Source: Candidatus Chazhemtobacterium aquaticus (GTDB lineage: Bacteria > Patescibacteriota > Microgenomatia > UBA1400 > Chazhemtobacteraceae). From it: a stretch of 64,000 bases of DNA. This document shows, piece after piece, positions 1 to 64,000 of this stretch; positions within the stretch are counted from its first letter, which is position 1, and every line of letters begins with the position of its first letter. The position numbers and the translations under genes are program-made. The stretch spans positions 475,643 to 539,642 of the forward strand of contig NZ_CP047901.1 in the NCBI RefSeq assembly GCF_009936135.1. Direction: 5' to 3'. Under the pieces are notes generated by a model. That model was not told the origin of the DNA, ran no database searches, and saw nothing but the letters and a program-made list of their open reading frames with translations.

Positions 1-1142
1 GCGGCCATCCTCTTTTTGCCGCTTACTTAACTGGTCTGGTTCATCTGCTTACCACTCTTGCTCTTTTTCTATTTCTCAAAAAGCATACCAAGCATGATCT
101 TATTGCTCTTGCCTCAAGCTTACTTTATGCTTCCACTCTTCATCGCACGGCTTGGAATGTTATGTTCATTCCCCTCCTCTTTATTCTTTTTCTTAATCTA
201 CTCCTTCGTTCCCGCCAGACCCCCAAGAGCTTCTCTTTGCTTTTGTTTTTGGTCAGCCTAGGTATTCACTTTCACTTTCAGTTTGTTTTACTCGCTCCTT
301 TCTTAGGCATATACTTGTTGCTTAATCGTTCCAAACTTCCCTCGCTTAGGTCCAAAAACCTTGCCCTTTATTTTATTGCCCTTCTCATTCCTCTCTTGCC
401 CCTAATCGCCTTTGATCTACGTCATGATTTCATTAACTCCCGCTCTTTCTTAAACTTCTTTGGTTCTGCTCTGACCACCTCTTCAAATTTGCCTTACTTA
501 CAGTTACTTCGTTTCTCTGCCCGCAACATTATCCGCGAAACCTCTCTCTATACCCCCCTCCCGCTTAATCTCGACTATCTCTTCCTCCCTTTAGCTTACA
601 TTGGTTCCTTAATTGTGGTTTTAAGGAAGAAAAGATCTCTTCTTCCCTTGGCTCTTTTCCCAGTAATCTCTCTCTTTGCTCTTTCTCTTTACTCACCCCC
701 CACCTGGCCCGAGTACTATCACCTCCTTGCCGTTCTCTCCTTCATTGTTCTTGTTTCATATTTGATTGCTTCATCTCCTCATCTCATCAAGTCTCTTTAC
801 TTCGTTTTTGTTCTCATTGCTCTGGTCACCTCTCTTCAATATCTCCACACATATACCAACTCAGACGGTTACGACTCTCGCCAGGCTGTCATTAAGTATA
901 TTCTTGACACCTCCTCACCTCTTCAACCCAATATCCGTTACCACTTCCCTCCCGGTCAGGGCTTAGGTTTTACCCCCATCAGAGACTATCTCTCCACCCA
1001 GTATGACTTAACTGATCAGTACTCAAATACTCAATTCGACGTCTTTTTTACTTCCTCTCCTCCTCCTGCTCTTCCTACTTCCACCGACCAAGTTAGTTTC
1101 GGCGTTTACACCGTTTCGCTTTCCTCGACAGAAGAGAGATAG
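1..1142 (+). CDS. 5'-truncated polytopic membrane protein, GT-C-fold glycosyltransferase-like. The frame is open from the window start (nt 3); the ATG at 162 is internal.
   Basis: Frame 0 has no stop codon from nt 3 to 1142. The product is hydrophobic and multi-TM (e.g. RTAWNVMFIPLLFILFL). It sits next to other GT-C genes. Function is inferred from context. Confidence 0.45.
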   Translation, partial: GHPLFAAYLTGLVHLLTTLALFLFLKKHTKHDLIALASSLLYASTLHRTAWNVMFIPLLFILFLNLLLRSRQTPKSFSLLLFLVSLGIHFHFQFVLLAPFLGIYLLLNRSKLPSLRSKNLALYFIALLIPLLPLIAFDLRHDFINSRSFLNFFGSALTTSSNLPYLQLLRFSARNIIRETSLYTPLPLNLDYLFLPLAYIGSLIVVLRKKRSLLPLALFPVISLFALSLYSPPTWPEYYHLLAVLSFIVLVSYLIASSPHLIKSLYFVFVLIALVTSLQYLHTYTNSDGYDSRQAVIKYILDTSSPLQPNIRYHFPPGQGLGFTPIRDYLSTQYDLTDQYSNTQFDVFFTSSPPPALPTSTDQVSFGVYTVSLSSTEER

Positions 1143-1158
1143 AAAAGACTATAGTTAT

Positions 1159-1827
1159 ATGCCCAATAAACACATCCAAGATATTAATAAAAAGCTACAG
1201 CAAAACAACTGGTCAAGAGATAATCCTCAGTCTTCCAAAGAGATTGTCAAATTTTTGATAACATCATCCAACATCTTTTCAAACATTCCTGGCTACATTA
1301 GTGTTTTAAGGTCAATTTCACAAAGTCTAAATGATACGGCCGCTTTACGTTGGATAAATCATTTTTCATCAATCAGATCTGCCTATTTCTTACAGAGCAA
1401 AAACATTAACGTTTCTGCATTTGAAAAGAAAAGCGGAAATAAAAAAGTCGACTTAGAACTGAACAACAAAACTCTATGCGAAGTAAAGTCCTTTGAACCA
1501 ATCATGAGCAGATCTAACAGTGCTCTTCAAAATGTGGAATACGTCATGAATAATTTTCTAAAAAACAAACTGATGCCAGCATTTAATGATCAAAGGGCTG
1601 ACTTGGTAATAATTGATGATATCTTTTCTGACAATTCAAAAAATTATCAACTTCTTAATTATTTCCTATCATTCATTAATGATCCTGCAACAGAGCGATA
1701 CGGAACAATTAATTCAATTCTTGGTAAATATCTTTCGAGAATTATTGTGGTTAGCTTTACTCAGTCAATAGTTAAAAACCCCACACTACGATTCGTCGGA
1801 GATCAATGGGAAAAACTCTTGAAATAA
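1159..1827 (+). CDS. Hypothetical soluble protein, AT-rich orphan.
   Basis: Intact 222-aa ORF with no recognisable motif. GC is markedly lower than the neighbours, which suggests horizontal acquisition. Confidence 0.4.
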   Translation: MPNKHIQDINKKLQQNNWSRDNPQSSKEIVKFLITSSNIFSNIPGYISVLRSISQSLNDTAALRWINHFSSIRSAYFLQSKNINVSAFEKKSGNKKVDLELNNKTLCEVKSFEPIMSRSNSALQNVEYVMNNFLKNKLMPAFNDQRADLVIIDDIFSDNSKNYQLLNYFLSFINDPATERYGTINSILGKYLSRIIVVSFTQSIVKNPTLRFVGDQWEKLLK

Positions 1828-1830
1828 CTA

Positions 1831-2349
1831 CTATCTTGTGACATCCCTCCCTATTCCATCTCGAAATCCATCAAACTTTTTTCTCATGTCTTGTCTGTTT
1901 CGTATTCCGATATCCCAGGAATCCAGTCCTTTGTCAACAATAACCATGCCCGAAGTGTGTCTCAAACCAATGTTTAGGTTGGCTGCATCAACATAGTATC
2001 TTTTCCCCTTTATCTCAATCTCGGCAATCACATGTCCAACAATTGGATCACCACCTTTTTCCAGCCATTCCCGACTTAACATCTCCACATACCAGGCTTT
2101 TATCCCCGCCGCTCTCGCCAATACTAAAAACACCAGTGTAAAATCCGTACAACCTGTTGCCCAGCCATTGCCTACAATCTCTGCCGCCGTTCTGCGCCTA
2201 AATACCTCAGGCTTCCTCTCTGATCGTATGTTGCCCTTAATCCATTCCAAAATTTCCAAAACTGATTCCACGTCATTCCCAAACTTATTTTCCTCCACTA
2301 CTCTTTCTATCTCCCCAGTTATCTTCGTCTGTTCACCGCTTTCCATCAT
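1831..2349 (-). CDS. Transglutaminase-like (Cys-His-Asp) superfamily protein.
   Basis: A catalytic-Cys motif GWATGCTDFTLVFLVLARAAGI is followed by His (GHVIAEI) and Asp (YYVDAAN) in the order seen in transglutaminase-like cysteine proteases. There is no signal peptide. Confidence 0.6.
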   Translation of the reverse strand: MMESGEQTKITGEIERVVEENKFGNDVESVLEILEWIKGNIRSERKPEVFRRRTAAEIVGNGWATGCTDFTLVFLVLARAAGIKAWYVEMLSREWLEKGGDPIVGHVIAEIEIKGKRYYVDAANLNIGLRHTSGMVIVDKGLDSWDIGIRNRQDMRKKFDGFRDGIGRDVTR

Positions 2350-4006
2350 TTTTGAATTTAAATGAATTCATTAATAACCAGAATATTATCACAGCACCAC
2401 CGATAACACTCATTATATTAGCCCCCTTTTCAATATTTGTTTGTCTAATGGTTAGTACCACCTCATTTACACCACTGGGTAACTCAATCTCAATATACCC
2501 ACCATCCTCACTTGGCTTGCTCTCAACCACCTCTCCGTTTACCTCTACCTGCCAGAGGGGTAGATAATACTTTGATATCTCAACCTTTCCCTCATTCTCC
2601 ATCTCCACACTCCACCTACCTCTCTCTCCATGTCGTACTTCTTTAGTTTCCAGTTTGGCAATACCCTCACCCCGTATCTGCCAATCAACCTGCCAGTTTT
2701 GTTGAGATGCTGTTTTAGGTAGAGCCTCCCAGGCAATATCAGTTGATCCTGGTTGTAACCTGGCTTCTTGTTCCCACTTACTTAGAGGTTGCATTCCCCC
2801 GGTCAGTGTTCTAGTGATGTTTCGATTGCTCACTCCTGCCAGTAGCAGTAGCAACACCATCATCCACCAGCCGCTTTTCTCCACCAACCAAGCAGCCAAA
2901 AAGCTCACTCCAACCGCACTCACAATCAACCATCGCCAGGGAAATTGAATCTGCGCTAGGATACTAACTTTTTGCCACAACCATTCGGATACTGGTAGCA
3001 TCAGGTACAAGCCAAGCAGTACCACTCCGCCAGATACTAGTGCCATCTTTGTTTTTGTTTTCTCTTTGTTTTGTTCTTTTCTAAAGAATGTCACCAGTAA
3101 AGCTATTACCGACAGTCCGAACACTACCCACTGGGTGATCCCCAGCATGAAGGACATGCCATCATCGTCTCCACTCTCCGAGTATCCATACCCCCATCTG
3201 GAATATATTACTTGTCTTAAGGTCGGCCAGTGTTGTTGATAATCAACTGCATTGTGGTTAGACAACGCTACCCAGTCCATCTCCGCAATTGCCGGCAGCC
3301 AAAACCAGGCTGCCATCACCACCCCCAGCAATCCAAAGATGATTAGTTTAAACCAACCTTTTTTGTACCATCTGGCTAGTGCCAAACCATAAATCGCGAT
3401 TACTGGAGCAAAGATCAAGGCAGTTACATTATGTGCTGGGATCAAGCCAGCTACCCCAAGACTTACCAAACCCAGATACTTTTCTTTTTGTTTAACCATC
3501 ACCTCACTCATTGCCCACAGTACCACCATCGCCATTGCCCAAGCCAAAATAGTTCCAAAAGATCCAATCACTAAAGTAATCAAAAATCGATAGGGGACAA
3601 GTAGTAGCAGTACTGCTCCGGTTAACGCCGCTTTTTTCTCAAAAAAGCATCTCATCCACTTATATCCTGCCCACACCGACAGCCAGCTACACAGCAACAC
3701 CACCACCTTGATTGCATCTTGAGCTGTTAACCCCAGTAACACCAAGCCGGCAGTAAAGTAGTGGAATAAAGGATATGCGTAATTAAATACTGGATAGCCT
3801 CGACCATAAGCCAGCTCATCAGCCATTCGCACCGGAAACTGACCTAAAGAAAGTTCATGAGCCATCGCCTCCACTCTGATTAAGTGAAACAGCCCATCAT
3901 GAGACTCATAAAACCCAGGTTGCAGTAATGCCTTAAACACAATCAACACCAGTAGCAGCAAGCCTACTGCTATTCCCACCTCTATTCGTATATCCTTAGT
4001 CTTCAT
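2333..4006 (-). CDS. Polytopic membrane protein with C-terminal extracytoplasmic domain, putative GT-C-like glycosyltransferase (HDGxFHL subfamily).
   Basis: 557 aa. After the first TM the N-terminus carries the motif ESHDGLFHLIRVEAMAH. At least 10 predicted TM segments are followed by a soluble roughly 170-aa tail that ends in a TM. Confidence 0.5.
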   Translation of the reverse strand: MKTKDIRIEVGIAVGLLLLVLIVFKALLQPGFYESHDGLFHLIRVEAMAHELSLGQFPVRMADELAYGRGYPVFNYAYPLFHYFTAGLVLLGLTAQDAIKVVVLLCSWLSVWAGYKWMRCFFEKKAALTGAVLLLLVPYRFLITLVIGSFGTILAWAMAMVVLWAMSEVMVKQKEKYLGLVSLGVAGLIPAHNVTALIFAPVIAIYGLALARWYKKGWFKLIIFGLLGVVMAAWFWLPAIAEMDWVALSNHNAVDYQQHWPTLRQVIYSRWGYGYSESGDDDGMSFMLGITQWVVFGLSVIALLVTFFRKEQNKEKTKTKMALVSGGVVLLGLYLMLPVSEWLWQKVSILAQIQFPWRWLIVSAVGVSFLAAWLVEKSGWWMMVLLLLLAGVSNRNITRTLTGGMQPLSKWEQEARLQPGSTDIAWEALPKTASQQNWQVDWQIRGEGIAKLETKEVRHGERGRWSVEMENEGKVEISKYYLPLWQVEVNGEVVESKPSEDGGYIEIELPSGVNEVVLTIRQTNIEKGANIMSVIGGAVIIFWLLMNSFKFKNDGKR

Positions 4007-4049
4007 TTAAGTTAGAATTAACATAGACAACCAACACCAGTCTATCATT

Positions 4050-4943
4050 ATGAAACCAACCATCGACATCATCATCCCTAGCTTCAAAGGCAAGAAGTTA
4101 CTTCAAAGGCACTTACCTGATGTACTCAAACACTCTCCTGATTGCGGCATCATTGTCATCAATGATGGTCCCGATGATGGGACTGTAGAGTACCTAAACA
4201 AGCATTTTCCCAAAATTAAATACCTGCAAAATTCAAAGAATCTAGGTTTCCCCAAAACCATCAATCGGGGAGTAGCTGCCTCTAAAGCTGACTATGTTGT
4301 ATTAATGAACAACGACGTCTCACCTCAAAAAGGATATCTCACCTCTGCTCTTAAGATTTTAGATGATCCCAAAGTCTTTGCCGTTACCTTTAATGAACAG
4401 CAATCCTCCTGGCCAAAAGTTGTCTGGCAGAATGGCAAGATCACTTTTACCAGAGGCCAAGACAAAAACAAGGCCCGCTACTCTGCCTGGGCCAGTGGTG
4501 GCAGCTCCATCATCAAACGCTCTCTCTGGAACAAGCTTGGTGGATTTAATCCTCTTTACTCACCCGGTTACTGGGAAGATATTGATCTAGGTTGGCGGGC
4601 TTGGAAACTGGGTTTCCGCATTGTCTGGGATCCTGACTCCCACGTCATCCATCAGCATGAGTCTACCTTCAAGACTCTGCCTCAAAACAAACTCAATCTC
4701 CTAAAACAAAGAAACGAGCTTTTGTATCACTGGCAGACCATCACCGACTCCAATCTGGTTTTCTCTCACCTTAAGTTCTTACTCACCCACACTCTCGCCC
4801 ATCCGGGTTACATAAAGGTCATATTGGCAGCTCTTCTACTTACTCCTCAGGTAACCAAAAACTATATCAAGCTAAGCAGGCAAGCCAAGGTAACTGATCG
4901 TCATATCCTAAAAACAGTTAACACTCCCTACTCGCGTTCGTAG
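4050..4943 (+). CDS. Glycosyltransferase family 2.
   Basis: N-terminal GT-A signature IIIPSFKGKKLLQRHLP...GIIVINDGPDDGT...NLGFPKTINRGV...VVLMNNDV (DxD-like). Confidence 0.75.
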   Translation: MKPTIDIIIPSFKGKKLLQRHLPDVLKHSPDCGIIVINDGPDDGTVEYLNKHFPKIKYLQNSKNLGFPKTINRGVAASKADYVVLMNNDVSPQKGYLTSALKILDDPKVFAVTFNEQQSSWPKVVWQNGKITFTRGQDKNKARYSAWASGGSSIIKRSLWNKLGGFNPLYSPGYWEDIDLGWRAWKLGFRIVWDPDSHVIHQHESTFKTLPQNKLNLLKQRNELLYHWQTITDSNLVFSHLKFLLTHTLAHPGYIKVILAALLLTPQVTKNYIKLSRQAKVTDRHILKTVNTPYSRS

Positions 4944-4980
4944 TTTCCCCCTTGCTTTCTTTGCTATCATCATCTTAAGG

Positions 4981-5649
4981 GTGATCCCTACTTTCATGGT
5001 CATATCCGGCTCTTTAGTCACCGACCAACTCTTACAACTCCGCTTTCCTACAAGCGGTCAGTTAAGTCACCTTAATTTTTCCATCGGTAATCGAGTCAGT
5101 AAGGGCCAGCTACTAGCCAGGCTTAATCAATCAGATCGTCAGACATATCTTGACCGGGCACTTAAGCAATATGAAAAAACCAGAGCTGAGTTTGATGCCA
5201 AAACCAAGACAGATCTAACCGAATACGAACGCACCAAGCTACAATCAGAACTAGACATCTCAGTCAAAAATGTTGAGCTGGCCAAGATCGATCTTGAAGC
5301 CACCAATCTCTACTCTCCCATCACTGGACTTGTTGTCGCCGCCGACTCTGGTGCCGTCGGCATGAATATCACCCCAGCCGCCTTTACCATTACCTTGCTT
5401 GATCCCAACTCCATATATTTTCAAGGGTATATTGACCAAAAAGACCTCTCCTCCATAGAGGTTAGTCAGCCTGCCACCATTGCACTTACTGCTTACCCGG
5501 ATTTGGTTTTAACCGGTCAAGTTACCAGAGTAGGTTTCTTACCCCACAAAAGCAGTTATCCAGTTGCTGTCTCCATTGATGGTGACAAGGACCATCTTCG
5601 TCTTGGTCTAACCGGCAAAGCCACTCTCACCCATGGCCAAGAAAAATAG
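4981..5649 (+). CDS. HlyD-family periplasmic adaptor-like protein lacking the N-terminal TM anchor and with only a short coiled-coil hairpin; possible gene remnant.
   Basis: Lipoyl half-motifs (NFSIGNRVSKGQLLARLNQ ... YSPITGLVV) flank a short coiled coil, followed by a beta-barrel-like C-terminal part. It starts with GTG, there is no upstream ORF in frame, and no membrane anchor. Confidence 0.45.
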   Translation: MIPTFMVISGSLVTDQLLQLRFPTSGQLSHLNFSIGNRVSKGQLLARLNQSDRQTYLDRALKQYEKTRAEFDAKTKTDLTEYERTKLQSELDISVKNVELAKIDLEATNLYSPITGLVVAADSGAVGMNITPAAFTITLLDPNSIYFQGYIDQKDLSSIEVSQPATIALTAYPDLVLTGQVTRVGFLPHKSSYPVAVSIDGDKDHLRLGLTGKATLTHGQEK

Positions 5650-6313
5650 CCCGCCATCTGCCAACTTAAAAAAGCTTGTCATCAGTTCTACTCTTGCTGC
5701 CACCTTGGTTGGTTCTGCCTTCTGGATTGTTAACAACAACAAACCAGTTCAACCCCTTCCTTCATATCAAGTCAAACAAGTTATAGACGGTGATACCTTC
5801 ATTACTACCGACAATCAACACGTCAGACTTCGTGATGCCCAGGCTCCTGATCAGGGCCACTGCGGTTACCAACAAGCCAAAGACGAGCTCTCCCGCCTCA
5901 TCTTAAACAAACCTGTATACCTTATTGTCCGCTATCACGACTCCTATCGCCTCTACGCCGATGTCTTCACCCCTGATGGGGAAGTCAACGAGTTAATGAT
6001 CAAAAGCGGTTGGGCCCGATATGACAGAGGCCTAAAACCCCACCTCGTTGCCGCCCGTCAACACGCCCAGCAGCAGAACTTGGGTATATATGGTTCCTGC
6101 ATTACCACCACGCCAGATGACCCCAACTGTCTTATTAAAGGCAACATCAACACCAAGACCGGTGAAAAGATCTACTATTTTCCCGGCTGTATCTCCTACA
6201 ACCGCACCATTGTTGACAAGGATCTAGGCGAGAGTTGGTTTTGTAGCGAGATTGAGGCTCGGCAATCAGGCTTCAGAAAAGCTCTAACCTGTTTCTCCCG
6301 TTCCTGGCCATAA
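5633..6313 (+). CDS. Membrane-anchored thermonuclease (staphylococcal-nuclease-like) with Cys-rich C-terminal module.
   Basis: N-terminal TM (LVISSTLAATLVGSAFWIV). SNase signature VIDGDTFITTDNQHVRLRDAQAPD. The C-terminus has 7 Cys and a GEKIYYFPGCISY motif. Overlaps the previous ORF by 17 nt. Confidence 0.65.
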   Translation: MAKKNSPPSANLKKLVISSTLAATLVGSAFWIVNNNKPVQPLPSYQVKQVIDGDTFITTDNQHVRLRDAQAPDQGHCGYQQAKDELSRLILNKPVYLIVRYHDSYRLYADVFTPDGEVNELMIKSGWARYDRGLKPHLVAARQHAQQQNLGIYGSCITTTPDDPNCLIKGNINTKTGEKIYYFPGCISYNRTIVDKDLGESWFCSEIEARQSGFRKALTCFSRSWP

Positions 6314-6349
6314 TCTTACTCACTGTTGCACATGAGTTAGAATCTACTC

Positions 6350-7162
6350 ATGGATCTCTCCATCATCATCATCACTTACAACTCAAGACAACACATCACT
6401 CCTTTGCTTAACTCAATTAAAAAATCACCCGATCGTCTCAAGAAAGAAATCATTGTTGTTGACAACGCCTCGCGAGATGACTCTGCTGATCTAGCCTCAA
6501 AACATCCATTAAAACCCAAAGTCATTCGCTCCAAGATCAATCAGGGCTTCTCCAAGGCCGTCAATCAGGCAATCAAAGCTTCATCAGGTCAACATCTCCT
6601 CCTGCTCAACCCTGACACGCGCTTAGTGGGCAACTGTTTAACATATCTTCACGACTTTGCTTCAAAAACCTCGCCCCTAGGCGCTGTCTCTCCACGTCTG
6701 CTTGGTCTTAATGGCCGCCCCCAGCCTTCCGTTTTTCGCTTTCCCACTATTATCAATGCCATCCGTCACTACTTCTTTAATTGCCAAAACTGCTTTGGCA
6801 AATACCTGCCACCCAACAAAACCACCAAAGTAGATGTTGCCGTTATGGCTGCCATGCTCATACCCCGTTCTACTATAGATACCGTTGGTGTTCTTGACGA
6901 GAGATTCTTCCTTTACTATGAAGATATTGAGTTTTGCAGACGACTCAAAAAACACCGTCTGCCGCTCTATTACCTTCCCCAGGCTAAAGTTAAACATGCC
7001 CACGGAGCATCAGGCCACTTCCGCTCTCATCTAGACAGCCCCTTACTTAAATCAGCCCAAATCTACCATGGTCGAGTTTACTCTACCCTGCTTAATCTCA
7101 CTCTCTTGCTTGGTCAGAAATGGCAAAAGTTCATCCGTCACCCCCTTCCTAAACTTGGCTAA
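6350..7162 (+). CDS. Glycosyltransferase family 2.
   Basis: LSIIIITYNSRQHI...IIVVDNASRDDS...KINQGFSKAVNQAI...LLLLNPDT. Confidence 0.75.
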   Translation: MDLSIIIITYNSRQHITPLLNSIKKSPDRLKKEIIVVDNASRDDSADLASKHPLKPKVIRSKINQGFSKAVNQAIKASSGQHLLLLNPDTRLVGNCLTYLHDFASKTSPLGAVSPRLLGLNGRPQPSVFRFPTIINAIRHYFFNCQNCFGKYLPPNKTTKVDVAVMAAMLIPRSTIDTVGVLDERFFLYYEDIEFCRRLKKHRLPLYYLPQAKVKHAHGASGHFRSHLDSPLLKSAQIYHGRVYSTLLNLTLLLGQKWQKFIRHPLPKLG

Positions 7163-7174
7163 ATATTTTCCCTC

Positions 7175-7201
7175 TTGACCTTTTTACTTTCGTTATATAA
7201 A
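7175..7201 (+). promoter_or_regulatory. Sigma70-like promoter candidate (TTGACC -35; TATATA/TATAAA -10 with 13-15 bp spacer).
   Basis: TTGACC at 7175-7180; ttatataaa at 7193-7201. It lies 13 bp after the GT2 stop and immediately upstream of a hairpin, SD and sORF. Confidence 0.3.
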
Positions 7202-7257
7202 GCACGCCTTAATGCACACCCGTGCATCAACGTACATTTGTTGTAAGGAGGTGTTCT

Positions 7258-7362
7258 ATGTTCACCGGTCGCGCTCGCATTCGTGGAAGTCCGATCAACG
7301 TTTCCGAGAACCTCACGCTGGCGCCATCGAACATCACCATCCTGGGCCGCGAGGAAGGATAG
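7258..7362 (+). CDS. Candidate 34-aa sORF (MFTGRARIRGSPINVSENLTLAPSNITILGREEG) preceded by a near-consensus Shine-Dalgarno; a leader peptide or small protein.
   Basis: AAGGAGGTG at 7245-7253 lies 5-6 nt upstream of the ATG at 7258. Stop is TAG at 7360-7362. The ORF sits inside a GC-rich (about 60%) segment, so it could instead be part of a structured RNA. Confidence 0.25.
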   Translation: MFTGRARIRGSPINVSENLTLAPSNITILGREEG

Positions 7363-7420
7363 CCGCGTCGATCTGCCGCATCCTTGCCTCCAAGTAATAC
7401 AACAGCAGTACCCGCATCAC

Positions 7421-7470
7421 GCCCCGCCGCCTGGCACACACACCGCCGACGACGGGGCCCCTTTTTATCT
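7421..7470 (+). terminator. Intrinsic-terminator-like GC stem followed by a U-tract.
   Basis: GCCCCG (7421-7426) pairs with CGGGGC (7453-7458), followed by CCCTTTTTAT. The palindrome GGGGCCCC is directly followed by TTTTT. Confidence 0.3.
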
Positions 7471-7509
7471 TCCTTTCCTCTTTTTTCTCCGACACGCTAC
7501 AATATCCTT

Positions 7510-8736
7510 GTGAAATTAAAACTTCCTCGCTTAGTCATCTTTTCCATCGTTATTGGTATTCTGCTCCGTCTCATTTTTGCTCTCACCACCTATCACGGTG
7601 ATCTGGCTGCCTTGGTTCTAGCCGGTGACTCTCTGGCGGTTAAACACCAGTTCATCAACTTCTACGAATCGGTTTTCACCATTGGCACTCAGGGTGAGCT
7701 CAAGCTCCCCGACCACCAGATGACCTTCATCTACCAACCCTTAGCCTACTTCATCCCCGGTCTTATCTACCTTCCCTTTGCCGGTGTCTTAAAAGGCTTA
7801 GTCGATGGTTTGCTTCACATCAATCCCTATTTACTGGCAGGCAAATCTCTCTTCTTCCCTCTCCTTATATACAAGCTCCCCCTTATTCTCGCTGACCTAG
7901 GCACTCTCTTCCTGTTGCCTAAATTCTTTACCAAGAAGAAAGATCAACATCTCTCCCTCATCCTCTGGTCGCTTAATCCCCTCGCTATTTACGTCTCTTC
8001 CATGGTCGGCCAGGTTGACGCCATCCTTACCTCCTTCCTGGTTGCCGGACTCCTTGCTTTCAAGAAAGATCGCCTCTACCTCTCCATTTTCTTCTTTACT
8101 CTTTCCGCCTTAGTCAAACCCATTGGTTTGGTTCTTCTTCCTGCCGTTGCCCTTTACCACTACTCGCTTCATCGCCGATTGCTGGATGTCGTCAAACTAG
8201 TTTCCTCAGGACTCCTCACCTATCTTCTGGTCATCGCCCCCTTCCTACCCTCTTTAGCTTATCGCCAGTACACTCTCTTTGCTGAACACATAAACAAGAC
8301 CCTCTTTGCCGGTATTGCCATCTCACCCGGCACCCTCATTCCCTGGTTTTTCATCACCTATGCTGCCATCCTGGTTCTCTTGCTTAATCGCCGTATCTCA
8401 CCTTTCTACGCTCTTGGTGCCGCTTTGTTAGCCAGTCTCTCCTTTACCCATTTCCACCCTCAGTGGTTAATCTGGCTCACTCCTTGGCTCGTTATATACC
8501 TAGTTACCACTAGGGATTGGCTAACTCCTTTGGTTACCCTTTTTTCGTGGTTGGTTATTCTTTTCTCTTTTGAACCAAGCCTAACCTATCATCTTTTCTT
8601 CGGTCTTAATCTAAATCCCATTGCTCTTTCCTCCTCGCTTGCTTCCTTCACTCCTCATTTAATTTCCCTGTCCCGGGCCTGGATTGCTGCCCTTCTGCTC
8701 CATTTCACTCTACAAAAGCCAGCTCATGAAACTTAA
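7510..8736 (+). CDS. Polytopic membrane protein, GT-C-fold glycosyltransferase-like. The start is placed at the in-frame GTG at 7510; the ORF-track start at 7384 lies inside the GC-rich element.
   Basis: At least 10 TM segments. The first loop has an acidic motif (YHGDLAALVLAGDS). A TACAAT box at 7498-7503 lies 6 nt upstream of the GTG, which would fit a leaderless mRNA. The start is uncertain. Confidence 0.45.
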   Translation: MKLKLPRLVIFSIVIGILLRLIFALTTYHGDLAALVLAGDSLAVKHQFINFYESVFTIGTQGELKLPDHQMTFIYQPLAYFIPGLIYLPFAGVLKGLVDGLLHINPYLLAGKSLFFPLLIYKLPLILADLGTLFLLPKFFTKKKDQHLSLILWSLNPLAIYVSSMVGQVDAILTSFLVAGLLAFKKDRLYLSIFFFTLSALVKPIGLVLLPAVALYHYSLHRRLLDVVKLVSSGLLTYLLVIAPFLPSLAYRQYTLFAEHINKTLFAGIAISPGTLIPWFFITYAAILVLLLNRRISPFYALGAALLASLSFTHFHPQWLIWLTPWLVIYLVTTRDWLTPLVTLFSWLVILFSFEPSLTYHLFFGLNLNPIALSSSLASFTPHLISLSRAWIAALLLHFTLQKPAHET

Positions 8737-10456
8737 AAACAAATCTCTCCTTGCCCTGCTTATCCTTACCCTTCTCGGGTTTATTCTCCGCTTTACCAAT
8801 CTTGACCAAAACCCTCCTGCTCTTAACTGGGATGAGGTCAGTCATGGCTACAACGCCTTCTCTATCCTAAAAACCGGTAAGGATGAGTGGGGTGTTGCCT
8901 TCCCCTTAATTTTCCGTGCCTTTGGTGATTACAAACTCCCTTTATACATCTACCTCACTGTTATTCCAGTCGCCCTCTTTGGCCTTAACGCCATTTCAGT
9001 AAGGTTAGTCTCGGTCCTAGCTGGCACCCTGGCTATTCCCGGCATCTACTTGCTTACCCGTCAGCTTTTTCCCAAGGTAGCTTTAAATTTTAAATTCAAA
9101 AAGCGATCTGTTTCTTTGTCATTACCTTTTCTTGCAGCTTTCTTTTTAAGCTTACTTCCTTGGCACCTCTTTATATCCCGCCCTGCTCTTGAAGCCAATC
9201 TAGGCCTGACTCTTTTCCTCTTTGCCGTTTACTTCCTGCTTAAATTCAAAGACAATCCCAAGCATTTACTCATCTCCTCCATCTTTTTCTCTCTCACTCT
9301 TCACACCTACAACACCTACCGAGTCTTGACCCCTCTCTTTCTCTTTCTCTACTTCCTACCTAAAGTTAAACCCTCATCTATCAAGCGTTTCTTAAATAAA
9401 CAACAACCTCGCCTGCTTTGGTTGTCACTAGCCGTATTTTTTCTTTCCTTCTCTCTAGTTATTTCCCAGACTCTTAGTGGCACTGGCACTGCCCGTTACC
9501 AGAAACTAGCTATCCTCAATGACCAGACAGTTTTCCAGATAGGGGAGGCTCGTCAAAACAGCTCTCTGCCGCCAGTGTTGGCTCGACTTCGTCACAACCG
9601 TCCTCTTTTCTTTGTAGAGCAGTTTGCCCACAACTATCTTAACTACTTCACTCCCCAGTTCCTCTATCAATCCAACGGAGCCCAGACCCAGTTCGCTATT
9701 CCTTACAAGAATCTGCTTACCCTTAATCTAACCATCTTGGCTGTATTGGGTTTCTTTGTCGTAATTAAACATATTAAGAACTCTTCCCATCGTCTGGTTT
9801 TACTTCTACTCGCCTTAAGTCCGGCCGCCGCTGCCATTACTGCCAGTCCGCCGCAGGCCCTGCGTCCTACTCCATTAATCATTCCCCTGACCTTGTTAGC
9901 CGCTCTTGGATTCTTTGTAGTAGTCAATCTTTTTTCCTCTCGCAACTGGGCCAAGTCAGCCGTTGCCTTTATTCTGCTTGTCAGTTTCATGTCCTCATCC
10001 TTTAGCTATCTCTCTACCTACTGGAACTCATATCGATTTGAGTACTCCACCTCCTGGCAATATGGTCATCAACAGCTTTTCGAGTATCTTGGGAAAAATC
10101 AGGATCAGTACGACCGCATTTTCATCACCAAGTATCACGGTGAGCCCCACATCTTTTATGCTTTCTTTATGAAGCTTAACCCTCATCTGCTTCAGCCCGG
10201 TGGTGACAGTTTGCGCTTTAAGCAATCAGATTGGTACTGGACTGATCGTATTGGCAAAGTCTATTTCGTCAACGACTGGGACATTCCCTACTTCTCTCCC
10301 GCCCCTGCCATTCCGCTTGAGTCAGGTGATCTTATACCCACCTCCAATGCCTTGCTTATCACCTCAGTTGAGCACTTGCCATCAAACACAGAGATTGTTG
10401 AGTTAATCGAGGACTTATCTGGTAACATCGCCTTTGTAGTTGCCAGATTTAAGTAA
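8726..10456 (+). CDS. GT39/PMT/ArnT-like GT-C membrane glycosyltransferase (paralog 1).
   Basis: Motifs LRFTNLDQNPPALNWDEVSHGYNAFSIL (DE motif in the first loop) and FRAFGDYKLPLY. Multi-TM with a C-terminal soluble domain containing WQYGHQQL...YDRIFI. ATG at 8726 (MKLKNKSL) overlaps the upstream stop by 11 nt. Confidence 0.7.
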   Translation: MKLKNKSLLALLILTLLGFILRFTNLDQNPPALNWDEVSHGYNAFSILKTGKDEWGVAFPLIFRAFGDYKLPLYIYLTVIPVALFGLNAISVRLVSVLAGTLAIPGIYLLTRQLFPKVALNFKFKKRSVSLSLPFLAAFFLSLLPWHLFISRPALEANLGLTLFLFAVYFLLKFKDNPKHLLISSIFFSLTLHTYNTYRVLTPLFLFLYFLPKVKPSSIKRFLNKQQPRLLWLSLAVFFLSFSLVISQTLSGTGTARYQKLAILNDQTVFQIGEARQNSSLPPVLARLRHNRPLFFVEQFAHNYLNYFTPQFLYQSNGAQTQFAIPYKNLLTLNLTILAVLGFFVVIKHIKNSSHRLVLLLLALSPAAAAITASPPQALRPTPLIIPLTLLAALGFFVVVNLFSSRNWAKSAVAFILLVSFMSSSFSYLSTYWNSYRFEYSTSWQYGHQQLFEYLGKNQDQYDRIFITKYHGEPHIFYAFFMKLNPHLLQPGGDSLRFKQSDWYWTDRIGKVYFVNDWDIPYFSPAPAIPLESGDLIPTSNALLITSVEHLPSNTEIVELIEDLSGNIAFVVARFK

Positions 10457-10461
10457 ACAGA

Positions 10462-11238
10462 GTGAATCCGACAATTATTCCAACTCAATTCTCAATACTA
10501 CTTCTTAGTCTCCTAGGATATATTGTTATTACCCATAAATCCTACATCGTTTTTTTATATCTTATTTCCGTTCCTTTCTTCTTTTATTTTCCGCTCCAAC
10601 CGGTAACTTTAGTAATTTCTATAATTTTCGGAATTCTTCTTTTTGAATTGTTTAATAAGCCAAACAAGAAAAACTTTATTCTATCTTCACTCGTACTTTT
10701 TATTGCTTTTTTTCTCCTCCATCAAAACAGTCATCTATATATTCCCACCAGCAACATTATTGATCACCAAAGAGGTGCTCATCCCGATTGGCAATACAGC
10801 TCAATCCCTCGCTTACTGCACAACAAATTTTACTTAGTTTTCCAATACCTAGACATACTTATTAGTAAACTTTCACCTTCACGTCTGTTTGTCTATGGTT
10901 GGTACCCAAATTTGTCTCCATATCTACCATTAGGTTATTTTTTTGCTTCAGATTTAATTTTTCTATATGCATTTCTCAAATCACGACTTGGTCATCCAAA
11001 GTCACCCATCTTATATTTTTTCCTTTCTTTGGTTCTTCTGGGAATAGCTATATTTGAAGGGCAGATCTCTCTTTTCTTCTTATCCTCACTGGTTCTTTTC
11101 ATGGCACTATGCATTTCACACTTTATAGCCGGACTGCCACGCAAATACTCACTTACCACTCTCTCGGTTTATGCATTAACTTTGTTATGGATTAACCCAA
11201 CCATTAACCTATTTTGGAACATTGGTTTTCGTCCTTAG
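10462..11238 (+). CDS. Small polytopic membrane protein (about 7 TM), unknown function.
   Basis: Hydrophobic 258-aa ORF immediately downstream of GT39 paralog 1. Confidence 0.45.
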   Translation: MNPTIIPTQFSILLLSLLGYIVITHKSYIVFLYLISVPFFFYFPLQPVTLVISIIFGILLFELFNKPNKKNFILSSLVLFIAFFLLHQNSHLYIPTSNIIDHQRGAHPDWQYSSIPRLLHNKFYLVFQYLDILISKLSPSRLFVYGWYPNLSPYLPLGYFFASDLIFLYAFLKSRLGHPKSPILYFFLSLVLLGIAIFEGQISLFFLSSLVLFMALCISHFIAGLPRKYSLTTLSVYALTLLWINPTINLFWNIGFRP

Positions 11239-11241
11239 TCT

Positions 11242-12915
11242 ATGAAACTAAACCGCTTATATCTTCTAGCCGCCATTATATTTGTCCTCGCAGTTCTACT
11301 CCGTTTTCTTTATATAGACACTATTCCCAACAACTTAACCATGGATGAAGTAAATAACGGCTACACAGCTTACTCGCTTCTTAAAACAGGTCACGACGAA
11401 TGGGGAAATTTTCTTCCTTTTTCATTTCGTTCGGTCGGTGATTACAAACCTCCAATACTGATTTACCTAACTGTTCCATCTATTGCTCTTTTCGGTCTAA
11501 ACGAATTTTCTGTTCGTTTCCCTGTAGCTCTTGCTTCACTCTTTTCCCTCCTTTTTACCCTTCTCCTTAGTAAGAAATTTTTATTTGCCAAACAACCACT
11601 CTGGTTTCACCTATTCGTATTATTTTTGTTCGCCACATCCCCGTGGCACATCATATTCTCCCGATCCGGATACGAAGCCGTTGTCGCCCTCCTCTTCTTT
11701 CTTATTAACATTCTCCTTCTTTTACAGTTTATTAAGGAAAAAAGACCTATTCTGCTTGCTTTAGCCATCACTTTTGCTTTCCTTTCTGTCTTCACTTATC
11801 ACTCCTACAAAGTCTTTACCCCTCTGATGAATTTGCTGGTCATCTTCGTTTATCGTCAGACATTACTAGAACATTTTAAGCATGTTTTTGGCACCTCCAG
11901 ACTTCATTGCTCTTATTTGGCTGTCCTTGGCCTACTCATCTTCCTCAGCTGGTTTTTGATTACTCAATACCTTACCGGGCCCGGGGCAACCAGAGCTTCA
12001 ATGGTTTTCATATCTTCAGATTATGAATACAAAGTCGCTCTGATTGATAAACTGCTTAAATATGATTTTCACCATTATCAATATCTCTTTTTCCCCCTCT
12101 TTTGGTTTAAACGCTATCTTGACTATTTCTCACCCAATTTCTACCTATATTCAGGGTTAGAATTAACCCAACCCGGACACATAGGGTCAGGCGTTACTGG
12201 TTTTGCTGTATTCAGTCTTTTCGTTACTGGTCTATATGCACTCCTTTTTAATAAAGGTAAGTTGCTTATTAGGCAGCCTATCCGCACGATTCTTTTAGGT
12301 TGGCTCTTTATTGGCTTTCTGCCTGCTTCTCTGGCAAACAATATTCAACAACCTCTCCGTGCCCTAGCCGCCTTGCCAGCAATTCTATTTATTGCAGCTC
12401 TAGGTTTATTGCATTTATTTCAATCTTTAAGAAATCGTTTTCATCTCATAGTCATTGCTGTATTTCTAACTACATTATTTGTCTTTGATTATGTTAGATT
12501 TGCTGATCATTACCTCATTCACTACCCATACGATCTGGCAGAAGGACGTCACTATGGCTGGAAGCAGATTTATCAATATTTGGAACCTATAAAAGACAAC
12601 TACCATCAAATTTACGTCGATCAACGTTATGGCCACACGGGTAGAACAACTTACTCAGTCCCGTACCTCTACTTTCTTTTTTACTCACAATACGATCCCC
12701 TCGTATTTCAGCAAGATCCCCGAAGGAAGCAGCACGATGCCAACTTTGATCAATTCATCTTTGGTGACATAGATTGGCAGTCCCAGGATCTGGGCAAAAA
12801 CAATCTGTTTGTTGCCTCACCCTGGAGTTTTACCATCTACCAAGGGCCCATCTTGCACACCGTTTATTTCCCCGACGGGGTTCCTGCCTTGCATATTATC
12901 GAAGGACCAAAATAA
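11242..12915 (+). CDS. GT39/PMT/ArnT-like GT-C membrane glycosyltransferase (paralog 2).
   Basis: Motifs LRFLYIDTIPNNLTMDEVNNGYTAYSLLKTGHDEWG and FRSVGDYKPPILIYL, clearly paralogous to the 8726 and 13603 genes. Confidence 0.7.
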   Translation: MKLNRLYLLAAIIFVLAVLLRFLYIDTIPNNLTMDEVNNGYTAYSLLKTGHDEWGNFLPFSFRSVGDYKPPILIYLTVPSIALFGLNEFSVRFPVALASLFSLLFTLLLSKKFLFAKQPLWFHLFVLFLFATSPWHIIFSRSGYEAVVALLFFLINILLLLQFIKEKRPILLALAITFAFLSVFTYHSYKVFTPLMNLLVIFVYRQTLLEHFKHVFGTSRLHCSYLAVLGLLIFLSWFLITQYLTGPGATRASMVFISSDYEYKVALIDKLLKYDFHHYQYLFFPLFWFKRYLDYFSPNFYLYSGLELTQPGHIGSGVTGFAVFSLFVTGLYALLFNKGKLLIRQPIRTILLGWLFIGFLPASLANNIQQPLRALAALPAILFIAALGLLHLFQSLRNRFHLIVIAVFLTTLFVFDYVRFADHYLIHYPYDLAEGRHYGWKQIYQYLEPIKDNYHQIYVDQRYGHTGRTTYSVPYLYFLFYSQYDPLVFQQDPRRKQHDANFDQFIFGDIDWQSQDLGKNNLFVASPWSFTIYQGPILHTVYFPDGVPALHIIEGPK

Positions 12916-12920
12916 ACACC

Positions 12921-13601
12921 ATGAAACCAGTCAAGAAAAATAAACCAAACTTATCTGCCCATATCATCTACCTTCTCTTCTTTACGGCTGTCATCATGCT
13001 TCTTCCTCCTTTACTTCATCTACCTTTAGTTCTCTCCTTTCTTCCCTCCTTGTCTATTTCTTCTCATTGGTTTCTCGAGTTAAGTTTTCTTTTTGGCGTT
13101 ACCCTCATTCCTCTGCTTGTTATCTATGTCTTCTCTAAACTCATTTTAGTTATTAAAAAGCCATCTTACTTTATTATTCTCTCTGCTCTGCTTCTGATTC
13201 TTGTCTCGTACTTGAATCTTGATTACTCCTTCATCTTAGTCAATCAAGCTAATGCCACTCGCCTGCTTGTTTTTGGTCTTATCTTTACCCTCTATACCAG
13301 TCTTGTCTTAAGTTATTTCTGGAAGAAAATATTTGTCAAAGGTTATGTTTCTTATGCCCATCTGCTTAAACCCTCTCTCTATCTAGTTGCTTTCCTCTTG
13401 TTTATCGAGTGGTTGATTATGATTACCACTGGTCGCAACCTACTTCTCGATTTATACATTCTCCTGGGCGAATCACTCATAGAGTTAATCAACATCTTCT
13501 ATCTCGATTTCTATGGCTTTGTCGGCATTTTCTTTAGCCTGCTTGCCTCAACCACTGCCCTGATCTCTCTCTTTATCCATTCCCGCTGGCATTTGTCATA
13601 A
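12921..13601 (+). CDS. Small polytopic membrane protein (about 6 TM), unknown function.
   Basis: ATG at 12921 (MKPVKKNK). The 12774 upstream extension overlaps the previous gene and is rejected. Follows GT39 paralog 2. Confidence 0.45.
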   Translation: MKPVKKNKPNLSAHIIYLLFFTAVIMLLPPLLHLPLVLSFLPSLSISSHWFLELSFLFGVTLIPLLVIYVFSKLILVIKKPSYFIILSALLLILVSYLNLDYSFILVNQANATRLLVFGLIFTLYTSLVLSYFWKKIFVKGYVSYAHLLKPSLYLVAFLLFIEWLIMITTGRNLLLDLYILLGESLIELINIFYLDFYGFVGIFFSLLASTTALISLFIHSRWHLS

Positions 13602-13602
13602 T

Positions 13603-15285
13603 ATGGGTATGAAGTTATCTAAAGACTTAATCATAGTCCTTCTTCTAGCCGCCTTGCTTCGTCTTCCTTTCTTAGGCCAATATCCTGCTGGACTTAACGC
13701 TGATGAAGCAGCTCTTGGCTACAATGCCTACTCCCTCATTCAAACTGGTGCTGATGAACACGGTGTCTCCTGGCCCCTGGTTTTCCGCTCCTTTGATGAC
13801 TACAAACCGCCTCTCTATGTATATATTGTTCTTCCCTTTGTCTACCTTTTTGGCTTAACGCCTTTTGTTGTTCGTCTCCCTTCTGCTTTGCTAGGTATTG
13901 CCACCGTCTATCTCACCTATCTCCTGACTCATCAGCTTTTTCCCAAAAAAGAGATTGTCTTAAACAAGAAAAAGTTAAGTTTAAGTTTACTGGCAACTTT
14001 CTTACTTGCCATCAGCCCCTGGCATCTCCACTTTTCTCGCGGTGCTTGGGAAGTCAATGTCGCCCTCTTTTTCCTCACGCTTGGCCTTTACACCTTCTTT
14101 AAAGCTTTAAACTCTCCTCGCTTCTATATCCTCTCCGCCCTTTCCTTTGTCGCCTCCCTATATACCTACCACTCCATTCGCATCATCGCGCCCCTGCTTT
14201 TGTTAGTTTTGGTCATTCTTCACCACAAACAACTACTCACTCAGCTTAAAAACTCTGCCTCTAGAGGTTTCCTGTTGGTCGCCTTTGTCCTCGGTCTGTT
14301 CTTAACCCTTCCTCTAGCTTCTCAAATGCTCTCCCAGGAAGGTCAGTCCCGTTTCTCTGGTGTCTCCATTTTTGCCGACTCCGGTCCTCTCTGGGAAGCT
14401 TTAGAGAAACGCCGTCTAAGTCCCGATCCTGACTCGCTCTTAACCAGACTTCGCTACAACCGTTACTTGAGTTACTCCAAGCGATTTGTAGAAAACTATC
14501 TGTCTCACTATCAACCCGACTTCCTCTTTATCTCCGGTGATGAGATAGCCAGAAGCAAGGTTCCAGGTTTTGGCCAAAGCTTTGTTATATTCGCCCCCTT
14601 CTTCTACCTTGGCCTCGTTGTTTTGTTCTTTAAGCGCACTTCGGCTCATCGCTTTCTTTTTGCCTGGTTGTTACTAGCCCCCTTAGCTGCCGCCCTTACC
14701 TTTCAGTCTCCCCATGCCTTAAGAAGTCAAAACATGGTTATCCCTTTTAGTCTCACTCTTGGTATTGGCATCCTCACCTTTTTTTCCTGGCTTAAGGGCT
14801 TTAAACCCAAGAGCGTCCTTATTATCTTTGTCCTCTTAGGCCTTCTTACCGCCAAACACTTCATCTCTTACATAAACAGCTACTATTTCCACTACCCCAA
14901 AGTCTATCCCTTTGCCTGGCAGTATGGTTTTGACCAACTGGCAGAGTATTTAAGCCCCATTCAGTCTGACTACGACACCATCGTCATCTCTGACCGCTAT
15001 GATCAGCCATATATCCTGCTTGCCTTCTTCCTTAAATACGATCCCAACAGATTGCAGCAAGAGCTAGTCTTTTCTGATCGTGATAACTTTGGTTTTTCTA
15101 CCGGCAGAAGCTTTGGCAATTACAAGTTCCACCGCATCACCGACCAGGACTTTGATTTACCCAACACCTTGATTGTGGTTGCCGATGAACCGGTTCCAGA
15201 TGGCCTTACTCCCATCCACACCCTCTACTATCCCAACCAGCAACCTGTCTTCACCATCTATCAGACCTCTAAATTGGTAGAATAA
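13603..15285 (+). CDS. GT39/PMT/ArnT-like GT-C membrane glycosyltransferase (paralog 3).
   Basis: Motifs LRLPFLGQYPAGLNADEAALGYNAYSLIQTGADEHG and FRSFDDYKPPLYVYI; C-terminal WQYGFDQLAEYLSPIQSDYDTIVI. Confidence 0.7.
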   Translation: MGMKLSKDLIIVLLLAALLRLPFLGQYPAGLNADEAALGYNAYSLIQTGADEHGVSWPLVFRSFDDYKPPLYVYIVLPFVYLFGLTPFVVRLPSALLGIATVYLTYLLTHQLFPKKEIVLNKKKLSLSLLATFLLAISPWHLHFSRGAWEVNVALFFLTLGLYTFFKALNSPRFYILSALSFVASLYTYHSIRIIAPLLLLVLVILHHKQLLTQLKNSASRGFLLVAFVLGLFLTLPLASQMLSQEGQSRFSGVSIFADSGPLWEALEKRRLSPDPDSLLTRLRYNRYLSYSKRFVENYLSHYQPDFLFISGDEIARSKVPGFGQSFVIFAPFFYLGLVVLFFKRTSAHRFLFAWLLLAPLAAALTFQSPHALRSQNMVIPFSLTLGIGILTFFSWLKGFKPKSVLIIFVLLGLLTAKHFISYINSYYFHYPKVYPFAWQYGFDQLAEYLSPIQSDYDTIVISDRYDQPYILLAFFLKYDPNRLQQELVFSDRDNFGFSTGRSFGNYKFHRITDQDFDLPNTLIVVADEPVPDGLTPIHTLYYPNQQPVFTIYQTSKLVE

Positions 15286-15289
15286 AGGT

Positions 15290-16144
15290 ATGCCTAAATC
15301 AGCCACTCTCTCAATCGCTCTGGCAACCTACAATGAACAGGACAATATTGTTGATTGTTTAAAGTCGCTTAAAGGCATTGCCACGGAGGTGATTGTGGTT
15401 GACGGTTCCTCCACCGACCAAACCAGGCAGCTGGCTAAAAAACACAAAGCTAAAGTCTACAAAACCACCAACAAACCCATCTTCCATATCAACAAGAACC
15501 TAGCTATCAAGAAATGTAAAGGTGATTGGATTCTCCAGCTTGATGCTGATGAGCGTCTCACCCCAGAATTAAAGGAAGAGATTGCCCAGGTACTGTCAGG
15601 ATCATATTTTGGCTACACCGACTGGCGTTCAAGTCAAAAATATCAGGCAGACACTCCACCGGTTGCTTACTGGCTTAAGCGTCGCAATTACTTTTTAGGT
15701 CATTACTTCACCAAATCAGGCCAGTATCCTGATCCAGTCATTCGTCTCTTCAGGCGTGGTTTTGCCACTTTACCAGCCAAAAGTGTACATGAACAGATGA
15801 AGGTAAATGGCCCACTTGCCTGGTTAAAATCAGATCTTGATCACTTTGCTACCCCAACATTTTCACGATACATTCAACGCGAAAACAGATATTCCTCACT
15901 TACAGCTCAAGAGCTGAAGGATGGGGGAGTTACCATCAATCCCTTCTCGTTTATTAACTTTATCTTCATAAAACCTCTCTCCACCTTCCTTGCTATCTAT
16001 CTTCGCCACAAGGGTTTTCAAGACGGCTTCTCCGGTTTTGTTTTTGCTCTTTTTTCAGGCCTTCACCATGCCTTAAGCTATATCAAACTCTGGGAGCTAA
16101 AAAGCGGCAAGCGGAATCTTAATTTGCAAACTGATTGGAGCTAA
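15290..16144 (+). CDS. Glycosyltransferase family 2 with C-terminal TM.
   Basis: LSIALATYNEQDNIVDCLKSL...VIVVDGSSTDQT...LQLDADE. Confidence 0.7.
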   Translation: MPKSATLSIALATYNEQDNIVDCLKSLKGIATEVIVVDGSSTDQTRQLAKKHKAKVYKTTNKPIFHINKNLAIKKCKGDWILQLDADERLTPELKEEIAQVLSGSYFGYTDWRSSQKYQADTPPVAYWLKRRNYFLGHYFTKSGQYPDPVIRLFRRGFATLPAKSVHEQMKVNGPLAWLKSDLDHFATPTFSRYIQRENRYSSLTAQELKDGGVTINPFSFINFIFIKPLSTFLAIYLRHKGFQDGFSGFVFALFSGLHHALSYIKLWELKSGKRNLNLQTDWS

Positions 16145-17202
16145 TGTCACCTCTTCGTGTCCATATCCCTACCGACTCCCGCTCCACCGGTCGTGGTATT
16201 GGTTTTTACACCGCTAATCTGATTGATGCTCTAAAAAAGATTAAGGACATCAAGCTTGTTGATACTCAACCTGACCTTATTCACTATCCCTACTTTGATC
16301 TCTTCTATCCAACCCTCAATCCTACTGAAAACATTCCCTCTATAGTCACCATCCATGACGTTACCCCTTTAGTTCTGTCTCGTTTCTACCCCAAAGGCAT
16401 CAAGGGTAGGTTTAATTTGTTTAAACAAAAACAGGCCCTTAAACGCGTCACTGCCGTCATTACCGACTCAAACAACTCCAGGCAGGATATCATCAAGCAC
16501 CTCAGGGTTCCTGAAAACAAGATTCATGTCACCCCTTTAGCTGTTGACCCCTTCTATGCCAAACCAGTCAGTAGTAAGGCTATCAGCGAGGTTAAGGCCA
16601 AGTACTCTCTTCCTGATGTATTTCTTCTTTATGTTGGTGGAGTCAATCCCAACAAAAATCTACCCCGCCTTATAACAGCCGTTACCAAGCTCAATCTGCC
16701 TTTAGTTCTAGTTGGCTCAGAGTTTACTCGGCCCACTCCTCCCATTTCTTCTCTTAAAGCCAAGCTAGGCCTCCAATCAGTTCATCCCGAGTTAAAGGAT
16801 TTACGATTCATTAAACACTCACTTGAAACCAATCCCTTACTTCACGCCCTAGGCTTTGTTTCCAACCAAGATCTCTCAGCCATATATCGTCTGGCTCTAG
16901 CCTACTGTCAGCCCTCACTGTATGAAGGCTTTGGTCTGCCAGTCCTGGAAGCCATGTCTGCCGGTTGTTTGATCGTTGGTAGCAACCAGAGCAGTTTGCC
17001 AGAGATCTATCCCCCCCAAGCCATTACCTTTGACCCAAAAAGCACTCAGTCAATGCTTAATGCTTTAAAAAAAGTTATTGGTCTCAAACCCAAGGACAGA
17101 GAAACTCTCATCAAGCTTGGACTAGAAAGATCTAAAGATTTCTCCTGGGACGCCACCGCCAGACTCACTGCCACTGTCTACTCACTTGCCAAAAATACAT
17201 AA
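16135..17202 (+). CDS. Glycosyltransferase family 4 (GT-B).
   Basis: C-terminal GT4 signature [36 protein letters not shown]7 tract sits at 17011-17017. Confidence 0.75.
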   Translation: MELMSPLRVHIPTDSRSTGRGIGFYTANLIDALKKIKDIKLVDTQPDLIHYPYFDLFYPTLNPTENIPSIVTIHDVTPLVLSRFYPKGIKGRFNLFKQKQALKRVTAVITDSNNSRQDIIKHLRVPENKIHVTPLAVDPFYAKPVSSKAISEVKAKYSLPDVFLLYVGGVNPNKNLPRLITAVTKLNLPLVLVGSEFTRPTPPISSLKAKLGLQSVHPELKDLRFIKHSLETNPLLHALGFVSNQDLSAIYRLALAYCQPSLYEGFGLPVLEAMSAGCLIVGSNQSSLPEIYPPQAITFDPKSTQSMLNALKKVIGLKPKDRETLIKLGLERSKDFSWDATARLTATVYSLAKNT

Positions 17203-17217
17203 AAAAACTCAAACTCC

Positions 17218-18699
17218 CTATCTCACCACCGTCAGCCAACGCCAGAAGAAGGGGATCCGTATCTCCGACAACCAGGTTGATGGTCCCATCGGGCAGGTAA
17301 TACTCTCACAATCAATCGAGAAAGCGGAATAGATGTATTTAGCGTTAAAATACGCTCCCGCTAGGATGACTCCAACAAGCAATACTCTTGATATGTTTTT
17401 AAGCATTTCCCTTGGCCAGATCATGTTGATTAAAGAAGGGGAGACCAGTAGTAGGTAAACAACTCTAAATACGTTCGGATCCGTTGTTGGTCGAAAAGCG
17501 TTATGTAAGAAGTATCTGCCGGACAGTAACAAGCCTACCGCCAAAGCCATATTCACAAACCTTACGTCTTTCAGGAATTTAATTAACCCCAATCCTCCCA
17601 TAATCGCCATTAAAGGAAACATTGGGTAGCGGTACCACGGCAGCATATCCTGCTCGGTTCCCGAGAACACCGCCACCATCAGCCAGTAAATCCAGAACAG
17701 TACGACCCACCCAAGCTCCTTACTCTTCTTGCTCTTAAAGGCAAAAAAGAGAGTGCTAAGCAAAGCAAAAATATACCAGCCGTCAAACATCGGCCAGATA
17801 TCATATCCAGGCGAGCTAAAGATGTAAGCAAGTCCAGTCCAGCCGGCAAATCTTACCCCCTGGATCTCCACGATTGTTTTAAACAATTCCCAGTCAAGCC
17901 AGTAGCCATAAGCTACGAACAAGCCAACTCCAGCCAAGGTTAAAAGCAAGATAATAAGAACATCAGCCCAGCGCTTTTTTCTAGCCGACACAAACATCAT
18001 TAAAGGAGCAATAAAAAAACCAGTTGGCTTCATCAATCCGCCAATCACCGCCATCACTCCCCACACTCCCGCCATCCACTTACTTGGTTTCTTGTCATAT
18101 TTAGGCATCATTGCCAAAGACATCAATGTCATTAAGGCAATTATGTTTTCCGGTACCGACAAACGGGAGCCAAACACCATGATTGGCGACACTCCATAAA
18201 CCAACATTGCCATATATCCAGCCCAAAATCCAAAGAAGTGATAACCCACCCAGAACACCAGTCCAAGCGTTATCAAACTAGCCAACACGCTAGGTATTCT
18301 CGTGTGGGAAGTTGGCAGCACCATCTCCCTATCATCTCCATACAGATGAGCCGCTCCCCCAGCTAGCAGTGAGTAAAGCGGTGGCTCATCCACCCACGGC
18401 TTGTATAGTTTGGCCGGCAAATACACTCCGTTTTTATCTCCTACAATCCCATCAAACACCAGATTTTCATCCGGGTAATCAAGGGTTGACCAAGACACCG
18501 GTTCTCCAGTCTCAATCAAATGTATCCCAGACCAACCATAAAGTAGCTCCTCAGCATGACTCGCACCCGGCACCCGGTCATAATCATGCAGCCTTATTAC
18601 CGCCAAAAACAAGAAAGTTATCACCAAAAGCCAGAACCATCCGCCTTTAAACCACTTAATCATCCCCCTTATTCTCTTTAAATTAAACTCATCAGTCAA
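17218..18699 (-). CDS. ArnT/GT39-related GT-C membrane glycosyltransferase.
   Basis: HDYDRVPGASHAEELLYGWSG (acidic loop motif) and WVDEPPLY. At least 10 TM segments. Confidence 0.55.
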   Translation of the reverse strand: MTDEFNLKRIRGMIKWFKGGWFWLLVITFLFLAVIRLHDYDRVPGASHAEELLYGWSGIHLIETGEPVSWSTLDYPDENLVFDGIVGDKNGVYLPAKLYKPWVDEPPLYSLLAGGAAHLYGDDREMVLPTSHTRIPSVLASLITLGLVFWVGYHFFGFWAGYMAMLVYGVSPIMVFGSRLSVPENIIALMTLMSLAMMPKYDKKPSKWMAGVWGVMAVIGGLMKPTGFFIAPLMMFVSARKKRWADVLIILLLTLAGVGLFVAYGYWLDWELFKTIVEIQGVRFAGWTGLAYIFSSPGYDIWPMFDGWYIFALLSTLFFAFKSKKSKELGWVVLFWIYWLMVAVFSGTEQDMLPWYRYPMFPLMAIMGGLGLIKFLKDVRFVNMALAVGLLLSGRYFLHNAFRPTTDPNVFRVVYLLLVSPSLINMIWPREMLKNISRVLLVGVILAGAYFNAKYIYSAFSIDCESITCPMGPSTWLSEIRIPFFWRWLTVVR

Positions 18700-18750
18700 G
18701 GATCTCTTTATCTTTCCTCAATTGGGAAGATAAATAGTAAAATCACCCCA

Positions 18751-19989
18751 GTGAAGCAAATAACCAAACACCTAACCACCTCTACTGCCAAAAACTCCTC
18801 CCTCTTCTATTTCGGCAGCTTGTTTATCAACTTTGGCCGCTATCTCTTTCACTTACTTCTCCTCCGCTTCCTCTCTCCCTCTTCCTATGGTGAGTTTCTC
18901 TCTTACGTTTCCCTTCTTTATCTTCTTACCATTCCCTCCGGCGTTATTCAGACCCTAGTCAGTCGAGACGTCTCTCTCTTTTTTGGTAAGCAAGACTTTC
19001 GCTCCATCAAGCATTTCTTTTACTTTCTCTCACCGCTAGCCCTGGTTCCTGCTCTCCTCATATCTGTTCTGGTCATTTTCTTTGCCAATCCATTAGCTCA
19101 TCTTCTTACTGCCGACCCTGCGGCCTTCATAGTCTTGAGTCTGATGACCGTCACCTCTATCCTTGGTGCCGTTCTTCGCTCATACCTGCCTGCTCTTCAG
19201 CGCTTCACTACTCAAGTTCTTATTGGCTTCATCGAGCTCCTTATCCTTATCGCCTCGGCTTATATCTTCCTCATTTTTAAATTAGGTGCTCTAAGCGGTG
19301 TTCTGGCCATGTTTCTCTCTGGTGTCATTGCCATCCTTCTCTCTGGCTACCTGCTTCGTTCATATCTTCTACCCAAGCCTAAAAAGGTGACCACTTTCAA
19401 GATCAACCATATCTTTCTCTACTCCCTCATCTTTTCCGCCGGCACCCTCTCCCTCATGTCCACCGATGTTTTACTCGTCCGTTACTTCTTTTCTTCTCAT
19501 GACTCTGGCCTTTACTCAGCTCTTTCCGTCATCGGTCGCATGATTTTCTTTGGTCTTACTCCCATCGGTAGCTTAATCCTCCCCATTGCCGCCAGCCGTT
19601 ACGCCAGCAAACAACCCACCAACTCAGTTTACTTAAAACTCATCATTTCAGCTGGCTTTTTAGGTATTGGCGCTGTTTCTCTCTTCTCTCTCTTCCCTGA
19701 CTTAGTTGTTCGCTTGCTTTCAGGTAGCGAGTATCTAGCCATCACTTCATTAATTCCCTTCATCTCCCTGACCATGTTCTTCTTAAGTCTTAACCAGCTC
19801 ACCCTCTCGTATCTACTCGCCGTTGGTAAAGAAAAAGGTACTTACTTACTCTTCTTTTTCGCCTTACTTCAGCCTTTATTAATCATCTTTATTCATTCCT
19901 CTCTCTATCAGGTCATTACCTTAAACCTGACTCTCCAGCTTTGTCTCTTTATCACCCTCGTTATATACAATACCCTTAAGAAAGTATGA
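18751..19989 (+). CDS. Wzx-like oligosaccharide flippase (polysaccharide biosynthesis protein, MOP superfamily).
   Basis: About 12 TM over 412 aa, with the layout typical of Wzx flippases and the motif QTLVSRDVS. Transcribed divergently from the 17218 gene. Confidence 0.5.
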   Translation: MKQITKHLTTSTAKNSSLFYFGSLFINFGRYLFHLLLLRFLSPSSYGEFLSYVSLLYLLTIPSGVIQTLVSRDVSLFFGKQDFRSIKHFFYFLSPLALVPALLISVLVIFFANPLAHLLTADPAAFIVLSLMTVTSILGAVLRSYLPALQRFTTQVLIGFIELLILIASAYIFLIFKLGALSGVLAMFLSGVIAILLSGYLLRSYLLPKPKKVTTFKINHIFLYSLIFSAGTLSLMSTDVLLVRYFFSSHDSGLYSALSVIGRMIFFGLTPIGSLILPIAASRYASKQPTNSVYLKLIISAGFLGIGAVSLFSLFPDLVVRLLSGSEYLAITSLIPFISLTMFFLSLNQLTLSYLLAVGKEKGTYLLFFFALLQPLLIIFIHSSLYQVITLNLTLQLCLFITLVIYNTLKKV

Positions 19990-20786
19990 AACCCCAACCA
20001 GCCGACCCCAATCTCTTAAGTGTCATTGTCCCTACCTACAAGTGTCCAACTATAGTAAGAGACTTAAAAAGCATCACCCGATATCTTGATCAGCTCAATC
20101 GTCCTTACGAGGTTCTCTGCATTGTTGATGGCAAAGCTCATGCTCGTGACACCACTCTTCAAAAAGCCAGGAAAGCCAGGAGCACCAAGGTCTCCGTCTA
20201 CTCATATCCTCAAAACAGAGGTAAGGGTTATGCCGTCCGTTACGGTATGGCCAGAGCCAAGGGTGGTCTGATTGCCTTCATAGATGCAGGATCCGATCTT
20301 CACGCCTCCGGTATTGGTATGGCCCTAGAGCATCTTAAGTGGTACGAAGCCGATATCATCATCGGTAGCAAACGCCACAAAGCCAGCAAGGTCACCTATC
20401 CCTTTAAGCGCAGAGTCATCAGTACCCTGGCTCAATGGGCCATCCGTCTCTTCTTTGGTGTCCGCGTCTCTGATACCCAAACAGGCTTAAAGCTTTTCCG
20501 TAGGCAAGTTTTAGAACAAGTCCTTCCTCGTCTAGTCATCAAGCGTTTTGCTTTTGATTTAGAGATCCTAATCGTGGCTCACCGTTTAGGCTTCAATCGT
20601 ATCTACGAGTCTCCCATCGAGCTAAACTACAACTTTTCAAGCACTATTAACGGTTCAGCTCTCTATCACTCTGCCGTCGATTTCCTAGCCATCATCTACC
20701 GCACCTATATCCTTCGCTACTACGACGATCGCCATCAGGATATCTGGGAACATGATCCCAAATTAGCTCTCCGCTACCACTCATGA
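19986..20786 (+). CDS. GT2 polyprenyl-phosphate sugar synthase, Dpm1/GtrB-like (dolichyl-/undecaprenyl-phosphate mannosyl- or glucosyltransferase family).
   Basis: LSVIVPTYKC...YEVLCIVDGKAHAR...QNRGKGYAVRYGMARAKGGLIAFIDAGSDL...IIIGSKRH...VSDTQTGLKLFRRQVL. The domain order matches Dpm1/GtrB/ArnC. It is the expected lipid-linked donor synthase for GT-C enzymes. Confidence 0.7.
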   Translation: MKPQPADPNLLSVIVPTYKCPTIVRDLKSITRYLDQLNRPYEVLCIVDGKAHARDTTLQKARKARSTKVSVYSYPQNRGKGYAVRYGMARAKGGLIAFIDAGSDLHASGIGMALEHLKWYEADIIIGSKRHKASKVTYPFKRRVISTLAQWAIRLFFGVRVSDTQTGLKLFRRQVLEQVLPRLVIKRFAFDLEILIVAHRLGFNRIYESPIELNYNFSSTINGSALYHSAVDFLAIIYRTYILRYYDDRHQDIWEHDPKLALRYHS

Positions 20787-21781
20787 GTTCCTCTCGACCT
20801 TTGGTTTCCATCATCATCGTTGATTACAAACGAAACAATCCTTATCTAAAAGAAAGTCTAAAGGCAATCGATCAGCAAACATATACTCATTTCGAGATCA
20901 TTTTAGTCACCGACTATCCCGTTAATTTAACCCATCCCAAGTTAAAGAAAAAATCTTATGGTCATTATGTCGGTCCGGCTCAAAAAAGGGATGCTGGAGC
21001 CAAGCTGGCTCGGGGTAGTATCTTGAGTTTCCTGGATGATGACGCCTATCCTTCTCCTGGTTGGCTTCAGGCTATAGTCGACAACTTCGCTGACCCTAAG
21101 GTGGCTGCCGTTGGCGGACCTGGTGTTACCCCCCCTGATTCATCTTGGGACAAACAGGCTTCTGGTTGGGCCTCTGCCTCACCTTTGGGCTCAGGATCCT
21201 ACACCTATCGTTTCTTGCCTGGCAAGAAGCGACTAGTTGACGACTATCCTTCCATGAATTTGTCTGTCAGAAAATCAGATTTTAATAAGGTTAAGGGTTT
21301 TGACTCTCATTACTATCCAGGTGAGGACACCAAGCTTTGTCTAGATTTAACTCACAAACTAGGCAAAGTGATTGTCTACGAGCCCAAAGCCCTGGTTTAC
21401 CACCATCGGCGCTCTCTCCTCATCCCTCATCTTAAACAGAATGGTAACTACGGATTGCACCGAGGTTTCTTTGCCAGAGTCTTACCCAAGACCTCCCTTA
21501 GACCTCTTTATTTTCTGCCCTCTCTTATGGCCTTAGGTCTGATCTTTCTTCTCTTCTCTCCTTTATATACTCACCCCTTGCTAGCTCTTGTAACTCAAAT
21601 AGGTCACACTCTCCTTGGCTTCTATATTGCTGCCCTTTGCCTTAATGCTCTTTGGATTCTTAACCGTTCTCGCCAGCCTTTGCAAGCTTTCCTCTCCCTC
21701 CCTGTTATATTCCTCACTCATTTCTGGTATGGCCTAAGATTTCTTCAGGGTTTTCTCTTTACCCGCAAGTTGAGTCGCTGA
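20783..21781 (+). CDS. Glycosyltransferase family 2 with C-terminal membrane domain.
   Basis: LVSIIIVDYKRNNPYLKESLKAIDQQTY...FEIILVTDYP...FLDDDA. C-terminal TMs. A C7 tract sits at 21129-21135. Confidence 0.65.
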   Translation: MSSSRPLVSIIIVDYKRNNPYLKESLKAIDQQTYTHFEIILVTDYPVNLTHPKLKKKSYGHYVGPAQKRDAGAKLARGSILSFLDDDAYPSPGWLQAIVDNFADPKVAAVGGPGVTPPDSSWDKQASGWASASPLGSGSYTYRFLPGKKRLVDDYPSMNLSVRKSDFNKVKGFDSHYYPGEDTKLCLDLTHKLGKVIVYEPKALVYHHRRSLLIPHLKQNGNYGLHRGFFARVLPKTSLRPLYFLPSLMALGLIFLLFSPLYTHPLLALVTQIGHTLLGFYIAALCLNALWILNRSRQPLQAFLSLPVIFLTHFWYGLRFLQGFLFTRKLSR

Positions 21782-21782
21782 T

Positions 21783-23516
21783 CTATTCCTTGGTCACCAG
21801 GAAATACGCCACCTCACTATTATCAGGGTAGGGTATACTCTCGATGACTTTTACCCTACTTGGCAGACTTCCTTTCTCAGGCCTAATATCTCCCTTAGCG
21901 TCTTGCTGAGTGATTAGATAAAGAACGCCTTCCTCGAGTGCTTCACCCATCTCATGAGGCATCTGTTTACCCTCAGTTACCTTACTCCAGCTCATCATCT
22001 TCACCTTGTCCAACCCCATACCCTTAATTACCTCAGGTCCAAACTCAACTCCATACTCCTGCACATCTTTCGGTGGGATTTGGGCCCAAAACAGGTAATA
22101 CAGCATGGCCGGATCATTGGAGTTAGTCAGCATTACTTTGTCATAGTCCTTCTCTATCTCTTTAATCTTCAACATCGCCTGTTGGTATCCATAACCATGC
22201 CACCTGGCCGCTTCCAGAGGAAAGTGGACAAAGTATTTGTGAGCCACGTTTATAAACACCAGTAGGTAGACACCAACCAAAGCTATATTGATAAGCCCTC
22301 CCCATTTTTGCTTTGCTAGCATCTTGGTAATCTGCCACCAGCCCAAGCCTACAATGATAAGTAGCGGTCCGGCCATCATGATCAGTCTCGAAGCGTGATT
22401 AGCTCCATCCACAGTCAGATCGGCAGGTAATGGGGAACTTAACAGCCACAGGCCCAGTAGTTGGTTTTCTTTGCGCTTAATGTTTTTGGTTAGCCAAAAC
22501 AGTCCTGCTGCCAAACCGATAATATCAATCCATAACAAAGCCCCAGTTTTACCCATCCCTTGCCGCAGGTTACTATCTCCCGTTGCAAACAGGAAGGTGG
22601 TGGAGATGCTTTTAAGATAGTTGTTCTTCAAAGAAGACAAATACTCCACCCCCTTATTATGAAACAAGTATGAGTACCACACCGGTCGGTTGCCAACCGT
22701 CTCTTGAAGATAATCACCCGAGTCTACCTCCCTACCCCTGATTACATAAATTGGAGCCAATGGATCAGAGAAGATCGATAGCTGTTCAAATCGGGTTTGG
22801 TCGGGTGTCTCCACCGCTGTGTAGTACAGGAAGGGTAAGATGATTGCCGCCGCCACCATCCCTCCGATCACCACTCTCTTTATACCCATCCCCAGTATCT
22901 CTCTCCAGTAAACCAGCCCAACCATTAGAAAAGTTAATGGCACGTAGAAACTCATGATCCGATAGCTATATACCCCCAACGACAACAGGACTACTGAGAG
23001 ATAAAAGGTTTTTACATTTTTACTCTTAAGCCAGTTAAAAAAGGTAAGTAAAAAGCCAAGATACATCATCAAGGCAAACATGGCCTCAAAAGCAATCCGG
23101 CTAAACTGAATCAGCCAGGGATTTAAGGCCATCACTGCTCCAACTAAGAAAGCCGCTCTCTTATCCTTACTCCACTTTAGGGTTAGCAAAGCCGCCAATA
23201 CCACCACCGCCATACCAGCCAAAGCCGTTGTCACTCTTGCCTGCAAGACTCCAGGGCTAAATATCATCGCTGCTGGGATTGATAGATATATCGGTAATGG
23301 AGTCTTAAGATCATGCATCGACCAGGCGTAAAAAGGACTAAAGGTGCCTCGATAGTCTCGGCCTGTCTCCAGCAAACTTCTAGCTTGGTAAGCCAGATCT
23401 ACTTCGTCATAATAAAGACCAGCCGGCACCTCCTCCAGCTGGTAAAATCGAACCAAACCTGCCACCAAGACAACCAGTAACAGCCACCACCATTTCGTTA
23501 ATACCTTCATTCTCAA
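21783..23516 (-). CDS. GT39/PMT/ArnT-like GT-C membrane glycosyltransferase (paralog 4, inverted).
   Basis: LVRFYQLEEVPAGLYYDEVDLAYQARSLLETGRDYRG; C-terminal WHGYGYQQA...YDKVML. Confidence 0.7.
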   Translation of the reverse strand: MRMKVLTKWWWLLLVVLVAGLVRFYQLEEVPAGLYYDEVDLAYQARSLLETGRDYRGTFSPFYAWSMHDLKTPLPIYLSIPAAMIFSPGVLQARVTTALAGMAVVVLAALLTLKWSKDKRAAFLVGAVMALNPWLIQFSRIAFEAMFALMMYLGFLLTFFNWLKSKNVKTFYLSVVLLSLGVYSYRIMSFYVPLTFLMVGLVYWREILGMGIKRVVIGGMVAAAIILPFLYYTAVETPDQTRFEQLSIFSDPLAPIYVIRGREVDSGDYLQETVGNRPVWYSYLFHNKGVEYLSSLKNNYLKSISTTFLFATGDSNLRQGMGKTGALLWIDIIGLAAGLFWLTKNIKRKENQLLGLWLLSSPLPADLTVDGANHASRLIMMAGPLLIIVGLGWWQITKMLAKQKWGGLINIALVGVYLLVFINVAHKYFVHFPLEAARWHGYGYQQAMLKIKEIEKDYDKVMLTNSNDPAMLYYLFWAQIPPKDVQEYGVEFGPEVIKGMGLDKVKMMSWSKVTEGKQMPHEMGEALEEGVLYLITQQDAKGDIRPEKGSLPSRVKVIESIPYPDNSEVAYFLVTKE

Positions 23517-23580
23517 CCCATCTTACTTTCCACCTCGTTTAAATACAACAATCTTTATATTACCCGTATCACTCCTCCTC

Positions 23581-25113
23581 TTACTTCTTTCCGTCTACTC
23601 TGTTTGCCTCAGTCAAGTTAAAGATGTGTTGTCTTACTCTTCGTACCGCCCTCCAGCCATAGGTAAACAGGAACTGCCAGTCTTTTTTCTTGAATGTCTT
23701 TAAGTAAGTGATCTGTCTCCACAAGAATTTAGGATGGAAAGCAATGGAGTACATCTCCCTGATGGCTTGGTAATATCGCTCGTGAGGTAGGGGAGTCTTG
23801 ACGATTAGCTTACTCATATCAAAGTCATCATAATCGTCAGTCAGTAGTACTCCTTTGTTAATACACTCCTGGTGGTAAGGGGTGTAATCAAGTGGTGTAC
23901 ACAAAGTTACCTGCAGAGTCCGAGCCAGTCCTGAGAACATCAGGTACTTCACATAATCAATGGTTTCAGAGAGCATTTTCTCAGTCTCCCAGTAATAGCC
24001 CACCATGATAGTCAGGTGAGGGTGTAGTCCAGCCTCCGTCATCCACTTCAAAGCTCTCTCAATGTATTTCTTCTGATATCCTTTGTTTAATCTTTTTAAT
24101 GTCTCATCACTCCCTGATTCAAGGCCGATTAATACAAAGCGGAAGTTAGCCTTAGCCATCAGCTCTATCGTTTCCTTATCAAGATACTCAAAGCGAGTAT
24201 TCAAACCAAAATAACACCCTTTTTTGTGAAGTCCTCGATCAATGATCCCCTGGGCAAACTTTCTGGCATCCTCGCCCCTATACCACACCCCCGAGTCATC
24301 AAAAATCTCTTTTACTCCATACTCGTTAATAAGTCTTTCATACTCATCCAGAGATCTCTCCACCGACATCTTCGAGAAGGTCATCTCCGGCCCGTTGTAT
24401 CTACAAAAAGTACACTTGCCAAACATGCAGTCTCGAATCACGCTGGTGGCATATGTTCCAGGAGTTTGCAGGAAGTTACCGTTCTCGTACGCGTAGTTTT
24501 TCCAATTCACTAAGTCACGGTCAATCAAAGGCGACTTATTTAATGGCTCTACCTGACGGAAGTTGCCCGTATCCCGATACTTACTCCCTCTTACTCTAAT
24601 GGTTAACCCTTCGATCTTGCAGGATCTTCTCCAGTCCTTATTACTCTCCAAGTAGGGGATCAGCCGATGCAACACAAAATCAATATGGTTGCTTTTAAGC
24701 ACAATATCCGTCTTGCTGTGATCAAGCGTCTCCTCAGGCTTTCTCATCGAGTGGTAGCCTGACATGATAAAGATGGTTTTGGGTAGCTTTTTGTTAAGTT
24801 CGTTTATCGTCTTCCAGTAAAACTTCATTACCGGAGTCGTACTCTCAAACACCACTACATCTGGTTGCCATCTGACCAAGTCACTAAACCATTTCTCATA
24901 GGTCTTTAACTGGGCATTGCCATCATCCCACCTCACGTTATATCCCATCTGCTTAAGCCAGGTTGCTGCCTGAGCCTGGACAACTGGTAGTAGGTAAGTC
25001 GGAGTCTTGAAATACTGCACATTGCGGTTCTGAGACACCATTGCCTTCTGCCCCAGCTTGTTAACAATTGGGGGATACGAGATGGCGATTTTTAGTTTCT
25101 TTTTTCTAGCCAT
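23581..25113 (-). CDS. B12-binding-domain radical SAM enzyme (class-B rSAM, probable methyltransferase or other radical tailoring enzyme).
   Basis: N-terminal Rossmann-like B12-binding-type domain (KIAISYPPIVNK...). Cys triad RDCMFGKCTFCRY has unusual Cx4Cx2C spacing. A long C-terminal domain follows. Confidence 0.5.
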   Translation of the reverse strand: MARKKKLKIAISYPPIVNKLGQKAMVSQNRNVQYFKTPTYLLPVVQAQAATWLKQMGYNVRWDDGNAQLKTYEKWFSDLVRWQPDVVVFESTTPVMKFYWKTINELNKKLPKTIFIMSGYHSMRKPEETLDHSKTDIVLKSNHIDFVLHRLIPYLESNKDWRRSCKIEGLTIRVRGSKYRDTGNFRQVEPLNKSPLIDRDLVNWKNYAYENGNFLQTPGTYATSVIRDCMFGKCTFCRYNGPEMTFSKMSVERSLDEYERLINEYGVKEIFDDSGVWYRGEDARKFAQGIIDRGLHKKGCYFGLNTRFEYLDKETIELMAKANFRFVLIGLESGSDETLKRLNKGYQKKYIERALKWMTEAGLHPHLTIMVGYYWETEKMLSETIDYVKYLMFSGLARTLQVTLCTPLDYTPYHQECINKGVLLTDDYDDFDMSKLIVKTPLPHERYYQAIREMYSIAFHPKFLWRQITYLKTFKKKDWQFLFTYGWRAVRRVRQHIFNLTEANRVDGKK

Positions 25114-25117
25114 ATTT

Positions 25118-25804
25118 TTAGAAAAATACCTCCGTTACTATATTACTTCCATTTATCCCAGCCTCACTTAAGATATCATAGACGTCGTTGATCATCTCAC
25201 TGTTACCGCACAAGTAGTATCGGGCTCTCTTGTCGATTTTGTTTGACCTTAAATACTCCGTTACTCTACCGCTAAAGTCTCCACCCTTTTCTCTTGACAC
25301 ACAGGCTACATATCGGTTTTTGGCATAGTCCTTGCGGTCATACTGCTCGTTTGCATATCTGATTCCATGGATGATCTGGTAATCAAGTTTAGGGTATGTC
25401 TTAACAAAGGAATGGAATGGAGCTATTCCTGTTCCAGTAGCAATCAGGATATGTTTTTGATTTAACTTCTTCTCGTCTAAGGTAAATAGGCCATAAGCTC
25501 CATCAAGAGACACCTTATTTCCTGGTTTGAGTTTAGAGAGCCTAGGAGTTACTGCGCCACCCTCGACTGTCTTAATCAAGAACTCTAGCTTGTCATCATT
25601 GGGGGATGAGTAGCTGGAGTACTCGCGGTTAATCGCTTCATTTACCAAACCAATGTTGACACATTGACCGGGGATGAATTTAAAGTTTTTCTTCTCAATC
25701 TGGAGTACAAAAGCTGAATCAGTCAAATGTCTTATACCCAATACCTTATGAGTTCCTTGTTGTCTGCCGTACTCTATTGTTTGCATACACATGCATTCTA
25801 TCAC
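25118..25804 (-). CDS. FAD/NAD(P)H oxidoreductase of the ferredoxin-NADP reductase (FNR) family.
   Basis: RxYS-type FAD-binding motif (NREYSSYSS) and an NAD(P)-binding GTGIAPF motif. 228 aa. Lies 4 nt upstream of the rSAM gene on the same strand. Confidence 0.55.
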   Translation of the reverse strand: MIECMCMQTIEYGRQQGTHKVLGIRHLTDSAFVLQIEKKNFKFIPGQCVNIGLVNEAINREYSSYSSPNDDKLEFLIKTVEGGAVTPRLSKLKPGNKVSLDGAYGLFTLDEKKLNQKHILIATGTGIAPFHSFVKTYPKLDYQIIHGIRYANEQYDRKDYAKNRYVACVSREKGGDFSGRVTEYLRSNKIDKRARYYLCGNSEMINDVYDILSEAGINGSNIVTEVFF

Positions 25805-25848
25805 CCTCGTCTCAATTGGTCTCGTTCTTGTACCATTTTTGAGCTAAA

Positions 25849-26697
25849 ATGATCCTTATGAAATCCGCTCTCCCATTAGTCTCCGTGGTTATTACCACCA
25901 AGAACGAGGAAAAACACATTGTCTCTTGTCTTAAGTCCATCAAGAATCAGGACTATCCTCGGGAGAAAATTGAGATAATCGTTGTTGACAACCACTCTAC
26001 TGATGACACTGTCAAACTAGCCAAGCAATACACCAAGAACATTTTCACCAAAGGTCCAGAGAGGTCAGCTCAGAGAAACTATGGCATGATCACCAAGAGT
26101 CACGGTCAGTACGTCATGTACGTAGACGCTGATATGGAGTTAAGTAAAAAAGTTATATCTTCATGTGTTTCCAAAGTTACTAAAAATCCTGACATCATTG
26201 GTTTGTATATTCGAGAGATAGTTACTGGGGACAGCTACTGGAGTAAGGTCAGGCGTTTTGAACGCAGTTTCTATGAGGGTACGGTTATAGACTGCGTTAG
26301 GTTTATTAAAAAGTCTGCTTTTGTAAAAGTAAAAGGTTTTGATAAACAAATAACCGGCGGTGAAGATTGGGATCTGGACAAAAAAATCCGTCAACTTGGG
26401 AAAGTTGATTTAATAAAACAGCCTATCTATCACAATGAAGCTGAGTTTAACCTAAAGAAGTATCTGGCTAAAAAAAGTTACTATTCGAAAGGTCTTGACA
26501 TATATATTAAAAAGTGGGGAAAAGATGACCCTGATGTTAAGAAACAGTTCAGCCCCATATACAGGTTAGTAGTGGTGTTTTTAGAAAGAGGAAAATGGCA
26601 AAAACTACTACACCAACCAAGACTAGTGTTGGGTATGGCCTTATTAAGGATTGGAGTAGGATTCTCCTATGTTAAGCATCAGGTTATTTCGAAATAA
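25849..26697 (+). CDS. Glycosyltransferase family 2.
   Basis: LVSVVITTKNEEKHIVSCLKSIKNQDYPREKIEIIVVDNHSTDDT...YVDADM. Confidence 0.7.
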   Translation: MILMKSALPLVSVVITTKNEEKHIVSCLKSIKNQDYPREKIEIIVVDNHSTDDTVKLAKQYTKNIFTKGPERSAQRNYGMITKSHGQYVMYVDADMELSKKVISSCVSKVTKNPDIIGLYIREIVTGDSYWSKVRRFERSFYEGTVIDCVRFIKKSAFVKVKGFDKQITGGEDWDLDKKIRQLGKVDLIKQPIYHNEAEFNLKKYLAKKSYYSKGLDIYIKKWGKDDPDVKKQFSPIYRLVVVFLERGKWQKLLHQPRLVLGMALLRIGVGFSYVKHQVISK

Positions 26698-26706
26698 TTT
26701 CCAAAT

Positions 26707-27861
26707 ATGAGAAAACAAACAACGCCGAATATATCTTCACCAAGCAAAACAACAGTTTTGCAGACCGCTCATGTTACAAAGGTTTATGGACCAGTTCAAT
26801 CACTAGCAAAATTCATATCAGAAAAAAAGCGCTTTGATTTTTATCAAATAATTCATCCACTTAACAACAATGCCTCTCCAGAGTCTGTTTTTTTACGAAA
26901 CGGCAAAAAAATTAGTGAAGTTAGGATAAACACATATTCCATATTCCGCTACTTCCTAGATTTTATTATCACCTCATACTGGCTATTTAAACTACCCAAG
27001 AAAATAGATGTCGGATTCGGTATGAATAGCTTTGATACGCTTCCCTTGGTGATTTTTCGCCACAAGATAAACAAAATCGTATTTTTTAACACCGACTTCG
27101 CCAGAAACAGATTTAATAACAAACTAATTAATTCAATATATGTATCCATTGATAAATATTGCGCCCAGAAAGCAGATCTGGTTTGTTGTAATACAAACAG
27201 GACCATCGACGCCAGGATTGATGAAGGAATAAATAAAAACAAACTACTTTTAACGCCGAATGGCGTCGATTTTGACAAAATCGGAAAAATCAAGCCAAAA
27301 ACAAAATACAGTAAATCGCTCATATATGTCGGCTACCTTTCAAAAGAGCATGGACTTCAGACGGTAATAAAAGAATTACCCAAACTAGATCTGAAGCTTA
27401 TCGTTATAGGTAGCGGAGAATACGAGCGGAAACTTAAAAATCTGGTAAAAAAATTAAACCTCGACGACTCAGTCACGTTTTTGGGAAATCTTAAGCATCA
27501 GCAAGTTATCAATATATTGAAAAAATTTGGGGGCTTTGGATTAGCTCCATACAACAACAGTAGTGAATGGACTTACTATTGCGATCCAGTTAAAATTAAA
27601 GAATATCTTGCTTGCTACGTACCAGTTATCATTTCCTCAAGACCTGAAGTTAGTGAAACCATTGCTAGAGAAAAATTAGGATTTAGATATACAAATGAAG
27701 ATGAAATTAAAACAATCCTGGAGAAAGTTAGGAAAATGTCAGAAAAGGAATACAAAGAAACTCAGGAGAATATTAGCAAGTTTCGTAACGAATTTAACTT
27801 AAACACTATTTATCAAAATATTTGGCAAAGAATAAATCAGCCCGTATACACACATGAGTAA
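26707..27861 (+). CDS. Glycosyltransferase family 4-like (GT-B), very AT-rich.
   Basis: C-terminal GT-B half with IYVGYLSKEHGLQ...GFGLAPY...KEYLACYVPVI. GC about 33%. Confidence 0.55.
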   Translation: MRKQTTPNISSPSKTTVLQTAHVTKVYGPVQSLAKFISEKKRFDFYQIIHPLNNNASPESVFLRNGKKISEVRINTYSIFRYFLDFIITSYWLFKLPKKIDVGFGMNSFDTLPLVIFRHKINKIVFFNTDFARNRFNNKLINSIYVSIDKYCAQKADLVCCNTNRTIDARIDEGINKNKLLLTPNGVDFDKIGKIKPKTKYSKSLIYVGYLSKEHGLQTVIKELPKLDLKLIVIGSGEYERKLKNLVKKLNLDDSVTFLGNLKHQQVINILKKFGGFGLAPYNNSSEWTYYCDPVKIKEYLACYVPVIISSRPEVSETIAREKLGFRYTNEDEIKTILEKVRKMSEKEYKETQENISKFRNEFNLNTIYQNIWQRINQPVYTHE

Positions 27862-28525
27862 AACAATAAGAAATTTGCAAGGCGGAGATAACAACTTACC
27901 TGATGATTTGTACAAGCTGACAAGTCACTGGATCAAAGACGGAGATAGCATATTAAACTTAGGTTGTGGAAGCCAGTTCAATTTTGAAAAAATAATTTCA
28001 AAAGAAAAAGATGTTCAAATCACATCAATAGACATTGTCTCGACAAATAAACCATCATATGTCAATCGATTCGTTACTAAAGATGTAGAAAAACCATTTT
28101 CCCTAAACAAAAAGTACGATGTTGTTACTTTTTTTGAACTGATCGAACACATAGATAATACTGATGTTCTCTTAAGGAACTGCTATCGAAACCTTAAAAA
28201 TAATGGTCTACTTATTTTTTCCTTTCCTAATCTCGCCTCTTTGTATTCACGTATAGAATTATTACTCGGTTACCAACCCCATATTCTTGAGATAAGCAAT
28301 GAAAAAGCCAATCTTGGTACCGGTATTTTTGGAAGAATTAATAATCCCGACGACAATCCAATACATCACATAAGAGGGATTACACACAATGCGATGAAAG
28401 ATATGGTGCATTTTCACAAATTTAAAATATTAAGCATGATAGGTTATGAGTATCGGTTAGGGAAAATATTCAAACACTTTCCGTCCCTGGCTCCTGTCAA
28501 TATTTTTATTCTTAAGAAATTATAA
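27854..28525 (+). CDS. Class I SAM-dependent methyltransferase.
   Basis: Motif I ILNLGCGSQ and motif II/III DVVTFFELIEHIDN...NGLLIFSFP. Confidence 0.65.
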   Translation: MSKTIRNLQGGDNNLPDDLYKLTSHWIKDGDSILNLGCGSQFNFEKIISKEKDVQITSIDIVSTNKPSYVNRFVTKDVEKPFSLNKKYDVVTFFELIEHIDNTDVLLRNCYRNLKNNGLLIFSFPNLASLYSRIELLLGYQPHILEISNEKANLGTGIFGRINNPDDNPIHHIRGITHNAMKDMVHFHKFKILSMIGYEYRLGKIFKHFPSLAPVNIFILKKL

Positions 28526-28627
28526 ATATTTATCGTCAGAATAGCGAAATAAACATGTCCGTACTCTGGTTAATTAAGAACTCGATCAAGCTAGACTTGC
28601 TATTTATCAAAATAAGCAAATAACCAT

Positions 28628-31600
28628 ATGGTCCAACCTTTAATAATTTTCTTTTCAATATTTCCTTTTTTCAAATTGTTAAACCTGGATGGTTTGATAG
28701 CCAATGTTGACTTCACCCAATTTTTTTTATTAAACACCAATTTTCTGGATCTATACCCATACGTTTGGAAGGATTACTTGTCTGGAATATTCAACTCAAT
28801 CTATATCATCAATTGGTCGTCTTTGGTCATCATATCTGCGGCATTGAAAGCAATAGGACTAAATACAGAAATGATTAACAGAGTATGGTTGGTTACTCCC
28901 TTCATACTATTCAATCTGTCAGTTTTTTATTTCATCAACAAACATTTTAAAAAATTTGGTTTCAACCGAAGGGATGTTCTTTTAATCGTTATGTTTACAG
29001 CCTACTCGTCTCCCACTGTCAACTTCCTTTCCTTTGGTTGGCAACAAATATATTTTTTACCTGCAGCTGCAACAATAATGTTGCTGGATAGTCTGATCAG
29101 TTTTTCTAAAAGTCTAGAAAAAAAATACCTGTTTGTCGCCGGAATACTATCAATATTCTCTGCACAACTTATGCACTTGTTTATCTTTGCTAACATCTGC
29201 TTCTTCTTGTATTTAGTCATCCTCGACAAACACCCAAAATACACCAAAATTAAGACTCTAGGTCATTGGTCATTTACCGCAATTTTCATCAATCTCTGGT
29301 GGGTTCTTCCGCTCATCGGCAATTTTGTTTTCAGTGAAATCGTCAATTATCGATACGATCCAATCACAGACCTGAACAATATAAAGAACATGGTCTCGTT
29401 CCAAGATGTCATTTTTCTTAACTCGGTCCACGGAACAACAACAGTACAGCAACACACTACCAGCAAAGTTAATCTAATAATCAGGACATCGTATTTTCTG
29501 GCATTTACCATCGGCTATCTCAAAGCAATCAAGACAAAAAAAACAAGAAAGATCAGTCTTACCCTGGGAGTTGCATTATTAGTCGTAATTTTTTTTAGCG
29601 CAGGCGCCCACCAACCCTTTGGATCACTATTTGTATGGGCATTTAAGAACATACCAATGTTTTACATGTTTAGAGATGTATCAAAATTTGGAATCTTTAT
29701 TGTGTTTATATACGGCATATTTATTACCTACCTCATTAAAACCAGAGAGAAACGTAAACGAAATATCGTCCATGTTGGCCTTTTGTTTTTAATTGCCATT
29801 ACATCGTTTCCGATGATCACCGGTAATTTGGGCGGCGATTTTCAAACCCTTGAATTGCCGGATGAATATCTTTCGACAAACATCTTAATTAACAAAGAAG
29901 AATTGGATGCGAAGCTGCTGGCCTTACCAATGCCAAGATGGACCTCTAAGTTTACCTGGATGGATGACGAGGAAAAAGGCTCACAAATATACAACCCGCT
30001 TTATACCATAACTAGCAATCCCATTATCTTTGACGAATTAAATAATACGGGATTAATACCACTACACACTGCAGCTCTTAATTCTATATGTGCGCAACAA
30101 AATAACGAAAATATATTTCTGTCACTTCTAAACATCAAGTACATCATTTTTCAAAAAGATCAACTAAACGAACCTCTTGGTTTTTGTCCTAACGAGCAGA
30201 TGCTCAAAAACGTCGACAAATTATTTACTAAGGTACGAGAGGCAGAATACATAAATCTATATCAGATTGCCGAGGACGAGTATTTACCGCACTTTTACAT
30301 TCCGGTTGAAACGGTTTATTCCACCAGTGAACTAGCATCAATATCAGAAATTCAACGACTTAATGACTACCAAACGCGAACAGCCTTTTTCTTTAAATCA
30401 AACGAAAGCACAGATAATAAGGTTATATCGCCAGACAAAACTGATTCTGTAGTCATAGAGGGGGTATTACTCGAACCCGCCAAGGATGCAATCGATGTCG
30501 AGGAAATCGCCAAAACAGAAATATTCTACCCACATGTAAAAAATAAGCCATCAAGTCCTAGATGGCACGTCGGCTTCATAAAAGAAAGATATGAACTGAG
30601 CAATATAAAAGACGTTAATAGCAAATTAGAAAAGAAACTTTTTTTTGCAAACAAACGCATAAGTGAGATTCAAAAATGGGGCAATATTTCTGTTGAAAAA
30701 TCACGGCCGTTATTCCGCGTATTTGGCCTTAAAGAACTGGAGAACCTACTTGATTTATGGCAATCACAAGTCCAACAATCAATAGATCTAGTCATTCAGG
30801 ATGAAGATAAGGGTAGAAAAGCAACGTTAGCAAAATTAATCAAAGAAAATTACTCTGATAATCTCAAGAAGCTGGCAGAACTTGGCCTCTCAGAATTGTC
30901 CACAGCGTCAATCAAGTCAGATTTTGATAGACAACTAAGTGTGTATCTACCAGAAACCGCAGTCGATCAGAAGTCATATCGACTTAATACCCCCATATCC
31001 GGAGAGTACTCTATATATCTTGAAACATTGAAAGACAAACCATACGCCTCTTTCATAAAAGAGATCTTGATTGATGATACAAAAATCGACATCAATCTTG
31101 TTGACAGCCCTGATCAGGATTACCAACATCTTGGAGAGGAGTATCTTGATTCAGGTGAACATACAATCACCCTCAAATTCAATAATGAAATTAACCTGTT
31201 GCCCGCAGAAAGGCAGCCTATCAATCTTGGCAACAAAAATAGGTTTAATTACCAAACCATTACGGATTGGTTACCAAACCAGTGGTACCAAGTGTCGGGC
31301 AACTACGAACTCAATAATGGCGGAGTCGAGCTTGCGATTGAAGAAGAAGTCTTAAAGAGCGACATCGACAAAGAGAGAGACAATGAGTCCACAAGTCAAA
31401 TAACGAAAAAGGTCGGCATCCCTCCTGGACAAGGCACGTTCAAGTATTACGTCAAATCGGGAAATGATCCAATATCAGGGGGTTTATCTATAGAAGTCGA
31501 CCTCAATGCCTCGGCGACAATAAATGATTTATCAGTAACTCCAATTTACGAACCCAAATTCATAATTAGGAGTCGGATGAACGAAAAGCCTAACAAGTCA

Positions 31601-32113
31601 AAACCGGTCATCGCCTTCCAGAGAATTAACCCAACAAAATATCGAGTTGAAGTAAGAAACGCCACCGAACCCTATCTTCTAGTATTTAGTGAAAACTATA
31701 ACAGAGGATGGAACGTTTTCAAGAAAGACGACGGCAACAATACCTCAATATCATTTTCTAAAGTTGTTGGTGATTTAGTTAGCGTCTTCCTTCACCGTCA
31801 TCCAGTAAAAGAAGTAGTTACAAGTTACTTCGATGGTGATATCAATGAATATAAGCACAGGACCACATTTCTTGAACCAGACACTTTTGAGACATGGGAT
31901 AAAAAACCCATTGCAACAGACCAACATTACCTAGCCAACAGCTATGCCAATTCATGGTACATATCACCTGACATGGTTGGAGGAGACACCGAATATGAGC
32001 TAATCATTGAATTTATCCCCCAAAGACTACTCTACATCGGTATCTTTATATCTGTAATATTCATATTGATTTTCATAATCTACATCGCTTTTCAGAAACT
32101 AATCAAAAAATAA
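28628..32113 (+). CDS. Giant (1161 aa) polytopic membrane protein with a roughly 750-aa extracytoplasmic domain and a C-terminal TM anchor; possibly a GT-C-like polymerase or transferase.
   Basis: About 12 N-terminal TM segments precede a large soluble region; the terminal TM is IGIFISVIFILIFIIYIAF. AT-rich. T8/A8 homopolymer tracts at 28721-28728, 29536-29543, 29589-29596 and 30639-30646. Confidence 0.55.
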   Translation: MVQPLIIFFSIFPFFKLLNLDGLIANVDFTQFFLLNTNFLDLYPYVWKDYLSGIFNSIYIINWSSLVIISAALKAIGLNTEMINRVWLVTPFILFNLSVFYFINKHFKKFGFNRRDVLLIVMFTAYSSPTVNFLSFGWQQIYFLPAAATIMLLDSLISFSKSLEKKYLFVAGILSIFSAQLMHLFIFANICFFLYLVILDKHPKYTKIKTLGHWSFTAIFINLWWVLPLIGNFVFSEIVNYRYDPITDLNNIKNMVSFQDVIFLNSVHGTTTVQQHTTSKVNLIIRTSYFLAFTIGYLKAIKTKKTRKISLTLGVALLVVIFFSAGAHQPFGSLFVWAFKNIPMFYMFRDVSKFGIFIVFIYGIFITYLIKTREKRKRNIVHVGLLFLIAITSFPMITGNLGGDFQTLELPDEYLSTNILINKEELDAKLLALPMPRWTSKFTWMDDEEKGSQIYNPLYTITSNPIIFDELNNTGLIPLHTAALNSICAQQNNENIFLSLLNIKYIIFQKDQLNEPLGFCPNEQMLKNVDKLFTKVREAEYINLYQIAEDEYLPHFYIPVETVYSTSELASISEIQRLNDYQTRTAFFFKSNESTDNKVISPDKTDSVVIEGVLLEPAKDAIDVEEIAKTEIFYPHVKNKPSSPRWHVGFIKERYELSNIKDVNSKLEKKLFFANKRISEIQKWGNISVEKSRPLFRVFGLKELENLLDLWQSQVQQSIDLVIQDEDKGRKATLAKLIKENYSDNLKKLAELGLSELSTASIKSDFDRQLSVYLPETAVDQKSYRLNTPISGEYSIYLETLKDKPYASFIKEILIDDTKIDINLVDSPDQDYQHLGEEYLDSGEHTITLKFNNEINLLPAERQPINLGNKNRFNYQTITDWLPNQWYQVSGNYELNNGGVELAIEEEVLKSDIDKERDNESTSQITKKVGIPPGQGTFKYYVKSGNDPISGGLSIEVDLNASATINDLSVTPIYEPKFIIRSRMNEKPNKSKPVIAFQRINPTKYRVEVRNATEPYLLVFSENYNRGWNVFKKDDGNNTSISFSKVVGDLVSVFLHRHPVKEVVTSYFDGDINEYKHRTTFLEPDTFETWDKKPIATDQHYLANSYANSWYISPDMVGGDTEYELIIEFIPQRLLYIGIFISVIFILIFIIYIAFQKLIKK

Positions 32114-32125
32114 ACAATTCAAATC

Positions 32126-33205
32126 ATGGCTAAACTCAAATCAGTATTTCCTCAACAACTCAAGAAATTGATATTAGTGCTGTTTATCTTAGGTTTTATC
32201 TATGACGTAGTCCTTCCCCTGCCAGTATCAGATTTATCGCTCCTGATCATAATAGCTTTGCTTGTTGGATCCGTCATTATGTGGAATATTGACGGAATGG
32301 TTTTAATCAAACACTCCGTCTGGCTAGCAATCCTTTGCTCAATATTTGCGATCCTAGAATATAACCGTATCTCGGAAAGACTAGCCATATGGTGGTATAT
32401 CTTTTTCACTGTTGGTGCTTTACATTTAACAGTCACCTATCGGCTAAAACCAGGCAAAAAATACTTGGATTCCAAACAACTAATTCAAGAAATCCTTCGT
32501 TCATATTCTCCCATTATTAAACTCAAACTTTCCGCCGTTAAATTAGCCCACCTTACCATTCCTGTCATCACCTTCACTCTCGAAGAAGTTAAAATTACCA
32601 ATCTTGTTCCGGCAATTCTTAACCTCACCAAGACATGCTCTGTTTTCCTTAGCTTATATCTAGTTTATTCTCTAGTATCCAATACCCTAAGCACCATAGA
32701 GGTATATCAAAGTTTTTACCCTTCAAACTCATTAAACTACTTTATCCAACAAACCGGACAATATGCAGCCATATCTTTATTAATTGGTATAGTAATCGGT
32801 CTTGGCCTATTTTTTGTTATCAAAAATCGCCGGACCCTAGCTTTCATCGTCACCCCCGCCTTATTGTTCTCTCTGTTTTTGATAACCAATTATGTTTACG
32901 TCCACACCACCCAGTTTCAGTACGATATCCGTCTTTGGTCAGTTAGCCCGAAAAAAGCCACGCTTTGGGATGAAATTAAACTATCTGGTCGCAATTTCCG
33001 TGACCTACCCTTTAAGGGCAAAGTCTATATTGATGGCGTTGAACACGCGATTACCTCCTGGACCGATAAGCAGATCGTTATTCAAGCCGACCCCACCAAG
33101 ACCAGCAGCGGAGAAATTAAGGTTATCGATTATTATGGCAAAGAGAGTGTAAACACTCTCCCAATAGAGTATTATGACTTTGAAACCAAAGAATTAATTG
33201 AATGA
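32126..33205 (+). CDS. Polytopic membrane protein with C-terminal IPT/TIG-like beta-sandwich domain.
   Basis: About 8 TM. The C-terminus (KATLWDEIKLSGRNF...KVYIDGVEHAITSWTDKQIVIQADP...SGEIKV) matches the IPT/TIG pattern. Confidence 0.45.
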   Translation: MAKLKSVFPQQLKKLILVLFILGFIYDVVLPLPVSDLSLLIIIALLVGSVIMWNIDGMVLIKHSVWLAILCSIFAILEYNRISERLAIWWYIFFTVGALHLTVTYRLKPGKKYLDSKQLIQEILRSYSPIIKLKLSAVKLAHLTIPVITFTLEEVKITNLVPAILNLTKTCSVFLSLYLVYSLVSNTLSTIEVYQSFYPSNSLNYFIQQTGQYAAISLLIGIVIGLGLFFVIKNRRTLAFIVTPALLFSLFLITNYVYVHTTQFQYDIRLWSVSPKKATLWDEIKLSGRNFRDLPFKGKVYIDGVEHAITSWTDKQIVIQADPTKTSSGEIKVIDYYGKESVNTLPIEYYDFETKELIE

Positions 33206-34581
33206 AGATAAACAAAGTCATCCTCCCCCTCATCCTGATTCTTTTTGCTCCTACTCTATTTAATTTTTTCTCTGCCGATGACTGGTTTCATCTGCGTTTA
33301 GCACAGATTAGTAGTATTACTGAGTTTCTCAGCTTCTTTTCATTCTCTGCCACTGCTCAGTCTGCTTCTTTCTATCGTCCTCTTTCCACCCAGGTCTTCT
33401 TCTTTATTTTCCATTCTCTCTTTGGTTTTAATACCTTCTTTTACTATCTCTTCGGGCTTCTTCTCTTTGTCCTTATACTCTTCCAGTTAAAAAACCTCGT
33501 TTCATCATTGTTTCCCAAAATTTCTCCAATCACAGCTCTTGTTGTTTATGGTTTCTCAGTTACTAACTTCACCAGGCTTTATTTCCTCTCCGCCTATCAA
33601 GAACTCTTCATGGTTCTTTTCGCCCTGCTGGCTCTTAACGCTCACCTTCGCTCTCAAGGAAAGAAAACCTTATTGTTCTTCATTCTCGCCTTGTTAAGTA
33701 AAGAGACTGCCGTAGTCATACCCGGTCTCATCCTCCTTATAGATCTCTATCAGGGCAAATTAAAGTTAAGCAAATACCTACCCATCTTCTTACTTACTAC
33801 TGTCTATCTATATCTTCGTCTTTTCCATTTTGGCTTGGCAGAAGGGGATACGTACATCTGGGACTTTTCACCCAAAATGGCTCTTAATACCCTAATGTGG
33901 TATACCCTTTGGTCTTTTGGTGCACCTGAGCTTTTAGTTGATTACATAGGTGGGGGACTAAGACCCATTCCTCGTTTCTACACCGACTATCCTTTCTTCT
34001 CTTACTTCATTCTTTTCTTTTTGTTAATTCTTCTTGGGTCTTTCACCTTTCTTATATTCCGCTCTCTAAAGAAAAACCTGCGTCAATATCTTTTTACTGG
34101 CCTGTTCTTTGTTGTCCCTCTCCTTCCCGTTCTCTTTCTTCCTCACCACAAGTTTACCCTTGAGTTAGGTCTGCCTTTAGTTGGTTTTTCTCTTCTTTTT
34201 GCTTTAGTTGCTGATTCAGCTAAGGGTAAATGGGGGACTCTCCTACTTGGCTTGTTTTTAATTCTTAATCTCTCCATGAACTATCTCACCTATACCCGTC
34301 ACTACTCGGTCAATCGCTCTCGCTTATCTCATCGACTCTATGACTATCTCACCACCCAATATCCTCAGTATCCATCCAATCCCCTTTATTTCACCGATCC
34401 GGAAAATGCTGGCCGATTTGAAGATTACGCCAAGCAGCTCTCTCTTGCTACCTCTAGGGCTGATATGTTCCAGGTCATCTACAATGATCCTAATCTGGTT
34501 GTTTACTATGATGGGGTCAACCAGCCGCCAGAAGACCAGCCAGTTATTAAGATCAAAGCTCAAGACTTCTTTACCCGATGA
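33202..34581 (+). CDS. Polytopic membrane protein, GT-C-like (DDWFHL subfamily, related to the 2333-4006 protein).
   Basis: N-terminal FSADDWFHLRLAQ after TM1 and FYRPLS. At least 10 TM. Confidence 0.5.
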   Translation: MKINKVILPLILILFAPTLFNFFSADDWFHLRLAQISSITEFLSFFSFSATAQSASFYRPLSTQVFFFIFHSLFGFNTFFYYLFGLLLFVLILFQLKNLVSSLFPKISPITALVVYGFSVTNFTRLYFLSAYQELFMVLFALLALNAHLRSQGKKTLLFFILALLSKETAVVIPGLILLIDLYQGKLKLSKYLPIFLLTTVYLYLRLFHFGLAEGDTYIWDFSPKMALNTLMWYTLWSFGAPELLVDYIGGGLRPIPRFYTDYPFFSYFILFFLLILLGSFTFLIFRSLKKNLRQYLFTGLFFVVPLLPVLFLPHHKFTLELGLPLVGFSLLFALVADSAKGKWGTLLLGLFLILNLSMNYLTYTRHYSVNRSRLSHRLYDYLTTQYPQYPSNPLYFTDPENAGRFEDYAKQLSLATSRADMFQVIYNDPNLVVYYDGVNQPPEDQPVIKIKAQDFFTR

Positions 34582-36203
34582 AACTTAAAAAAACTCACCT
34601 TATTTTACTTGTCATTCTTGTCGTCTCCTTCTTTCTTCGTTTTTATCGTTTAGATCAAAACCTGCCAGAGATTTATGCCGATGAAACAGGACACTATATC
34701 CTTCTTCACCAGCCATCTCTCTACCATCGTATTTTTTCATTTACATGGTTCCTAGGTCTTAATCCTTTAGGAGTCAGAGCGGCTGCAGCATTTTATAGCT
34801 CACTCATCTCTCTGGCCATCTTTTTGCTTGCTAGCCGTCTTTCAAAAAATCAAGCGGTTCCCTTTGTTGCCGCGATCATAAGTGTATTTCTACCCTGGAC
34901 CTTTCTCATTGGCCGTATTGGTCACAGCCACATTCCCTTATTGGTCATCACCAGCACCCTCTCTGCTTACTTTTTCCTAAGCAAGTCAAAATCAAGTTAC
35001 CTCCTTTCTCTTTTGTTCCTCCTAGTCTCTGCTTACCTTTACCAATCAGCCCTTGTTATTGCCCCCTTTGTCTTTCTGCTTACTGGTTATTACCTGTATC
35101 GCTCCCTTAAACCTAAACAACGCCGCCTTGGTCTTTTGGCCGTTGCTATTTCCTTTTTGGTTGTTGGTGTCTTGTTCGTTACTCGTTTTCAAGGACTCTC
35201 TTTATCAGGCCGAGGTCTTGATCTGGCCATCTGGCGTGATCCTAATACTACTCACTTTAGTGATAAGTATCGCGCCCTTTCTTGGGTATCCAAGCCAAGC
35301 TTGTTTAGTTTTTGGTTACCTACTGAAACATTAGCCGCTCCTTTAGTTTACAACCGCTTGACTGCCAACCTCTCCATTTTTACTCGCAACTATCTCTCTT
35401 TCTTTTCTCCCGACTTCCTTTTCTTAAAAGGTGATCCGATCCTGCGTCACTCCACCGGCCAGTTTGGCGTCTTCTATCCCTTTCTCTTACCCCTCATTCT
35501 CTATGGTGCATATCGCTTCTTCTTGACTGCCCCACCCAAAGCTCGTCACCTTTTCTTAGTTTGGATTCTTGCCTCCCCGCTACCTGCCGCCATCACTAAG
35601 GATGGCTCTGGCTACCTGCTTCGTGTCATCACTCTACTTCCTTTCCTTACTTACTTTGCTGCTCTTGGTATCACCGACTCCCTATCTTGGTTTAAAACGA
35701 AATGGTTAAGACTTTTGTATGTCTTAGGTCTTTCTCTAGTTGGCATCTATTCCGCTTATGCCTTTTTCTTCTCATATTTCCACGTCTATCCATATCAGCT
35801 TGAGACCGCCAGAAGTTATGAGTATGGCTTTAAAGCCCTTTCTGACTTTCAAGTAGAGAATGACGGAGCTTCTCTTCTGATTGTTTGGGATGGTCACTAT
35901 CCTCAGTACCACTTCTATTTCTGGCAAAAGTTACCAGAGTCAGATTACCGAGAGTTAGTGTTTGAAGATATTGTAGTGGGGGAGTCCCACTTCTATCACC
36001 CCGCCCCCAATCTCTACTTTGTTAATCCCTACACCACCAGTGATGTACTTGAGTTTATTGATATGCACCAACCTAATTATCTGGTTCTACCAGATCGTTA
36101 CTTCGTTAAATATCCAACAGATCTAGTCCCAGAGGATGAGCAGCCGGTCAAGCAGATTCTCTATCCCACTGGTGAGGTTGCCTTCTCTATCTACTCTCTC
36201 TAG
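34578..36203 (+). CDS. GT39/PMT/ArnT-like GT-C membrane glycosyltransferase (paralog 5).
   Basis: LRFYRLDQNLPEIYADETGHY; C-terminal YEYGFKAL domain similar to the other paralogs. 4-nt overlap with the upstream gene. Confidence 0.65.
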   Translation: MKLKKTHLILLVILVVSFFLRFYRLDQNLPEIYADETGHYILLHQPSLYHRIFSFTWFLGLNPLGVRAAAAFYSSLISLAIFLLASRLSKNQAVPFVAAIISVFLPWTFLIGRIGHSHIPLLVITSTLSAYFFLSKSKSSYLLSLLFLLVSAYLYQSALVIAPFVFLLTGYYLYRSLKPKQRRLGLLAVAISFLVVGVLFVTRFQGLSLSGRGLDLAIWRDPNTTHFSDKYRALSWVSKPSLFSFWLPTETLAAPLVYNRLTANLSIFTRNYLSFFSPDFLFLKGDPILRHSTGQFGVFYPFLLPLILYGAYRFFLTAPPKARHLFLVWILASPLPAAITKDGSGYLLRVITLLPFLTYFAALGITDSLSWFKTKWLRLLYVLGLSLVGIYSAYAFFFSYFHVYPYQLETARSYEYGFKALSDFQVENDGASLLIVWDGHYPQYHFYFWQKLPESDYRELVFEDIVVGESHFYHPAPNLYFVNPYTTSDVLEFIDMHQPNYLVLPDRYFVKYPTDLVPEDEQPVKQILYPTGEVAFSIYSL

Positions 36204-36233
36204 ACAGAAAGAGGCAATACCATCAAGGACTTT

Positions 36234-36935
36234 CTAGTTACCCTTACGCCCCGTTTTTCTTAAAAGTAACAGTGAAATGGTTTCTTCTCGCAATTTCGCT
36301 CTTGCCCAATCTTTTCTTCCTTCGCTTAATAACTCTCCCACCCCGTCCAAAATCTTCCGTGCACTCAGCTTTTCCAACTTGTTAACACACTCGTCTATCA
36401 CTTTATCAAAGGGCATCCCCGCTCTTTGTTCGACGATATCTTGATTAATCGGAAACCTGTTCTCAAGGAAAAACCAAACATCATAAATATCTCTACTTGT
36501 TTTGCCGATCCTTTCATACATCGCCATCAGTTTATGGGCAAACATGTCCTCAGGAACCATTACCAACATCGACACTCCCAAGTACGTTTTTACCTCATAT
36601 CTCGACCCAAACTGTATCTTGTTAATCTCAATCTTAATATTATGTGCCCTGTCTTCGTAGGAGAGTAGGCAAAAAAGATTATGCCGCTTCATATGCGAAT
36701 CCTTCAACTTGCCGTGTCTCTGTACTATTTCCACCACTTTTTCAAAAACCTCTTTCTCGTTACTGTCATCAAGTAGATCAAAATCCAAATCAACCGAAAA
36801 ACGGTCCAACCCGTGGTACATCATTGCCGCCGTTCCTCCTTTAAAACCCAAGTAAGGGGAGACATTAGTATCCGAATAGATATCTTTCAAGATTTGAAAC
36901 AATATCGTCTTGTGTAAGGTCTTATCTAATGTCAT
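36234..36935 (-). CDS. abiEii: AbiEii/AbiGii-family nucleotidyltransferase toxin (type IV toxin-antitoxin / abortive infection).
   Basis: GFKGGTAAMMYHGLDRFSVDLDFDL matches the DUF1814/AbiEii nucleotidyltransferase motif (GGTAL...R.S.DIDF). The start ATG overlaps the stop of the upstream gene (ATGA). Confidence 0.75.
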   Translation of the reverse strand: MTLDKTLHKTILFQILKDIYSDTNVSPYLGFKGGTAAMMYHGLDRFSVDLDFDLLDDSNEKEVFEKVVEIVQRHGKLKDSHMKRHNLFCLLSYEDRAHNIKIEINKIQFGSRYEVKTYLGVSMLVMVPEDMFAHKLMAMYERIGKTSRDIYDVWFFLENRFPINQDIVEQRAGMPFDKVIDECVNKLEKLSARKILDGVGELLSEGRKDWARAKLREETISLLLLRKTGRKGN

Positions 36936-37522
36936 TGTACACCTTGATCTTTAGTCTCCTTGCGTATTTGCCTTACCTTCTTAGTCAATCTTTTATTGTC
37001 ATAGATTGGCAGTAAAGACTCGACTGTATCCCAGTTAACCGACCTTAAGTTATCAAAGTGATAATCTGTCTTGCTATACAACACGTCTAAAAAAGCTCGT
37101 TCTCGGCTGGCTATCCACAGATTTTCTTGTTGCATAACCCCATCTGTATTAGTCAAGACCGAATCCTTTATCTTTCGATATTCATATTTCTGGCCGTCCA
37201 TCACAATCTCCCTAGTTAGGTATGACGCTACTGTAATTGAGTCCTGATACTGAAAAATCAAGCCCTCCCTAGCCAATACCGTTTCAAAGCTTACATACGC
37301 AGGTGTAAACACTCTCACCGCCAGCTCCAACTTGTCATAGTTTTTATCTTTGACATACACCCCTCTGCGAACCCTATGCAGACTACCACTCCTTACGTAA
37401 TAGTTTAACCTCGCCCTGATCGAATCGTCATCACCCTCTTGCCACAAAAGCGCCACGTCCTTAAGTGTGAACACTGTTTTTTCAGATCTTAAGATACTAT
37501 CCAGATACTCACCTTTATTCAT
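36932..37522 (-). CDS. abiEi: AbiEi-family antitoxin/transcriptional regulator.
   Basis: N-terminal wHTH region with LHRVRRGVYV. Its position and the ATGA overlap with abiEii are typical of AbiE operons. Confidence 0.7.
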   Translation of the reverse strand: MNKGEYLDSILRSEKTVFTLKDVALLWQEGDDDSIRARLNYYVRSGSLHRVRRGVYVKDKNYDKLELAVRVFTPAYVSFETVLAREGLIFQYQDSITVASYLTREIVMDGQKYEYRKIKDSVLTNTDGVMQQENLWIASRERAFLDVLYSKTDYHFDNLRSVNWDTVESLLPIYDNKRLTKKVRQIRKETKDQGVQ

Positions 37523-37625
37523 TATTTAAACTAAATGTTAGGTTTAATACAACTTATGGTTCAAATATAGACTAAATAAAACAATTCTGTCAAGCGAATG
37601 TTAAGCTCACACACTTGTCTAAATA

Positions 37626-39425
37626 CTACTGCTCAACCACTATGTAGTATCCGTTCTCAAACACCTTATCTTCCCTGTCTATCCTCCTCAAGTTATCCTG
37701 CCCGTACTCAGCCTGTTTGTCGATTACTTCTCCTTTGTATTTACTCACCTCATATTCCTGTTTACCAAACCACTCAAAGTCAGGAGTTAGTTTCTTCTTG
37801 ATCGACAGAAAGTTTTCTAAGATCGGGAACTCAAAGTAAAACTTACCAGTCTTAATGTTCGGCCATCTGACTCCAACCAAGTGCTCTTCATCTACTTTTA
37901 ATCCAAGAAATTTTTCACCCTCAATACTTGAGTAGCGGATATCGGGTATTAGTTGAGTCGCTCTAACTATCCACTCCTTAACACAGCTATACGGCTCCTT
38001 GTATCCGCCAGCCAATCCAAAACAACCTCGTTCCTCTGGATTAGTTTCATCAGTAATTTTCTCAGGGATCTCTCCTGGCTTGAATCCTTCAAAAACAGGC
38101 TCTTCCTTTTTAAGCTTAATTGTCTTGTCTTCGAATCTAATTACATAACCATCCTCAATCTCTTGTATCTCAAAGCCATCACTCTTACCCAAGACTATTT
38201 GATTTCCCAAAGCCACCTCATCTACTAATGCAGGGACTAGACGACTTAAGTTATGCCGTCCATCCCTTCTTACCTGGTCGTTATCACGCCACAAGTTCTG
38301 GTGATAGTAGCGATAGTCCTTTAAGATCACCTGATTGTCCTCCACAAACAAACCCAACCGGTAATCAGGAGACATGTACCAGTATGATTCGTAAGTTTTG
38401 CTAGGTTGGCTTGAAACAAGTAGAGTAGCGGACTCACTCGTTTTTTCTCGGTAAAAACGGTTAAAATCACTCATTGTCACCACTTTAAAGTCTTCTCCCT
38501 CCATTTCTTTTAGAGTTTCCAGTTGTCGGGATAGTTCTGCCAAAAAGACCTCATTTACCTCGCCCACCTCCAGGCCAATCACTACCTGAGACACACTCCC
38601 TTTTACATTAATGGTTAAGTCATTAAGCAGCCTTACAAAGTAGTCGTGGGGCAACCCCTTGCCTCGGTTATAGTCGTTTACCTGCAAACTGAAGTTACTA
38701 AACTCCACACTATCTCCAAAGCTTAAAGTTGGTTCTCTTGGTGCCCACAATATCTTTACTACCCCGCTGTTATCTTCCTCGTGTTTAGCTGGCTCAATCG
38801 CTGACTTCTTGCTTACGTAATATGGTTGGTTAATATATTGTCCCCAGGTTTGGTAGCCATCGGTTGAGTACTGATCAGCTAGCCCCAGGACCACCTCAGC
38901 CCCATATTTCTCTCTGATGTACTCCATCGTGTATCCATCCACATACCAGCAGCCATAGGCTTTAGGGTACTCACCAAATTTTTCCCTAAATTTATTAAAC
39001 GCCTCATCAACTAGCTTCCTTCTTTCCTCTAAGGTGTATCCAGAACTAAACAACTTATCTGCCGCACTCCAGTGTTCTTCCTCCCAGTCAAATTTAACCC
39101 TTGCTTCCTCTGCCCATCTTCTGGTCACCTCTAAAAACAGCCCGATTTCCTGGTTATCTGGTAGGTTAGTCAGCTCCTTCATCAGGTAGTTGTCGACTAA
39201 CACATCATAGTGAATCAGCCAGGTTGCTGGCAACTCGCTTTCAATCACCACATTCCTTAAATCATCAAAATGTTTAGTATCACACCCCTCCCTCCAGTAA
39301 CTACAATCTCTAACAGGAAATACTGGTGTCACCATGTTCAACTCGGCCGCTCTTGCCTCAGTAGTCAGCAGTAGCATTAATCCCAGTAACAAAGCCGTCA
39401 CACCACTTCTCTTGTTCATGACCAT
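37626..39425 (-). CDS. Secreted approximately 600-aa protein (signal peptide), possible carbohydrate-active or glycan-modifying enzyme, function unknown.
   Basis: Start chosen at MVMNKRSGVTALLLGLMLLLTTEARAAE, a signal peptide. The longer MSGDT extension is rejected. No diagnostic motif was recognised. Confidence 0.45.
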   Translation of the reverse strand: MVMNKRSGVTALLLGLMLLLTTEARAAELNMVTPVFPVRDCSYWREGCDTKHFDDLRNVVIESELPATWLIHYDVLVDNYLMKELTNLPDNQEIGLFLEVTRRWAEEARVKFDWEEEHWSAADKLFSSGYTLEERRKLVDEAFNKFREKFGEYPKAYGCWYVDGYTMEYIREKYGAEVVLGLADQYSTDGYQTWGQYINQPYYVSKKSAIEPAKHEEDNSGVVKILWAPREPTLSFGDSVEFSNFSLQVNDYNRGKGLPHDYFVRLLNDLTINVKGSVSQVVIGLEVGEVNEVFLAELSRQLETLKEMEGEDFKVVTMSDFNRFYREKTSESATLLVSSQPSKTYESYWYMSPDYRLGLFVEDNQVILKDYRYYHQNLWRDNDQVRRDGRHNLSRLVPALVDEVALGNQIVLGKSDGFEIQEIEDGYVIRFEDKTIKLKKEEPVFEGFKPGEIPEKITDETNPEERGCFGLAGGYKEPYSCVKEWIVRATQLIPDIRYSSIEGEKFLGLKVDEEHLVGVRWPNIKTGKFYFEFPILENFLSIKKKLTPDFEWFGKQEYEVSKYKGEVIDKQAEYGQDNLRRIDREDKVFENGYYIVVEQ

Positions 39426-39476
39426 ATCATACCTTTTAATAACACTAATTTTTCTTGTTAGGATATAATCCAACCC

Positions 39477-40502
39477 ATGCCCCAAAAAAAGAAAATAGCA
39501 TTCATTACCGGTGTCACCGGACAAGACGGCTCATATCTCGCCGAGTTTCTCTTGAACAAAAATTATCATGTCTACGGTCTGCTTCGTCGTAAAAGCAAAC
39601 CCGACCTAGGCAACGCCGCCCACTTACTTCATCACATCGACCTAGCTTATGGAGATCTCTCTGACCAGTCGTGTCTTAATATGTATATCTCCAAGATCAA
39701 GCCCGATGAGATCTACAATCTGGGCGCCCAGTCCCATGTTCACGAGTCCTGGCATCAGCCTCTAGCTACTGCTGATCAAACCGGCATGGGAGCTCTCCGC
39801 ATCTTCGAAGCCGTCCGCAATCTTCACCCCAAAGCCAAGGTCTATCAAGCCAGCACTAGCGAACTATATGGCGAAACCACCATTACCCCCCAAGACGAAA
39901 ACACCTCTATTCATCCTGCCAACCCCTATGCTGCAGCCAAGGCGTTAGCTCACTTTGACGCTCAGATTTACCGTCGCTCTTTTGGTCTCTTCATCTCCAC
40001 TGGCATTCTCTTCAATCACGAGAGTCCCAGGCGCAGTCCTGACTTTGTTACCCGCAAAGTTACTCTTGCCGCTGCCACAATCAAATTAGGGTTAAAGAAA
40101 AACATCCCCTTAGGTCAGGGTGGTGACCCCATCATCAACAAAGACGGCAAACTAGAGTTAGGTAGCCTTGATGCCAAGCGTGACTGGGGTTTTGCCGGCG
40201 ATTACGTTAAGGCCATGTGGATGATGCTTCAACACGATACTCCTGATGACTTTGTCGTTGCCACTGGTAAGGTTCACACAGTTAAGGACCTGGCCCGCAC
40301 AGCCTTCAAGCAAGTTGGCCTAAACTGGAAAGATCACGTTGTCATCAATCCCAAATGGGTTCGTCCTACCGAGACCGGCCCCTTAGTCGGTGACGCTAGC
40401 AAGATCAAAAAGACCTTGGGTTGGCAGGCCGAAACCTCTTTTGAACAGCTAATCTCTATGATGGTCAAACACGACCTTGAGTTGCTCAAACAGCAAAAAT
40501 AG
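39477..40502 (+). CDS. gmd: GDP-mannose 4,6-dehydratase.
   Basis: KIAFITGVTGQDGSYLAEFLLNKNYHVYGLLRRKS plus the FNHESPRR motif and SDR YxxxK. Length 341 aa. A TATAAT box at 39464-39469 lies 7 nt upstream of the ATG. Confidence 0.85.
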   Translation: MPQKKKIAFITGVTGQDGSYLAEFLLNKNYHVYGLLRRKSKPDLGNAAHLLHHIDLAYGDLSDQSCLNMYISKIKPDEIYNLGAQSHVHESWHQPLATADQTGMGALRIFEAVRNLHPKAKVYQASTSELYGETTITPQDENTSIHPANPYAAAKALAHFDAQIYRRSFGLFISTGILFNHESPRRSPDFVTRKVTLAAATIKLGLKKNIPLGQGGDPIINKDGKLELGSLDAKRDWGFAGDYVKAMWMMLQHDTPDDFVVATGKVHTVKDLARTAFKQVGLNWKDHVVINPKWVRPTETGPLVGDASKIKKTLGWQAETSFEQLISMMVKHDLELLKQQK

Positions 40503-40526
40503 TTCCCCACCTGCTAGAATCAAACT

Positions 40527-41768
40527 GTGATCGGCAAGATAAAGACTTTACTTTTTTCTGACACCTCCCGGGATACTGCTGTCATTATGGGTGGCAACCT
40601 AGCTGTTGCTTTAGGTGGCACCCTATTTACCATTGTCGTTGCCAGGAGTCTCTCTCCGATTAACTTTGGCATCTTTTCCGCCATCTTTGCTTTAGCTACC
40701 TTGTTTAGTTCCCTTGCTGACTTAGGTATCTCCTCAGCGCTTATAAACTTCCTTCCCAAGGTTAAAGGTGGTCGCTCCACCATCATCTCTGTCACTTTTT
40801 GGATGCAGTTAGGAATTGCCCTTCTTCTTAGCTCTCTGTCCCTTGGCTTCCTCCCCATTCGTCAGGACACGCTGCCAGGTGCTCAGTCACTTCACATTAT
40901 CTATCTCTCCATCCTCATCATTCCCCTAGTCTTTGAAAGCTTTGCCCTCGCTATCTTAAAGGCCGAGAAACGCTTCTTCTTTGTCTCCCTCATCATGACC
41001 CTAGACTCCTGGATGAAACTGATTCTTACCTACTTACTCCTGCGCTTCAACCTTCTTGATATCTCCTCAGTCCTGCTTGCCTCCATTGCTGCTTCTTCTC
41101 TAGCTACTGCCTTTGCCATCTCCAAGGAGTTAAAATACGTTCGCCCCATTTTCCCCAAGGCTCAGGTTTCCCGCATTGTCCACTTTGCCAAATGGATTGC
41201 CTTGGTTCGAGTCTTTTCAGTTGGTATCTCTCGTATCGACATCATTCTCCTTAATGCCATTGGTAGTAGCTTTCAAGCTGGTATTTACGCCGCTTCCAGT
41301 CGCATCACCCTTCTATATGCCATGTTAGTCTCAAGCCTTGGCAGTGTGGTTGCTCCTCGCTTTTCTGCTTTTACCACCAAACAACAGGTCAAGGATTATA
41401 TCCTCAAGCTTCTCCTCCTCACTACCTTCTTTGCTCTGGGTATGATTGCCTTACTTGAGTTCGCTCCCTTAATCATTCGTATCGTTTATGGTGAGGCATA
41501 TCTTTCTACCGTTCCCATCTTCCGCTACCTCACCTACGCCATGATTCCCTTCCTTTACGCTACCGTCACCACCAACCCACTCATCTTCTATTTCAACAAA
41601 CCCAATTTTATAGCCTTTACCACCGTCATCCAGATCTTTATAATCGTCGCCCTAGATCTTGCCCTCATTCCCAGTTTCGGTGCTATCGCTCCCGCTATTT
41701 CTCTAGCTGTTTCCAACTCGGTCGTTCTTCTTCTTACTGGCTGGAAGTTGATTAGACTTCTTAAATGA
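40527..41768 (+). CDS. Wzx-like oligosaccharide flippase (MOP family).
   Basis: 12 TM. The N-terminal region GGNLAVALGGTLFTIVVARSLSPINFGIFSAIFAL is typical of polysaccharide-biosynthesis / Wzx proteins. GTG start. Confidence 0.6.
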   Translation: MIGKIKTLLFSDTSRDTAVIMGGNLAVALGGTLFTIVVARSLSPINFGIFSAIFALATLFSSLADLGISSALINFLPKVKGGRSTIISVTFWMQLGIALLLSSLSLGFLPIRQDTLPGAQSLHIIYLSILIIPLVFESFALAILKAEKRFFFVSLIMTLDSWMKLILTYLLLRFNLLDISSVLLASIAASSLATAFAISKELKYVRPIFPKAQVSRIVHFAKWIALVRVFSVGISRIDIILLNAIGSSFQAGIYAASSRITLLYAMLVSSLGSVVAPRFSAFTTKQQVKDYILKLLLLTTFFALGMIALLEFAPLIIRIVYGEAYLSTVPIFRYLTYAMIPFLYATVTTNPLIFYFNKPNFIAFTTVIQIFIIVALDLALIPSFGAIAPAISLAVSNSVVLLLTGWKLIRLLK

Positions 41769-41787
41769 AAATGATTTAATAATATAT

Positions 41788-42108
41788 ATGGCCCTGACTC
41801 AAACAGATATCACTAAGCTTTCTAAAATATTTGCCACTAAGGAAGATCTTCGGAAAGCTCTTGCTCCCTACGCTACCAAGGAAGATCTTCGAAAAGCGCT
41901 TGCTCCCTACGCTACCAAGGAAGATCTAGAAAAGTATCTCACGGTTGACGAATTTCGTCAGTTTAAGGATGATGTTCTCACCGGTCTTGACAAAGTTATG
42001 GGTGAATTAAAAAAAATTAGAGAGGAACAAATCTTCATGCACAACAAAGTTTATCAGGATCACGAAAAAAGAATCACTCGCCTTGAACAAACCCAAAGCC
42101 TTGCCTAA
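41788..42108 (+). CDS. Small coiled-coil protein containing a tandem ATKEDLRKALAPY repeat.
   Basis: 106-aa ORF. The repeat unit is present 2.5 times at the protein and DNA level. Confidence 0.4.
   Translation: MALTQTDITKLSKIFATKEDLRKALAPYATKEDLRKALAPYATKEDLEKYLTVDEFRQFKDDVLTGLDKVMGELKKIREEQIFMHNKVYQDHEKRITRLEQTQSLA
41833..41935 (+). repeat. 39-bp direct tandem repeat (2 full copies plus 1 partial) inside the 41788 ORF.
   Basis: gccactaaggaagatcttcggaaagctcttgctccctac / gctaccaaggaagatcttcgaaaagcgcttgctccctac / gctaccaaggaagatctagaaaag... Confidence 0.6.
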
Positions 42109-42931
42109 GAGCAAAATCATCGTCCACTGTTTAGTCAAAAACGAAGAGCGTTTCATCTGGTATGCCCTTCAGTCGACCCTTCCTTATGTTGACCACATCA
42201 TGGTTTGTGACACTGGCTCAACCGACAAGACCCTTGATATTATCCGTTCCATTAAGTCTTCCAAGATCTCACTTAAGACCTTTAAATCTGTCTCAGCTAC
42301 TACTCATACCAAACTTCGCCAACAGATGCTGCAAGCTACACCAAAAGGTAAGTATGACTGGCTTATGATCTTAGATGGTGATGAGGTCTGGCCTGAAAAA
42401 TCAATTAAAAAAGTTCTTAAATACCTATCATCCCATCAAGATGTTGGCGCTCTTGTTGTTAAAACCACCAATGTAGTAGGGGACATCTACCACGCTTTAC
42501 CAGAATCCGCCGGCCAGTATGTCATAGCTGGTCGCAAAGGTAACTTTAATATCAGATTCATCAATCTAAAACTTCCAGGGCTTACTATTAATCATCCTCA
42601 TGGTCGTCAGACCTACACCACCAAGGGCATCCCTCTTCAGCAACTTTCCCCCTCACAACTCCACTTCCTTGACGTTGCATATATCCACACCACCCATCTC
42701 GTCAGATCAAGCCTTGATCAAAAAACCCTCAAAAGATCATTTAAGTTTAAATACGAGTTGGGCAACCAACTTGATCCAAAAGACTTACCTCAAGTCTTCT
42801 TCCAGGATCATCCTTCTTTAGTTCCTGATGTCACCACCCCAATGACATATACCTTTTTCCTAAAAGCCCTCATTCTCACTCCCATCAAAAGGCTTCGCCG
42901 CGCCCTAATTACCCCACCATCTGGTTACTAG
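42083..42931 (+). CDS. Glycosyltransferase family 2-like.
   Basis: IIVHCLVKNEERFIWYALQSTLPYVDHIMVCDTGSTDKT...LDGDE. Confidence 0.55.
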   Translation: MNKPKALPKSKIIVHCLVKNEERFIWYALQSTLPYVDHIMVCDTGSTDKTLDIIRSIKSSKISLKTFKSVSATTHTKLRQQMLQATPKGKYDWLMILDGDEVWPEKSIKKVLKYLSSHQDVGALVVKTTNVVGDIYHALPESAGQYVIAGRKGNFNIRFINLKLPGLTINHPHGRQTYTTKGIPLQQLSPSQLHFLDVAYIHTTHLVRSSLDQKTLKRSFKFKYELGNQLDPKDLPQVFFQDHPSLVPDVTTPMTYTFFLKALILTPIKRLRRALITPPSGY

Positions 42932-42932
42932 T

Positions 42933-43700
42933 ATGTCTCGTGATCAAAAATACTATCAACTAGCCCGTCAAGCTAGTCTAGAAATCGGTTCTCATCCTGG
43001 ATTAAAACAACTCCAACAAATAGCTCGTCGCAGTAAAAACATTCTTGATTTCGGTTGTGGGGAAGGTACTCGGCTTAACACTTTATTGGGTGATAACCAA
43101 CAGGGTCACGGAGTTGATATCAATCGTTTTGCCATTTCTTCAGCCAAAAAACAATATCCTCGCCACCACTTCAAACGCTACTCCGGTCAACGGCTGCCCT
43201 ACCAGGACAACACCTTTGATCTAGTTTACTCAGCCTTTGTGCTAGAGCACACCACCGATCCAGAAGTGGTTATTAAAGAAATGATTCGAGTTACCAAGCC
43301 CAATGGCAAGTTGGTTATCTTATGTCCCAATTTCGGCGCCCCCAACAGGCGTTCACCCAACTCTGTAAAAAACCCTATCACCAAGTTAATCACCGGCTTG
43401 ATTCACGATTTCCTTCCTCCATCACCAGAACACCTGCCCTGGACCTTTGTTAATCCTAAAGATACTTACGATCAACCAGACGATGACACCACCGTCGAGC
43501 CATATCTACTTTCTTTAAAGAGATACTTAACTAATCAAAGAATGCTTGTTGATACCAGCTCCAGTCTCTGGTCTCAGGAATTGACGACCAAGAATCCTCG
43601 CAAACTACTTTTTAAGTTTCTAGGAGAACGTAGTCTTTTTCCCTTCAACTTTTGGGGACCGCAAGTTTTTATCATCGCTACCAAGCCAGCAGATATATAA
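42933..43700 (+). CDS. Class I SAM-dependent methyltransferase.
   Basis: ILDFGCGEGTRLNTLL...DLVYSAFVLEHTTDPEVVIKEMIRVTKPNGKLVI. Confidence 0.7.
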   Translation: MSRDQKYYQLARQASLEIGSHPGLKQLQQIARRSKNILDFGCGEGTRLNTLLGDNQQGHGVDINRFAISSAKKQYPRHHFKRYSGQRLPYQDNTFDLVYSAFVLEHTTDPEVVIKEMIRVTKPNGKLVILCPNFGAPNRRSPNSVKNPITKLITGLIHDFLPPSPEHLPWTFVNPKDTYDQPDDDTTVEPYLLSLKRYLTNQRMLVDTSSSLWSQELTTKNPRKLLFKFLGERSLFPFNFWGPQVFIIATKPADI

Positions 43701-43708
43701 TCAAAGCC

Positions 43709-44452
43709 ATGCCCCTAACTGACCAGGATCTTATCAGCAAATTTAAACTAAAACCCTCTGATCGCATTCTTGATATTGGCGGTGGTAGTAAGCAGCATGA
43801 TCAGATCAACATTCATACCTTAGTAGATATTCTTCCACCAGAAAAGGCTCCCTACACCTACGCTTCTAAGCTAAAAGCTCGCCACTTCGTTCAACTAAAC
43901 ATAGAAACTGATCCACTCCCCTTTCCTGACAATCAATTTGACTTTGTTCTCTGTACTCACACCCTTGAGGATCTTCACTCACCCCTTCACATCATTAAAG
44001 AAATGTCTCGTGTTGGTAAAAAAGGCTACATTGCCACCCCTTCAAGAGGGATTGATATGGTCTTTACAGACTTTGATATCACCAACTGGCTAACTGGCGC
44101 CCGTCGTGTTCCTGGACTAGCCCATCACAAATGGTTTTTTGAGAACAAAAAAGGAGTGCTCCATCTTACTCCCAAAAACTATCCATTGCTTTACTCGTCC
44201 GAGTTTCAATATGTTGACTGGTCCGGGCCGGACGAGTGTCAGTATTCCTGGCAAAAACAAATTAACATCAAATACGATCCCAAACTAGACATCGATATTC
44301 ATTTACTTATCAAAAACTACCGCCGCTTTATCTCACAAAACCAAAACCATCTGCGCAAAGCCACCACCAATATCTTTATTGACGATCCCATTACCGTCGC
44401 CAAAGCTTATTTAAAACTCCTCCTAAAGCGGGGAGTTGGTTTCCGACAATGA
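43709..44452 (+). CDS. Class I SAM-dependent methyltransferase.
   Basis: ATG at 43709 (MPLTDQ). ILDIGGGSKQ...FDFVLCTHTLEDLHSPLHIIKEMSRVGKKGYIATP. Confidence 0.65.
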   Translation: MPLTDQDLISKFKLKPSDRILDIGGGSKQHDQINIHTLVDILPPEKAPYTYASKLKARHFVQLNIETDPLPFPDNQFDFVLCTHTLEDLHSPLHIIKEMSRVGKKGYIATPSRGIDMVFTDFDITNWLTGARRVPGLAHHKWFFENKKGVLHLTPKNYPLLYSSEFQYVDWSGPDECQYSWQKQINIKYDPKLDIDIHLLIKNYRRFISQNQNHLRKATTNIFIDDPITVAKAYLKLLLKRGVGFRQ

Positions 44453-45540
44453 AAATCGCTTTCTTAAGTTTCTACTCTGGCCATCTTAACCGCGGTGTCG
44501 AAACCTATCTTGATCAACTTGCCACTCGATTGAGTCCTCATCACCAGGTCACCGTCTATCAATCAGGACCAAAGGTAAATAGCAGAGCATTCACCACCCA
44601 TGTCATCCCCGTTAAGATATCTAGCTCATCTAATGATCTACCAGCTACTCACCTCACCAAGCGTTTATTTATCGACCACTCCAAAAGACAAGAGTTTATT
44701 TTCTTTTTAAAAGTCTTACCCTATCTGCTTAAGAACAACTACGATATTATCTATCCCCTAAACTCCGGTTGGCCCATTCCCATTCTTCGCCTTCTCACCA
44801 TAATTACCCAAGACAAACTGGTTCTTGCTGGACACTCTGGTCCGGGTTGGGACGACCGTTGGAATCTTCTCTTCCGTCCCGACCTCTTTATTTGCTTCAC
44901 CTCTGCCCAACTAGCCTGGGCAAAAAAAGCCTCACCCTGGCCCAATCAGCGCTTAGTTTATCTTCCTCACGCTGTCGATACCCGCATTTTCTCGCCCTGG
45001 GGACCAATCCGAAACCTTAAATTACAAAGACCTATAATAATAAATGTTGCTGCCTCCACCAAGGAGAAAAGGGTAGAGCAGGGGATACGTGCCGTCGCCA
45101 GGCTAAAACGAGGCTCTTTTATCCATCTAGGCCAGGGACCCTTAGACGAAAGAATCAATAATTTAGGCTATAAGCTGCTTGGTAAATCCCGCTTTTTACA
45201 CACCCTAGTTCCTCATCAACAGATACCTGATTACTACCGCTCCGCCGATCTATTTACCTTCTGTCCTTATGATCGGGAAGCCTTTGGTTTGGTATATCTT
45301 GAAGCCCTTGCTTCCAATCTGCCTGTGGTTGCCACCAACGACCCTATTAGAAAAGAAATCATTGGCAAAGCCGGCCTCTATGTCACCAATCCGCAAGATG
45401 TTGATGAGTACGCTTCAGTTTTAAAACAAGCTCTTGCTAAAAAATGGGGCAGTCAACCCAGAAGGCAAGCCCAAAAATTCTCCTGGGACAAAATAACCGA
45501 CCAGTACCTTAAGCTCTTTAATCAACTTGTGTCCTCATAA
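44449..45540 (+). CDS. Glycosyltransferase family 4.
   Basis: REAFGLVYLEALASNLPVVATNDPIRKEIIG. Confidence 0.7.
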   Translation: MKIAFLSFYSGHLNRGVETYLDQLATRLSPHHQVTVYQSGPKVNSRAFTTHVIPVKISSSSNDLPATHLTKRLFIDHSKRQEFIFFLKVLPYLLKNNYDIIYPLNSGWPIPILRLLTIITQDKLVLAGHSGPGWDDRWNLLFRPDLFICFTSAQLAWAKKASPWPNQRLVYLPHAVDTRIFSPWGPIRNLKLQRPIIINVAASTKEKRVEQGIRAVARLKRGSFIHLGQGPLDERINNLGYKLLGKSRFLHTLVPHQQIPDYYRSADLFTFCPYDREAFGLVYLEALASNLPVVATNDPIRKEIIGKAGLYVTNPQDVDEYASVLKQALAKKWGSQPRRQAQKFSWDKITDQYLKLFNQLVSS

Positions 45541-45611
45541 TTCATATTTATATTCTCTTATCAATAAAATCGTTATTGACAAACAAATGACAAGTAAAGT
45601 AGTCTAAGTTT

Positions 45612-45815
45612 ATGAAAAGTAGACGTCAGCTAAACTCTACTACCTACCTCCTCCTAGCTGCCCTTGCCGCCTTTATCTCTCTGGCCATTGTTCTCTACTC
45701 TTCCACCATTACCGATGTTAAACCCACCCCACCCCAGACAGTGTTAGGCGCTAGTAGCGATCGTCCCAGCAGCTTAAAACAAGCCGTTCTGGAACTCTTC
45801 TCCTCCTCGCGCTAA
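45612..45815 (+). CDS. Possible 67-aa single-TM small protein.
   Basis: One hydrophobic helix (YLLLAALAAFISLAIVLY). Preceded by a 71-bp intergenic region containing TTGACA and a TGACAA-N5-TGACAA direct repeat. Confidence 0.3.
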   Translation: MKSRRQLNSTTYLLLAALAAFISLAIVLYSSTITDVKPTPPQTVLGASSDRPSSLKQAVLELFSSSR

Positions 45816-45824
45816 GATTCACTC

Positions 45825-46559
45825 ATGAAACTAACCGTTGTTATTCCCGCTCTTAATGAGCAGCAGGACTTACCCCGCACCCTTGACTCGCTAAAGTTTG
45901 CCGATGAAGTCTTGGTCATCGACTCAGGTTCCACCGACCAGACTGTTAGTCTTGCTAAAAAAGCCGGAGCCAGAGTTCTCCATCATTCATTTAAGAACTT
46001 CGCCGACACCAGAAACTTTGCCGACAGCCAAGCCAAAAACGACTTCATCCTTTCCATCGAGGCTGACGTGGTCGTTCCCAAACAGTTAGCCCAGGAAATT
46101 GCTTCTCTACCTGATACCCCAGCTGCCTATCGTATTGGCCGGGTCAACATTATCTTTGGTAAGCCCATTCTTCACACCGACTGGGGACCTAAAGACGACA
46201 ACCATATCCGTCTATACCATCGCTCCCTTGGCTCCTGGGGTGGCCAGGTTCATGAGCTATTTGCGACTAACTCTCGCCCCCATCATCTCCGTCATCATCT
46301 GCTTCACTACAACTACAACCATGTCTCCGAGTTTATCGACAAGATCAACACCTACTCTGATCTGGAAGTTAAAAAAAGACTCGCTCGTCACCAGTCCTTT
46401 TCCTACCTCAATTTATTTCTAGAGCCCACCAAAGACTTCATCAAGCGCTACTTCTACAAACTAGGTTTCCTGGATGGCCTCCACGGCTTCTTTTTAAGCC
46501 TGCTTCAAGCCATCTACTATCTTACTGTCAACATCAAGCTCAAGTCAGCCTCGACTTGA
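45825..46559 (+). CDS. Glycosyltransferase family 2.
   Basis: LTVVIPALNEQQDLPRTLDSLKFADEVLVIDSGSTDQT...EADV. Confidence 0.75.
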   Translation: MKLTVVIPALNEQQDLPRTLDSLKFADEVLVIDSGSTDQTVSLAKKAGARVLHHSFKNFADTRNFADSQAKNDFILSIEADVVVPKQLAQEIASLPDTPAAYRIGRVNIIFGKPILHTDWGPKDDNHIRLYHRSLGSWGGQVHELFATNSRPHHLRHHLLHYNYNHVSEFIDKINTYSDLEVKKRLARHQSFSYLNLFLEPTKDFIKRYFYKLGFLDGLHGFFLSLLQAIYYLTVNIKLKSAST

Positions 46560-46639
46560 GTCTATTTGACACTTACTTTGACCCCATTCGCTATACTTGA
46601 GCTAATCAAATACCTGCCCTATTACTACATACAAGACCT

Positions 46640-48076
46640 ATGATCTACTTTATCCTCCTCCTTGGTTTTATCTTCCGCCTTATCTTAATCAATCAAAGCT
46701 TCTGGCTTGATGAGGGTGCTTCACTAGTTATCAGCAACCGTCCCTTCACTGACATCTTTTCCTATCTCTCCACCGATTTCCATCCCCCTCTCCATTATCT
46801 AATCACCCACCTTACTTTAGAGCTAGGTTTCCGCTCCGAAGCTTTACTACGTCTCCCCAATGTCATCTTTGGCGTCTTGACCATCTATTTCCTCTATCTT
46901 CTCCTCGAGCTTCTTAATCACAAAGCCACTCTAAAAATCTTCTCTCGCAAGATTCCTCACTCACTCATAGCTGCCCTATTCTTAAGCCTTAATCCGCTTC
47001 ACATCTACTACTCTCAGGAACTACGCATGTACTCCCTCTCTGCCTTACTCGTTGTCCTCTCCTGGTACCTACTTGCACTCTTTATCAAAACCAAACGCCA
47101 TCTTCATTTAGGTGTGTTCACCCTTGTTTCTACCTTAAGCATCTACACCTTCTATGGAGGCTTTTTTAACCTCTTTGCTCAGCTTGTCTTTATCTTCATC
47201 TCCCATCGCCGTCTCTTGGTTCGCTTCTTGAGTTCTCTTCTGGTCACCCTCCTTCTCTTCCTTCCCTGGTTACCCACTCTCTTACTTCAGTTTCAGGGTA
47301 GTGCCTTCTTAAAGAGTCTGCCTGGTTGGGTAGAGATCTCAGGTCAGTTAGATCTTAAGTCTCTGCTGATGATTCCCGCCAAGTTTTCTTTTGGTCGCAT
47401 CAACTTCTCCGCCTCCAACAGCTTCCTTCTCTCGGGAGCCATCGTCACTCTCTACTATGTTTCCCTGGTTATCTTAAGTCTCAAGCGTCCAGTTAGTCGC
47501 CTCTTTCTTCTCTGGCTGGTTCTACCCATTGTTACAGCCGCCGTTCTTTCTCTCTTCTCTCCCATGCTTGGTTACTGGCGCTTCATCTATCTGGTTCCCG
47601 CCTTTACCACCCTCATGGCCTTAGGTTTACTGGCTCTTCCTCCCCGGCTAGCCATTTTTAATCTCTTTGTCATTATTTCCACTTCTCTACTGGCCAACCT
47701 CATCTTCTATATCACTCCCTCATTCCACAGAGAAGACTGGCGCTCCGCTTCCCAGTTTGCTTTGGATCAACAACAAACCCAAGGCGCCCAGCCCATCTTT
47801 GTTTTTGCCGACGCCTTTGCTCCGGTTCTCTGGTACGCTCCTGATCTTGTCTACACTGCTCCCCTAAAAGATCTAAACAATGACCCTATTCTACTAGACC
47901 AGCGTCTTTCTGATGGTACTGCTGGCAACTCAGATATTCTTTACTTTCATTACCTAGCCCAGATGACTGATCCCGGTCGCAACATCCCGACCTGGCTTGA
48001 TAACGCCGGCTATCACTTACTCACCACCTACGACTTTTCAGGAGTCGGTTTTGTTGATTATTACACCGCTAAGTAA
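46640..48076 (+). CDS. GT-C-fold membrane glycosyltransferase (ArnT/PMT-related).
   Basis: LINQSFWLDEGASLVISNRPF (DE motif). 11 or more TM segments. Confidence 0.6.
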   Translation: MIYFILLLGFIFRLILINQSFWLDEGASLVISNRPFTDIFSYLSTDFHPPLHYLITHLTLELGFRSEALLRLPNVIFGVLTIYFLYLLLELLNHKATLKIFSRKIPHSLIAALFLSLNPLHIYYSQELRMYSLSALLVVLSWYLLALFIKTKRHLHLGVFTLVSTLSIYTFYGGFFNLFAQLVFIFISHRRLLVRFLSSLLVTLLLFLPWLPTLLLQFQGSAFLKSLPGWVEISGQLDLKSLLMIPAKFSFGRINFSASNSFLLSGAIVTLYYVSLVILSLKRPVSRLFLLWLVLPIVTAAVLSLFSPMLGYWRFIYLVPAFTTLMALGLLALPPRLAIFNLFVIISTSLLANLIFYITPSFHREDWRSASQFALDQQQTQGAQPIFVFADAFAPVLWYAPDLVYTAPLKDLNNDPILLDQRLSDGTAGNSDILYFHYLAQMTDPGRNIPTWLDNAGYHLLTTYDFSGVGFVDYYTAK

Positions 48077-48088
48077 CTTTTTTACCTT

Positions 48089-49183
48089 ATGAAAATAGCC
48101 ATTGACGTTACCCAAGCCATCTACGGCACCGGAGTTTCCCAGTACACCCGCCACCTTGTTTCCGAGTTGCTAAAACTTAAAACCAAAGACTCTCTGATTC
48201 TTTTTGGCGGATCGCTTCGTCGCAAGGCCGAACTTGACCACTGGATTCGCCATCAATCAGGAGCTATAGGTAAGACCCATCGTCTCTCGCCCAAGATGGC
48301 TCATTTCCTCTGGAACACTCTTCATCTTTATCCAGTCGAGCGCATTACTGGTCTAGTTGACGTCATCCACACTTCCGACTGGGCCGAGCCACCAGCCAGA
48401 GCACCCAAAGTCACTACCATCCACGATCTGGCTATGTTCAAGGATCCTCAATACGTTCATCCGGAAGTTGGTCGGGTTCACCGTAAGCGGCTTTTCTGGG
48501 TTATTAAAGAATCAGCTCGCATCATCGCTGTCTCCCAGGCCACCAAGAACGACATCATTCGCTACCTTGAGGTAGATCCAGAGCGTATCGATGTTATCCC
48601 TGAAGCACCCACCTTGCCCCCTCCTACCCTAAACACTCAGGAAATCGTCACCAATCAGTTCCGCCGTCTCGGCATCACCAAGCCCTATATCTTAGTCCCC
48701 GGTTCCGGCCATCCCCGCAAAAACATTCATAAAGCTGTAGCTGCCTTTAAGCGTGCCAAGTTAGACCTCCTCCTCGTCATTGTCGGCCGCCCCAGTGAAG
48801 ACGAAGCCAAGCTGGCTTCTCCCTCAGTTATCTTTACCGGCTTTGTCTCCGATCTTGATATGGGCCTACTCACCTCTCAGGCCCAGGTTGTTCTCTTTCC
48901 TTCTCTCTACGAAGGTTTTGGTCTACCCGTTTTAGATGCGTTCGCCGCTTCAGTTCCAGTCGTTACCAGTGACACCAGCAGCCTGCCGGAAGTGGCTGGT
49001 CCAGCCGCCGTTTTGGTTAATCCCTTATCAGAAGAAAGTATTGCCGATGGTATAATCGAAGGTCTTGAGAACCGATCTGAATTAATCAGAAAAGGCCACC
49101 AGCAACTTAAGAAATTTAGCTGGCAAAAAACCGCCCGAATGACTCTCAAGCTCTACCAAGAAGTGGCCCAGAATCACCAATAA
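48089..49183 (+). CDS. Glycosyltransferase family 4.
   Basis: [35 protein letters not shown]. Confidence 0.75.
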   Translation: MKIAIDVTQAIYGTGVSQYTRHLVSELLKLKTKDSLILFGGSLRRKAELDHWIRHQSGAIGKTHRLSPKMAHFLWNTLHLYPVERITGLVDVIHTSDWAEPPARAPKVTTIHDLAMFKDPQYVHPEVGRVHRKRLFWVIKESARIIAVSQATKNDIIRYLEVDPERIDVIPEAPTLPPPTLNTQEIVTNQFRRLGITKPYILVPGSGHPRKNIHKAVAAFKRAKLDLLLVIVGRPSEDEAKLASPSVIFTGFVSDLDMGLLTSQAQVVLFPSLYEGFGLPVLDAFAASVPVVTSDTSSLPEVAGPAAVLVNPLSEESIADGIIEGLENRSELIRKGHQQLKKFSWQKTARMTLKLYQEVAQNHQ

Positions 49184-49193
49184 CCATATATAT

Positions 49194-50300
49194 ATGTTAA
49201 TTGCCATCGACGGAAACGAAGCCAACATCTCCCAACGAGTCGGTGTCAATCAGGTTGCTTTTGAGCTACTCCACCATCTAGCCAAACTAAAAACCAAGCA
49301 CAAATTTGTTGTTTTCTTAAAAAATCGCCCCCTGCCTGATCTGCCTCCTACCTCCAACAACTTTACCTACGAGGTCTTTGGTCCCACCAAAGCCTGGGTC
49401 TTAACTGGTCTTACCATGCGTCTGCTTCGCTCCCCTCGTCCTGACGTGCTCTTTACTCCCAGCCACTATATCCCCCTAGTCTCTCCGGTTAAGCGAGTCT
49501 TTGCCATTATGGACCTTTCTTACGAAAAATTTGGGGCAGAGTACTTTACCCAATACGATCTAAATCAACTTCGCCGCTGGACCGCTCAATCCGCCAAAAA
49601 AGCCAAAAGAATCATCACCATCAGCGAGTACACCAAGAAAGACATTGTTGAGATTTACAATACCTCACCTGACAAGATTGATGTTGTCTATCCAGGCTAC
49701 GACCAGGAGCTATTCCATCCCCGCATTCCCTTAACCAAACAACAACAAGTTCGCCAAAAATATGGCATCACCGGCAAGTATTTTGTCTACGTTGGTACTC
49801 TCCAGCCTAGAAAAAACATCGCCAATCTCATCAAGGCCTTTTCTCGTCTGGGTGGTGGCACTAAACTAGTCATAGTCGGTAAAAAGGGCTGGTTGTTCGA
49901 GGAGATCTTCAAGGTCGTCAAGCGCTACAAGTTGGAGAAGAAAGTTATCTTCACCGGTTTTGTCGAAAGTAGCGATCTGCCTGCTCTCTACAAGTCCTCT
50001 GTCGCATACGTTCTCCCCTCACTTTATGAAGGCTTTGGCATCCCCGTTATCGAAGCTCAAGCTTGTGGAGCTCTTACCGTTGTTTCTCGTGTCAGCAGTT
50101 TACCTGAGGTAGCCGGAGACGCCGCCATCTATATTAACAACCCCCATTCTGTTGATCAGATTGCCGAGAGCTTAAGGGAAGCCTTATCCCTACCCCGTCT
50201 TAAGCGGGCACAGCGGATTAAGCAAGGCAAGCAAAACGCCACTCGTTTCTCTTGGGACAAAGCCGCCCAAAAAACGCTTAAAATCCTTACCAGTCTTTAA
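49194..50300 (+). CDS. Glycosyltransferase family 4.
   Basis: [35 protein letters not shown]. Confidence 0.75.
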
Positions 50301-50320
50301 TTACTGTTAGAATACCAGAT

Positions 50321-50956
50321 ATGAAAATCGCCAATCTTAAAATCACCTCCCAAGGCTTCCAGTTTGTTGACAAACAGGGCAAATCTCTTTCGCTCAATGT
50401 GGCCATCGGCAAGATTATTAACCGTTTCTTTAGCTATTTTCTCGATTTCGAGTTAATGCTTTTAAACTACGTCGGTCACATACCCATTCATTTCCTCCGC
50501 CATTCTATCTACCGTCTTTCTGGCCTACAACTCCATCCTTCCTCCACTATCCACACTGGCGCCCGTTTCTTCAACCCCCGCCGTATCAAAATCGGAGAGG
50601 ATACCATCATTGGTTACCGTGCTTTTCTTGATGGCCGTGCCCCCTTAACCATTGGTTCTCATGTCGATATTGCCTCTGAAGTCATGATCTACAACTCAGA
50701 ACACGACGTTCACTCCACTGATATGAAAGCCATTGAGGAACCAGTAAAAATCGAGGATTACGTTTTTATCGGTCCCCGAGTCATCATCATGCCCGGCGTC
50801 ACTGTTGGCAAAGGTGCGGTTATTGCCGGTGGGGCGGTCGTCACCAAAGACGTTCCACCAGGGTCTATAGTTGGCGGAGTTCCTGCCAAGGTCATCGGTG
50901 AACGTCGTCTCAGGAAGTTCAACTATCATCTTGGCCGCCCCCGACTCTTCCAATAG
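50321..50956 (+). CDS. Hexapeptide-repeat (LbH) sugar O-acetyltransferase.
   Basis: Tandem hexapeptide repeats: [15 protein letters not shown]...[14 protein letters not shown]...[25 protein letters not shown]. Confidence 0.7.
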
Positions 50957-50981
50957 CCTTAAAATGCTATTATCTACCTAA

Positions 50982-51557
50982 ATGAAGCTCCTCACTCGAC
51001 TTCTCATCCTTTTTCTCTATCTTTCAGGTTTAGTCTATCTCGCCCTTCCCCAACCCGAGGTGGTAGCTTTACCCAATGCTCTTCGCTCCACTGAGCCAGG
51101 CGACACCTGGCAAAACCCAGATCAATCTGCCTATTACACTAACCTTGGTAGAAGCGAAGTTCTAGAGTTCTATCAAGACACCTTCTCGCTTAATCTTTTT
51201 GGACTAACCCTGCCCTCATATCGCCTCAATTACCCCCCTGAGGACAGTCGTGTCTACGTCCGTGATCACCTACTTACCTATTACCTTGAGGAAATCAATC
51301 ACCCCTTAAGAGAAAGCCTTTTTGTTGCGGGCTGGAATCCTAGGTTAAGCCCCATCTCCAACTATCTCTTTGACTCACAGTACGACCGCTGGGCCATGGT
51401 CATCGATGGTGTTGAGTACCAATCAAAAGTCACTCTAAAACCTTACTACTCCTCTCCCTATACCCGTTTCTTTATCTGGACTAGTATCTTCCCCCTCACC
51501 TATCTTGTCTTCAATCATTTCCGTCTCTCACTCAAACGCCTACTTAGCTTAAGGTAA
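50982..51557 (+). CDS. Membrane-anchored hypothetical protein.
   Basis: N-terminal TM/signal (LLILFLYLSGLVYLAL) and a C-terminal TM. No recognisable motif. Confidence 0.4.
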   Translation: MKLLTRLLILFLYLSGLVYLALPQPEVVALPNALRSTEPGDTWQNPDQSAYYTNLGRSEVLEFYQDTFSLNLFGLTLPSYRLNYPPEDSRVYVRDHLLTYYLEEINHPLRESLFVAGWNPRLSPISNYLFDSQYDRWAMVIDGVEYQSKVTLKPYYSSPYTRFFIWTSIFPLTYLVFNHFRLSLKRLLSLR

Positions 51558-51562
51558 TCTCT

Positions 51563-52453
51563 ATGAAACTAGACCTTTCCATCATCATCGTTTCCTACAA
51601 CACCAAAAAATATCTGCGTGATTGTCTTAACTCCTTATATTCCAACACCAAGGGAGTTAAATTCGAGGTCATCGTCGTCGACAACCACTCCACCGACGGT
51701 TCTCAACAAATGCTTGCTAAGCACTTTCCCAAAGTAAAGTTGATTAAAAGTGAGCAAAACCTAGGCTTTGGTAGAGCCAATAACTTAGGCGCCAAACAAG
51801 CCAAAGGTAAATATCTGCTTTTCTTAAATCCAGATACTCTCATCACCCCCGATTCAATAAAGGAAAGTGTCAAGTTAGCAGACCAGACTTCCAAGTTAGG
51901 AGCCTTAACTATCCGCCTCCTTTTTGCTGATGGCACCATCCAGCCTACTGGTGGTTACTTTCCCACATTGCTCCGCCTGTTTGCTTGGCACACCGCTCTT
52001 GATGAGCTGCCGGTACTAAAGCACTTGATTGGCCCCATTCATCCCCCCGCTTCCTTTTATACCCACTCCTTTGAGCCTGACTGGATCACTGGCGCCTTCA
52101 TGCTTATACCATCCCCAGTCTTTAACAAGGTAAGCGGTTTTGATGAACACATCTTTATGTATGGTGAGGATCTAGAGCTCTGCTACCGACTTAAACAGCT
52201 TGGGTACAAGGTTATCTACTCCAGCTCTCCTTCCATCACCCACCTGCAATCCAAGGCCTCCTCATCTCAGTTTGCTCTCATCTCAGAGATTACTGGTATC
52301 AAGTATTTTTACAAAAAACACAAACCTTCCTGGCAGCTGCCGTTAGTCAATATCATTTTCAAGCTCGGCTCATTGCTGCGGCTATTACTCTTTGGGATAA
52401 TACTAGGCGATGACGCCAAAAAACAAGCCTACCACCAAGCGCTCAAACTCTAA
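51563..52453 (+). CDS. Glycosyltransferase family 2.
   Basis: LSIIIVSYNTKKYLRDCLNSL...VIVVDNHSTDGS...NLGFGRANNLG...LLFLNPDT. Confidence 0.75.
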   Translation: MKLDLSIIIVSYNTKKYLRDCLNSLYSNTKGVKFEVIVVDNHSTDGSQQMLAKHFPKVKLIKSEQNLGFGRANNLGAKQAKGKYLLFLNPDTLITPDSIKESVKLADQTSKLGALTIRLLFADGTIQPTGGYFPTLLRLFAWHTALDELPVLKHLIGPIHPPASFYTHSFEPDWITGAFMLIPSPVFNKVSGFDEHIFMYGEDLELCYRLKQLGYKVIYSSSPSITHLQSKASSSQFALISEITGIKYFYKKHKPSWQLPLVNIIFKLGSLLRLLLFGIILGDDAKKQAYHQALKL

Positions 52454-53822
52454 CAACTCCTTGCTAGAGTCTCTGCTTAAATACACCTTCGCGGCCCTCC
52501 TTATTTTTATTCCGCTCTACCCCAAGTTTCCCTTGTTTAATGTTCCTGGCACCTATGTTGCCGTCAGAGCCGAGGATTTCATCATTGCCCTACTGGCTCT
52601 TCTCCTCCTCCTCCTCCTATTACTCCGCCCTTACTTCAAGTTTTTTACCAAAAGCCCCACCGCCAAAGCTATCCTGGTTTTTTGGTTAGTTGCTTTTTTT
52701 GCCACTCTAAGCGGTGTTTTCTTAACCAAAACCACCCCTCTATCTCTGGGTCTGCTTCACTGGGCCAGGCGAGTCGAGTACACCATTCCTTTCTTTGCCG
52801 GTTTACTACTTGCCAGAAACAAAGACAACCTACTTTTCTTTGTTAAGCTAATTCCCTTAATCGCTCTGGCCGTCTTTGTTTATGGCCTAGCTCAGATCTA
52901 CTTAAATGCACCCGTTATCTCCACCCAGAGTGCCGAGTACTCCACTGGTATCGCCTTAACCCTTCAGCCAGGTGTTAACCTCTCCTCCACCTTTGCCGGT
53001 CACTACGATTTAGCTACCTACCTCACCATGACCCTAAGTCTATCTGCTGGTCTACTTCTTCTCTTCCGTCGCCATTTACCTCGATTGCTTGGTGTTACCT
53101 TCTTACTCATTCTCTTCTGGTTGCAACTACGCACCGGCTCTCGCATTGCTTTCGGTGCTACCGTTCTATCATTGAGTCTAGTTTTCCTACTTGGTAAGAA
53201 GCCTCTCTGGATTATCCCTGTTTTTCTAGTTGCTTTTGTTGGTTTGGTTAACACTCCCAGCATCTCTGATCGCTTCGGCAATCTCTTTGATGTTTTTAAA
53301 TTCTCCCGCTTCCAGGATCAGGTCAAAGGCTTGATGGACTCTCGTACCCAGCTACTCATCCCTCCTCTCTATGCAGCTGACGCCAGCCCTTCATCCACTC
53401 CCAAGCCCACCCCCATCGAAAACAAACGAGCCATCCAAGAAGACCGCTCCACCTCGATTCGTCTTGATGTTGAGTGGCCCAGAGCCTTAAGAGCTCTCAA
53501 GAAAAATCCCTTCTTTGGTACTGGTTATGCCTCCATCTCACTCGCTACCGACAATGATTACCTAAGAGCTTTAGGCGAAACCGGACTCCTTGGCTTCATT
53601 GCCCTCATCACCATCATCATCAATATCATTACTGATCTCCTCTCTAATCTAAAGAAAAAACTGTCTTCTCTCGAACGTTTTTATAGCCTAGGTACTTTAG
53701 GCCTAGTCATTGGCTTTCTAATTATCGCCACCTTTATCGACGTCTTTGAAGCTAGCAAAGTAGCCACCCTCTTTTGGATGTATACTGGCCTAGCCTCTGG
53801 TATTGCTCTCAAACACTCATGA
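52410..53822 (+). CDS. O-antigen ligase / Wzy-like polymerase family membrane protein.
   Basis: About 10 TM plus the Wzy_C-type loop with FGTGYASISLATDNDYLRALGETGLLGF. The start is ambiguous: the ATG at 52410 overlaps the upstream gene by 44 nt. Confidence 0.55.
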   Translation: MTPKNKPTTKRSNSNNSLLESLLKYTFAALLIFIPLYPKFPLFNVPGTYVAVRAEDFIIALLALLLLLLLLLRPYFKFFTKSPTAKAILVFWLVAFFATLSGVFLTKTTPLSLGLLHWARRVEYTIPFFAGLLLARNKDNLLFFVKLIPLIALAVFVYGLAQIYLNAPVISTQSAEYSTGIALTLQPGVNLSSTFAGHYDLATYLTMTLSLSAGLLLLFRRHLPRLLGVTFLLILFWLQLRTGSRIAFGATVLSLSLVFLLGKKPLWIIPVFLVAFVGLVNTPSISDRFGNLFDVFKFSRFQDQVKGLMDSRTQLLIPPLYAADASPSSTPKPTPIENKRAIQEDRSTSIRLDVEWPRALRALKKNPFFGTGYASISLATDNDYLRALGETGLLGFIALITIIINIITDLLSNLKKKLSSLERFYSLGTLGLVIGFLIIATFIDVFEASKVATLFWMYTGLASGIALKHS

Positions 53823-55246
53823 AACACAAAATCTTACTCATCCTTATCCTTCTACTTGCCCTTATCTTACGTTGGTACAAAATCGATAATCCTTTAGCTG
53901 ACTGGCACTCCTGGCGTCAGGCCGATACTGCCTCTGTTTCTCAGGAATACCTAAAAAACGGTATTGATTTGCTTCACCCTCGCTTCCACGATCTTTCCTC
54001 CTTCCCTTCTGATATTGATAACCCACAAGGCTATCGCATGGCCGAGTTTCCCCTCTACAATGCCATCCACGCTTTTATAGCCGGCAACTTTACTACCTTT
54101 GATCTTGATCAATGGGGCAGAGTCCTCTCCATTGTCTACTCCCTTATCTCCATCATCTTTCTCTACGCCCTAGTCTCACTCCTAACTGATCGTTACACCG
54201 GTCTGTTATCAGCCTTCTTTATGGCCGTTCTCCCTTTCAGTATTTACTACTCGAGGGTTGTTCTACCCGATCCCTTAATGATTACCCTTACTCTGGCTGG
54301 TTCATATTACTTTGTTAAAGCTACCCGTCAGCCCAACCTCGCCCATTTCTTCCTATCAAGCACCCTGCTTGCCTTTGCCTTACTGGTCAAGCCCTATGCC
54401 GTCTTTTACTTTCTCCCTTTAGTCTGGTTAGGTCTTATTACCTGGGGTTTCAAGCTTTTGCTTAAACCCTCCACCTACATCTTCCTTATCATTGTTTTTG
54501 CTCCCTTAATTCTCTGGCGTCTCTGGATTCAACAGTTCCCTGAAGGCATCCCAAGCAATCTCTGGCTCTACAACTACATGAACATCCGCCTTCGTCCCGC
54601 CTGGTGGCGCTGGCTCTTTTACGAACGGCTCTCTCTCTTGATTCTCGGCGCTTTTGGCTTACTGCCTTTCCTCACTGGTCTAGTCACCAAACTCAAACCC
54701 AAAGAACACTATTTCTTCCATCTTTGGTTGGTTGGCATCTTTGCCTACCTAGTTATATTCGCTGGTGGCAATGTCACTCACGACTACTACCAAGCCATCA
54801 CCATTCCCGTTCTGGCCGTCTTCTTAGCTAAAGGCACCCTTTTTCTAGTTAAACCTAACCCATCTTTAATCTGGCCCTTTACACCTCTGCTTGTTTCAGC
54901 CTGTATCGCTCTCTCCCTTGCTTTTTCCTGGTATCAAATCAAAGGTTACTACCAAGTCAACAACTGGAGTATTGTTGAGGCTGGTATCAGAGCTGACAAA
55001 CTTCTCCCTGCCGATGCCAAGGTCATTGCTCCCTACAATGGCGACACTGCTTTCTTATATCAAACCAGACGTTCTGGCTGGCCCATCTCCTTCTGGGGTA
55101 TTCCATACCTGCTTGAGCGAGGTGCTACCCACTACGTCTCGGTCAACTTTGATGACCAAACCAACCAGGTCATCAGTGATCCCAACAACACCATTCTTGA
55201 ACAAACTGACCGTTATGTAATTGTTGAATTAAACCAAAACAAATGA
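53819..55246 (+). CDS. GT-C-fold polytopic membrane glycosyltransferase-like protein.
   Basis: ATG at 53819 (MKHKILLIL) overlaps the upstream stop (ATGA). First-loop motif DNPLADWHSWRQADTA. 11 or more TM. Confidence 0.5.
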   Translation: MKHKILLILILLLALILRWYKIDNPLADWHSWRQADTASVSQEYLKNGIDLLHPRFHDLSSFPSDIDNPQGYRMAEFPLYNAIHAFIAGNFTTFDLDQWGRVLSIVYSLISIIFLYALVSLLTDRYTGLLSAFFMAVLPFSIYYSRVVLPDPLMITLTLAGSYYFVKATRQPNLAHFFLSSTLLAFALLVKPYAVFYFLPLVWLGLITWGFKLLLKPSTYIFLIIVFAPLILWRLWIQQFPEGIPSNLWLYNYMNIRLRPAWWRWLFYERLSLLILGAFGLLPFLTGLVTKLKPKEHYFFHLWLVGIFAYLVIFAGGNVTHDYYQAITIPVLAVFLAKGTLFLVKPNPSLIWPFTPLLVSACIALSLAFSWYQIKGYYQVNNWSIVEAGIRADKLLPADAKVIAPYNGDTAFLYQTRRSGWPISFWGIPYLLERGATHYVSVNFDDQTNQVISDPNNTILEQTDRYVIVELNQNK

Positions 55247-56454
55247 AAATCTTAATGCTCACCCCATATCTTCCATATCCAGACTCTTCTGGTGGACAGA
55301 TCCGCACTCAGAATTTACTGAAACACCTCAAGAAAAAACATGACATCACCCTAGTTTCTTTAATTAAAGACCCGACCGAAACACAATATATCCCAATTTT
55401 AGAAAAAAACTTTTGCAAAAAAGTTAAGGTCTGTCTGCGTTCCCGTAAGCCTTTTACGCTAAAAAACATCATCAAAACCGGTTTTTCGCTTCAGCCATTC
55501 TTAGTTGTTCGCAATTTTTCCAAGCAAGCCCAGCAAGCCATTGCCTACGAGCTAGCCAACAATCATTACGACCTCATCCATGTCGAGACTTTTTACGCCA
55601 TGCCTCACATTCCCTCCGGAACAAAAGTTCCAGTCGTATTGGTTGATCAGACCATTGAGTTCAAGGTCTACCAGCACTATGTTAAGGAAGTTGCCCCGCT
55701 ACCTCTACGACCTCTTCTAAACATTGATGTTCTAAAATTAAAGCACTGGGAACGCTTCTACTGGCGTCGGGCCAATCGGGTTATTGCTGTGTCCGACAAA
55801 GACAAGGAAGAAATCTTAAGACTAGAACCAAATCTTCGCGTTGATATTGTTCCCAATGGAGTCAATCTTGATTTCTTCAAACAAAAAACATCCTGGAAAA
55901 CCAGCAAACCGACCATCCTCTTTGTCGGTAATTTCCATTGGCTTCAAAATATTGAAGCAGCCCAGACTTTAATCACCAAGATCCTGCCTTTAGTTAAGAA
56001 AAAACTCCCCCAAGCTCGTGTCTGGATTGTTGGTCAGCACCAACCCGATTCGCTAAAAGCCTTGGCCTCCGACTCTGTCTTAATCTCAGATATTGCCGAA
56101 GATGATGCCGACAGTATTGTCAAAGCCTACAAAGAGGCTGATATTTTTTGTACTCCCATTAAAGGCCCAGGTGGCACCAGATTGAAAAATCTAGCTGCTA
56201 TGGCCAGTCGTCTTCCCATTGTCAGTTCATCTGTTGGTATGGCTGGCTTAGGTATTAATCCAGGCGAACATGCCATTATTACCGACTCACCCAAATCCAT
56301 GGCTACTGCCATCATTGATCTAGTAAACAACCCCAAAAAAGCCGAGTCACTCACTCTCGCTTCTCGCCGTTATGTCGAGCAAAACTTTAGTTATCAGGTC
56401 ATTGCTGATAAACTAAGTCGCATCTATCAGCAAGTATCCAGCCAGACACCATGA
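55243..56454 (+). CDS. Glycosyltransferase family 4.
   Basis: N-terminal MKILMLTPYLPYPDSSGGQIRTQNLLKHL and a C-terminal GT-B domain. Confidence 0.7.
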   Translation: MKILMLTPYLPYPDSSGGQIRTQNLLKHLKKKHDITLVSLIKDPTETQYIPILEKNFCKKVKVCLRSRKPFTLKNIIKTGFSLQPFLVVRNFSKQAQQAIAYELANNHYDLIHVETFYAMPHIPSGTKVPVVLVDQTIEFKVYQHYVKEVAPLPLRPLLNIDVLKLKHWERFYWRRANRVIAVSDKDKEEILRLEPNLRVDIVPNGVNLDFFKQKTSWKTSKPTILFVGNFHWLQNIEAAQTLITKILPLVKKKLPQARVWIVGQHQPDSLKALASDSVLISDIAEDDADSIVKAYKEADIFCTPIKGPGGTRLKNLAAMASRLPIVSSSVGMAGLGINPGEHAIITDSPKSMATAIIDLVNNPKKAESLTLASRRYVEQNFSYQVIADKLSRIYQQVSSQTP

Positions 56455-57350
56455 GCCTGTCTATCATCATCGTCTCCTACAACACCAAGCAGCTGCTATC
56501 AGACTGCCTCAAATCAGTCTATAAATCTCAGAGTCCCAAAGATGGTCTCGAGGTTATAGTTGTTGATAATAACTCGCCTGATGACTCAGTCCAAATGGTC
56601 GAGGCGGATTTTCCCCAAGTTAAATTAATTGCCAATCAAGACAACAAAGGTTTTGCTGCTGCCAACAATCAGGCTGCCGCCATCGCCCAAGGCAAATACT
56701 TGCTCTTTCTAAACTCAGACACCAAGCTTACTCCTCACGCCTTAGTCAAACCTTTAAAATATCTCCGCACTCACCAGGATGTTGGTGCCATCACCGTCAA
56801 GCTACTTTTACCCACTGGCCAGATCGATCTTGATAATCACCGAGGTTTCCCCACTCCCTGGACTGCTCTTACCAAGATGTTAAGACTAAATACCCTCTTT
56901 CCCAATAGTCGTCTCTTTAACAACTACTACCAAAGCTACAAAGGCTACGACCGTATTCACTCCATCGATGTGGCCGCTGGTTCCTACATCATGCTCTCCA
57001 AAAAACTTTTCGACAAAATTGGCGGTTGGGACGAGAGCTACTTCTTTTACGGAGAAGATATCGACCTCTGCTACCGCATTCGCCAAACTGGCAAAAAAAT
57101 CATCTACTATCCCAAAGTCACTACCATCCATTACAAAGGTGCCAGCTCTGGCTTAAGAAAAGAATCAGCCAACAAAGCTCGTCCGCCCAAGGCCACTCGC
57201 ATCAAGGTGGCCAAGGCCTCGACCCAGGCCATGAAAATTTTCTATCGCAAGTTCTATCAAAACCAGTACCCCTTCTTCATCACCTACCCCATCCTTCTAG
57301 CCATCACCCTGCTTGGCTGGCTTAGAGTTATCAAGCACCAACTAACTTAA
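56451..57350 (+). CDS. Glycosyltransferase family 2.
   Basis: LSIIIVSYNTKQLLSDCLKSV...VIVVDNNSPDDS...NKGFAAANNQA...LLFLNSDT. Confidence 0.75.
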   Translation: MSLSIIIVSYNTKQLLSDCLKSVYKSQSPKDGLEVIVVDNNSPDDSVQMVEADFPQVKLIANQDNKGFAAANNQAAAIAQGKYLLFLNSDTKLTPHALVKPLKYLRTHQDVGAITVKLLLPTGQIDLDNHRGFPTPWTALTKMLRLNTLFPNSRLFNNYYQSYKGYDRIHSIDVAAGSYIMLSKKLFDKIGGWDESYFFYGEDIDLCYRIRQTGKKIIYYPKVTTIHYKGASSGLRKESANKARPPKATRIKVAKASTQAMKIFYRKFYQNQYPFFITYPILLAITLLGWLRVIKHQLT

Positions 57351-57357
57351 GTAGTTT

Positions 57358-58464
57358 ATGAAAATCGGTATCGACGCCCGCCTCTATGGCCCCAAACACA
57401 CCGGCATCGGCCGTTATGTCCAGGAGCTGGTTAGTCAGCTCATCCCTCTCTCTCCCAAAGACCAGTTTATTATTTTCGGTGATCCCAAACTCCTCTCTGA
57501 TCTAGAGTCCTTCTCCAACGTCACCATCGTTCCTCTCAAGACCCCTATCTACTCGCTTGCCGAGCAACTCATCAATCCCTTCATTTTCTACTCCCATCAT
57601 CTTGATCTGCTCCACGTTCCCCACTTTAACGCTCCCTTGTTGTACTTCAAAAAAACTATCATCACCATCCACGACCTAATCAAACATCTCTCCACTGGCC
57701 CCGACACTACCACCTTGCCTTCCTGGCAGTATCGCATCAAGCACCTAGCCTATCGCTTCCTTATCAGTCGCAATCTTAAAACCTCTACCGCTATCATCAC
57801 TCCTTCTCACTACTGGAAAAACTATCTCATCACTCAATTAAAGGTGCCCTCAGCCAAAATCTTTGTCACCTACGAAGCGGTTAACGCTGGTCTCAAACCA
57901 GTCGATACTCCAGACAAAACCTTGCTTAAAAAATACTCCCTCAAAAAGCCCTATATCATCTACACCGGCAATCTCTACCCCCACAAAAACGTCAATCTCC
58001 TCATTAACGCCGTCAATTCTTTTAACGCCAATCACTCTCTTAACCTTAAACTCGGTATCATTGCCGGCCGTTCTGCTTTTCACAAACGGGTTACTAAAAG
58101 CGATGCCATTGTCCCTCTAGGCTACGTACCCGACCAGGACTTACCCCACATATATGCACAAGCCCTTGCCTTAGTTCAGCCATCGTTAATCGAGGGCTTT
58201 GGTTTAACTGGTCTTGAAGCCATGAAATTAAAAACCCCAGTTGTCAGTAGCAACGCCACCTGTTTACCCGAGGTTTATGGCCAGGCCGCCCTCTACTTTG
58301 ACCCATACGACCAGCAGGATCTGGAAGAAAAAATTTCCTGGATTGTTAAGGAACATGACTTAAGACAGCGCTTGGTTGATAGGGGACTGTCCCATGTCAC
58401 TCAGTTCAGCTGGACCAAGACTGCTCGTCAGACTCTCAAGGCCTACAAATATGCGTTCAAGTAA
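57358..58464 (+). CDS. Glycosyltransferase family 4.
   Basis: VQPSLIEGFGLTGLEAMKLKTPVVSSNATCLPEVYG. Confidence 0.75.
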   Translation: MKIGIDARLYGPKHTGIGRYVQELVSQLIPLSPKDQFIIFGDPKLLSDLESFSNVTIVPLKTPIYSLAEQLINPFIFYSHHLDLLHVPHFNAPLLYFKKTIITIHDLIKHLSTGPDTTTLPSWQYRIKHLAYRFLISRNLKTSTAIITPSHYWKNYLITQLKVPSAKIFVTYEAVNAGLKPVDTPDKTLLKKYSLKKPYIIYTGNLYPHKNVNLLINAVNSFNANHSLNLKLGIIAGRSAFHKRVTKSDAIVPLGYVPDQDLPHIYAQALALVQPSLIEGFGLTGLEAMKLKTPVVSSNATCLPEVYGQAALYFDPYDQQDLEEKISWIVKEHDLRQRLVDRGLSHVTQFSWTKTARQTLKAYKYAFK

Positions 58465-59599
58465 TCTAAACGACTTAAAAATTGCCTTAGTATACGATCG
58501 AGTTAACAAGTTTGGCGGGGCCGAGCGAGTCATTCAACAACTCCATCAACTCTTTCCCAAAGCTCCTCTCTATACCCTTGTTTACGACCCAGCAAAGGCT
58601 ACCTGGGCCTCCGGTATGGATGTTCGTCCCAGTTTCCTTAATCTTCCATTCCTGCGTTCCCATCATGAACTCTTAGCCCCTCTTGCCCCCCTAGCTTTTG
58701 AGACCTTTAACTTTAATGATTATAATTTGGTCATCTCCATCACCAGCGAATCAGCCAAAGCCGTTATCACCAAGCCTAATACTCTGCATGTCTGTTACTG
58801 CCTTACTCCCACCCGCTATCTCTGGTCGGGACGGCAAGAGTATTTAACACACCCCGGTTTGGGTATCTTATCTCCTCTAGTGAAAAGATATTTGCACAAG
58901 AACATAAAAAAATATCAAAAAAACGATCTTTACCTTTCTCATCGACCTGATCACTACATCGCCATCTCCCAAGAGGTTCAATCAAGGATAAGACGCTACT
59001 ATCACCGACCCTCATCCGTTATCTATCCACCCATTAACTACGACTATTTCTCCAGAGCACCTAGATTAAAACGGACTCACTATCTCTTCGTCAGTCGCTT
59101 AGTTCCTTACAAAAAAGCCGATTTGGTCATCAACGCTTTTGCCCATCCCAGCCTTCAATCATCCAACTTAATCGTGGTTGGCTCAGGTTCTCAAAGCTCA
59201 TCACTTAAACGCCAAGCTACTCACAACGTCAAGTTCCTCTCCTCTGTCTCTGACCAACAATTAAGGCGTCTTTATGCTTCCGCCAAAGCCTTGATTTTTC
59301 CTTCCCATGAGGACTTTGGACTTGTCCCCCTTGAGGCTCAGGCCTGCGGCACGCCGGTTCTTGCCTACAACCAGGGCGGTGCCCAAGAAACTGTCATTGA
59401 GGGCAAAACAGGCCTCTTCTTTACCTCTCAGACAATCAAAGCTATCATCAATGCCATCACTAAATTCGAAAAGCAAACCACCATATCCTCCGTTCTCTGC
59501 CGCAAAAACGCCGCTCGTTTCTCGCCCCTTGTCTTTCAACATCAATTATCTGCTACATTAAAAATACTATGGCAAAAGCACCAGCAAACCTATATGTAG
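58451..59599 (+). CDS. Glycosyltransferase family 4.
   Basis: ATG at 58451 (MRSSNLNDLKIALVYD). FPSHEDFGLVPLEAQACGTPVLAYNQGGAQETV. Confidence 0.7.
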   Translation: MRSSNLNDLKIALVYDRVNKFGGAERVIQQLHQLFPKAPLYTLVYDPAKATWASGMDVRPSFLNLPFLRSHHELLAPLAPLAFETFNFNDYNLVISITSESAKAVITKPNTLHVCYCLTPTRYLWSGRQEYLTHPGLGILSPLVKRYLHKNIKKYQKNDLYLSHRPDHYIAISQEVQSRIRRYYHRPSSVIYPPINYDYFSRAPRLKRTHYLFVSRLVPYKKADLVINAFAHPSLQSSNLIVVGSGSQSSSLKRQATHNVKFLSSVSDQQLRRLYASAKALIFPSHEDFGLVPLEAQACGTPVLAYNQGGAQETVIEGKTGLFFTSQTIKAIINAITKFEKQTTISSVLCRKNAARFSPLVFQHQLSATLKILWQKHQQTYM

Positions 59600-60669
59600 T
59601 TATCATCGCCGGCGGTGTTGGCACCCGTCTCTGGCCCAAATCAAGGAAGGCTCTGCCCAAGCAATTCTTCCACCTTGATGGCGATTTATCCTTAAGTCAA
59701 TTAACCTACCAAAGGCTAAAAGGCTTTATACCCGATGATCACATTTACGTAGTTGCTCCTGCCCATTACCGATCTCAGATTCAAAAGAATTTACCCCAGA
59801 TCCCTAAACAAAACCGGCTTTTAGAGCCGGTTAAACAAGGTACTACTGCCGCCAACTTGTTAAGTGCCTCGGTTATCTACCATCGTGACCCCAATGCTAT
59901 CGTTCACCTCCTAGTTGCCGACGACTATCTTCAAGACATTCCCCGTTTCCATCGCATGTCTAGTCTAGCTGCCCAGCAAGCCGCTGATGACTCGGTCATA
60001 GTTTTCGGCGTCAAGCCCCGTTCACCTCACACCGGCTTTGGCTATATCAAAACCGGTAAAAAGCTCTCTACTCATGGGGATATTCAGGTTTTCAAAGCCC
60101 TAAAATTTGTTGAGAAACCCGACGAAAGAAGAGCTCGTCGTTACGTTAGCTCCAGTAATTACTACTGGCATGGTTCTGGTTTTGCTGCCCCAGTTCAGCT
60201 CATTCTTGATACCCTTTCGGCCAGTCCTCAGATCAACTCGATTGTCACCAAGATTAACCAGCACGTTGCTTCTGGTAAGAGCCTTAACCGGCCCGCTTTC
60301 CTTAAGCTATACAAACAGATCACCAAGGACCCCATCGAGACAACCTTTCTAGAGAAAGTTAAATCCACCAAGATGATTACTCTGGAGGATACCTGGAATG
60401 ATGTTGGCAGCTGGGCGCAGGTTTATGAGATCTTTCCCAAAGATGCTCAGCGCAATGTTATCCTAGGCAATCCCAAGAATGTCGTCACCCGAAACTCCTT
60501 CCACAATCTCATCTTCGCCAGTGATCGCCTCATCGCTATCACCGACATGGAGGGCATGGTTATAGTTGATACTGGTGACGCTCTTCTGGCCTGCCCCATG
60601 GTTAATGCCCAGAATGTTAAAGCTTTAGTCGAAATTCTAAAATCATTAAAACTAGACAAATTAATTTAA
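59569..60669 (+). CDS. manC: Mannose-1-phosphate guanylyltransferase (GDP-mannose pyrophosphorylase), short form without PMI domain.
   Basis: LYVVIIAGGVGTRLWPKSRKALPKQF nucleotidyltransferase motif. Length and domain order match ManC/CpsB. Confidence 0.8.
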   Translation: MAKAPANLYVVIIAGGVGTRLWPKSRKALPKQFFHLDGDLSLSQLTYQRLKGFIPDDHIYVVAPAHYRSQIQKNLPQIPKQNRLLEPVKQGTTAANLLSASVIYHRDPNAIVHLLVADDYLQDIPRFHRMSSLAAQQAADDSVIVFGVKPRSPHTGFGYIKTGKKLSTHGDIQVFKALKFVEKPDERRARRYVSSSNYYWHGSGFAAPVQLILDTLSASPQINSIVTKINQHVASGKSLNRPAFLKLYKQITKDPIETTFLEKVKSTKMITLEDTWNDVGSWAQVYEIFPKDAQRNVILGNPKNVVTRNSFHNLIFASDRLIAITDMEGMVIVDTGDALLACPMVNAQNVKALVEILKSLKLDKLI

Positions 60670-60679
60670 AAAAACACTC

Positions 60680-61306
60680 ATGTTCTACGATCTAGCCAAA
60701 CGCTTACTTGATCTACTCGCCGCCCTCACTCTCATTGTCCTCTTCGTCCCCGTTTGGATCATTGTGCCACTCTTAATCAAGTTTGACTCAGCAGGTCCCA
60801 TCTTCTTTCTTCAGAAGCGTCTTGGTAAAAATGGCCGGGTCTTTAAGATCATCAAATTTCGCACCATGCGTACCGACGCCGAGGAATACTGGAAGAATCA
60901 CCCCAAACTCTACCAGAAGTTCAAGAAACAAAGCTGGAAGCTTACCCTAGATGAAGATCCTCGTGTTACCAAGTTAGGCCGGGTTCTTCGCCAAACCTCG
61001 ATAGACGAGTTTCCCCAGGTCTTCAACGTTCTACTTGGTAGTATGAGTTTAATCGGTCCCCGTCCCATCCGTGATATCGAAGCCAAAGACGCTATCAGGC
61101 GGTATGGTAAGAAGATTAAAGAGCAGATTGATACAAGTCTAACCGTCAAACCAGGTATCTCCGGCCCCTGGCAAGTCTCTGGTCGCAACGACATTCCCTG
61201 GGACAAGCGTCTAAAAATTGACGCCCAATATGCTAGTCGTCGCAATCTTTTAGATGACCTGCGCATCATTCTCAAGACCCCTCTGGCCATGATCAGCAAA
61301 TGGTAG
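60680..61306 (+). CDS. Polyprenyl-phosphate hexose-1-phosphate transferase (small bacterial sugar transferase, PglC/WbaP-C-terminal type); initiating enzyme.
   Basis: Single N-terminal TM plus [55 protein letters not shown]...PRP...GPWQVSGRN. Confidence 0.8.
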
Positions 61307-61341
61307 TCTTCCATTTCTATATTTTGGTAAACTAAATCGAT

Positions 61342-63345
61342 ATGCAACTCAAGAAGCTTGATCTAAGTGAAGGTGTTTCTGCTGCCGAGGATGTTAAACC
61401 TGTATCAGATCCAGACGTATCATCAACTGATCCGGTCAAACCTGCTCCTGACACATCAAAATCTGAACCAACTGATCCCAAAACACTCAAGACTCGTCGT
61501 AGCCTTAAAAAACCCTTAATTATTCTCTCAGTTATACTCCTGCTTCTTCTTATAACCACGGCCGCCCTAGCTATTCCTGCCTATCTCATGATGACTCCCG
61601 CCAAGCTTACCTTAAGCTCTGCTCAAAATGCCGCCGCCGCTCTTCAAAGTCAGGACCTGGCTGCCACCCAATCAGAGTTAGTTGCTGCCAAGGATCACCT
61701 AGTCAAAACTCAACAACAGTATCGCTATCTCTCCTGGACCAAGTATGTCCCCATCATTCGCAACTACTACCTTGATGGTGAACGAGGCCTACAAGGTGCC
61801 TATCACGCCATCGAAGCTGGTCAATCCCTGGCCGTTGCCATCGAGCCCTATGCCGACCTACTTGGCTTTAAAGTCAGTACTGAGTCGGCTCAACCGGATG
61901 CTACCTCAGCCGAGGAGCGCATTGTTTTCTTGGCCCAGACTCTGGAAGCCATCTCTCCGCAACTAGAACAGGTAGCCAAGGATCTTGACCTGGCTCGTGA
62001 CCAGATCAACCAAATTGATCCCAACCGCTATCCGGTTACCGTTGCCAACAAACCAATTCGCGCCAATGTCAAAAAACTTCAGGAAACCCTCTCTGCAGCC
62101 CATCTGGCTCTAACCGAAGCCAAGCCCTTGATTGCTCTCTTGCCTGACCTGCTTGGCCAAAACGGCGAAAAAGTATATATGCTTCTTTTCCAAAACGATG
62201 CTGAGCTTCGCCCCACCGGAGGCTTTATGACTGCCTACGCTTATGTCAAGGTTGATCGAGGCAAATTGACCCCGCTTGATTCTTACGATATCTACGATCT
62301 GGATGCTCGCTGGAACAAAATCCTACCCGCCCCCGATCCCATCAAAAAATACCTGCCTCTGGTCAACAACTGGAATCTTCGTGATATGAATCTGAGTCCC
62401 GACTTCAAGGTTAGTATGGAAACCTTTCTAAAACATTACCAAGAAATTCCCGGGGTCAGACAGATCGATGGTATCATCGCCCTTGATACCCAGGTTCCAG
62501 TAGAATTACTCAAAGTTCTAGGCCCCATCGGCGTTGGCGGCTGGGGAGAGTTCAGTGCTGAAAATGATCCCCGTTGTGATTGTCCGCAGGTTGTATATGC
62601 CCTGGAAAATATCGCCACCAGACCCACCAACTATATCCGTGAAGACAGAAAGGCTGTTTTAGGTCCTTTAATGCATTCCATTATTGCCAATGCCATGGGT
62701 TCGCCCAAATCCACCTGGCCTCAGCTACTTAATGTTGGCCTCAATGCCTTAAAGGAAAAGCATCTTTTGCTTTACTTCCCGCAGGAGTCTTCTCAAACCT
62801 CAGCCGAGGGCTTTAATGCTGCCGGCCGTATTCGTTCCTTTGAGGGTGATTATCTCCACATCAACGACACCAACTTTGCCGGTGCCAAGTCCAATATGTT
62901 CATCACCCAGACTGTTGAGCAAGACATCACCCTAGACGCCAATGGTTCTGTCACCAAGACCGTCACTATTACTTACGACAACCCTCATCCGCCCAGCAAC
63001 TGTGACCTCGAGACAGCCGGCCTCTGTCTTAACGGAGTTTACCGAGACTGGGTCAGACTTTATGTTCCTAAAGGATCTACCCTAACCGAGGTGGTTGGTT
63101 CTGAAGTAGCTGCCGTCACTAACGAGGACTTAGGTAAAACCGTTTTTGAAGCCTTCTTTACTCTAAGGCCCCAGTCATCCAGCAAATTAGTCTTTACCTA
63201 CCAGCTGCCCGACACTTACTCCACTCCTTTCCCCATGCTCATCCAAAAACAACCTGGCAAACCCAATATCACCCACTCCATTATCTTCAACGGCCAGCCT
63301 GTTGAGTACACCGTTCAGGGTGATCTGGAGATTACCCTTCCATGA
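61342..63345 (+). CDS. DUF4012-domain membrane-anchored protein (polysaccharide-locus associated).
   Basis: N-terminal low-complexity region then a TM, and [29 protein letters not shown] matching the DUF4012 N(A/P)ELRPTGG core. Confidence 0.6.
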
Positions 63346-63896
63346 GCGAGTTAAAAAACTTCTCTGATCAAGCTGTTGTCATCAAAAGACATAACTTCGG
63401 TGAGGCCGATCGCATTGTTACCCTGTTTACCCTCAAACATGGTAAGTTAGTCGCCGTCGCCAAGGGGGTGAGAAAATCCACTTCCAGAAAAGCGCCTCAT
63501 ATCGAGCCGTTTTCGTACTCCAGTCTCTACTTTGCCACCACCAGAGGCATGCCCATCATTACTCAAGCCGAGACCATCAACAGCTTTGACCACATCAGGA
63601 ACAATCTTCAAACTACCAGGTTGGCCTTTCACGCCATCGAGGTTATCGACAAAATCTTTGTCGAACAGCAAGCCCAGCCAGAAGCCTTTCACCAACTTCT
63701 AAAACTACTAACCCTGCTTGACCAATCCAACCTTATCACCCAGACCGATCAGGAACTCGCCCTCACTCAGTTTCACAAAGATCTTTTAAGTGACTTAGGT
63801 TTCGGCATGCCCAGACATCAAGACGCCAAGTCCTTACTAGATTACATTGAGCACATCATTGACCGCCGCTTGACCGCCAGCAAACACCTTTCTTAA
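63342..63896 (+). CDS. recO: DNA repair protein RecO (short form).
   Basis: N-terminal OB-fold region AVVIKRHNFGEADRIVTLFTLKHGKLVAVAKGVRKSTSRK, typical of RecO. At 184 aa it is short. Confidence 0.65.
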   Translation: MSELKNFSDQAVVIKRHNFGEADRIVTLFTLKHGKLVAVAKGVRKSTSRKAPHIEPFSYSSLYFATTRGMPIITQAETINSFDHIRNNLQTTRLAFHAIEVIDKIFVEQQAQPEAFHQLLKLLTLLDQSNLITQTDQELALTQFHKDLLSDLGFGMPRHQDAKSLLDYIEHIIDRRLTASKHLS

Positions 63897-64000
63897 AAAC
63901 CAAATCTAGCCACAAACATTCTCAATCTTGACATTAACGGGTAGTATTAAATGGTCGGCTCAAAACCCCCCTATATTAATAATTAGCTTGTTAAAAAAGC

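Follow-up and report, generated by a model that had tools for sequence, protein, structure and literature searches.

What kind of enzyme is encoded by the tandem array of large membrane proteins in Candidatus Chazhemtobacterium aquaticus, and are the two small membrane proteins interleaved with them working parts of the array? The window (the whole stretch of 64,000 nucleotides that was analysed) derives from an uncultured, groundwater-dwelling Microgenomates bacterium that is Ca. Chazhemtobacterium-like, and the region belongs to a glycan-assembly island. Copy 1 (c1; 8726..10456), small ORF 1 (small1; 10462..11238), copy 2 (c2; 11242..12915), small ORF 2 (small2; 12921..13601) and copy 3 (c3; 13603..15285) all lie on the forward strand and encode proteins of 576, 258, 557, 226 and 560 aa, respectively. 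Copies 1 and 2 are full-length GT-C proteins, and copy 3 is the most conserved member and the last gene of the conserved array. Copy 4 (c4; 21783..23516, reverse strand, about 575 aa) is a dispersed paralog and copy 5 (c5; 34578..36203, forward strand, 541 aa) is the most divergent one. The seven ORFs of the initial annotation are real: gene calls made independently on the contig of origin agree with these coordinates. The small2 protein is 100% identical to one from Ca. Chazhemtobacterium aquaticus, and the window shows the published strand G/C disparity.

The five large proteins are paralogous, as had been proposed, with BLASTP similarities far beyond chance under composition-based statistics. 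Identity among the copies is 24–36%, with copies 1 and 3 sharing 36% (E=8e-72); other pairs gave E values of 3e-50 (c2 vs c3), 1e-39 (c1 vs c2), 2e-30 (c1 vs c4), 3e-21 (c4 vs c5) and 1e-14 (c1 vs c5). Copy 4 matched c1–c3 at 2e-30 to 5e-36, and the weakest pair was c2 and c5 (E=1.4e-4). Because these E values are composition-adjusted, the blocks shared by the five proteins are not compositional artefacts.

Copy 3 consists of ∼12–13 TM helices followed by a C-terminal α/β soluble domain of ∼125 aa. The N-terminal block described for all five paralogs holds in its Asp-Glu pair (D34 and E35 in copy-3 numbering, located in the first external loop), but ∼22 residues of that loop, the 'GY.A.SL..TG.DE.G...FRS.GDYK' portion, are deleted from copy 5. 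Neither D34 nor E35 varies among the 98 aligned family members, the five window paralogs included, and R250 and R374 are likewise invariant; R91 and R146 are conserved in 97 and 96 of the 98, respectively. The C-terminal W-x-Y-G motif also needed qualifying: its Tyr-Gly is found in all five window paralogs, whereas the Trp is common and not universal (54 of 91 sequences), and the motif has no conserved Asp.

The family is predicted, in a model of high confidence, to adopt the GT-C fold, with a multi-pass architecture and a conserved N-terminal helix module that is superimposable on solved GT-C enzymes. The original assignment to a protein-O-mannosyltransferase/ArnT-like family is sound to this extent, but GT39/PMT membership could not be demonstrated. 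Only copy 3 matches Pfam PMT (PF02366), at 16.3 bits against a cutoff of 22.7, with no match in copies 1, 2, 4 and 5; a Pfam search of the five paralogs found no MIR domain, and the large external loop (residues ∼245–320) is modelled as a short helical segment. Against PMT_2 (PF13231, cutoff 26.1), copy 3 passes with 27.7 bits and copy 1 fails with 20.4, copies 2, 4 and 5 giving no match; PF13231 is also carried by most copy-3 orthologues in precomputed annotation. In the fold comparison PMT was no closer to the family than OST, ArnT or ALG12. Foldseek aligned ∼280 columns to PMTs (E ∼1e-3) versus 530–610 to OSTs and ArnT (1e-5 to 3e-7), ranking the OST catalytic subunits slightly ahead, and a profile search of the PDB detected only ArnT, weakly. 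Membership of the OST family (GT66), which the Foldseek ranking had raised together with the W-x-Y-G motif, was rejected, as WWDYG is absent and there is no OST sequence match; the PDB profile search returned no STT3/AglB/PglB match at E≤10. The family is, distantly, a PMT_2/ArnT-like GT-C family and not a bona fide GT39. That its members are true GT39/PMT protein O-mannosyltransferases acting on an S-layer, pilin or lipoprotein, with the acceptor differing for each paralog, is accordingly unlikely: the sub-threshold PF02366 score, the absent MIR domain and the shorter Foldseek alignments to PMTs all speak against it, as does the presence here of three to seven ordered paralogs beside Wzx/Wzy-type genes, when to our knowledge each characterised bacterial PMT system comprises a single gene.

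The surroundings of the array are rich in glycan-assembly genes. Within the window, Pfam identified a Wzy_C protein, two MOP flippases and many GT2 and GT4 genes, and there are at least five additional, more remote GT-C-like genes besides the five paralogs. These include 2333–4006 (reverse strand), 46640–48076, 53774–55246, which unlike the five paralogs scores above the Pfam PMT (PF02366) cutoff, and 17218..18699 (reverse strand, 481–493 aa), a PMT_2 protein above cutoff (PF13231, E=6.9e-9). Directly 5′ of copy 1, and overlapping it by 11 nt, is another of them, a gene for a 408-aa polytopic membrane protein (7510..8736, forward strand) with a weak match to the MptA_B family of GT-C proteins (PF26314) and relatives in just eight of 80 related loci. 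Downstream on the forward strand, a GT2 glycosyltransferase of 284 aa (15290..16144; Pfam GT2) is the neighbour found most constantly beside the array, with a homologue in 76 of the 80 loci, mostly right 3′ of the c3 orthologue. It is followed by a GT4 glycosyltransferase of 352 aa (16144..17202; Pfam Glycos_transf_1/Glyco_transf_4), also a conserved neighbour (65/80), and by a MOP/Wzx-type flippase-like protein of 412 aa (18751..19989; Pfam Polysacc_synt_3, 23.8 bits against a cutoff of 23) with a homologue in 32 of the 80.

A second GT2 gene (19986..20786, forward strand, 266 aa) had been put forward as a Dpm1/GtrB-like synthase of the sugar donor. The gene is present as described and recurs near GT-C arrays (44 of 80 loci), but its resemblance to the PpgS/ArnC class is weak. 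The protein has no C-terminal TM helices; its best NCBIfam match is PpgS (5.4e-13; 48.9 bits against a cutoff of 370), with no equivalog-level NCBIfam match to a characterised DPM1/GtrB/ArnC/PpgS-type member, and its best PDB matches are to ArnC (E=1.7e-4), confined to the GT2 domain. Among the ten GT2s of the window, it is the only one whose best matches are of the polyprenyl-phosphate glycosyltransferase class, and it can be described as weakly PpgS/ArnC-like and a candidate for that role. The GT2 at 15290, weighed as an alternative donor synthase, gave mixed PDB matches (GmaR, SunS, DPMS).

Small1, with ∼8 TM helices, is a truncated paralog of the GT-C enzyme. It contains the central external loop and the subsequent helices, without the catalytic first loop and without the C-terminal domain, and its predicted structure is GT-C-like with a confident fold. 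Comparison of small1 with the GT-C family core by hhalign gave a probability of 73% with a shallow six-sequence profile and 94.7% (E 6e-8) with the 29 family members recovered in an exhaustive search. These 29 clusters form a family of ∼250-aa proteins conserved over their full length, and small2 likewise has ∼49%-identity homologues, showing that neither small protein is an ORF artefact.

The initial annotation had considered both small proteins as dedicated partners of the GT-C copies that precede them. For small1 the tie to one GT-C enzyme is upheld, but the gene to which it is coupled is the downstream copy 2, not copy 1. A small1-family gene lies directly upstream of a copy-2-type gene (39–61% identity to copy 2) in six of six independent contigs, the two genes overlapping by 4 nt or lying ≤3 nt apart, while the gene further upstream varies. 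Five of these six contexts were found starting from small1, and they test the association of small1 with c2 and not the reverse. Only three c2-clade genes occur in the unbiased set of 80 loci, and a mini ORF with a match to the family core (96% probability, E=3.5e-9) comes before every one of them. These mini ORFs, from Woesebacteria, have no significant direct similarity to the small1 family (hhalign E 0.006–0.03), leaving their identification as small1 orthologues unsupported; the two groups are both truncations of one core located before c2-clade genes, and may be independent truncations. A profile scan of metagenome contigs with a narrower small1 alignment found no relatives.

The conservation pattern of the c2 clade (seven genomes, bootstrap 100) provides a possible rationale for this association. 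All seven members keep D34, E35, D51, R91, R146, Y189, R250 and R374, whereas R270, D313 and R317 occur in none of the seven, compared with 58, 46 and 53, respectively, of 91 other family members. Copy 2 thus retains catalytic-type residues, with degenerate central-loop motifs. The best-conserved residues of small1 (QRGEH and LHNK) correspond to loop motifs (R270 and H285/N286) lost from the copy-2-type enzymes. That the loop motif of small1 would complement those lost by copy 2 is only suggestive, because R270 (58/91) and D313 (46/91) are not universal in the other paralogs and small1 itself has no D313. Our inference is that small1 acts alongside copy 2 as a partner without catalytic activity. 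A more ambitious proposal, which we regard as possible but tentative, is that the small1 family represents an obligate non-catalytic subunit derived from a truncated GT-C paralog, giving the R...HNK loop motif in trans to copy-2-type enzymes in a 'split' GT-C, and that the whole Microgenomates array would work as an assembly line producing an envelope glycopolymer specific to CPR.

The suggested partnership does not extend to small2, a polytopic membrane protein whose ∼49%-identity homologues are found away from any GT-C gene. Small2 has 12 homologues, which share conserved motifs, NIFYLDFYGFVG among them. Those at ∼49% identity (L009–L012, from other CPR genomes) have no GT-C neighbour, and in L009, L010 and L012 they come after YceG and a gene of 290 aa. 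A small2 HMM found no match in the 80 array loci, and small2 has no family match in Pfam. Descent of small2 from a GT-C fragment was rejected (hhalign probability 1%), as was mutual paralogy of small1 and small2 (BLASTP E=0.006 over 40 residues only, HMMs without cross-match). The comparisons indicate that small2 is a conserved gene, unrelated to the GT-C family, that was inserted locally into the array in a lineage-specific manner.

A different role for both small ORFs would be that of carrier-lipid flippases, filling the place of GtrA/GtcA in systems of GT2, flippase and GT-C and serving the adjacent GT-C enzymes. Their location between GT-C genes as small polytopic proteins, the GT2 plus GT-C arrangement found here and the failure to find a GtrA-family gene among the scanned ORFs would fit this role, and binding of polyprenyl phosphate might survive in a GT-C core that has been truncated. 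It is nonetheless improbable, since the small ORFs show no similarity to GtrA or any transporter family (neither they nor their families match GtrA, PF04138, or any other Pfam entry), homology ties small1 to the GT-C core itself, the cluster already has a conserved MOP flippase, small2 homologues elsewhere are unlinked to GT-C genes and 77 of the 80 arrays are without such a small ORF.

The array is not the product of the recent tandem triplication first envisaged. Copies 1, 2 and 3 fall into three separate orthogroups with bootstraps of 95, 100 and 97, respectively, and their closest relatives are orthologues in other Microgenomates families, closer than the paralogs of their own genome. The c1 clade comprises 20 sequences from 20 genomes, with orthologues at 46–54% identity in Collierbacteria and 36–40% in Woesebacteria. 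Copy 4 groups with genes that stand first in the arrays of 14 genomes (bootstrap 54), and copy 5 has no clear orthogroup within the sampled loci. A copy-3 orthologue closes a head-to-tail array of two to seven paralogs in 79 of 80 other Microgenomates loci, in the conserved order c1–Z–c3, and GT2, GT4, flippase and GT2 genes are conserved downstream. The phylogeny indicates that the three copies are anciently diverged members of one GT-C family. The small1–copy 2–small2 block between copies 1 and 3 has a lower GC content. The array enzymes are under purifying selection, with dN/dS of 0.07–0.12 (0.07 for c1), and not under the diversifying selection suggested earlier; the small ORFs have values of 0.17–0.24 (0.24 for small2). 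A recent lineage-specific triplication under diversifying selection on a surface glycan, with the small ORFs as decaying remnants or ORF-calling artefacts, could appeal to the tandem arrangement, to 24–36% identity read as fast divergence and to the splitting of copy 2 in one close relative, but is already contradicted by the phylogeny and, with the dN/dS values and the conservation of both small proteins also against it, is hardly credible.

Taken together, these data make it probable that the locus encodes an ancient GT-C array acting on a surface glycopolymer, with small1 partnering copy 2 and small2 as a local insertion. In such a model, cytoplasmic GT2/GT4 enzymes would load sugars onto polyprenyl phosphate, the 19986-type GT2 being the best candidate for this step, and the MOP flippase would carry the lipid-linked sugars outward. 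Each GT-C paralog would then add a sugar at a different position or linkage of the cell-surface glycopolymer on the outer face of the membrane, following a logic like that of the mycobacterial Emb/Aft/Mpt enzymes, with its C-terminal soluble domain holding the acceptor. Small1 is inherited with copy-2-type enzymes as a translationally coupled pair. In this scheme we infer the donor type, the acceptor, sequential action and a physical interaction between small1 and copy 2. The acceptor may be a protein, given the OST lead in the fold ranking.

CPR/Patescibacteria make up a large share of bacterial diversity, and their cell-envelope chemistry is almost unexplored. That an ordered array of three to seven GT-C genes is conserved across Microgenomates along with GT2, GT4 and flippase genes suggests a common, probably essential surface glycoconjugate in this group, and the array supplies concrete genes for expression and assay. 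Searches of the literature library returned no description of CPR GT-C arrays or of the small1 protein family. Compared with known enzymes, sequence similarity to ArnT and RgtA–D (Pfam PMT_2, CAZy GT83) spans only ∼65–170 residues, and ArnT does not have the C-terminal α/β domain with a W-x-Y-G motif that is found in the array family. ArnT modifies lipid A, and the usual description of CPR Microgenomates is of cells with neither an outer membrane nor LPS. In the OST subunits STT3/AglB/PglB (GT66), the C-terminal domain is more than twice as large, and the Asp of their WWDYG motif is not conserved in the array family. As in the window, a GT2 (here a candidate donor synthase), a flippase and a GT-C enzyme are encoded together in Gtr-type three-component systems (GtrA/GtrB/GtrC; CsbB/GtcA/YfhO; PMC8035078, PMC11127046). 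These systems have one GT-C enzyme, whereas the window has many paralogs, no GtrA-family protein and a flippase candidate of MOP type, and its small membrane protein is a GT-C fragment. The mycobacterial embC-embA-embB and Aft/Mpt sets resemble the array in that their GT-C paralogs lie in tandem and all carry an extracytoplasmic C-terminal domain, and the likeness to Aft/Mpt includes the weak MptA_B-family gene adjoining copy 1. The Emb/Aft/Mpt enzymes act in sequence on a wall glycopolymer (arabinan, mannan) using polyprenyl-phosphate sugar donors, and EmbA and EmbB form a heteromer. GT39 PMTs carry in their large loop the MIR domain that is absent from the array family, and their Pmt1–Pmt2 heterodimer is composed of two full enzymes, whereas small1 would be a truncated, non-catalytic paralog; if so, small1 and copy 2 would represent a new two-subunit GT-C design, built from the enzyme's own truncated copy.

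All open reading frames of the glycosyltransferase array were found where the initial annotation placed them, and independent gene calls gave the same lengths: 576, 258, 557, 226, and 560 aa for copy 1 (8726–10456), small ORF 1 (10462–11238), copy 2 (11242–12915), small ORF 2 (12921–13601), and copy 3 (13603–15285), respectively, all on the plus strand. The three large proteins are, as first described, paralogs of one another and of copy 4 (21783–23516, minus strand) and copy 5 (34578–36203, plus strand), with all-against-all BLASTP E-values from 8e-72 (copy 1 versus copy 3, 36% identity) to 1.4e-4 (copy 2 versus copy 5) and 29 invariant columns in the five-paralog alignment. The two sequence blocks said to be common to all five are shared in part: the D-E pair of the first external loop is among the invariant columns, but copy 5 lacks ~22 residues of the N-terminal block and Y-G alone of the C-terminal motif is kept across all five window paralogs. 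The observation as a whole is real, and its original interpretation partly right.

The evidence supports a GT-C, ArnT/PMT_2-like identity for the large proteins. The proposed GT39/PMT-like assignment lacks support: no MIR domain was found in the large paralogs, and none of them passed the cutoff of the Pfam PMT model proper. Copy 3 exceeds the Pfam PMT_2 cutoff marginally (27.7 bits against 26.1), copy 1 falls under it, and copies 2, 4, and 5 give no match; the only solved protein matched by sequence was ArnT (E = 0.004–0.01). From 39 family sequences, AlphaFold2 gave a confident model of copy 3 (pLDDT 90.7, pTM 0.91), which consists of ~12–13 helices, a ~75-residue external helical loop (245–320), and a C-terminal α/β domain (~435–560). 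In a Foldseek ranking of this model the catalytic subunits of oligosaccharyltransferases (OSTs) and ArnT stand above the PMTs, with STT3/AglB/PglB also above ArnT. A W-x-Y-G motif lies directly after the last membrane helix (copy 3 residues ~435–446, window 14905–14940) and in the same position in the other paralogs. In view of both the fold ranking and this motif, a protein acceptor as in PMTs or OSTs is a lesser possibility; however, OSTs have WWDYG at this point, the Asp of which is not conserved in the paralogs, and the OST affinity has no sequence-level support. In themselves the tandem enzymes are unexceptional, belonging to a CPR family that has been annotated before, if not studied.

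Copy 3 has >3000 homologs at E ≤ 0.001, the best of which are 52–57% identical and carry names from Collierbacteria, Woesebacteria, and Wildermuthbacteria. Species-representative genomes, when scanned, yielded 504 relatives, and the 80 best loci were used for analysis of the array. A copy-3 ortholog is accompanied by other family members in 79 of these 80 loci (2–7 family ORFs per locus in total) and is nearly always last in a head-to-tail run with frequent 4-nt overlaps. By best-match labeling the recurrent order ends with a copy-4-like gene, paralog Y, a copy-1 ortholog (36–54% identity), paralog Z, and the copy-3 ortholog (41–57%). In a neighbor-joining tree of 98 sequences (100 bootstraps), copies 1, 2, and 3 fall into three separate clades of 20, 7, and 19 genomes, with bootstraps of 95, 100, and 97, respectively. 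Separate orthogroups within shared arrays indicate that the duplications are older than the split among the Microgenomates lineages sampled (Collier-, Woese-, Shapiro-, Blackburn-, Davies-, and Amesbacteria), so that the tandem triplication first described is not a recent one. Nor does diversifying selection hold: measured against a relative ~86% identical (L008, ERZ4756921), copies 1 and 3 each have a dN/dS of 0.07 and copy 2 one of 0.12, and these genes are under purifying selection. One locus (L045:2982–6338) contains within its array a 1118-aa ORF of about twice the normal length, maybe a fusion of two adjacent paralogs.

The block of small ORF 1, copy 2, and small ORF 2 (10462–13601) stands where other genomes have paralog Z. 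Its GC content is 0.35–0.40 versus 0.45–0.46 in copies 1 and 3, its GC3 0.31–0.45 versus ~0.50, and its dS against L008 0.35–0.63 versus ~1.0–1.1. The lower GC and dS point to a partly separate history, and suggest that the block may have been separately acquired or recombined. Over the genes looked up, the window is identical to a metagenome contig of 165 kb (Logan SRR6186653_9908), and small ORF 2 matches a hypothetical protein of Candidatus Chazhemtobacterium aquaticus at 100% identity. The host is a Microgenomates (CPR) bacterium of the order UBA1400, and the two strands of its published complete genome (Ch65) differ unusually in G/C, as do those of related UBA1400 genomes (PMC7143001). 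This genome-wide disparity accounts for the plus-strand GC skew of the window (1–64000), which is ~−0.3 overall and ~−0.2 to −0.38 in nearly every 2-kb bin, regardless of gene orientation.

Both small ORFs are genuine genes but mutually unrelated. Small ORF 2 has 12 homologs with strongly conserved motifs, a dN/dS of 0.24, and resembles neither the GT-C family nor any Pfam family. It had been suggested as a possible dedicated GT-C partner; in other CPR genomes its ~49%-identical homologs lie next to no GT-C gene, and its HMM gave zero matches in the 80 array loci. In L009, L010, and L012 the homologs instead follow YceG/MltG and a 290-aa gene, which hints at a cell wall-related role separate from the array. 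Small ORF 2 is best regarded as an insertion specific to this lineage. The trio of YceG/MltG, the ~290-aa protein (no Pfam match), and the small ORF 2 homolog is conserved at L009:6185–8651 and L012:6053–8663.

Small ORF 1 (dN/dS 0.17 against L008) has no Pfam model. A word-indexed search found five homologs, and an exhaustive profile search extended these to 29 clusters at 50% identity, all of 160–270 aa; as the matches run end to end, this is a genuine small-protein family. Its most conserved residues are Arg104, Gly105, His120, Asn121, and Lys122, within the motifs QRGEH and LHNK. The 29-sequence profile aligns with residues 257–402 of the large family, covering the external loop and following helices (probability 94.7%, E = 5.8e-8), and in the fetched loci the HMM matches >100 family proteins of full length (best E = 2.8e-16). 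The C-terminal domain and the long first external loop are absent, and with the latter the D-E catalytic motif. This evidence points to small ORF 1 being a truncated GT-C family member.

In six independent contexts (the window, L007, L093, L094/095, L096, and L097), the gene directly after a small ORF 1-family gene belongs to the copy-2 clade, and the two either overlap by 4 nt or lie at most 3 nt apart. These downstream genes are 39–61% identical to copy 2 versus ~30% to copies 1 and 3, whereas the upstream gene varies (copy 1, an acetyltransferase, a 94-aa ORF, a GT2, an unrelated 416-aa protein, and a PMT_2 protein). The expected conservation of a small protein beside a GT-C gene is thus found for small ORF 1, but the link is to the copy downstream. 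The unbiased 80 loci contain only three copy-2-clade genes (L046, L060, and L087), and each is directly preceded by a 197–218-aa ORF matching family core residues 250–395 (96% probability, E = 3.5e-9). These Woesebacteria ORFs differ from small ORF 1 in helix count, with no significant direct similarity, and the two may be independent truncations. In copy-3 numbering, all seven copy-2-clade proteins keep the invariant residues of catalytic type, Asp34, Glu35, Asp51, Arg91, Arg146, Tyr189, Arg250, and Arg374, and none has Arg270, Asp313, or Arg317, which occur in 58, 46, and 53 of 91 other members, respectively. In close relatives of the window copy 2, a deletion of 8 residues has also taken out the "...L..RL.HN(K/R)" segment, the one best conserved in small ORF 1. 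Retention of this segment suggests that small ORF 1 could supply the loop function to copy 2 in trans, an argument weakened by the fact that some of the other paralogs, too, are without Arg270, Asp313, or Arg317; the specific model of small ORF 1 as a subunit with copy 2 is a tentative one, somewhat on the doubtful side. In L008 (6196–7868) copy 2 is split into 395- and 145-aa ORFs with ~20 residues missing between them, either a pseudogene or an assembly error at low coverage (~4×).

The genes downstream of the array are conserved as well: of the 80 loci, 76 have a GT2 of the 15290–16144 type, 65 a GT4, and 32 a MOP flippase. The GT2 at 19986–20786, initially called a Dpm1-like donor synthase, is the only one of ten window GT2 genes with polyprenyl-phosphate glycosyltransferases as best matches (PpgS, 5.4e-13; in the PDB, ArnC, 1.7e-4), but all are far under equivalog cutoffs, and C-terminal membrane helices are absent. 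Its type lies near arrays in 44/80 loci, and this conserved position supports a functional link for the candidate synthase. The genome paper mentions "29 genes of glycosyl transferases" without analysis (PMC7143001). The window also holds two MOP flippase-like genes, ~18 GT2/GT4 genes, and further GT-C-like genes at 2333–4006 (minus), 7510–8736, 17218–18699 (minus), 46640–48076, and 53774–55246. The last two, both PMT_2, flank a Wzy_C protein (52410–53822) among many GT2/GT4 genes in a second glycan cluster, and that at 53774–55246 clears the Pfam PMT cutoff. Beside copy 4 (23581–25804, minus) are a radical SAM protein (510 aa), with relatives downstream of arrays in 5/80 loci, and an FAD/NAD-binding oxidoreductase (224–228 aa), which may act in sugar modification. 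Three consecutive genes upstream of copy 5 (28628–34581, overlapping it) encode 1161, 359, and 459 aa, the second with an IPT/TIG domain and the others without a Pfam match, and could be surface or acceptor proteins. Immediately after copy 5 (36234–37522, minus), an AbiEii-family toxin gene (233 aa) and a 196-aa upstream gene look like a toxin-antitoxin or abortive-infection pair within the glycosylation island.

The most economical reading, and in its general picture a likely one, is an extracytoplasmic glycan-assembly pathway of three stages. Lipid-linked sugars would be provided by the GT2/GT4 enzymes and flippase, each ordered GT-C paralog would add one defined residue or linkage, and the C-terminal domain would engage the acceptor. 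Neither the phylum-wide ordered array nor a truncated paralog tied to one orthogroup appears to be described in the literature searched, and both are open to direct testing. Among known systems, ArnT is the closest sequence relative of the array enzymes, and the mycobacterial embCAB/Aft/Mpt set the closest functional analogy to the array.

Follow-up and report, generated by a model that had tools for sequence, protein, structure and literature searches.

Several described systems resemble the gene pair analysed here in part. HpnJ and HpnI, which act in hopanoid cyclitol-ether formation, combine a class-B-type radical SAM enzyme with a GT2 glycosyltransferase, with ring contraction of a lipid-linked sugar as the proposed role of HpnJ (PMC13459092). 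AprD4 (PDB 6FD2) is the radical SAM 1,2-diol dehydratase of the apramycin pathway and is accompanied by AprD3, a ketoreductase that acts on its product. OxsB, GenK and GenD1 are class-B enzymes of natural-product clusters for which cobalamin dependence is established, and GenK and GenD1 carry the same Cx4Cx2C cluster motif as the enzyme described below (PMC4340712). On the side of electron supply, E. coli Fpr takes up electrons from NADPH in the standard radical SAM reducing system and passes them on through flavodoxin, and in eukaryotic TYW1, a flavodoxin-radical SAM fusion, a flavin module in cis makes NAD(P)H a sufficient reductant for the enzyme (PMC8941971).

The locus lies in a 64,000-nucleotide stretch of the Candidatus Chazhemtobacterium aquaticus genome (the window) and centres on two genes on the minus strand.

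23581..25113, minus strand: gene for a radical SAM protein (rSAM) of 510 aa with an ATG start, of class-B architecture and from a highly conserved unnamed family
24403..24429, minus strand: cluster-binding motif CMFGKCTFC (C229, C234 and C237; Cx4Cx2C), predicted from the translation
24574..25092, minus strand: N-terminal Rossmann-like, B12-binding-like domain of rSAM, residues ~8–180
25118..25804, minus strand: gene for an FNR-like flavoprotein (FNR), 228 aa from a GTG, of Fpr type, with an FAD-binding and an NAD(P)H-binding module

Each of the described systems differs from this pair. AprD4 is only ~15 % identical to rSAM, has Cx3Cx3C in place of Cx4Cx2C and serves an antibiotic pathway rather than a surface-glycan locus, and AprD3 is not an FNR-type electron transferase. 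HpnJ (TIGR03471) gave the best NCBIfam match to rSAM, at 96 bits against a cutoff of 578, but the partner GT2 had no match to HpnI, hopanoid genes were absent from the locus, and the Hpn system has not been described with an FNR partner. OxsB, GenK and GenD1 share the cysteine spacing, whereas their sequence relationship to rSAM is distant, their clusters are without a dedicated FNR, and the cobalamin dependence established for them is putative in rSAM. FNR most closely resembles Fpr, through which NADPH feeds the activating chain in E. coli; in contrast to that chain and to TYW1, the FNR here is separate and operon-encoded, there is no flavodoxin, ferredoxin occurs in some loci only, and the pairing is confined to a single enzyme family and is no general housekeeping system. 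A literature search found no paper describing this cassette.

Both ORFs were recovered as initially annotated, with 4 nt between them (TAA-aaat-ATG). The start of FNR is probably the ATG at 25792 or 25786 rather than the GTG, since homologues are ~216 aa long and their alignment begins at ‘MQTIEYG’. The comparison of neighbourhoods of homologous pairs that the initial annotation had proposed was carried out: in all 47 testable orthologue loci, representing many phyla, the FNR gene immediately preceded the rSAM gene on the same strand, and reverse look-ups from FNR homologues found the rSAM gene directly downstream in three of three cases (loci L058, L060 and L061). The stop-to-start gap had a median of ~10 nt and was ≤20 nt in 24 of 36 junctions, some of which overlapped, and the divergence of the two proteins was congruent (Mantel r=0.75, a value that none of 2000 permutations attained). 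The adjacency is far beyond chance, and FNR and rSAM form an obligately linked, tightly spaced operon. A candidate natural fusion of the two (P0146) was dropped as unreliable because both of its ends looked frameshifted. Many taxon labels of MAG contigs are unreliable, as exemplified by a lake MAG labelled ‘Bifidobacterium breve’; the spread of the orthologues over many phyla is anchored by a complete Methylophilaceae chromosome (CP159827), a Polynucleobacter protein record and named Patescibacteria MAGs. Plasmid and phage collections contained no match to the cassette.

Pfam Radical_SAM (PF04055) matched residues 225–387 of rSAM with 66 bits (cutoff 29.5), and RDCMFGKCTFC (residues 227–237) falls inside this match, which places the cysteine triad in the radical SAM core, as had been annotated, at the beginning of its partial TIM barrel. 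The motif RDC[MTI]FGKC[TS]FC, with an invariant C229/C234/C237 triad, was present in all 48 orthologues, and identity across phyla was unusually high (~73 %). Other, unrelated class-B enzymes of the same loci showed a one-residue gap in the alignment, giving Cx3Cx2C. The Cx4Cx2C spacing itself was confirmed; its description as non-canonical has to be softened, with precedents inside class B in OxsB, GenK and GenD1. Structure comparison of a predicted model, which was of moderate quality (pLDDT 72) with the cluster loop unmodelled, matched the barrel fold to those of TsrM, AprD4 and TokK. With its invariant triad and class-B fold, rSAM looks catalytically competent, and it is predicted to be a SAM-cleaving member of the radical SAM superfamily with a Cx4Cx2C spacing variant.

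Membership of a named family was rejected, as every NCBIfam score was far under its cutoff, including, besides HpnJ, those for BchE (TIGR02026; 93 bits, cutoff 481), PhpK (68 bits, cutoff 600), HpnR (51 bits, cutoff 650) and AprD4 (NF033070; 34 bits, cutoff 500). A search of PDB sequences with the single protein gave weak matches only. Profile A1, built from the tight orthologues, was too narrow, but the broader profile A2 reached AprD4 (81 bits), MgmA and OxsB. The nearest relatives of rSAM, namely AprD4, HpnJ, OxsB and GenK/GenD1, act on sugars.

The N-terminal domain of rSAM scored 22.6 bits with Pfam B12-binding (PF02310), under the cutoff of 32.1, and a match to this model at E≤1e-3 was obtained for 16 of 18 family members (best 1.6e-10). 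The N-terminal Rossmann domain of class B, the ‘B12-binding domain containing’ enzymes (SFLD subgroup 5; RadicalSAM.org Megacluster-2-1), is thus present. Of the original assignment as a B12-binding class-B enzyme, the domain architecture stands by way of these family members, but cobalamin use is putative and unproven: AprD4, the nearest solved relative, has the same fold and domain and binds no cobalamin (PMC12931638). No cobalamin riboswitch was found in five sources, a negative that carries no weight either way.

The FNR-like ORF matched both flavoprotein reductase models above cutoff (FAD_binding_6, PF00970, 43.8 bits; NAD_binding_1, PF00175, 36 bits), in agreement with its annotation. 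It possesses the RxYS, GTGxxP and CG motifs and the C-terminal aromatic residue of the FNR family, and R60-E-Y-S63, G124-T-G-x-x-P129, Y-L-C199-G and a C-terminal TEVFF were invariant among the 20 members of its clade. The best PDB match was E. coli flavodoxin reductase (1FDR; E=1e-21, 80.6 bits). Scores for the E. coli Fpr equivalog NF008178 (PRK10926; 82.5 bits, cutoff 390) and for BenC (NF040810; 100.5 bits, cutoff 430) were below cutoff, and only the C-terminal reductase module of BenC (model residues 102–330) aligned; the full-length alignment to the NAD(P)H-flavin reductase model PRK08051 was weak (34 bits). The protein has no Fe-S domain. By sequence it is a distinct clade of ~216 aa of the Fpr type. 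From this homology, and from the ferredoxins of a sister clade and of three orthologue loci, we infer that FNR uses NAD(P)H to reduce another protein, which may be a ferredoxin, a flavodoxin or rSAM.

The sister clade of rSAM is ~38 % identical, has the motif RDCWWNRCTFC and shows the same flippase-GT2-GT2 synteny. Directly upstream of its rSAM gene, in the slot otherwise held by FNR, a small Fer4_13/15 ferredoxin was encoded in five of six loci. Among the orthologue loci, only L007, L060 and L061 carried both FNR and ferredoxin, and tblastn with two locus ferredoxins detected no ferredoxin of this type in the window. The occupation of the FNR slot by a ferredoxin, together with the three loci that have both, supports a role of FNR in electron supply. 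The proposal of a self-contained electron supply for the pair is therefore upheld as regards linkage and ferredoxin swap, from which we infer the electron transfer itself.

The genes around the pair are listed below. Frequencies refer to the 22 full-flank loci, which are those with ≥5 kb of flank on both sides.

18751..19989, plus strand: Wzx-like flippase, 412 aa (PF13440, 23.8 bits), found in nine of the 22 loci
19986..20786, plus strand: polyprenyl-phosphate glycosyltransferase-like GT2, 266 aa, with weak NCBIfam matches to PpgS, AglJ and ArnC-like models
20783..21781, plus strand: GT2 of 332 aa with a C-terminal membrane region (PF00535, 56.6 bits), the third partner
21783..23516, minus strand: GT-C-like polytopic membrane protein, downstream of rSAM after a 64 nt gap, with no Pfam match
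25849..26697, plus strand: second GT2, 282 aa (PF00535, 84 bits), divergent from FNR, a frequent accessory
27854..28525, plus strand: SAM-dependent methyltransferase, 223 aa (PF13489, 58 bits), an occasional accessory (three of the 22 loci)

An orthologue of the 332-aa GT2, whose best NCBIfam match was MftF (108 bits, below cutoff), lay ≤4.5 kb away in 21 of the 22 loci, usually abutting the pair, and its divergence was congruent with that of rSAM (Mantel r=0.74). The 266-aa GT2 adjoined it in L058, L060, L061 and the sister clade, all of which have the order flippase, GT2, GT2 in common, and was detected by BLAST in five of the 22 loci. The 282-aa GT2 (best NCBIfam match TIGR04283, 83 bits, below cutoff) was present in 11 of the 22, was fused to a SAM-methyltransferase domain in L001 and was adjoined by the 223-aa methyltransferase in L058. 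In the window it is part of a block whose DNA matches that of L001 at 94 % identity; this common block is only 3 kb long and consists precisely of rSAM, FNR and GT2. Every locus examined was a glycan locus. Such loci are mosaics in general.

The membrane protein at 21783..23516 had been described as an inverted GT39 paralogue. It is encoded 64 nt from the pair on the same strand, and its link to the pair is weak. The GT39 label could not be retained, as PMT/PMT_2 membership was not supported: there was no Pfam match at E≤0.01, TIGR03663 (Agl23-like) scored 27.6 bits against a cutoff of 126, and the PMT_2-like signal was weak. Identity to the other GT-C-like genes of the window, with which it shared BLAST hits, was 25–28 %. 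No convincing terminator was found between it and rSAM; promoter and terminator scans gave counts at or below shuffled expectation and thus carry no information. The gene was rejected as a conserved partner, being kept in position only in L002 (64 % identity), and is lineage-specific and outside the conserved module.

We consider it probable that FNR and rSAM belong together as a radical enzyme system of two dedicated components, housed in a glycan-modification module that moves horizontally. The Fpr-type flavoprotein would take hydride from NAD(P)H and hand single electrons to rSAM, either directly or, in loci that encode it, via the small ferredoxin. The [4Fe-4S]2+ cluster at Cx4Cx2C would thereby be reduced, as would cob(II)alamin if the N-terminal domain binds B12; the reduced cluster would then cleave SAM to a 5'-deoxyadenosyl radical, which would abstract a hydrogen atom from a sugar that may be nucleotide-activated or already polyprenyl-phosphate-linked. 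The partner GT2 would then incorporate the modified sugar into a surface glycan, and flipping over the membrane would follow; in Chazhemtobacterium the downstream GT-C protein perhaps transfers the sugar. A non-methylating rearrangement, dehydration or ring contraction, as with AprD4, HpnJ and OxsB, has in our estimation slightly less than an even chance of being the reaction, cobalamin-dependent C-methylation, as with GenK and GenD1, is a tentative candidate, and something else would be a minor possibility. A reductase of its own would free the cassette from the redox proteins of its host, and we propose that this independence is why it could work in minimal-genome Patescibacteria and in Proteobacteria alike.

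Enzymes of the FNR type depend as a rule on ferredoxin or flavodoxin as mediator, and flavin potentials are high relative to typical radical SAM clusters. Direct transfer from FNR to rSAM would be unusual, because a mediator is normally needed and a ferredoxin was found in only three orthologue loci and not in the window. It is doubtful that FNR reduces the cluster, and cobalamin if present, without a mediator and that rSAM also carries out a modification new to surface-glycan sugars, e.g. contraction of the ring, or C-branching, in a sugar linked to polyprenyl phosphate, which Patescibacteria and many other phyla would have in common through transfer of the self-sufficient cassette. If true, the pair would be the first radical SAM system of two proteins in nature to need nothing but NAD(P)H as its source of electrons.

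FNR may instead, or in addition, be a catalytic partner in a net reductive transformation, in which a hydroxyl is lost from the substrate radical (1,2-diol dehydration of the AprD4 type) and electrons from FNR are spent at each turnover in quenching a product radical or intermediate, to yield a deoxysugar. There are parallels in E3 (AscD), which feeds E1 in 3,6-dideoxyhexose synthesis, and in AprD3, which follows AprD4. However, AprD3 is a ketoreductase working on a closed-shell product and not an FNR, E3 has a [2Fe-2S] domain that the FNR protein is without, the NCBIfam scores of rSAM for HpnJ (96 bits) and BchE (93 bits) far exceed the one for AprD4 (34 bits), and the AprD4 motif, CPYPCRFYC, is Cx3Cx3C, unlike that of rSAM. 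The plain ferredoxin that the sister clade has instead would be equally expected under generic electron delivery, and we regard the catalytic role as unlikely.

Less plausible still is that the protein is a Fre-type flavin reductase and that rSAM, as a genuinely B12-dependent methyltransferase, has its cob(III)/cob(II)alamin and possibly also its cluster reduced non-specifically by the free reduced flavin so produced. Dihydroflavins generated by Fre do reduce cobalamin, and the length of ~216 aa without an Fe-S or ferredoxin domain is like that of Fre, as is the full-length, though weak, PRK08051 alignment (34 bits). The B12-binding match in 16 of 18 family members and the motif common to the B12-dependent sugar C-methyltransferases GenK and GenD1 (PMC4340712) are likewise consistent with it. 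Nevertheless, the scores are better for an FNR of Fpr type, which binds FAD tightly (82.5 bits for PRK10926 and 80.6 bits for 1FDR), the RxYS motif and C-terminal aromatic residue are conserved, and the strict pairing and congruent evolution speak for a protein partner that is specific and against a mediator that diffuses; cobalamin use is itself putative, with no riboswitch in the five sources, and the Fre reading is improbable. The last alternative, a housekeeping or unrelated oxidoreductase lying beside rSAM by chance, can appeal only to the mosaic nature of glycan loci and the 3 kb extent of the block common to the window and L001, and is effectively refuted by the comparative data, i.e. 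linkage in 47/47 and 3/3 loci, short or overlapping junctions, congruent divergence and a common block that is exactly rSAM, FNR and GT2.

The preferred reading, a dedicated two-component system, bears on radical SAM enzymes in general, whose cellular electron donors are mostly unknown and for which FNR is a natural candidate partner. In vitro, such enzymes are driven with dithionite or with Fpr and flavodoxin taken from E. coli; the co-evolving FNR, joined in some loci by a cognate ferredoxin, would be a native reducing system for reconstitution, which can be tested. A cassette that brings its own reductase would also offer a route by which oxygen-sensitive, cofactor-heavy chemistry is ported between very different hosts. 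The rSAM family is uncharacterized and exceptionally conserved, and it occurs in surface-glycan loci that include those of Patescibacteria, about whose envelope chemistry almost nothing is known. The family probably makes a modified sugar that has not been described before.

Two closely spaced ORFs on the minus strand, encoding a radical SAM enzyme (rSAM) with the motif RDCMFGKCTFC and an FNR-like flavoprotein (FNR), had been proposed in the initial annotation, and ORF analysis, Pfam and translation confirmed them:

25118..25804, minus strand, FNR-like ORF, 228 aa when counted from GTG
23581..25113, minus strand, rSAM ORF, 510 aa, ATG start

The intergenic gap is 4 nt (TAA-aaat-ATG). The true start of the FNR is probably the ATG at 25792 or 25786, because its homologues are ~216 aa long and align from 'MQTIEYG'.

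More than 1200 rSAM homologues were found; the best 120 of them were 72–99 % identical and had no functional name. With each species represented by one genome, a locus scan yielded 57 loci. These span Patescibacteria lineages, Alpha-, Beta- and Gammaproteobacteria (among them a complete Methylophilaceae chromosome), Planctomycetes, Verrucomicrobia, Nitrospinae, Elusimicrobia, Lentisphaerae, SAR324 and other groups; certain MAG taxon labels are clearly unreliable. Upstream DNA was present for 47 loci whose orthologue reached 64 % identity or more, and in every one of them an FNR-like gene lay immediately upstream of the rSAM gene, on the same strand; in the five exceptions the rSAM gene lay at a contig edge. 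Three FNR homologues from further long contigs served for a reverse look-up, and each had an rSAM gene directly downstream (3/3). The stop-to-start distance had a median of ~10 nt, with 24 of 36 measurable gaps being ≤20 nt or overlapping. Pairwise divergences of the FNR and the rSAM were strongly correlated (n=42, Mantel r=0.75, a value reached in 0 of 2000 permutations), the rSAM evolving about half as fast (mean distance 0.28 vs 0.50–0.52). The two genes are therefore linked. An apparent read-through protein, P0146 (...KSFF-RNNV-MKIAISYPP...), was considered as a natural FNR–rSAM fusion, but both ends look frameshifted and it is probably an assembly artefact.

The FNR matched FAD_binding_6 and NAD_binding_1, both above the Pfam cutoff, and its closest solved structure was the E. 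coli flavodoxin reductase Fpr (1FDR, E=1e-21). The protein lacks an Fe-S domain, the BenC model aligning over its reductase module only. Invariant features of the FNR clade were R60-E-Y-S63, G124-T-G-x-x-P129, Y-L-C199-G and a C-terminal TEVFF; C48 (QCVN) and C168 (ACVS) were also invariant in the clade alignment (A3), besides the 'CG' cysteine C199. The proposal of a dedicated reductase beside the rSAM was largely right.

The rSAM matched Pfam Radical_SAM (66 bits, residues 225–387) and, weakly, B12-binding (22.6 bits, cutoff 32.1, residues 50–137). It came near the cutoff of none of the curated NCBIfam models, the highest scores being those for HpnJ (96, cutoff 578) and BchE (93, cutoff 481), followed by PhpK (68), HpnR (51) and AprD4 (34). 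The architecture is that of class B, as annotated, whilst the B12 reading had been overstated: AprD4, of like architecture, reportedly does not bind cobalamin (PMC12931638), so that architecture alone does not decide cobalamin use by the rSAM.

The motif core (24403–24429, minus strand) translated to CMFGKCTFC, or Cx4Cx2C, and all 48 orthologues possessed RDC[MTI]FGKC[TS]FC. The corresponding motif was RDCWWNRCTFC in the sister clade (~38 % identity), and RPCIWGKCSFC of the queuine lyase 6P78 aligned with the motif of the window's rSAM. Unrelated class-B enzymes of the same loci showed a one-residue gap in the alignment, giving the canonical Cx3Cx2C; in more distant relatives the first spacing was x3, x4, x7 or x9, and the cysteines were wholly lost in some. 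The motif is genuine, and both unusual and invariant, yet not new, with class-B precedents in OxsB (PMC9204698) and in GenK, GenD1 and Sis14 (PMC4340712); its novelty had been overstated.

The full-length distant relatives P0145, P0152, P0157 and P0162 (26–30 % identity) lacked all three cluster cysteines (e.g. RDSDWGQSSLGS) and look like cluster-less pseudo-rSAM paralogues. Inteins of ~400 aa with LAGLIDADG homing-endonuclease motifs were located exactly at cluster-ligand cysteines, at two different sites: ahead of Cys3 in P0126 (972 aa; RDCWWGKCTF-[CFPPET...AVKN]-CSW) and ahead of Cys1 in P0123 (911 aa; RD-[CFPAGT...AVHN]-CWW...GGCTFCSW), both sister-clade homologues. To judge by length, P0128 and P0135 would likewise contain inteins.

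Clustering of all neighbour genes showed that the pair alone was universal. Among the 22 loci with at least 5 kb of DNA on each side, an orthologue of the 332-aa GT2 with a C-terminal membrane region (20783..21781), a conserved partner missed by the initial annotation, was present within 4.5 kb in 21, usually abutting the pair, and its divergence was congruent with that of the rSAM (r=0.74). A second GT2 (282 aa; 25849..26697) was found in 11 of these loci, a Wzx-like flippase in nine and a polyprenyl-phosphate-type GT2 in five. The recurring order was flippase, GT2 (~270 aa) and GT2 (~332 aa), convergent or co-directional with FNR–rSAM; it is kept in the window, with a GT-C-like gene (21783..23516) between the halves. 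The link to this gene as a 'GT39 paralog' had been overstated, as it had no Pfam match and only a weak Agl23-like match, and L002 was the one locus in which it was conserved at this place.

The window and its closest relative, L001, were 94 % identical in DNA only over the rSAM, FNR and 282-aa GT2 genes (23597–26602). Because identity stops on both sides of this segment, the pattern fits cassette-level movement or recombination; no match to the cassette was found in plasmid or phage records. In L001 (2128..3663, minus strand) the 282-aa GT2 and a SAM-methyltransferase domain form a single 511-aa protein, the window counterparts being separate genes (25849..26697 and 27854..28525). The Methylophilaceae cassette lies, with a UDP-sugar dehydrogenase and SDR enzymes at its flanks, within an ordinary Wzx-type glycan operon on one strand. 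Apart from the cassette, the window is occupied by a large surface-glycan locus, several of whose products are GT-C proteins of PMT_2 type. At least seven GT-C/PMT_2-like polytopic membrane proteins (2333..4006, 11242..12915, 13603..15285, 17218..18699, 21783..23516, 34578..36203 and 46640..48076), several 25–28 % identical to each other, are encoded in the 64 kb; so many lipid-linked-sugar transferases close together are unusual. Small membrane proteins (153–180 aa) with D-x-D-H, possibly YdjM-like membrane hydrolases, recur beside the rSAM gene in certain loci of either clade (L051 2283..3283, L052 6720..7720 and L009 1722..2189).

GC skew of the plus strand in 2-kb windows was strongly negative (-0.16 to -0.38), except for three windows at 26–32 kb. 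This held although most genes are on the plus strand, and the value was ~-0.17 in the minus-strand block at 22–26 kb; the skew looks like mainly a very strong strand effect, not a coding-strand effect. Beside the cassette, G+C fell from ~0.45 to ~0.35 over 26001–32000 (GT4, methyltransferase and 1161-aa genes), where skew was weaker, consistent with a separately acquired segment. The 1161-aa protein (28628..32113) had no Pfam match.

The sister clade shared the flippase-GT2-GT2 synteny, with a small Fer4_13/15-type ferredoxin directly upstream of the rSAM gene, in the slot of the FNR, in five of six loci (one degraded). Both proteins were encoded in the orthologue loci L007, L060 and L061. Since either of two classic electron-transfer proteins fills the same slot, its job would be electron delivery to the rSAM. 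In the chain that normally activates rSAM enzymes, Fpr forms the NADPH end (PMC8941971). Electrons would therefore pass from NAD(P)H through the FNR, and ferredoxin where present, to the [4Fe-4S] cluster, and also to cobalamin if bound. SAM would then be cleaved and H abstracted from a sugar, which the partner GT2 would incorporate. The closest rSAM relatives by sequence (HpnJ, BchE and AprD4) are non-methylating and act on sugars or lipid-linked sugars, and the motif is common to ring-contracting OxsB and the sugar C-methylases GenK and GenD1; rearrangement or dehydration is slightly favoured over methylation.

A lesser possibility is that the reaction is net reductive, for instance a deoxygenation, and draws on FNR electrons at every turnover as in AprD4/AprD3 and E1/E3; most of the data agree with this reading, which does not exclude the chain proposed here. 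That the FNR is a Fre-like free-flavin reductase serving cobalamin is improbable given its Fpr-like scores and strict co-evolution with the rSAM. Fortuitous adjacency is scarcely credible, being refuted by the comparative data.

Each cassette component belongs to a known superfamily and nothing is categorically new among them; no description of the cassette was found in the literature searched. What is new is the obligate pairing, in many phyla, of a class-B-type rSAM with an Fpr-type reductase. Among rSAM enzymes, operation on NAD(P)H alone has been shown only for the eukaryotic, flavodoxin-fused TYW1 (PMC8941971). The physiological reductants of rSAM enzymes are an acknowledged open problem (PMC9204691), on which the FNR–rSAM pairing bears directly.

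What the first reader, a model, noticed from the sequence alone, without database searches (positions are those of the whole stretch)
26707..33205. AT-rich sub-island encoding a giant 1161-aa membrane protein with huge extracytoplasmic domain plus an IPT/TIG-domain membrane protein
GC drops to about 33-38% across 26707-33205 (GT4-like, methyltransferase, 1161-aa protein, 359-aa IPT-domain protein). That compositional break inside the locus implies a separately acquired module. The 1161-aa protein has about 12 N-terminal TMs, a roughly 750-aa outside domain and a C-terminal TM anchor. That architecture is reminiscent of very large GT-C polymerases (AftD/YfhO-like), with no recognisable family motif. 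Its coding sequence carries four A8/T8 homopolymer tracts. The first (T8, 28721-28728) is only about 95 nt into the ORF, a classic position for slipped-strand phase variation of a surface-structure gene.
Basis: seen in the sequence. Interest (0 to 1): 0.6.

Follow-up and report, generated by a model that had tools for sequence, protein, structure and literature searches.

The report
Swappable surface-sugar cassette with giant glycosyltransferase
This AT-rich stretch is a strain-variable gene cassette in the tiny genome of the bacterium Candidatus Chazhemtobacterium aquaticus, and its 1161-residue membrane protein is a distant relative of the mycobacterial cell-wall enzyme AftD that most likely adds sugars to a surface polymer; I found no evidence that it is switched on and off by slippage at its A/T runs.

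Summary
The compositional break is real. Comparison with related strains places it at 25805-32436, not 26707-33205. Related contigs match the window on both flanks (96% and 89.5% DNA identity) but carry an unrelated cassette in between.

The right-hand junction lies inside the "IPT" gene, so that protein is a chimera.

The cassette also lacks the extreme C-over-G strand bias of this genome (Ca. Chazhemtobacterium aquaticus, Microgenomates), which points to recent import.

The 1161-aa protein is a GT-C glycosyltransferase of the AftD/YfhO group:
- The family profile hits AftD by sequence (E 6.5e-17).
- The acidic residue of the first outer loop (D28) is conserved, as are R349 and K353, which align with AftD R357 and K361.

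The family is large (7,483 clusters) and is found mainly in CPR bacteria and archaea.

New here: a roughly 110-aa, four-helix membrane protein with no Pfam family is encoded directly next to these GT-C genes in 44 of 78 loci. In the window it forms the N-terminus of the IPT protein.

Phase variation is unsupported. There are five tracts, not four. Counts of runs of 7 or more match expectation. All four assemblies compared carry the same tract lengths.

The parts
25805..32436 (+). Strain-variable glycan cassette: the segment with no DNA similarity to related contigs L082/L083. It is AT-rich and lacks the host's strand bias.
   Evidence: blastn of L082/L083 against the window: the flanks 23597-25804 (96%) and 32437-36194 (89.5%) match and nothing matches in between. 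Composition.
25849..26697 (+). GT2 (GT-A fold) glycosyltransferase, the first gene of the cassette.
   Evidence: Pfam Glycos_transf_2, E 1.5e-23. It is not specifically like GtrB or DPMS. GC3 skew is -0.06, z +4.5.
26707..27861 (+). GT4 (GT-B fold) glycosyltransferase.
   Evidence: Pfam Glycos_transf_1, E 4e-19. A GT4 gene sits directly upstream of family GT-C genes in L003 and L004.
27854..28525 (+). Class I SAM-dependent methyltransferase.
   Evidence: Pfam Methyltransf_23, E 1e-15. A 61%-identical homolog lies directly upstream of a family GT-C in L008, a Bathyarchaeia locus.
28555..28620 (+). Remnant (first 22 codons) of an FkbM-family methyltransferase gene. Relative to strains L081, L001 and L002, 816 bp have been deleted.
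   Evidence: L081 carries a 285-aa Methyltransf_21 gene at this position. The junction sequences were compared directly. L001/L002 encode the same FkbM C-terminus upstream of the GT-C gene.
28628..32113 (+). 1161-aa GT-C glycosyltransferase of the AftD/YfhO group (QHO63500.1, MICH65_0519).
28628..29821 (+). Membrane-embedded GT-C core (aa 1-398, about 11 helices). It contains D28 (codon 28709-28711) in the first outer loop, and R349 (29672-29674) and K353.
   Evidence: Secondary structure of the model. The D28 column is acidic in 36 of 38 sequences and the R349 column is basic in 38 of 38. Alignment to AftD R357 and K361.
29822..32017 (+). Extracytoplasmic region (aa 399-1130): an alpha/beta GT-C soluble domain, a helical bundle (aa ~618-771), CBM-like beta-sandwiches, and a conserved C-terminal beta domain (motifs INPTKY and NSYANSW).
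32018..32110 (+). C-terminal transmembrane anchor (aa 1131-1161).
   Evidence: Hydropathy 3.11. Helix 1131-1160 in the model. Conserved PQRLxYxG motif.
28721..28728 (+). T8 tract 1 (codons Q-F-F-L, aa 31-34).
   Evidence: Same length in L001, L002 and L081.
29118..29125 (+). A8 tract 2 (E-K-K).
29536..29543 (+). A8 tract 3 (T-K-K-T).
29589..29596 (+). T8 tract 4 (I-F-F-S).
30639..30646 (+). In L081 it is interrupted (TATTTTTT).
32126..33205 (+). 359-aa chimeric membrane protein: a cassette-borne four-helix module, then three more helices, then an outside IPT/TIG domain.
   Evidence: Pfam TIG, E 1.4e-4, aa 272-334. Identity to P0180 is 22% over aa 1-104 and 81% over aa 105-359. DNA junction at 32436/32437.
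32126..32455 (+). Small four-helix membrane module (aa 1-~110). It is homologous to the 105-125-aa proteins encoded next to family GT-C genes elsewhere.
   Evidence: phmmer first-pass hits, E 7e-12 to 1e-6. Adjacency statistics. Alignment A6 with SD and AEKxAxW motifs. No Pfam or PDB sequence match.
32918..33202 (+). IPT/TIG (Ig-like) domain, predicted to lie outside the membrane (aa 265-359). It is part of the conserved resident flank.
   Evidence: Pfam TIG. Beta strands at 268-358 in a low-confidence model. Near-identical in the 553-aa homologs.
23581..25804 (-). Conserved left flank: a B12-binding radical SAM enzyme (23581-25113) and an FNR-like flavin reductase (25118-25804).
   Evidence: Pfam. 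96% DNA identity to L082/L083.
33202..36203 (+). Conserved right flank: two polytopic membrane proteins (459 and 541 aa), probably PMT_2-like GT-C enzymes.
   Evidence: 92% and 94% aa identity in L082. 47% and 41% aa identity, in synteny, in the Shapirobacteria locus L012. Weak NCBIfam Pmt hit.

Best explanation
The region is a replaceable glycan-biosynthesis cassette. It sits inside a surface-glycan locus of more than 60 kb in Ca. Chazhemtobacterium aquaticus, a Microgenomates (CPR) bacterium.

Cassette content: a GT2, a GT4, a SAM methyltransferase, the remnant of a second (FkbM) methyltransferase, a 1161-aa GT-C glycosyltransferase, and the first ~104 codons of the next gene.

Origin (inferred): the cassette arrived by recombination between conserved flanks, the radical-SAM/reductase pair on the left and the IPT gene on the right. 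It arrived recently enough that it has not yet taken on the host's extreme strand bias.

The giant protein, shown: it is a homolog of mycobacterial AftD and of Gram-positive YfhO.

The giant protein, inferred: it takes a sugar from a polyprenyl-phosphate-linked donor at the outer face of the membrane, using the D28 / R349 / K353 site. It transfers that sugar to a polymeric surface glycan or glycoprotein, which is held by its CBM-like beta-sandwich domains.

The cytoplasmic GT2, GT4 and methyltransferase (inferred): they build or modify the donor or the acceptor repeat.

The small four-helix protein, shown: it is genetically coupled to this GT-C family across CPR bacteria and archaea. Here it is fused to the resident IPT/TIG protein.

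The small four-helix protein, inferred: it is a dedicated membrane partner of the GT-C, either a subunit that delivers or flips the donor or a structural subunit.

The A/T runs are a by-product of AT-rich codons for Phe-Phe and Lys-Lys, not a switch.
For: Cassette:
- The flanks match related contigs and 25805-32436 does not.
- The IPT protein is 22% identical to P0180 before residue 104 and 81% after it.
- Identity to strain L081 is mosaic, 81-100% per 500-nt bin, and the window has an 816-bp deletion of the FkbM gene.
- Third-position skew z-scores are +2.1 to +4.5. The genome-wide disparity of C 29.8% against G 15.0% is published (PMC7143001).

GT-C identity:
- The model has pLDDT 76.8 and pTM 0.69.
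- Foldseek hits are AftD 3.9e-13, then STT3, AftA, PglB and ArnT.
- The profile hits AftD by sequence, E 6.5e-17.
- 12 of 38 family members match Pfam GT-C_AftD.
- hhalign against YfhO gives E 2e-24.
- D28 is acidic in 36 of 38 sequences. R349 is basic in 38 of 38 and aligns with AftD R357. K353 aligns with AftD K361, which is essential in AftD.

Conserved context:
- GT4 and methyltransferase genes lie next to family GT-C genes in L003, L004 and L008.
- The small module is present in 63 of 78 loci and directly adjacent in 44 of 78, with a modal overlap of 4 nt.
- L078 encodes a natural fusion of the module to a GT-C.
Against: - No biochemical data exist for any member of this family. Donor, acceptor and linkage are unknown.
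- The cassette's GT2 shows no specific similarity to polyprenyl-phosphate sugar synthases such as GtrB, CsbB or DPMS. The source of a lipid-linked donor is therefore not identified.
- AftD E251 and D474/E475 have no clearly conserved counterparts in this family.
- D28 aligns two residues away from AftD D41 in the HMMER alignment.
- The weak NCBIfam hit is to MmpA, an AftD-like protein proposed to be non-catalytic.
- The small module has no detectable similarity to GtrA, to SMR proteins or to the C-terminal helix bundle of AftD, and its structure model was too poor to use.
- No donor lineage for the cassette was identified.
Confidence: 0.72

Rival explanations
1. The giant gene is a phase-variable surface-structure gene. 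Slipped-strand mispairing at the A8/T8 tracts, especially the T8 tract 93 nt into the ORF, would switch the protein on and off.
For: - Five of the window's six A/T runs of 8 or more lie in this one ORF.
- Synonymous-codon shuffling expects 1.9 such runs, P about 0.02.
- The first tract is near the 5' end, and the gene sits in a strain-variable surface-glycan cassette.
Against: - Runs of 7 or more match expectation, 5 against 4.2, P 0.41.
- All tracts encode Phe-Phe or Lys-Lys with AT-rich codons, and the neighbouring cassette genes are also full of A7/T7 runs.
- Tract lengths are identical and in frame in the window, L001, L002 and L081. In L081 one tract is broken by a substitution with no consequence for the reading frame.
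- All ten full-length members of the 90% cluster are 1161 aa.
- Known contingency loci usually use longer A/T tracts or G/C tracts (my own knowledge).
Confidence: 0.06
2. The giant protein has the GT-C fold but is not catalytic. It would act as a membrane scaffold or lipid/glycolipid delivery factor, as proposed for the AftD-like protein MmpA.
For: - The only NCBIfam hit is MmpA, E 8.9e-6, below the family cut-off.
- MmpA shares homology with the N-terminal part of AftD and lacks recognised catalytic motifs (PMC8698533).
- Counterparts of AftD E251 and D474/E475 are not clearly conserved.
Against: - The first-loop acidic residue, the hallmark of GT-C catalysis, is conserved in 36 of 38 sequences.
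- The equivalents of R357 and K361 are conserved.
- The large CBM-like ectodomain resembles that of AftD, which binds glycans.
- The gene sits among glycosyltransferase genes in every locus examined.
Confidence: 0.12
3. The AT-rich composition only reflects the amino-acid make-up of membrane proteins and local mutational noise. Nothing was acquired separately.
For: - The giant and IPT proteins are rich in Phe, Ile, Leu and Lys.
- Other low-GC patches exist in the window, at 1159-1827 and 10462-11238.
Against: - The soluble GT2, GT4 and methyltransferase are the most AT-rich genes of the stretch.
- The anomaly is seen at third codon positions and in skew, not only in GC.
- A closely related lineage has a different gene set at exactly this place, with sharp homology breakpoints.
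Confidence: 0.03
4. The small four-helix protein is a general lipid-linked-sugar flippase, analogous to GtrA, GtcA or ArnE/F. It would complete a classical three-component system (GT2 makes the donor, the flippase moves it, the GT-C transfers it) and would not be a fixed subunit of the GT-C.
For: [quoted passage not shown]
- The cassette contains a GT2.
- The module lies next to the GT-C gene in 44 of 78 loci.
Against: - It has no sequence similarity to GtrA, EamA or SMR families.
- In tandem arrays each GT-C paralog tends to have its own copy with overlapping stop and start codons, whereas known GtrA-type flippases serve several GT-Cs and are often unlinked.
- The GT2 is not GtrB-like.
- The module is fused to varied domains: FkbM, LytR_C, IPT, and a GT-C itself.
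Confidence: 0.25

Closest known systems
AftD (mycobacterial arabinofuranosyltransferase D; Pfam GT-C_AftD PF11847, formerly DUF3367; PDB 6W98)
   Same: - Significant profile-to-sequence match over the whole GT-C super-domain, E 6.5e-17.
- An N-terminal core of about 11 helices, then a very large outside region with several CBM-like beta-sandwiches, then a return into the membrane.
- Equivalents of AftD R357 and K361 are conserved.
   Different: - Only about 9-12% identity.
- The window protein itself scores below the Pfam cut-off (E 0.06).
- It ends after a single C-terminal helix and lacks AftD's extra four-helix membrane bundle that binds acyl carrier protein.
- It has a helical-bundle insert at aa ~618-771.
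- AftD E251 and D474/E475 are not clearly conserved.
- It occurs in CPR bacteria and archaea, which make no arabinogalactan.
- It is paired with a separate small four-helix protein.
YfhO (Pfam PF09586), the GT-C of the CsbB/GtcA/YfhO teichoic-acid glycosylation systems
   Same: - Profile-profile match of 99.6% probability, E 2e-24, over 548 columns covering the membrane core and the first outside domain. This includes the first-loop Asp and the P.F..FR motif.
- A C-terminal membrane anchor.
- RefSeq names the protein "YfhO family protein".
- It works in a gene neighbourhood with a GT-A enzyme and a small membrane protein.
   Different: - No member of the sampled family reaches Pfam YfhO at E <= 0.01.
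- The ectodomain is about 400 residues longer.
- The small partner is not a GtrA/GtcA homolog.
- The adjacent GT2 is not CsbB-like.
Serotype-determining O-antigen or capsule cassettes, replaced by recombination in conserved flanks
   Same: Conserved flanking genes, a central block of unrelated glycosyltransferase and modification genes with lower GC, mosaic identity between strains, and gene loss within the block.
   Different: - It is seen here in an 0.8-Mb CPR genome.
- One junction lies inside a gene and creates a chimeric protein.
- The variable enzyme is an extracytoplasmic GT-C rather than a Wzy polymerase.
MmpA (NCgl2761 / Rv0226c)
   Same: - Weak NCBIfam match over aa 291-435, E 8.9e-6.
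- MmpA is itself related to the N-terminal part of AftD.
   Different: - The score of 24.6 is far below the family cut-off of 210.
- MmpA is about 474-543 aa with a single small outside domain.
- MmpA is restricted to the Corynebacterineae.

Membership tests
GT-C fold glycosyltransferases | Polytopic N-terminal membrane core with the GT-C helix arrangement, plus an outside soluble domain. | tested here: met
   [not shown]
GT-C fold glycosyltransferases | Conserved acidic residue in the first extracytoplasmic loop. | tested here: met
   The D28 column holds D in 31 and E in 5 of 38 sequences. It aligns with the conserved Asp of YfhO proteins and lies within two residues of AftD D41.
GT-C fold glycosyltransferases | Use of a polyprenyl-phosphate-linked sugar donor at the outer membrane face. 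| not testable with these tools
   Inferred from the fold only. No donor synthase was identified in the cassette.
AftD family (Pfam PF11847, GT-C_AftD) | Match to the family HMM above the curated cut-off. | tested here: not met
   The window protein scores E 0.061, 11.7 bits, against a cut-off of 26. However, 12 of 38 family members match (best E 3.2e-12), and the family profile hits AftD at E 6.5e-17.
AftD family (Pfam PF11847, GT-C_AftD) | Essential active-site residues K39, D41, E251, K361 and D474, and the invariant R357 (bioRxiv 10.1101/2019.12.22.885152). | tested here: inconclusive
   R349 aligns with R357 and K353 with K361. D28 is offset by two residues from D41. No conserved counterpart was found for E251 or D474/E475.
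AftD family (Pfam PF11847, GT-C_AftD) | Sixteen helices, including a C-terminal four-helix bundle that binds acyl carrier protein. | tested here: not met
   The protein ends after one C-terminal helix. Only 1 of 168 relatives has any extension beyond it.
YfhO family (Pfam PF09586) | Match to the family HMM. | tested here: not met
   The window protein has no hit at E <= 0.1, and none of 38 relatives hits at E <= 0.01. Remote homology is nevertheless clear by hhalign, E 2e-24.
Three-component / multi-component transmembrane glycosylation system (GT-A + GtrA-type flippase + GT-C) | A membrane-linked GT-A that makes a C55-P-sugar (GtrB/CsbB type). | tested here: inconclusive
   A GT2 is present, but its closest solved relatives are soluble GT-A enzymes, not GtrB or DPMS.
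Three-component / multi-component transmembrane glycosylation system (GT-A + GtrA-type flippase + GT-C) | A small GtrA-family flippase. | tested here: not met
   The small four-helix module has no Pfam match, GtrA included, at E <= 1 and no PDB sequence match. It resembles GtrA-type proteins only in size and topology.
Phase-variable contingency locus | A repeat tract whose length varies between or within populations and shifts the reading frame. | tested here: not met
   All five tracts have the same length in four assemblies. All ten cluster variants are full length. Read-level heterogeneity could not be tested.
Horizontally exchanged genomic island or cassette | Atypical composition, plus presence/absence or replacement polymorphism with defined breakpoints. 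| tested here: met
   Composition. Replacement in L082/L083 with breakpoints at 25804/25805 and 32436/32437.

The most novel reading that the evidence does not exclude
The giant GT-C and the uncharacterised ~110-aa four-helix membrane protein encoded next to it form a previously unrecognised two-protein machine for glycosylation outside the cell.

This machine would be widespread in CPR bacteria and archaea: the GT-C family has 7,483 50%-identity clusters and often occurs in tandem arrays of paralog pairs.

The small protein would be a dedicated subunit, either handing over the donor or standing in for the extra membrane bundle that AftD carries in one chain.

Wholesale exchange of these pairs, possibly across the bacteria-archaea boundary, would diversify the cell surface of these host-dependent ultra-small cells. 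In the window such an exchange even rebuilt a resident IPT-domain protein into a chimera.
Probability: 0.3. Interest if true: 0.6.

Novelty: new variant of a known kind. Interest (0 to 1): 0.42.

Why it matters
CPR bacteria such as Microgenomates have tiny genomes and are thought to live attached to other cells. This 0.8-Mb genome still spends more than 60 kb on surface-glycan genes.

Three points make the region useful:
- One block of that locus is swapped between near-identical strains, and the swapped block centres on a giant AftD-like enzyme. That points to surface-sugar diversity as a selected trait in these organisms, for host recognition or phage avoidance.
- The extreme strand bias of this lineage is a sensitive clock for spotting recent imports.
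- The tight pairing of this enzyme family with an unnamed four-helix protein gives a concrete, testable handle on thousands of unannotated genes in CPR bacteria and archaea.

The giant protein itself is not a new kind of enzyme. RefSeq already labels it YfhO-like.

Tried and rejected
- The word-indexed homology search found only 5 relatives, and 19 when given a profile. This wrongly suggested a rare protein. The exhaustive HMMER search showed 7,483 clusters.
- A first PDB sequence search with a 5-sequence profile found nothing. The 38-sequence profile later found AftD.
- No tRNA genes and no Rfam hits in the window, so no integration-site signal.
- Two Pfam scans failed on the residue limit.
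- The afdb50 fold library was unavailable.
The permitted 7-sequence alignment gave an unusable model, pLDDT 51.7, pTM 0.27. I therefore did not run a fold search on it, and I left untested the idea that the small module equals AftD helices 13-16 or a GtrA/SMR fold.
- I looked for GT-C relatives carrying the small module fused at their C-terminus and found none among 168. One relative (P0161) has extra C-terminal helices, but they do not match the module.
- I tested whether the cassette's GT2 is a GtrB/DPMS-type donor synthase and found no specific similarity.
- I considered that the GC dip is only a membrane-protein effect and rejected it.
- My third-position statistics for 32437-33205 were computed out of frame and are not used.

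Full report
SOURCE AND SETTING

The 1161-aa protein is 100% identical to QHO63500.1 (MICH65_0519, "hypothetical protein") of Candidatus Chazhemtobacterium aquaticus. RefSeq lists the same gene as a 1080-aa "YfhO family protein" that starts 81 codons later.

This organism is a Microgenomates (CPR) bacterium with a closed 801,504-bp genome. The genome paper describes an unusual strand disparity: 29.8% C against 15.0% G on one strand (PMC7143001). That explains the GC skew of -0.2 to -0.4 seen across the window.

Almost the whole 64-kb window encodes glycan-assembly functions. These include many GT2 and GT4 enzymes, PMT_2-like GT-C proteins, methyltransferases, Wzx-like flippases and a Wzy_C protein.

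CHECKING THE OBSERVATION

GC drops to 0.31-0.40 between about 25.8 and 33 kb.

The strand bias collapses in the same place. Host + strand genes have third-position C of 0.37-0.44 and A of 0.13-0.20. The cassette genes have C of 0.20-0.26 and A of 0.27-0.36. Against 42 other + strand ORFs, the cassette genes have GC3-skew z-scores of +2.1 to +4.5 and AT3-skew z-scores of +1.6 to +3.0.

The giant ORF has five A8/T8 tracts, not four.

THE CASSETTE AND ITS EDGES

Contigs L082 and L083, from two other metagenomes, belong to a close relative. They match the window at:
- 23597-25804 (96% DNA identity)
- 32437-36194 (89.5%)
- 37633-39435 (L082 only)
- 40496-41889 (L082 only)

Neither contig has any DNA similarity to 25805-32436. 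In that position they carry a different set of genes: an epimerase, a 334-aa GT2, a 209-aa methyltransferase, an 827-aa protein that shares the C-terminal domain of the giant protein, and the 5' part of a 553-aa IPT protein.

The left junction falls in the divergent intergenic region between the reductase gene and the GT2 gene.

The right junction falls inside the IPT gene. The window's IPT protein is 22% identical to the 553-aa form (P0180) over residues 1-104 and 81% identical over residues 105-359. It is therefore a chimera of cassette-borne and resident sequence.

A third strain, L081, carries the same cassette as the window. Its identity to the window is mosaic, from 81% to 100% per 500-nt bin. 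It also has an extra 285-aa FkbM-type methyltransferase gene between the methyltransferase and the giant gene. The window retains only the first 22 codons of that gene (28555-28620), after a clean 816-bp deletion. Contigs L001 and L002, which are 99.7% identical across the giant gene, also carry the FkbM gene.

In the alternative cassette of L082, the GT-C gene and the 5' IPT part show host-like skew. This suggests that the window's cassette is the more recent arrival. That last step is inference.

WHAT THE GIANT PROTEIN IS

Sequence searches at first looked empty. Pfam gave only GT-C_AftD at E 0.06, NCBIfam gave only MmpA below its cut-off, and the word-indexed search found five relatives.

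An exhaustive profile search then found 7,483 cluster representatives at E <= 1e-3 and 1,579 at E <= 1e-30. Many are full length, at 1,100-1,250 aa.

In a collection of species-representative genomes the family lies mostly in Patescibacteria, labelled Levy-, Shapiro-, Gottesman- and Collierbacteria, Saccharibacteria and Parcubacteria. It also occurs in archaea, labelled Bathyarchaeia, Methanoperedens and Nanoarchaeia.

The evidence that it is a GT-C enzyme of the AftD/YfhO group:
- Twelve of 38 relatives match Pfam GT-C_AftD, best E 3.2e-12.
- An AlphaFold2 model built on these 38 sequences has pLDDT 76.8 and pTM 0.69.
- Foldseek against the PDB ranks AftD first (E 3.9e-13), followed by STT3, AftA, PglB and ArnT.
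- The 38-sequence profile hits AftD directly by sequence, E 6.5e-17, across AftD residues 18-568.
- hhalign against six YfhO proteins gives 99.6% probability, E 2e-24.

The model shows, in order:
- about 11 membrane helices (aa 1-398)
- an alpha/beta domain (aa ~406-611)
- a helical bundle (aa ~618-771)
- a conserved C-terminal beta domain
- a final membrane helix

Active-site residues. D28, in the first outer loop, is D or E in 36 of 38 relatives. R349 is R or K in all 38 and aligns with AftD R357, which the AftD paper calls absolutely conserved. K353 aligns with AftD K361, which is essential by mutagenesis.

Limits of the match. AftD E251 and D474/E475 have no clear conserved counterparts. 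D28 sits two positions from AftD D41 in the HMMER alignment. The match of active sites is therefore partial.

Unlike AftD, this protein ends after one C-terminal helix and has no four-helix bundle.

THE SMALL PARTNER PROTEIN

I searched the ORFs of the fetched loci with the IPT protein. Its first ~110 residues are homologous to a 105-125-aa protein with four predicted helices that is encoded right beside family GT-C genes.

First-pass phmmer E-values reach 7e-12. The alignment shows conserved SD and AEKxAxW...G..Q motifs.

Of 78 loci, 63 contain the module and 44 have it directly adjacent on the same strand. The commonest spacing is a 4-nt overlap.

Several CPR genomes carry tandem arrays in which GT-C paralogs alternate with the small gene. 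One example is the locus L035, from a complete Levyibacteriota chromosome.

The module has no Pfam match and no PDB sequence match.

It occurs fused to several other domains:
- an FkbM methyltransferase (L046)
- a LytR_C domain (L057)
- IPT/TIG domains (the window, L034, L042, L037)
- in L078, the N-terminus of a family GT-C

I could not obtain a usable structure for it. Its role, whether dedicated subunit, donor flippase, or equivalent of AftD's extra bundle, stays open.

The known paradigm of a GT-A, a small 3-4-helix GtrA-type flippase and a GT-C (PMC8035078) is the nearest functional analogy. However, neither the small protein nor the cassette's GT2 passes a membership test for that system.

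PHASE VARIATION

All five tracts arise from Phe-Phe or Lys-Lys codons in an AT-rich gene.

Shuffling synonymous codons gives 4.2 runs of 7 or more against 5 observed (P 0.41). It gives 1.9 runs of 8 or more against 5 observed (P about 0.02). The neighbouring cassette genes also carry many A7/T7 runs.

All tract lengths are the same in the window, L001, L002 and L081. One tract in L081 is interrupted by a substitution. All ten full-length members of the 90% cluster are 1161 aa.

This argues against a switch. Only read-level data can settle it.

VERDICT

The compositional island is real. It is a recombination-swapped glycan cassette spanning 25805-32436.

The phase-variation idea is unsupported.

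The results that go beyond existing annotation are:
- the exact cassette junctions
- the chimeric IPT gene
- the FkbM gene remnant
- the conserved pairing of this GT-C family with an unnamed four-helix membrane protein

Noticed in passing
window 1-64000: The strong strand bias (GC skew -0.2 to -0.4) runs across the whole window and is mirrored in minus-strand genes (G3 0.29-0.36). This matches the published genome-wide disparity of Ca. Chazhemtobacterium aquaticus. In such a genome, loss of skew is a handy marker of recent imports.
   Followed up: yes
window 28555-28620: Remnant of an FkbM-family methyltransferase gene (first 22 codons). An 816-bp deletion relative to strains L081, L001 and L002 has its junction at a short GCAA repeat. 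The reference strain has probably lost one methylation step of its glycan.
   Followed up: yes
L081 7786-8868 (equivalent to window 32126-33205): In the 93%-identical strain the IPT gene carries an in-frame stop at codon 209 (Q209*). This splits it into 208-aa and 138-aa ORFs, while the downstream IPT part stays conserved.
   Followed up: partly
window 28628 versus 28871: RefSeq starts this gene at Met82 (1080 aa). That start would remove helix 1 and the conserved D28. Relatives align from residue 1, so the 1161-aa GenBank start is the better call.
   Followed up: partly
window 39436-40495 (gene 39477-40502): A gene resembling GDP-mannose 4,6-dehydratase, with host-like composition, is present in the window but absent from both related strains. 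L081 has 87 bp and L082 has 11 bp in its place.
   Followed up: partly
window 36195-37632 (genes 36234-36935 and 36932-37522, minus strand): An AbiEii/AbiEi toxin-antitoxin pair sits inside the glycan locus. It is present in L081 but replaced by other small genes in L082. This is a second variable spot, 4 kb from the cassette.
   Followed up: partly
window 1159-1827 and 10462-11238: Two further low-GC ORFs (GC 0.33 and 0.35) with no Pfam match. The first also has weak strand bias (GC3 skew -0.25, A3 0.34), so it may be another recent import.
   Followed up: no
L008 6433-13271; L079 6545-10499; L019 5706-10154: Among the fetched loci, the best matches to the cassette's methyltransferase (61% aa), GT2 (44%) and GT4 (34%) are in archaeal MAGs (Bathyarchaeia, Methanoperedens). 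Each lies next to a family GT-C. This hints at exchange of such cassettes between archaea and CPR bacteria.
   Followed up: no
L033 2173-15045; L035 91-12730 (CP066685 Levyibacteriota): Tandem arrays of three to four GT-C paralogs (about 800, 1250, 1260 and 650 aa) interleaved with one or two copies of the small four-helix gene. The window has only one family member.
   Followed up: partly
window 23581-25804 (minus strand): A B12-binding radical SAM enzyme and an FNR-like flavin reductase form the conserved left flank of the cassette (96% DNA identity in L082/L083). This is an unusual pair for a glycan locus and may modify a sugar.
   Followed up: no
P0180-P0185 (553-aa homologs of the IPT protein), aa 1-200: The resident form of the IPT protein in related strains has an extra N-terminal helix plus a beta-rich domain of about 170 aa with no Pfam match. 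The window's chimeric version lacks this domain.
   Followed up: no
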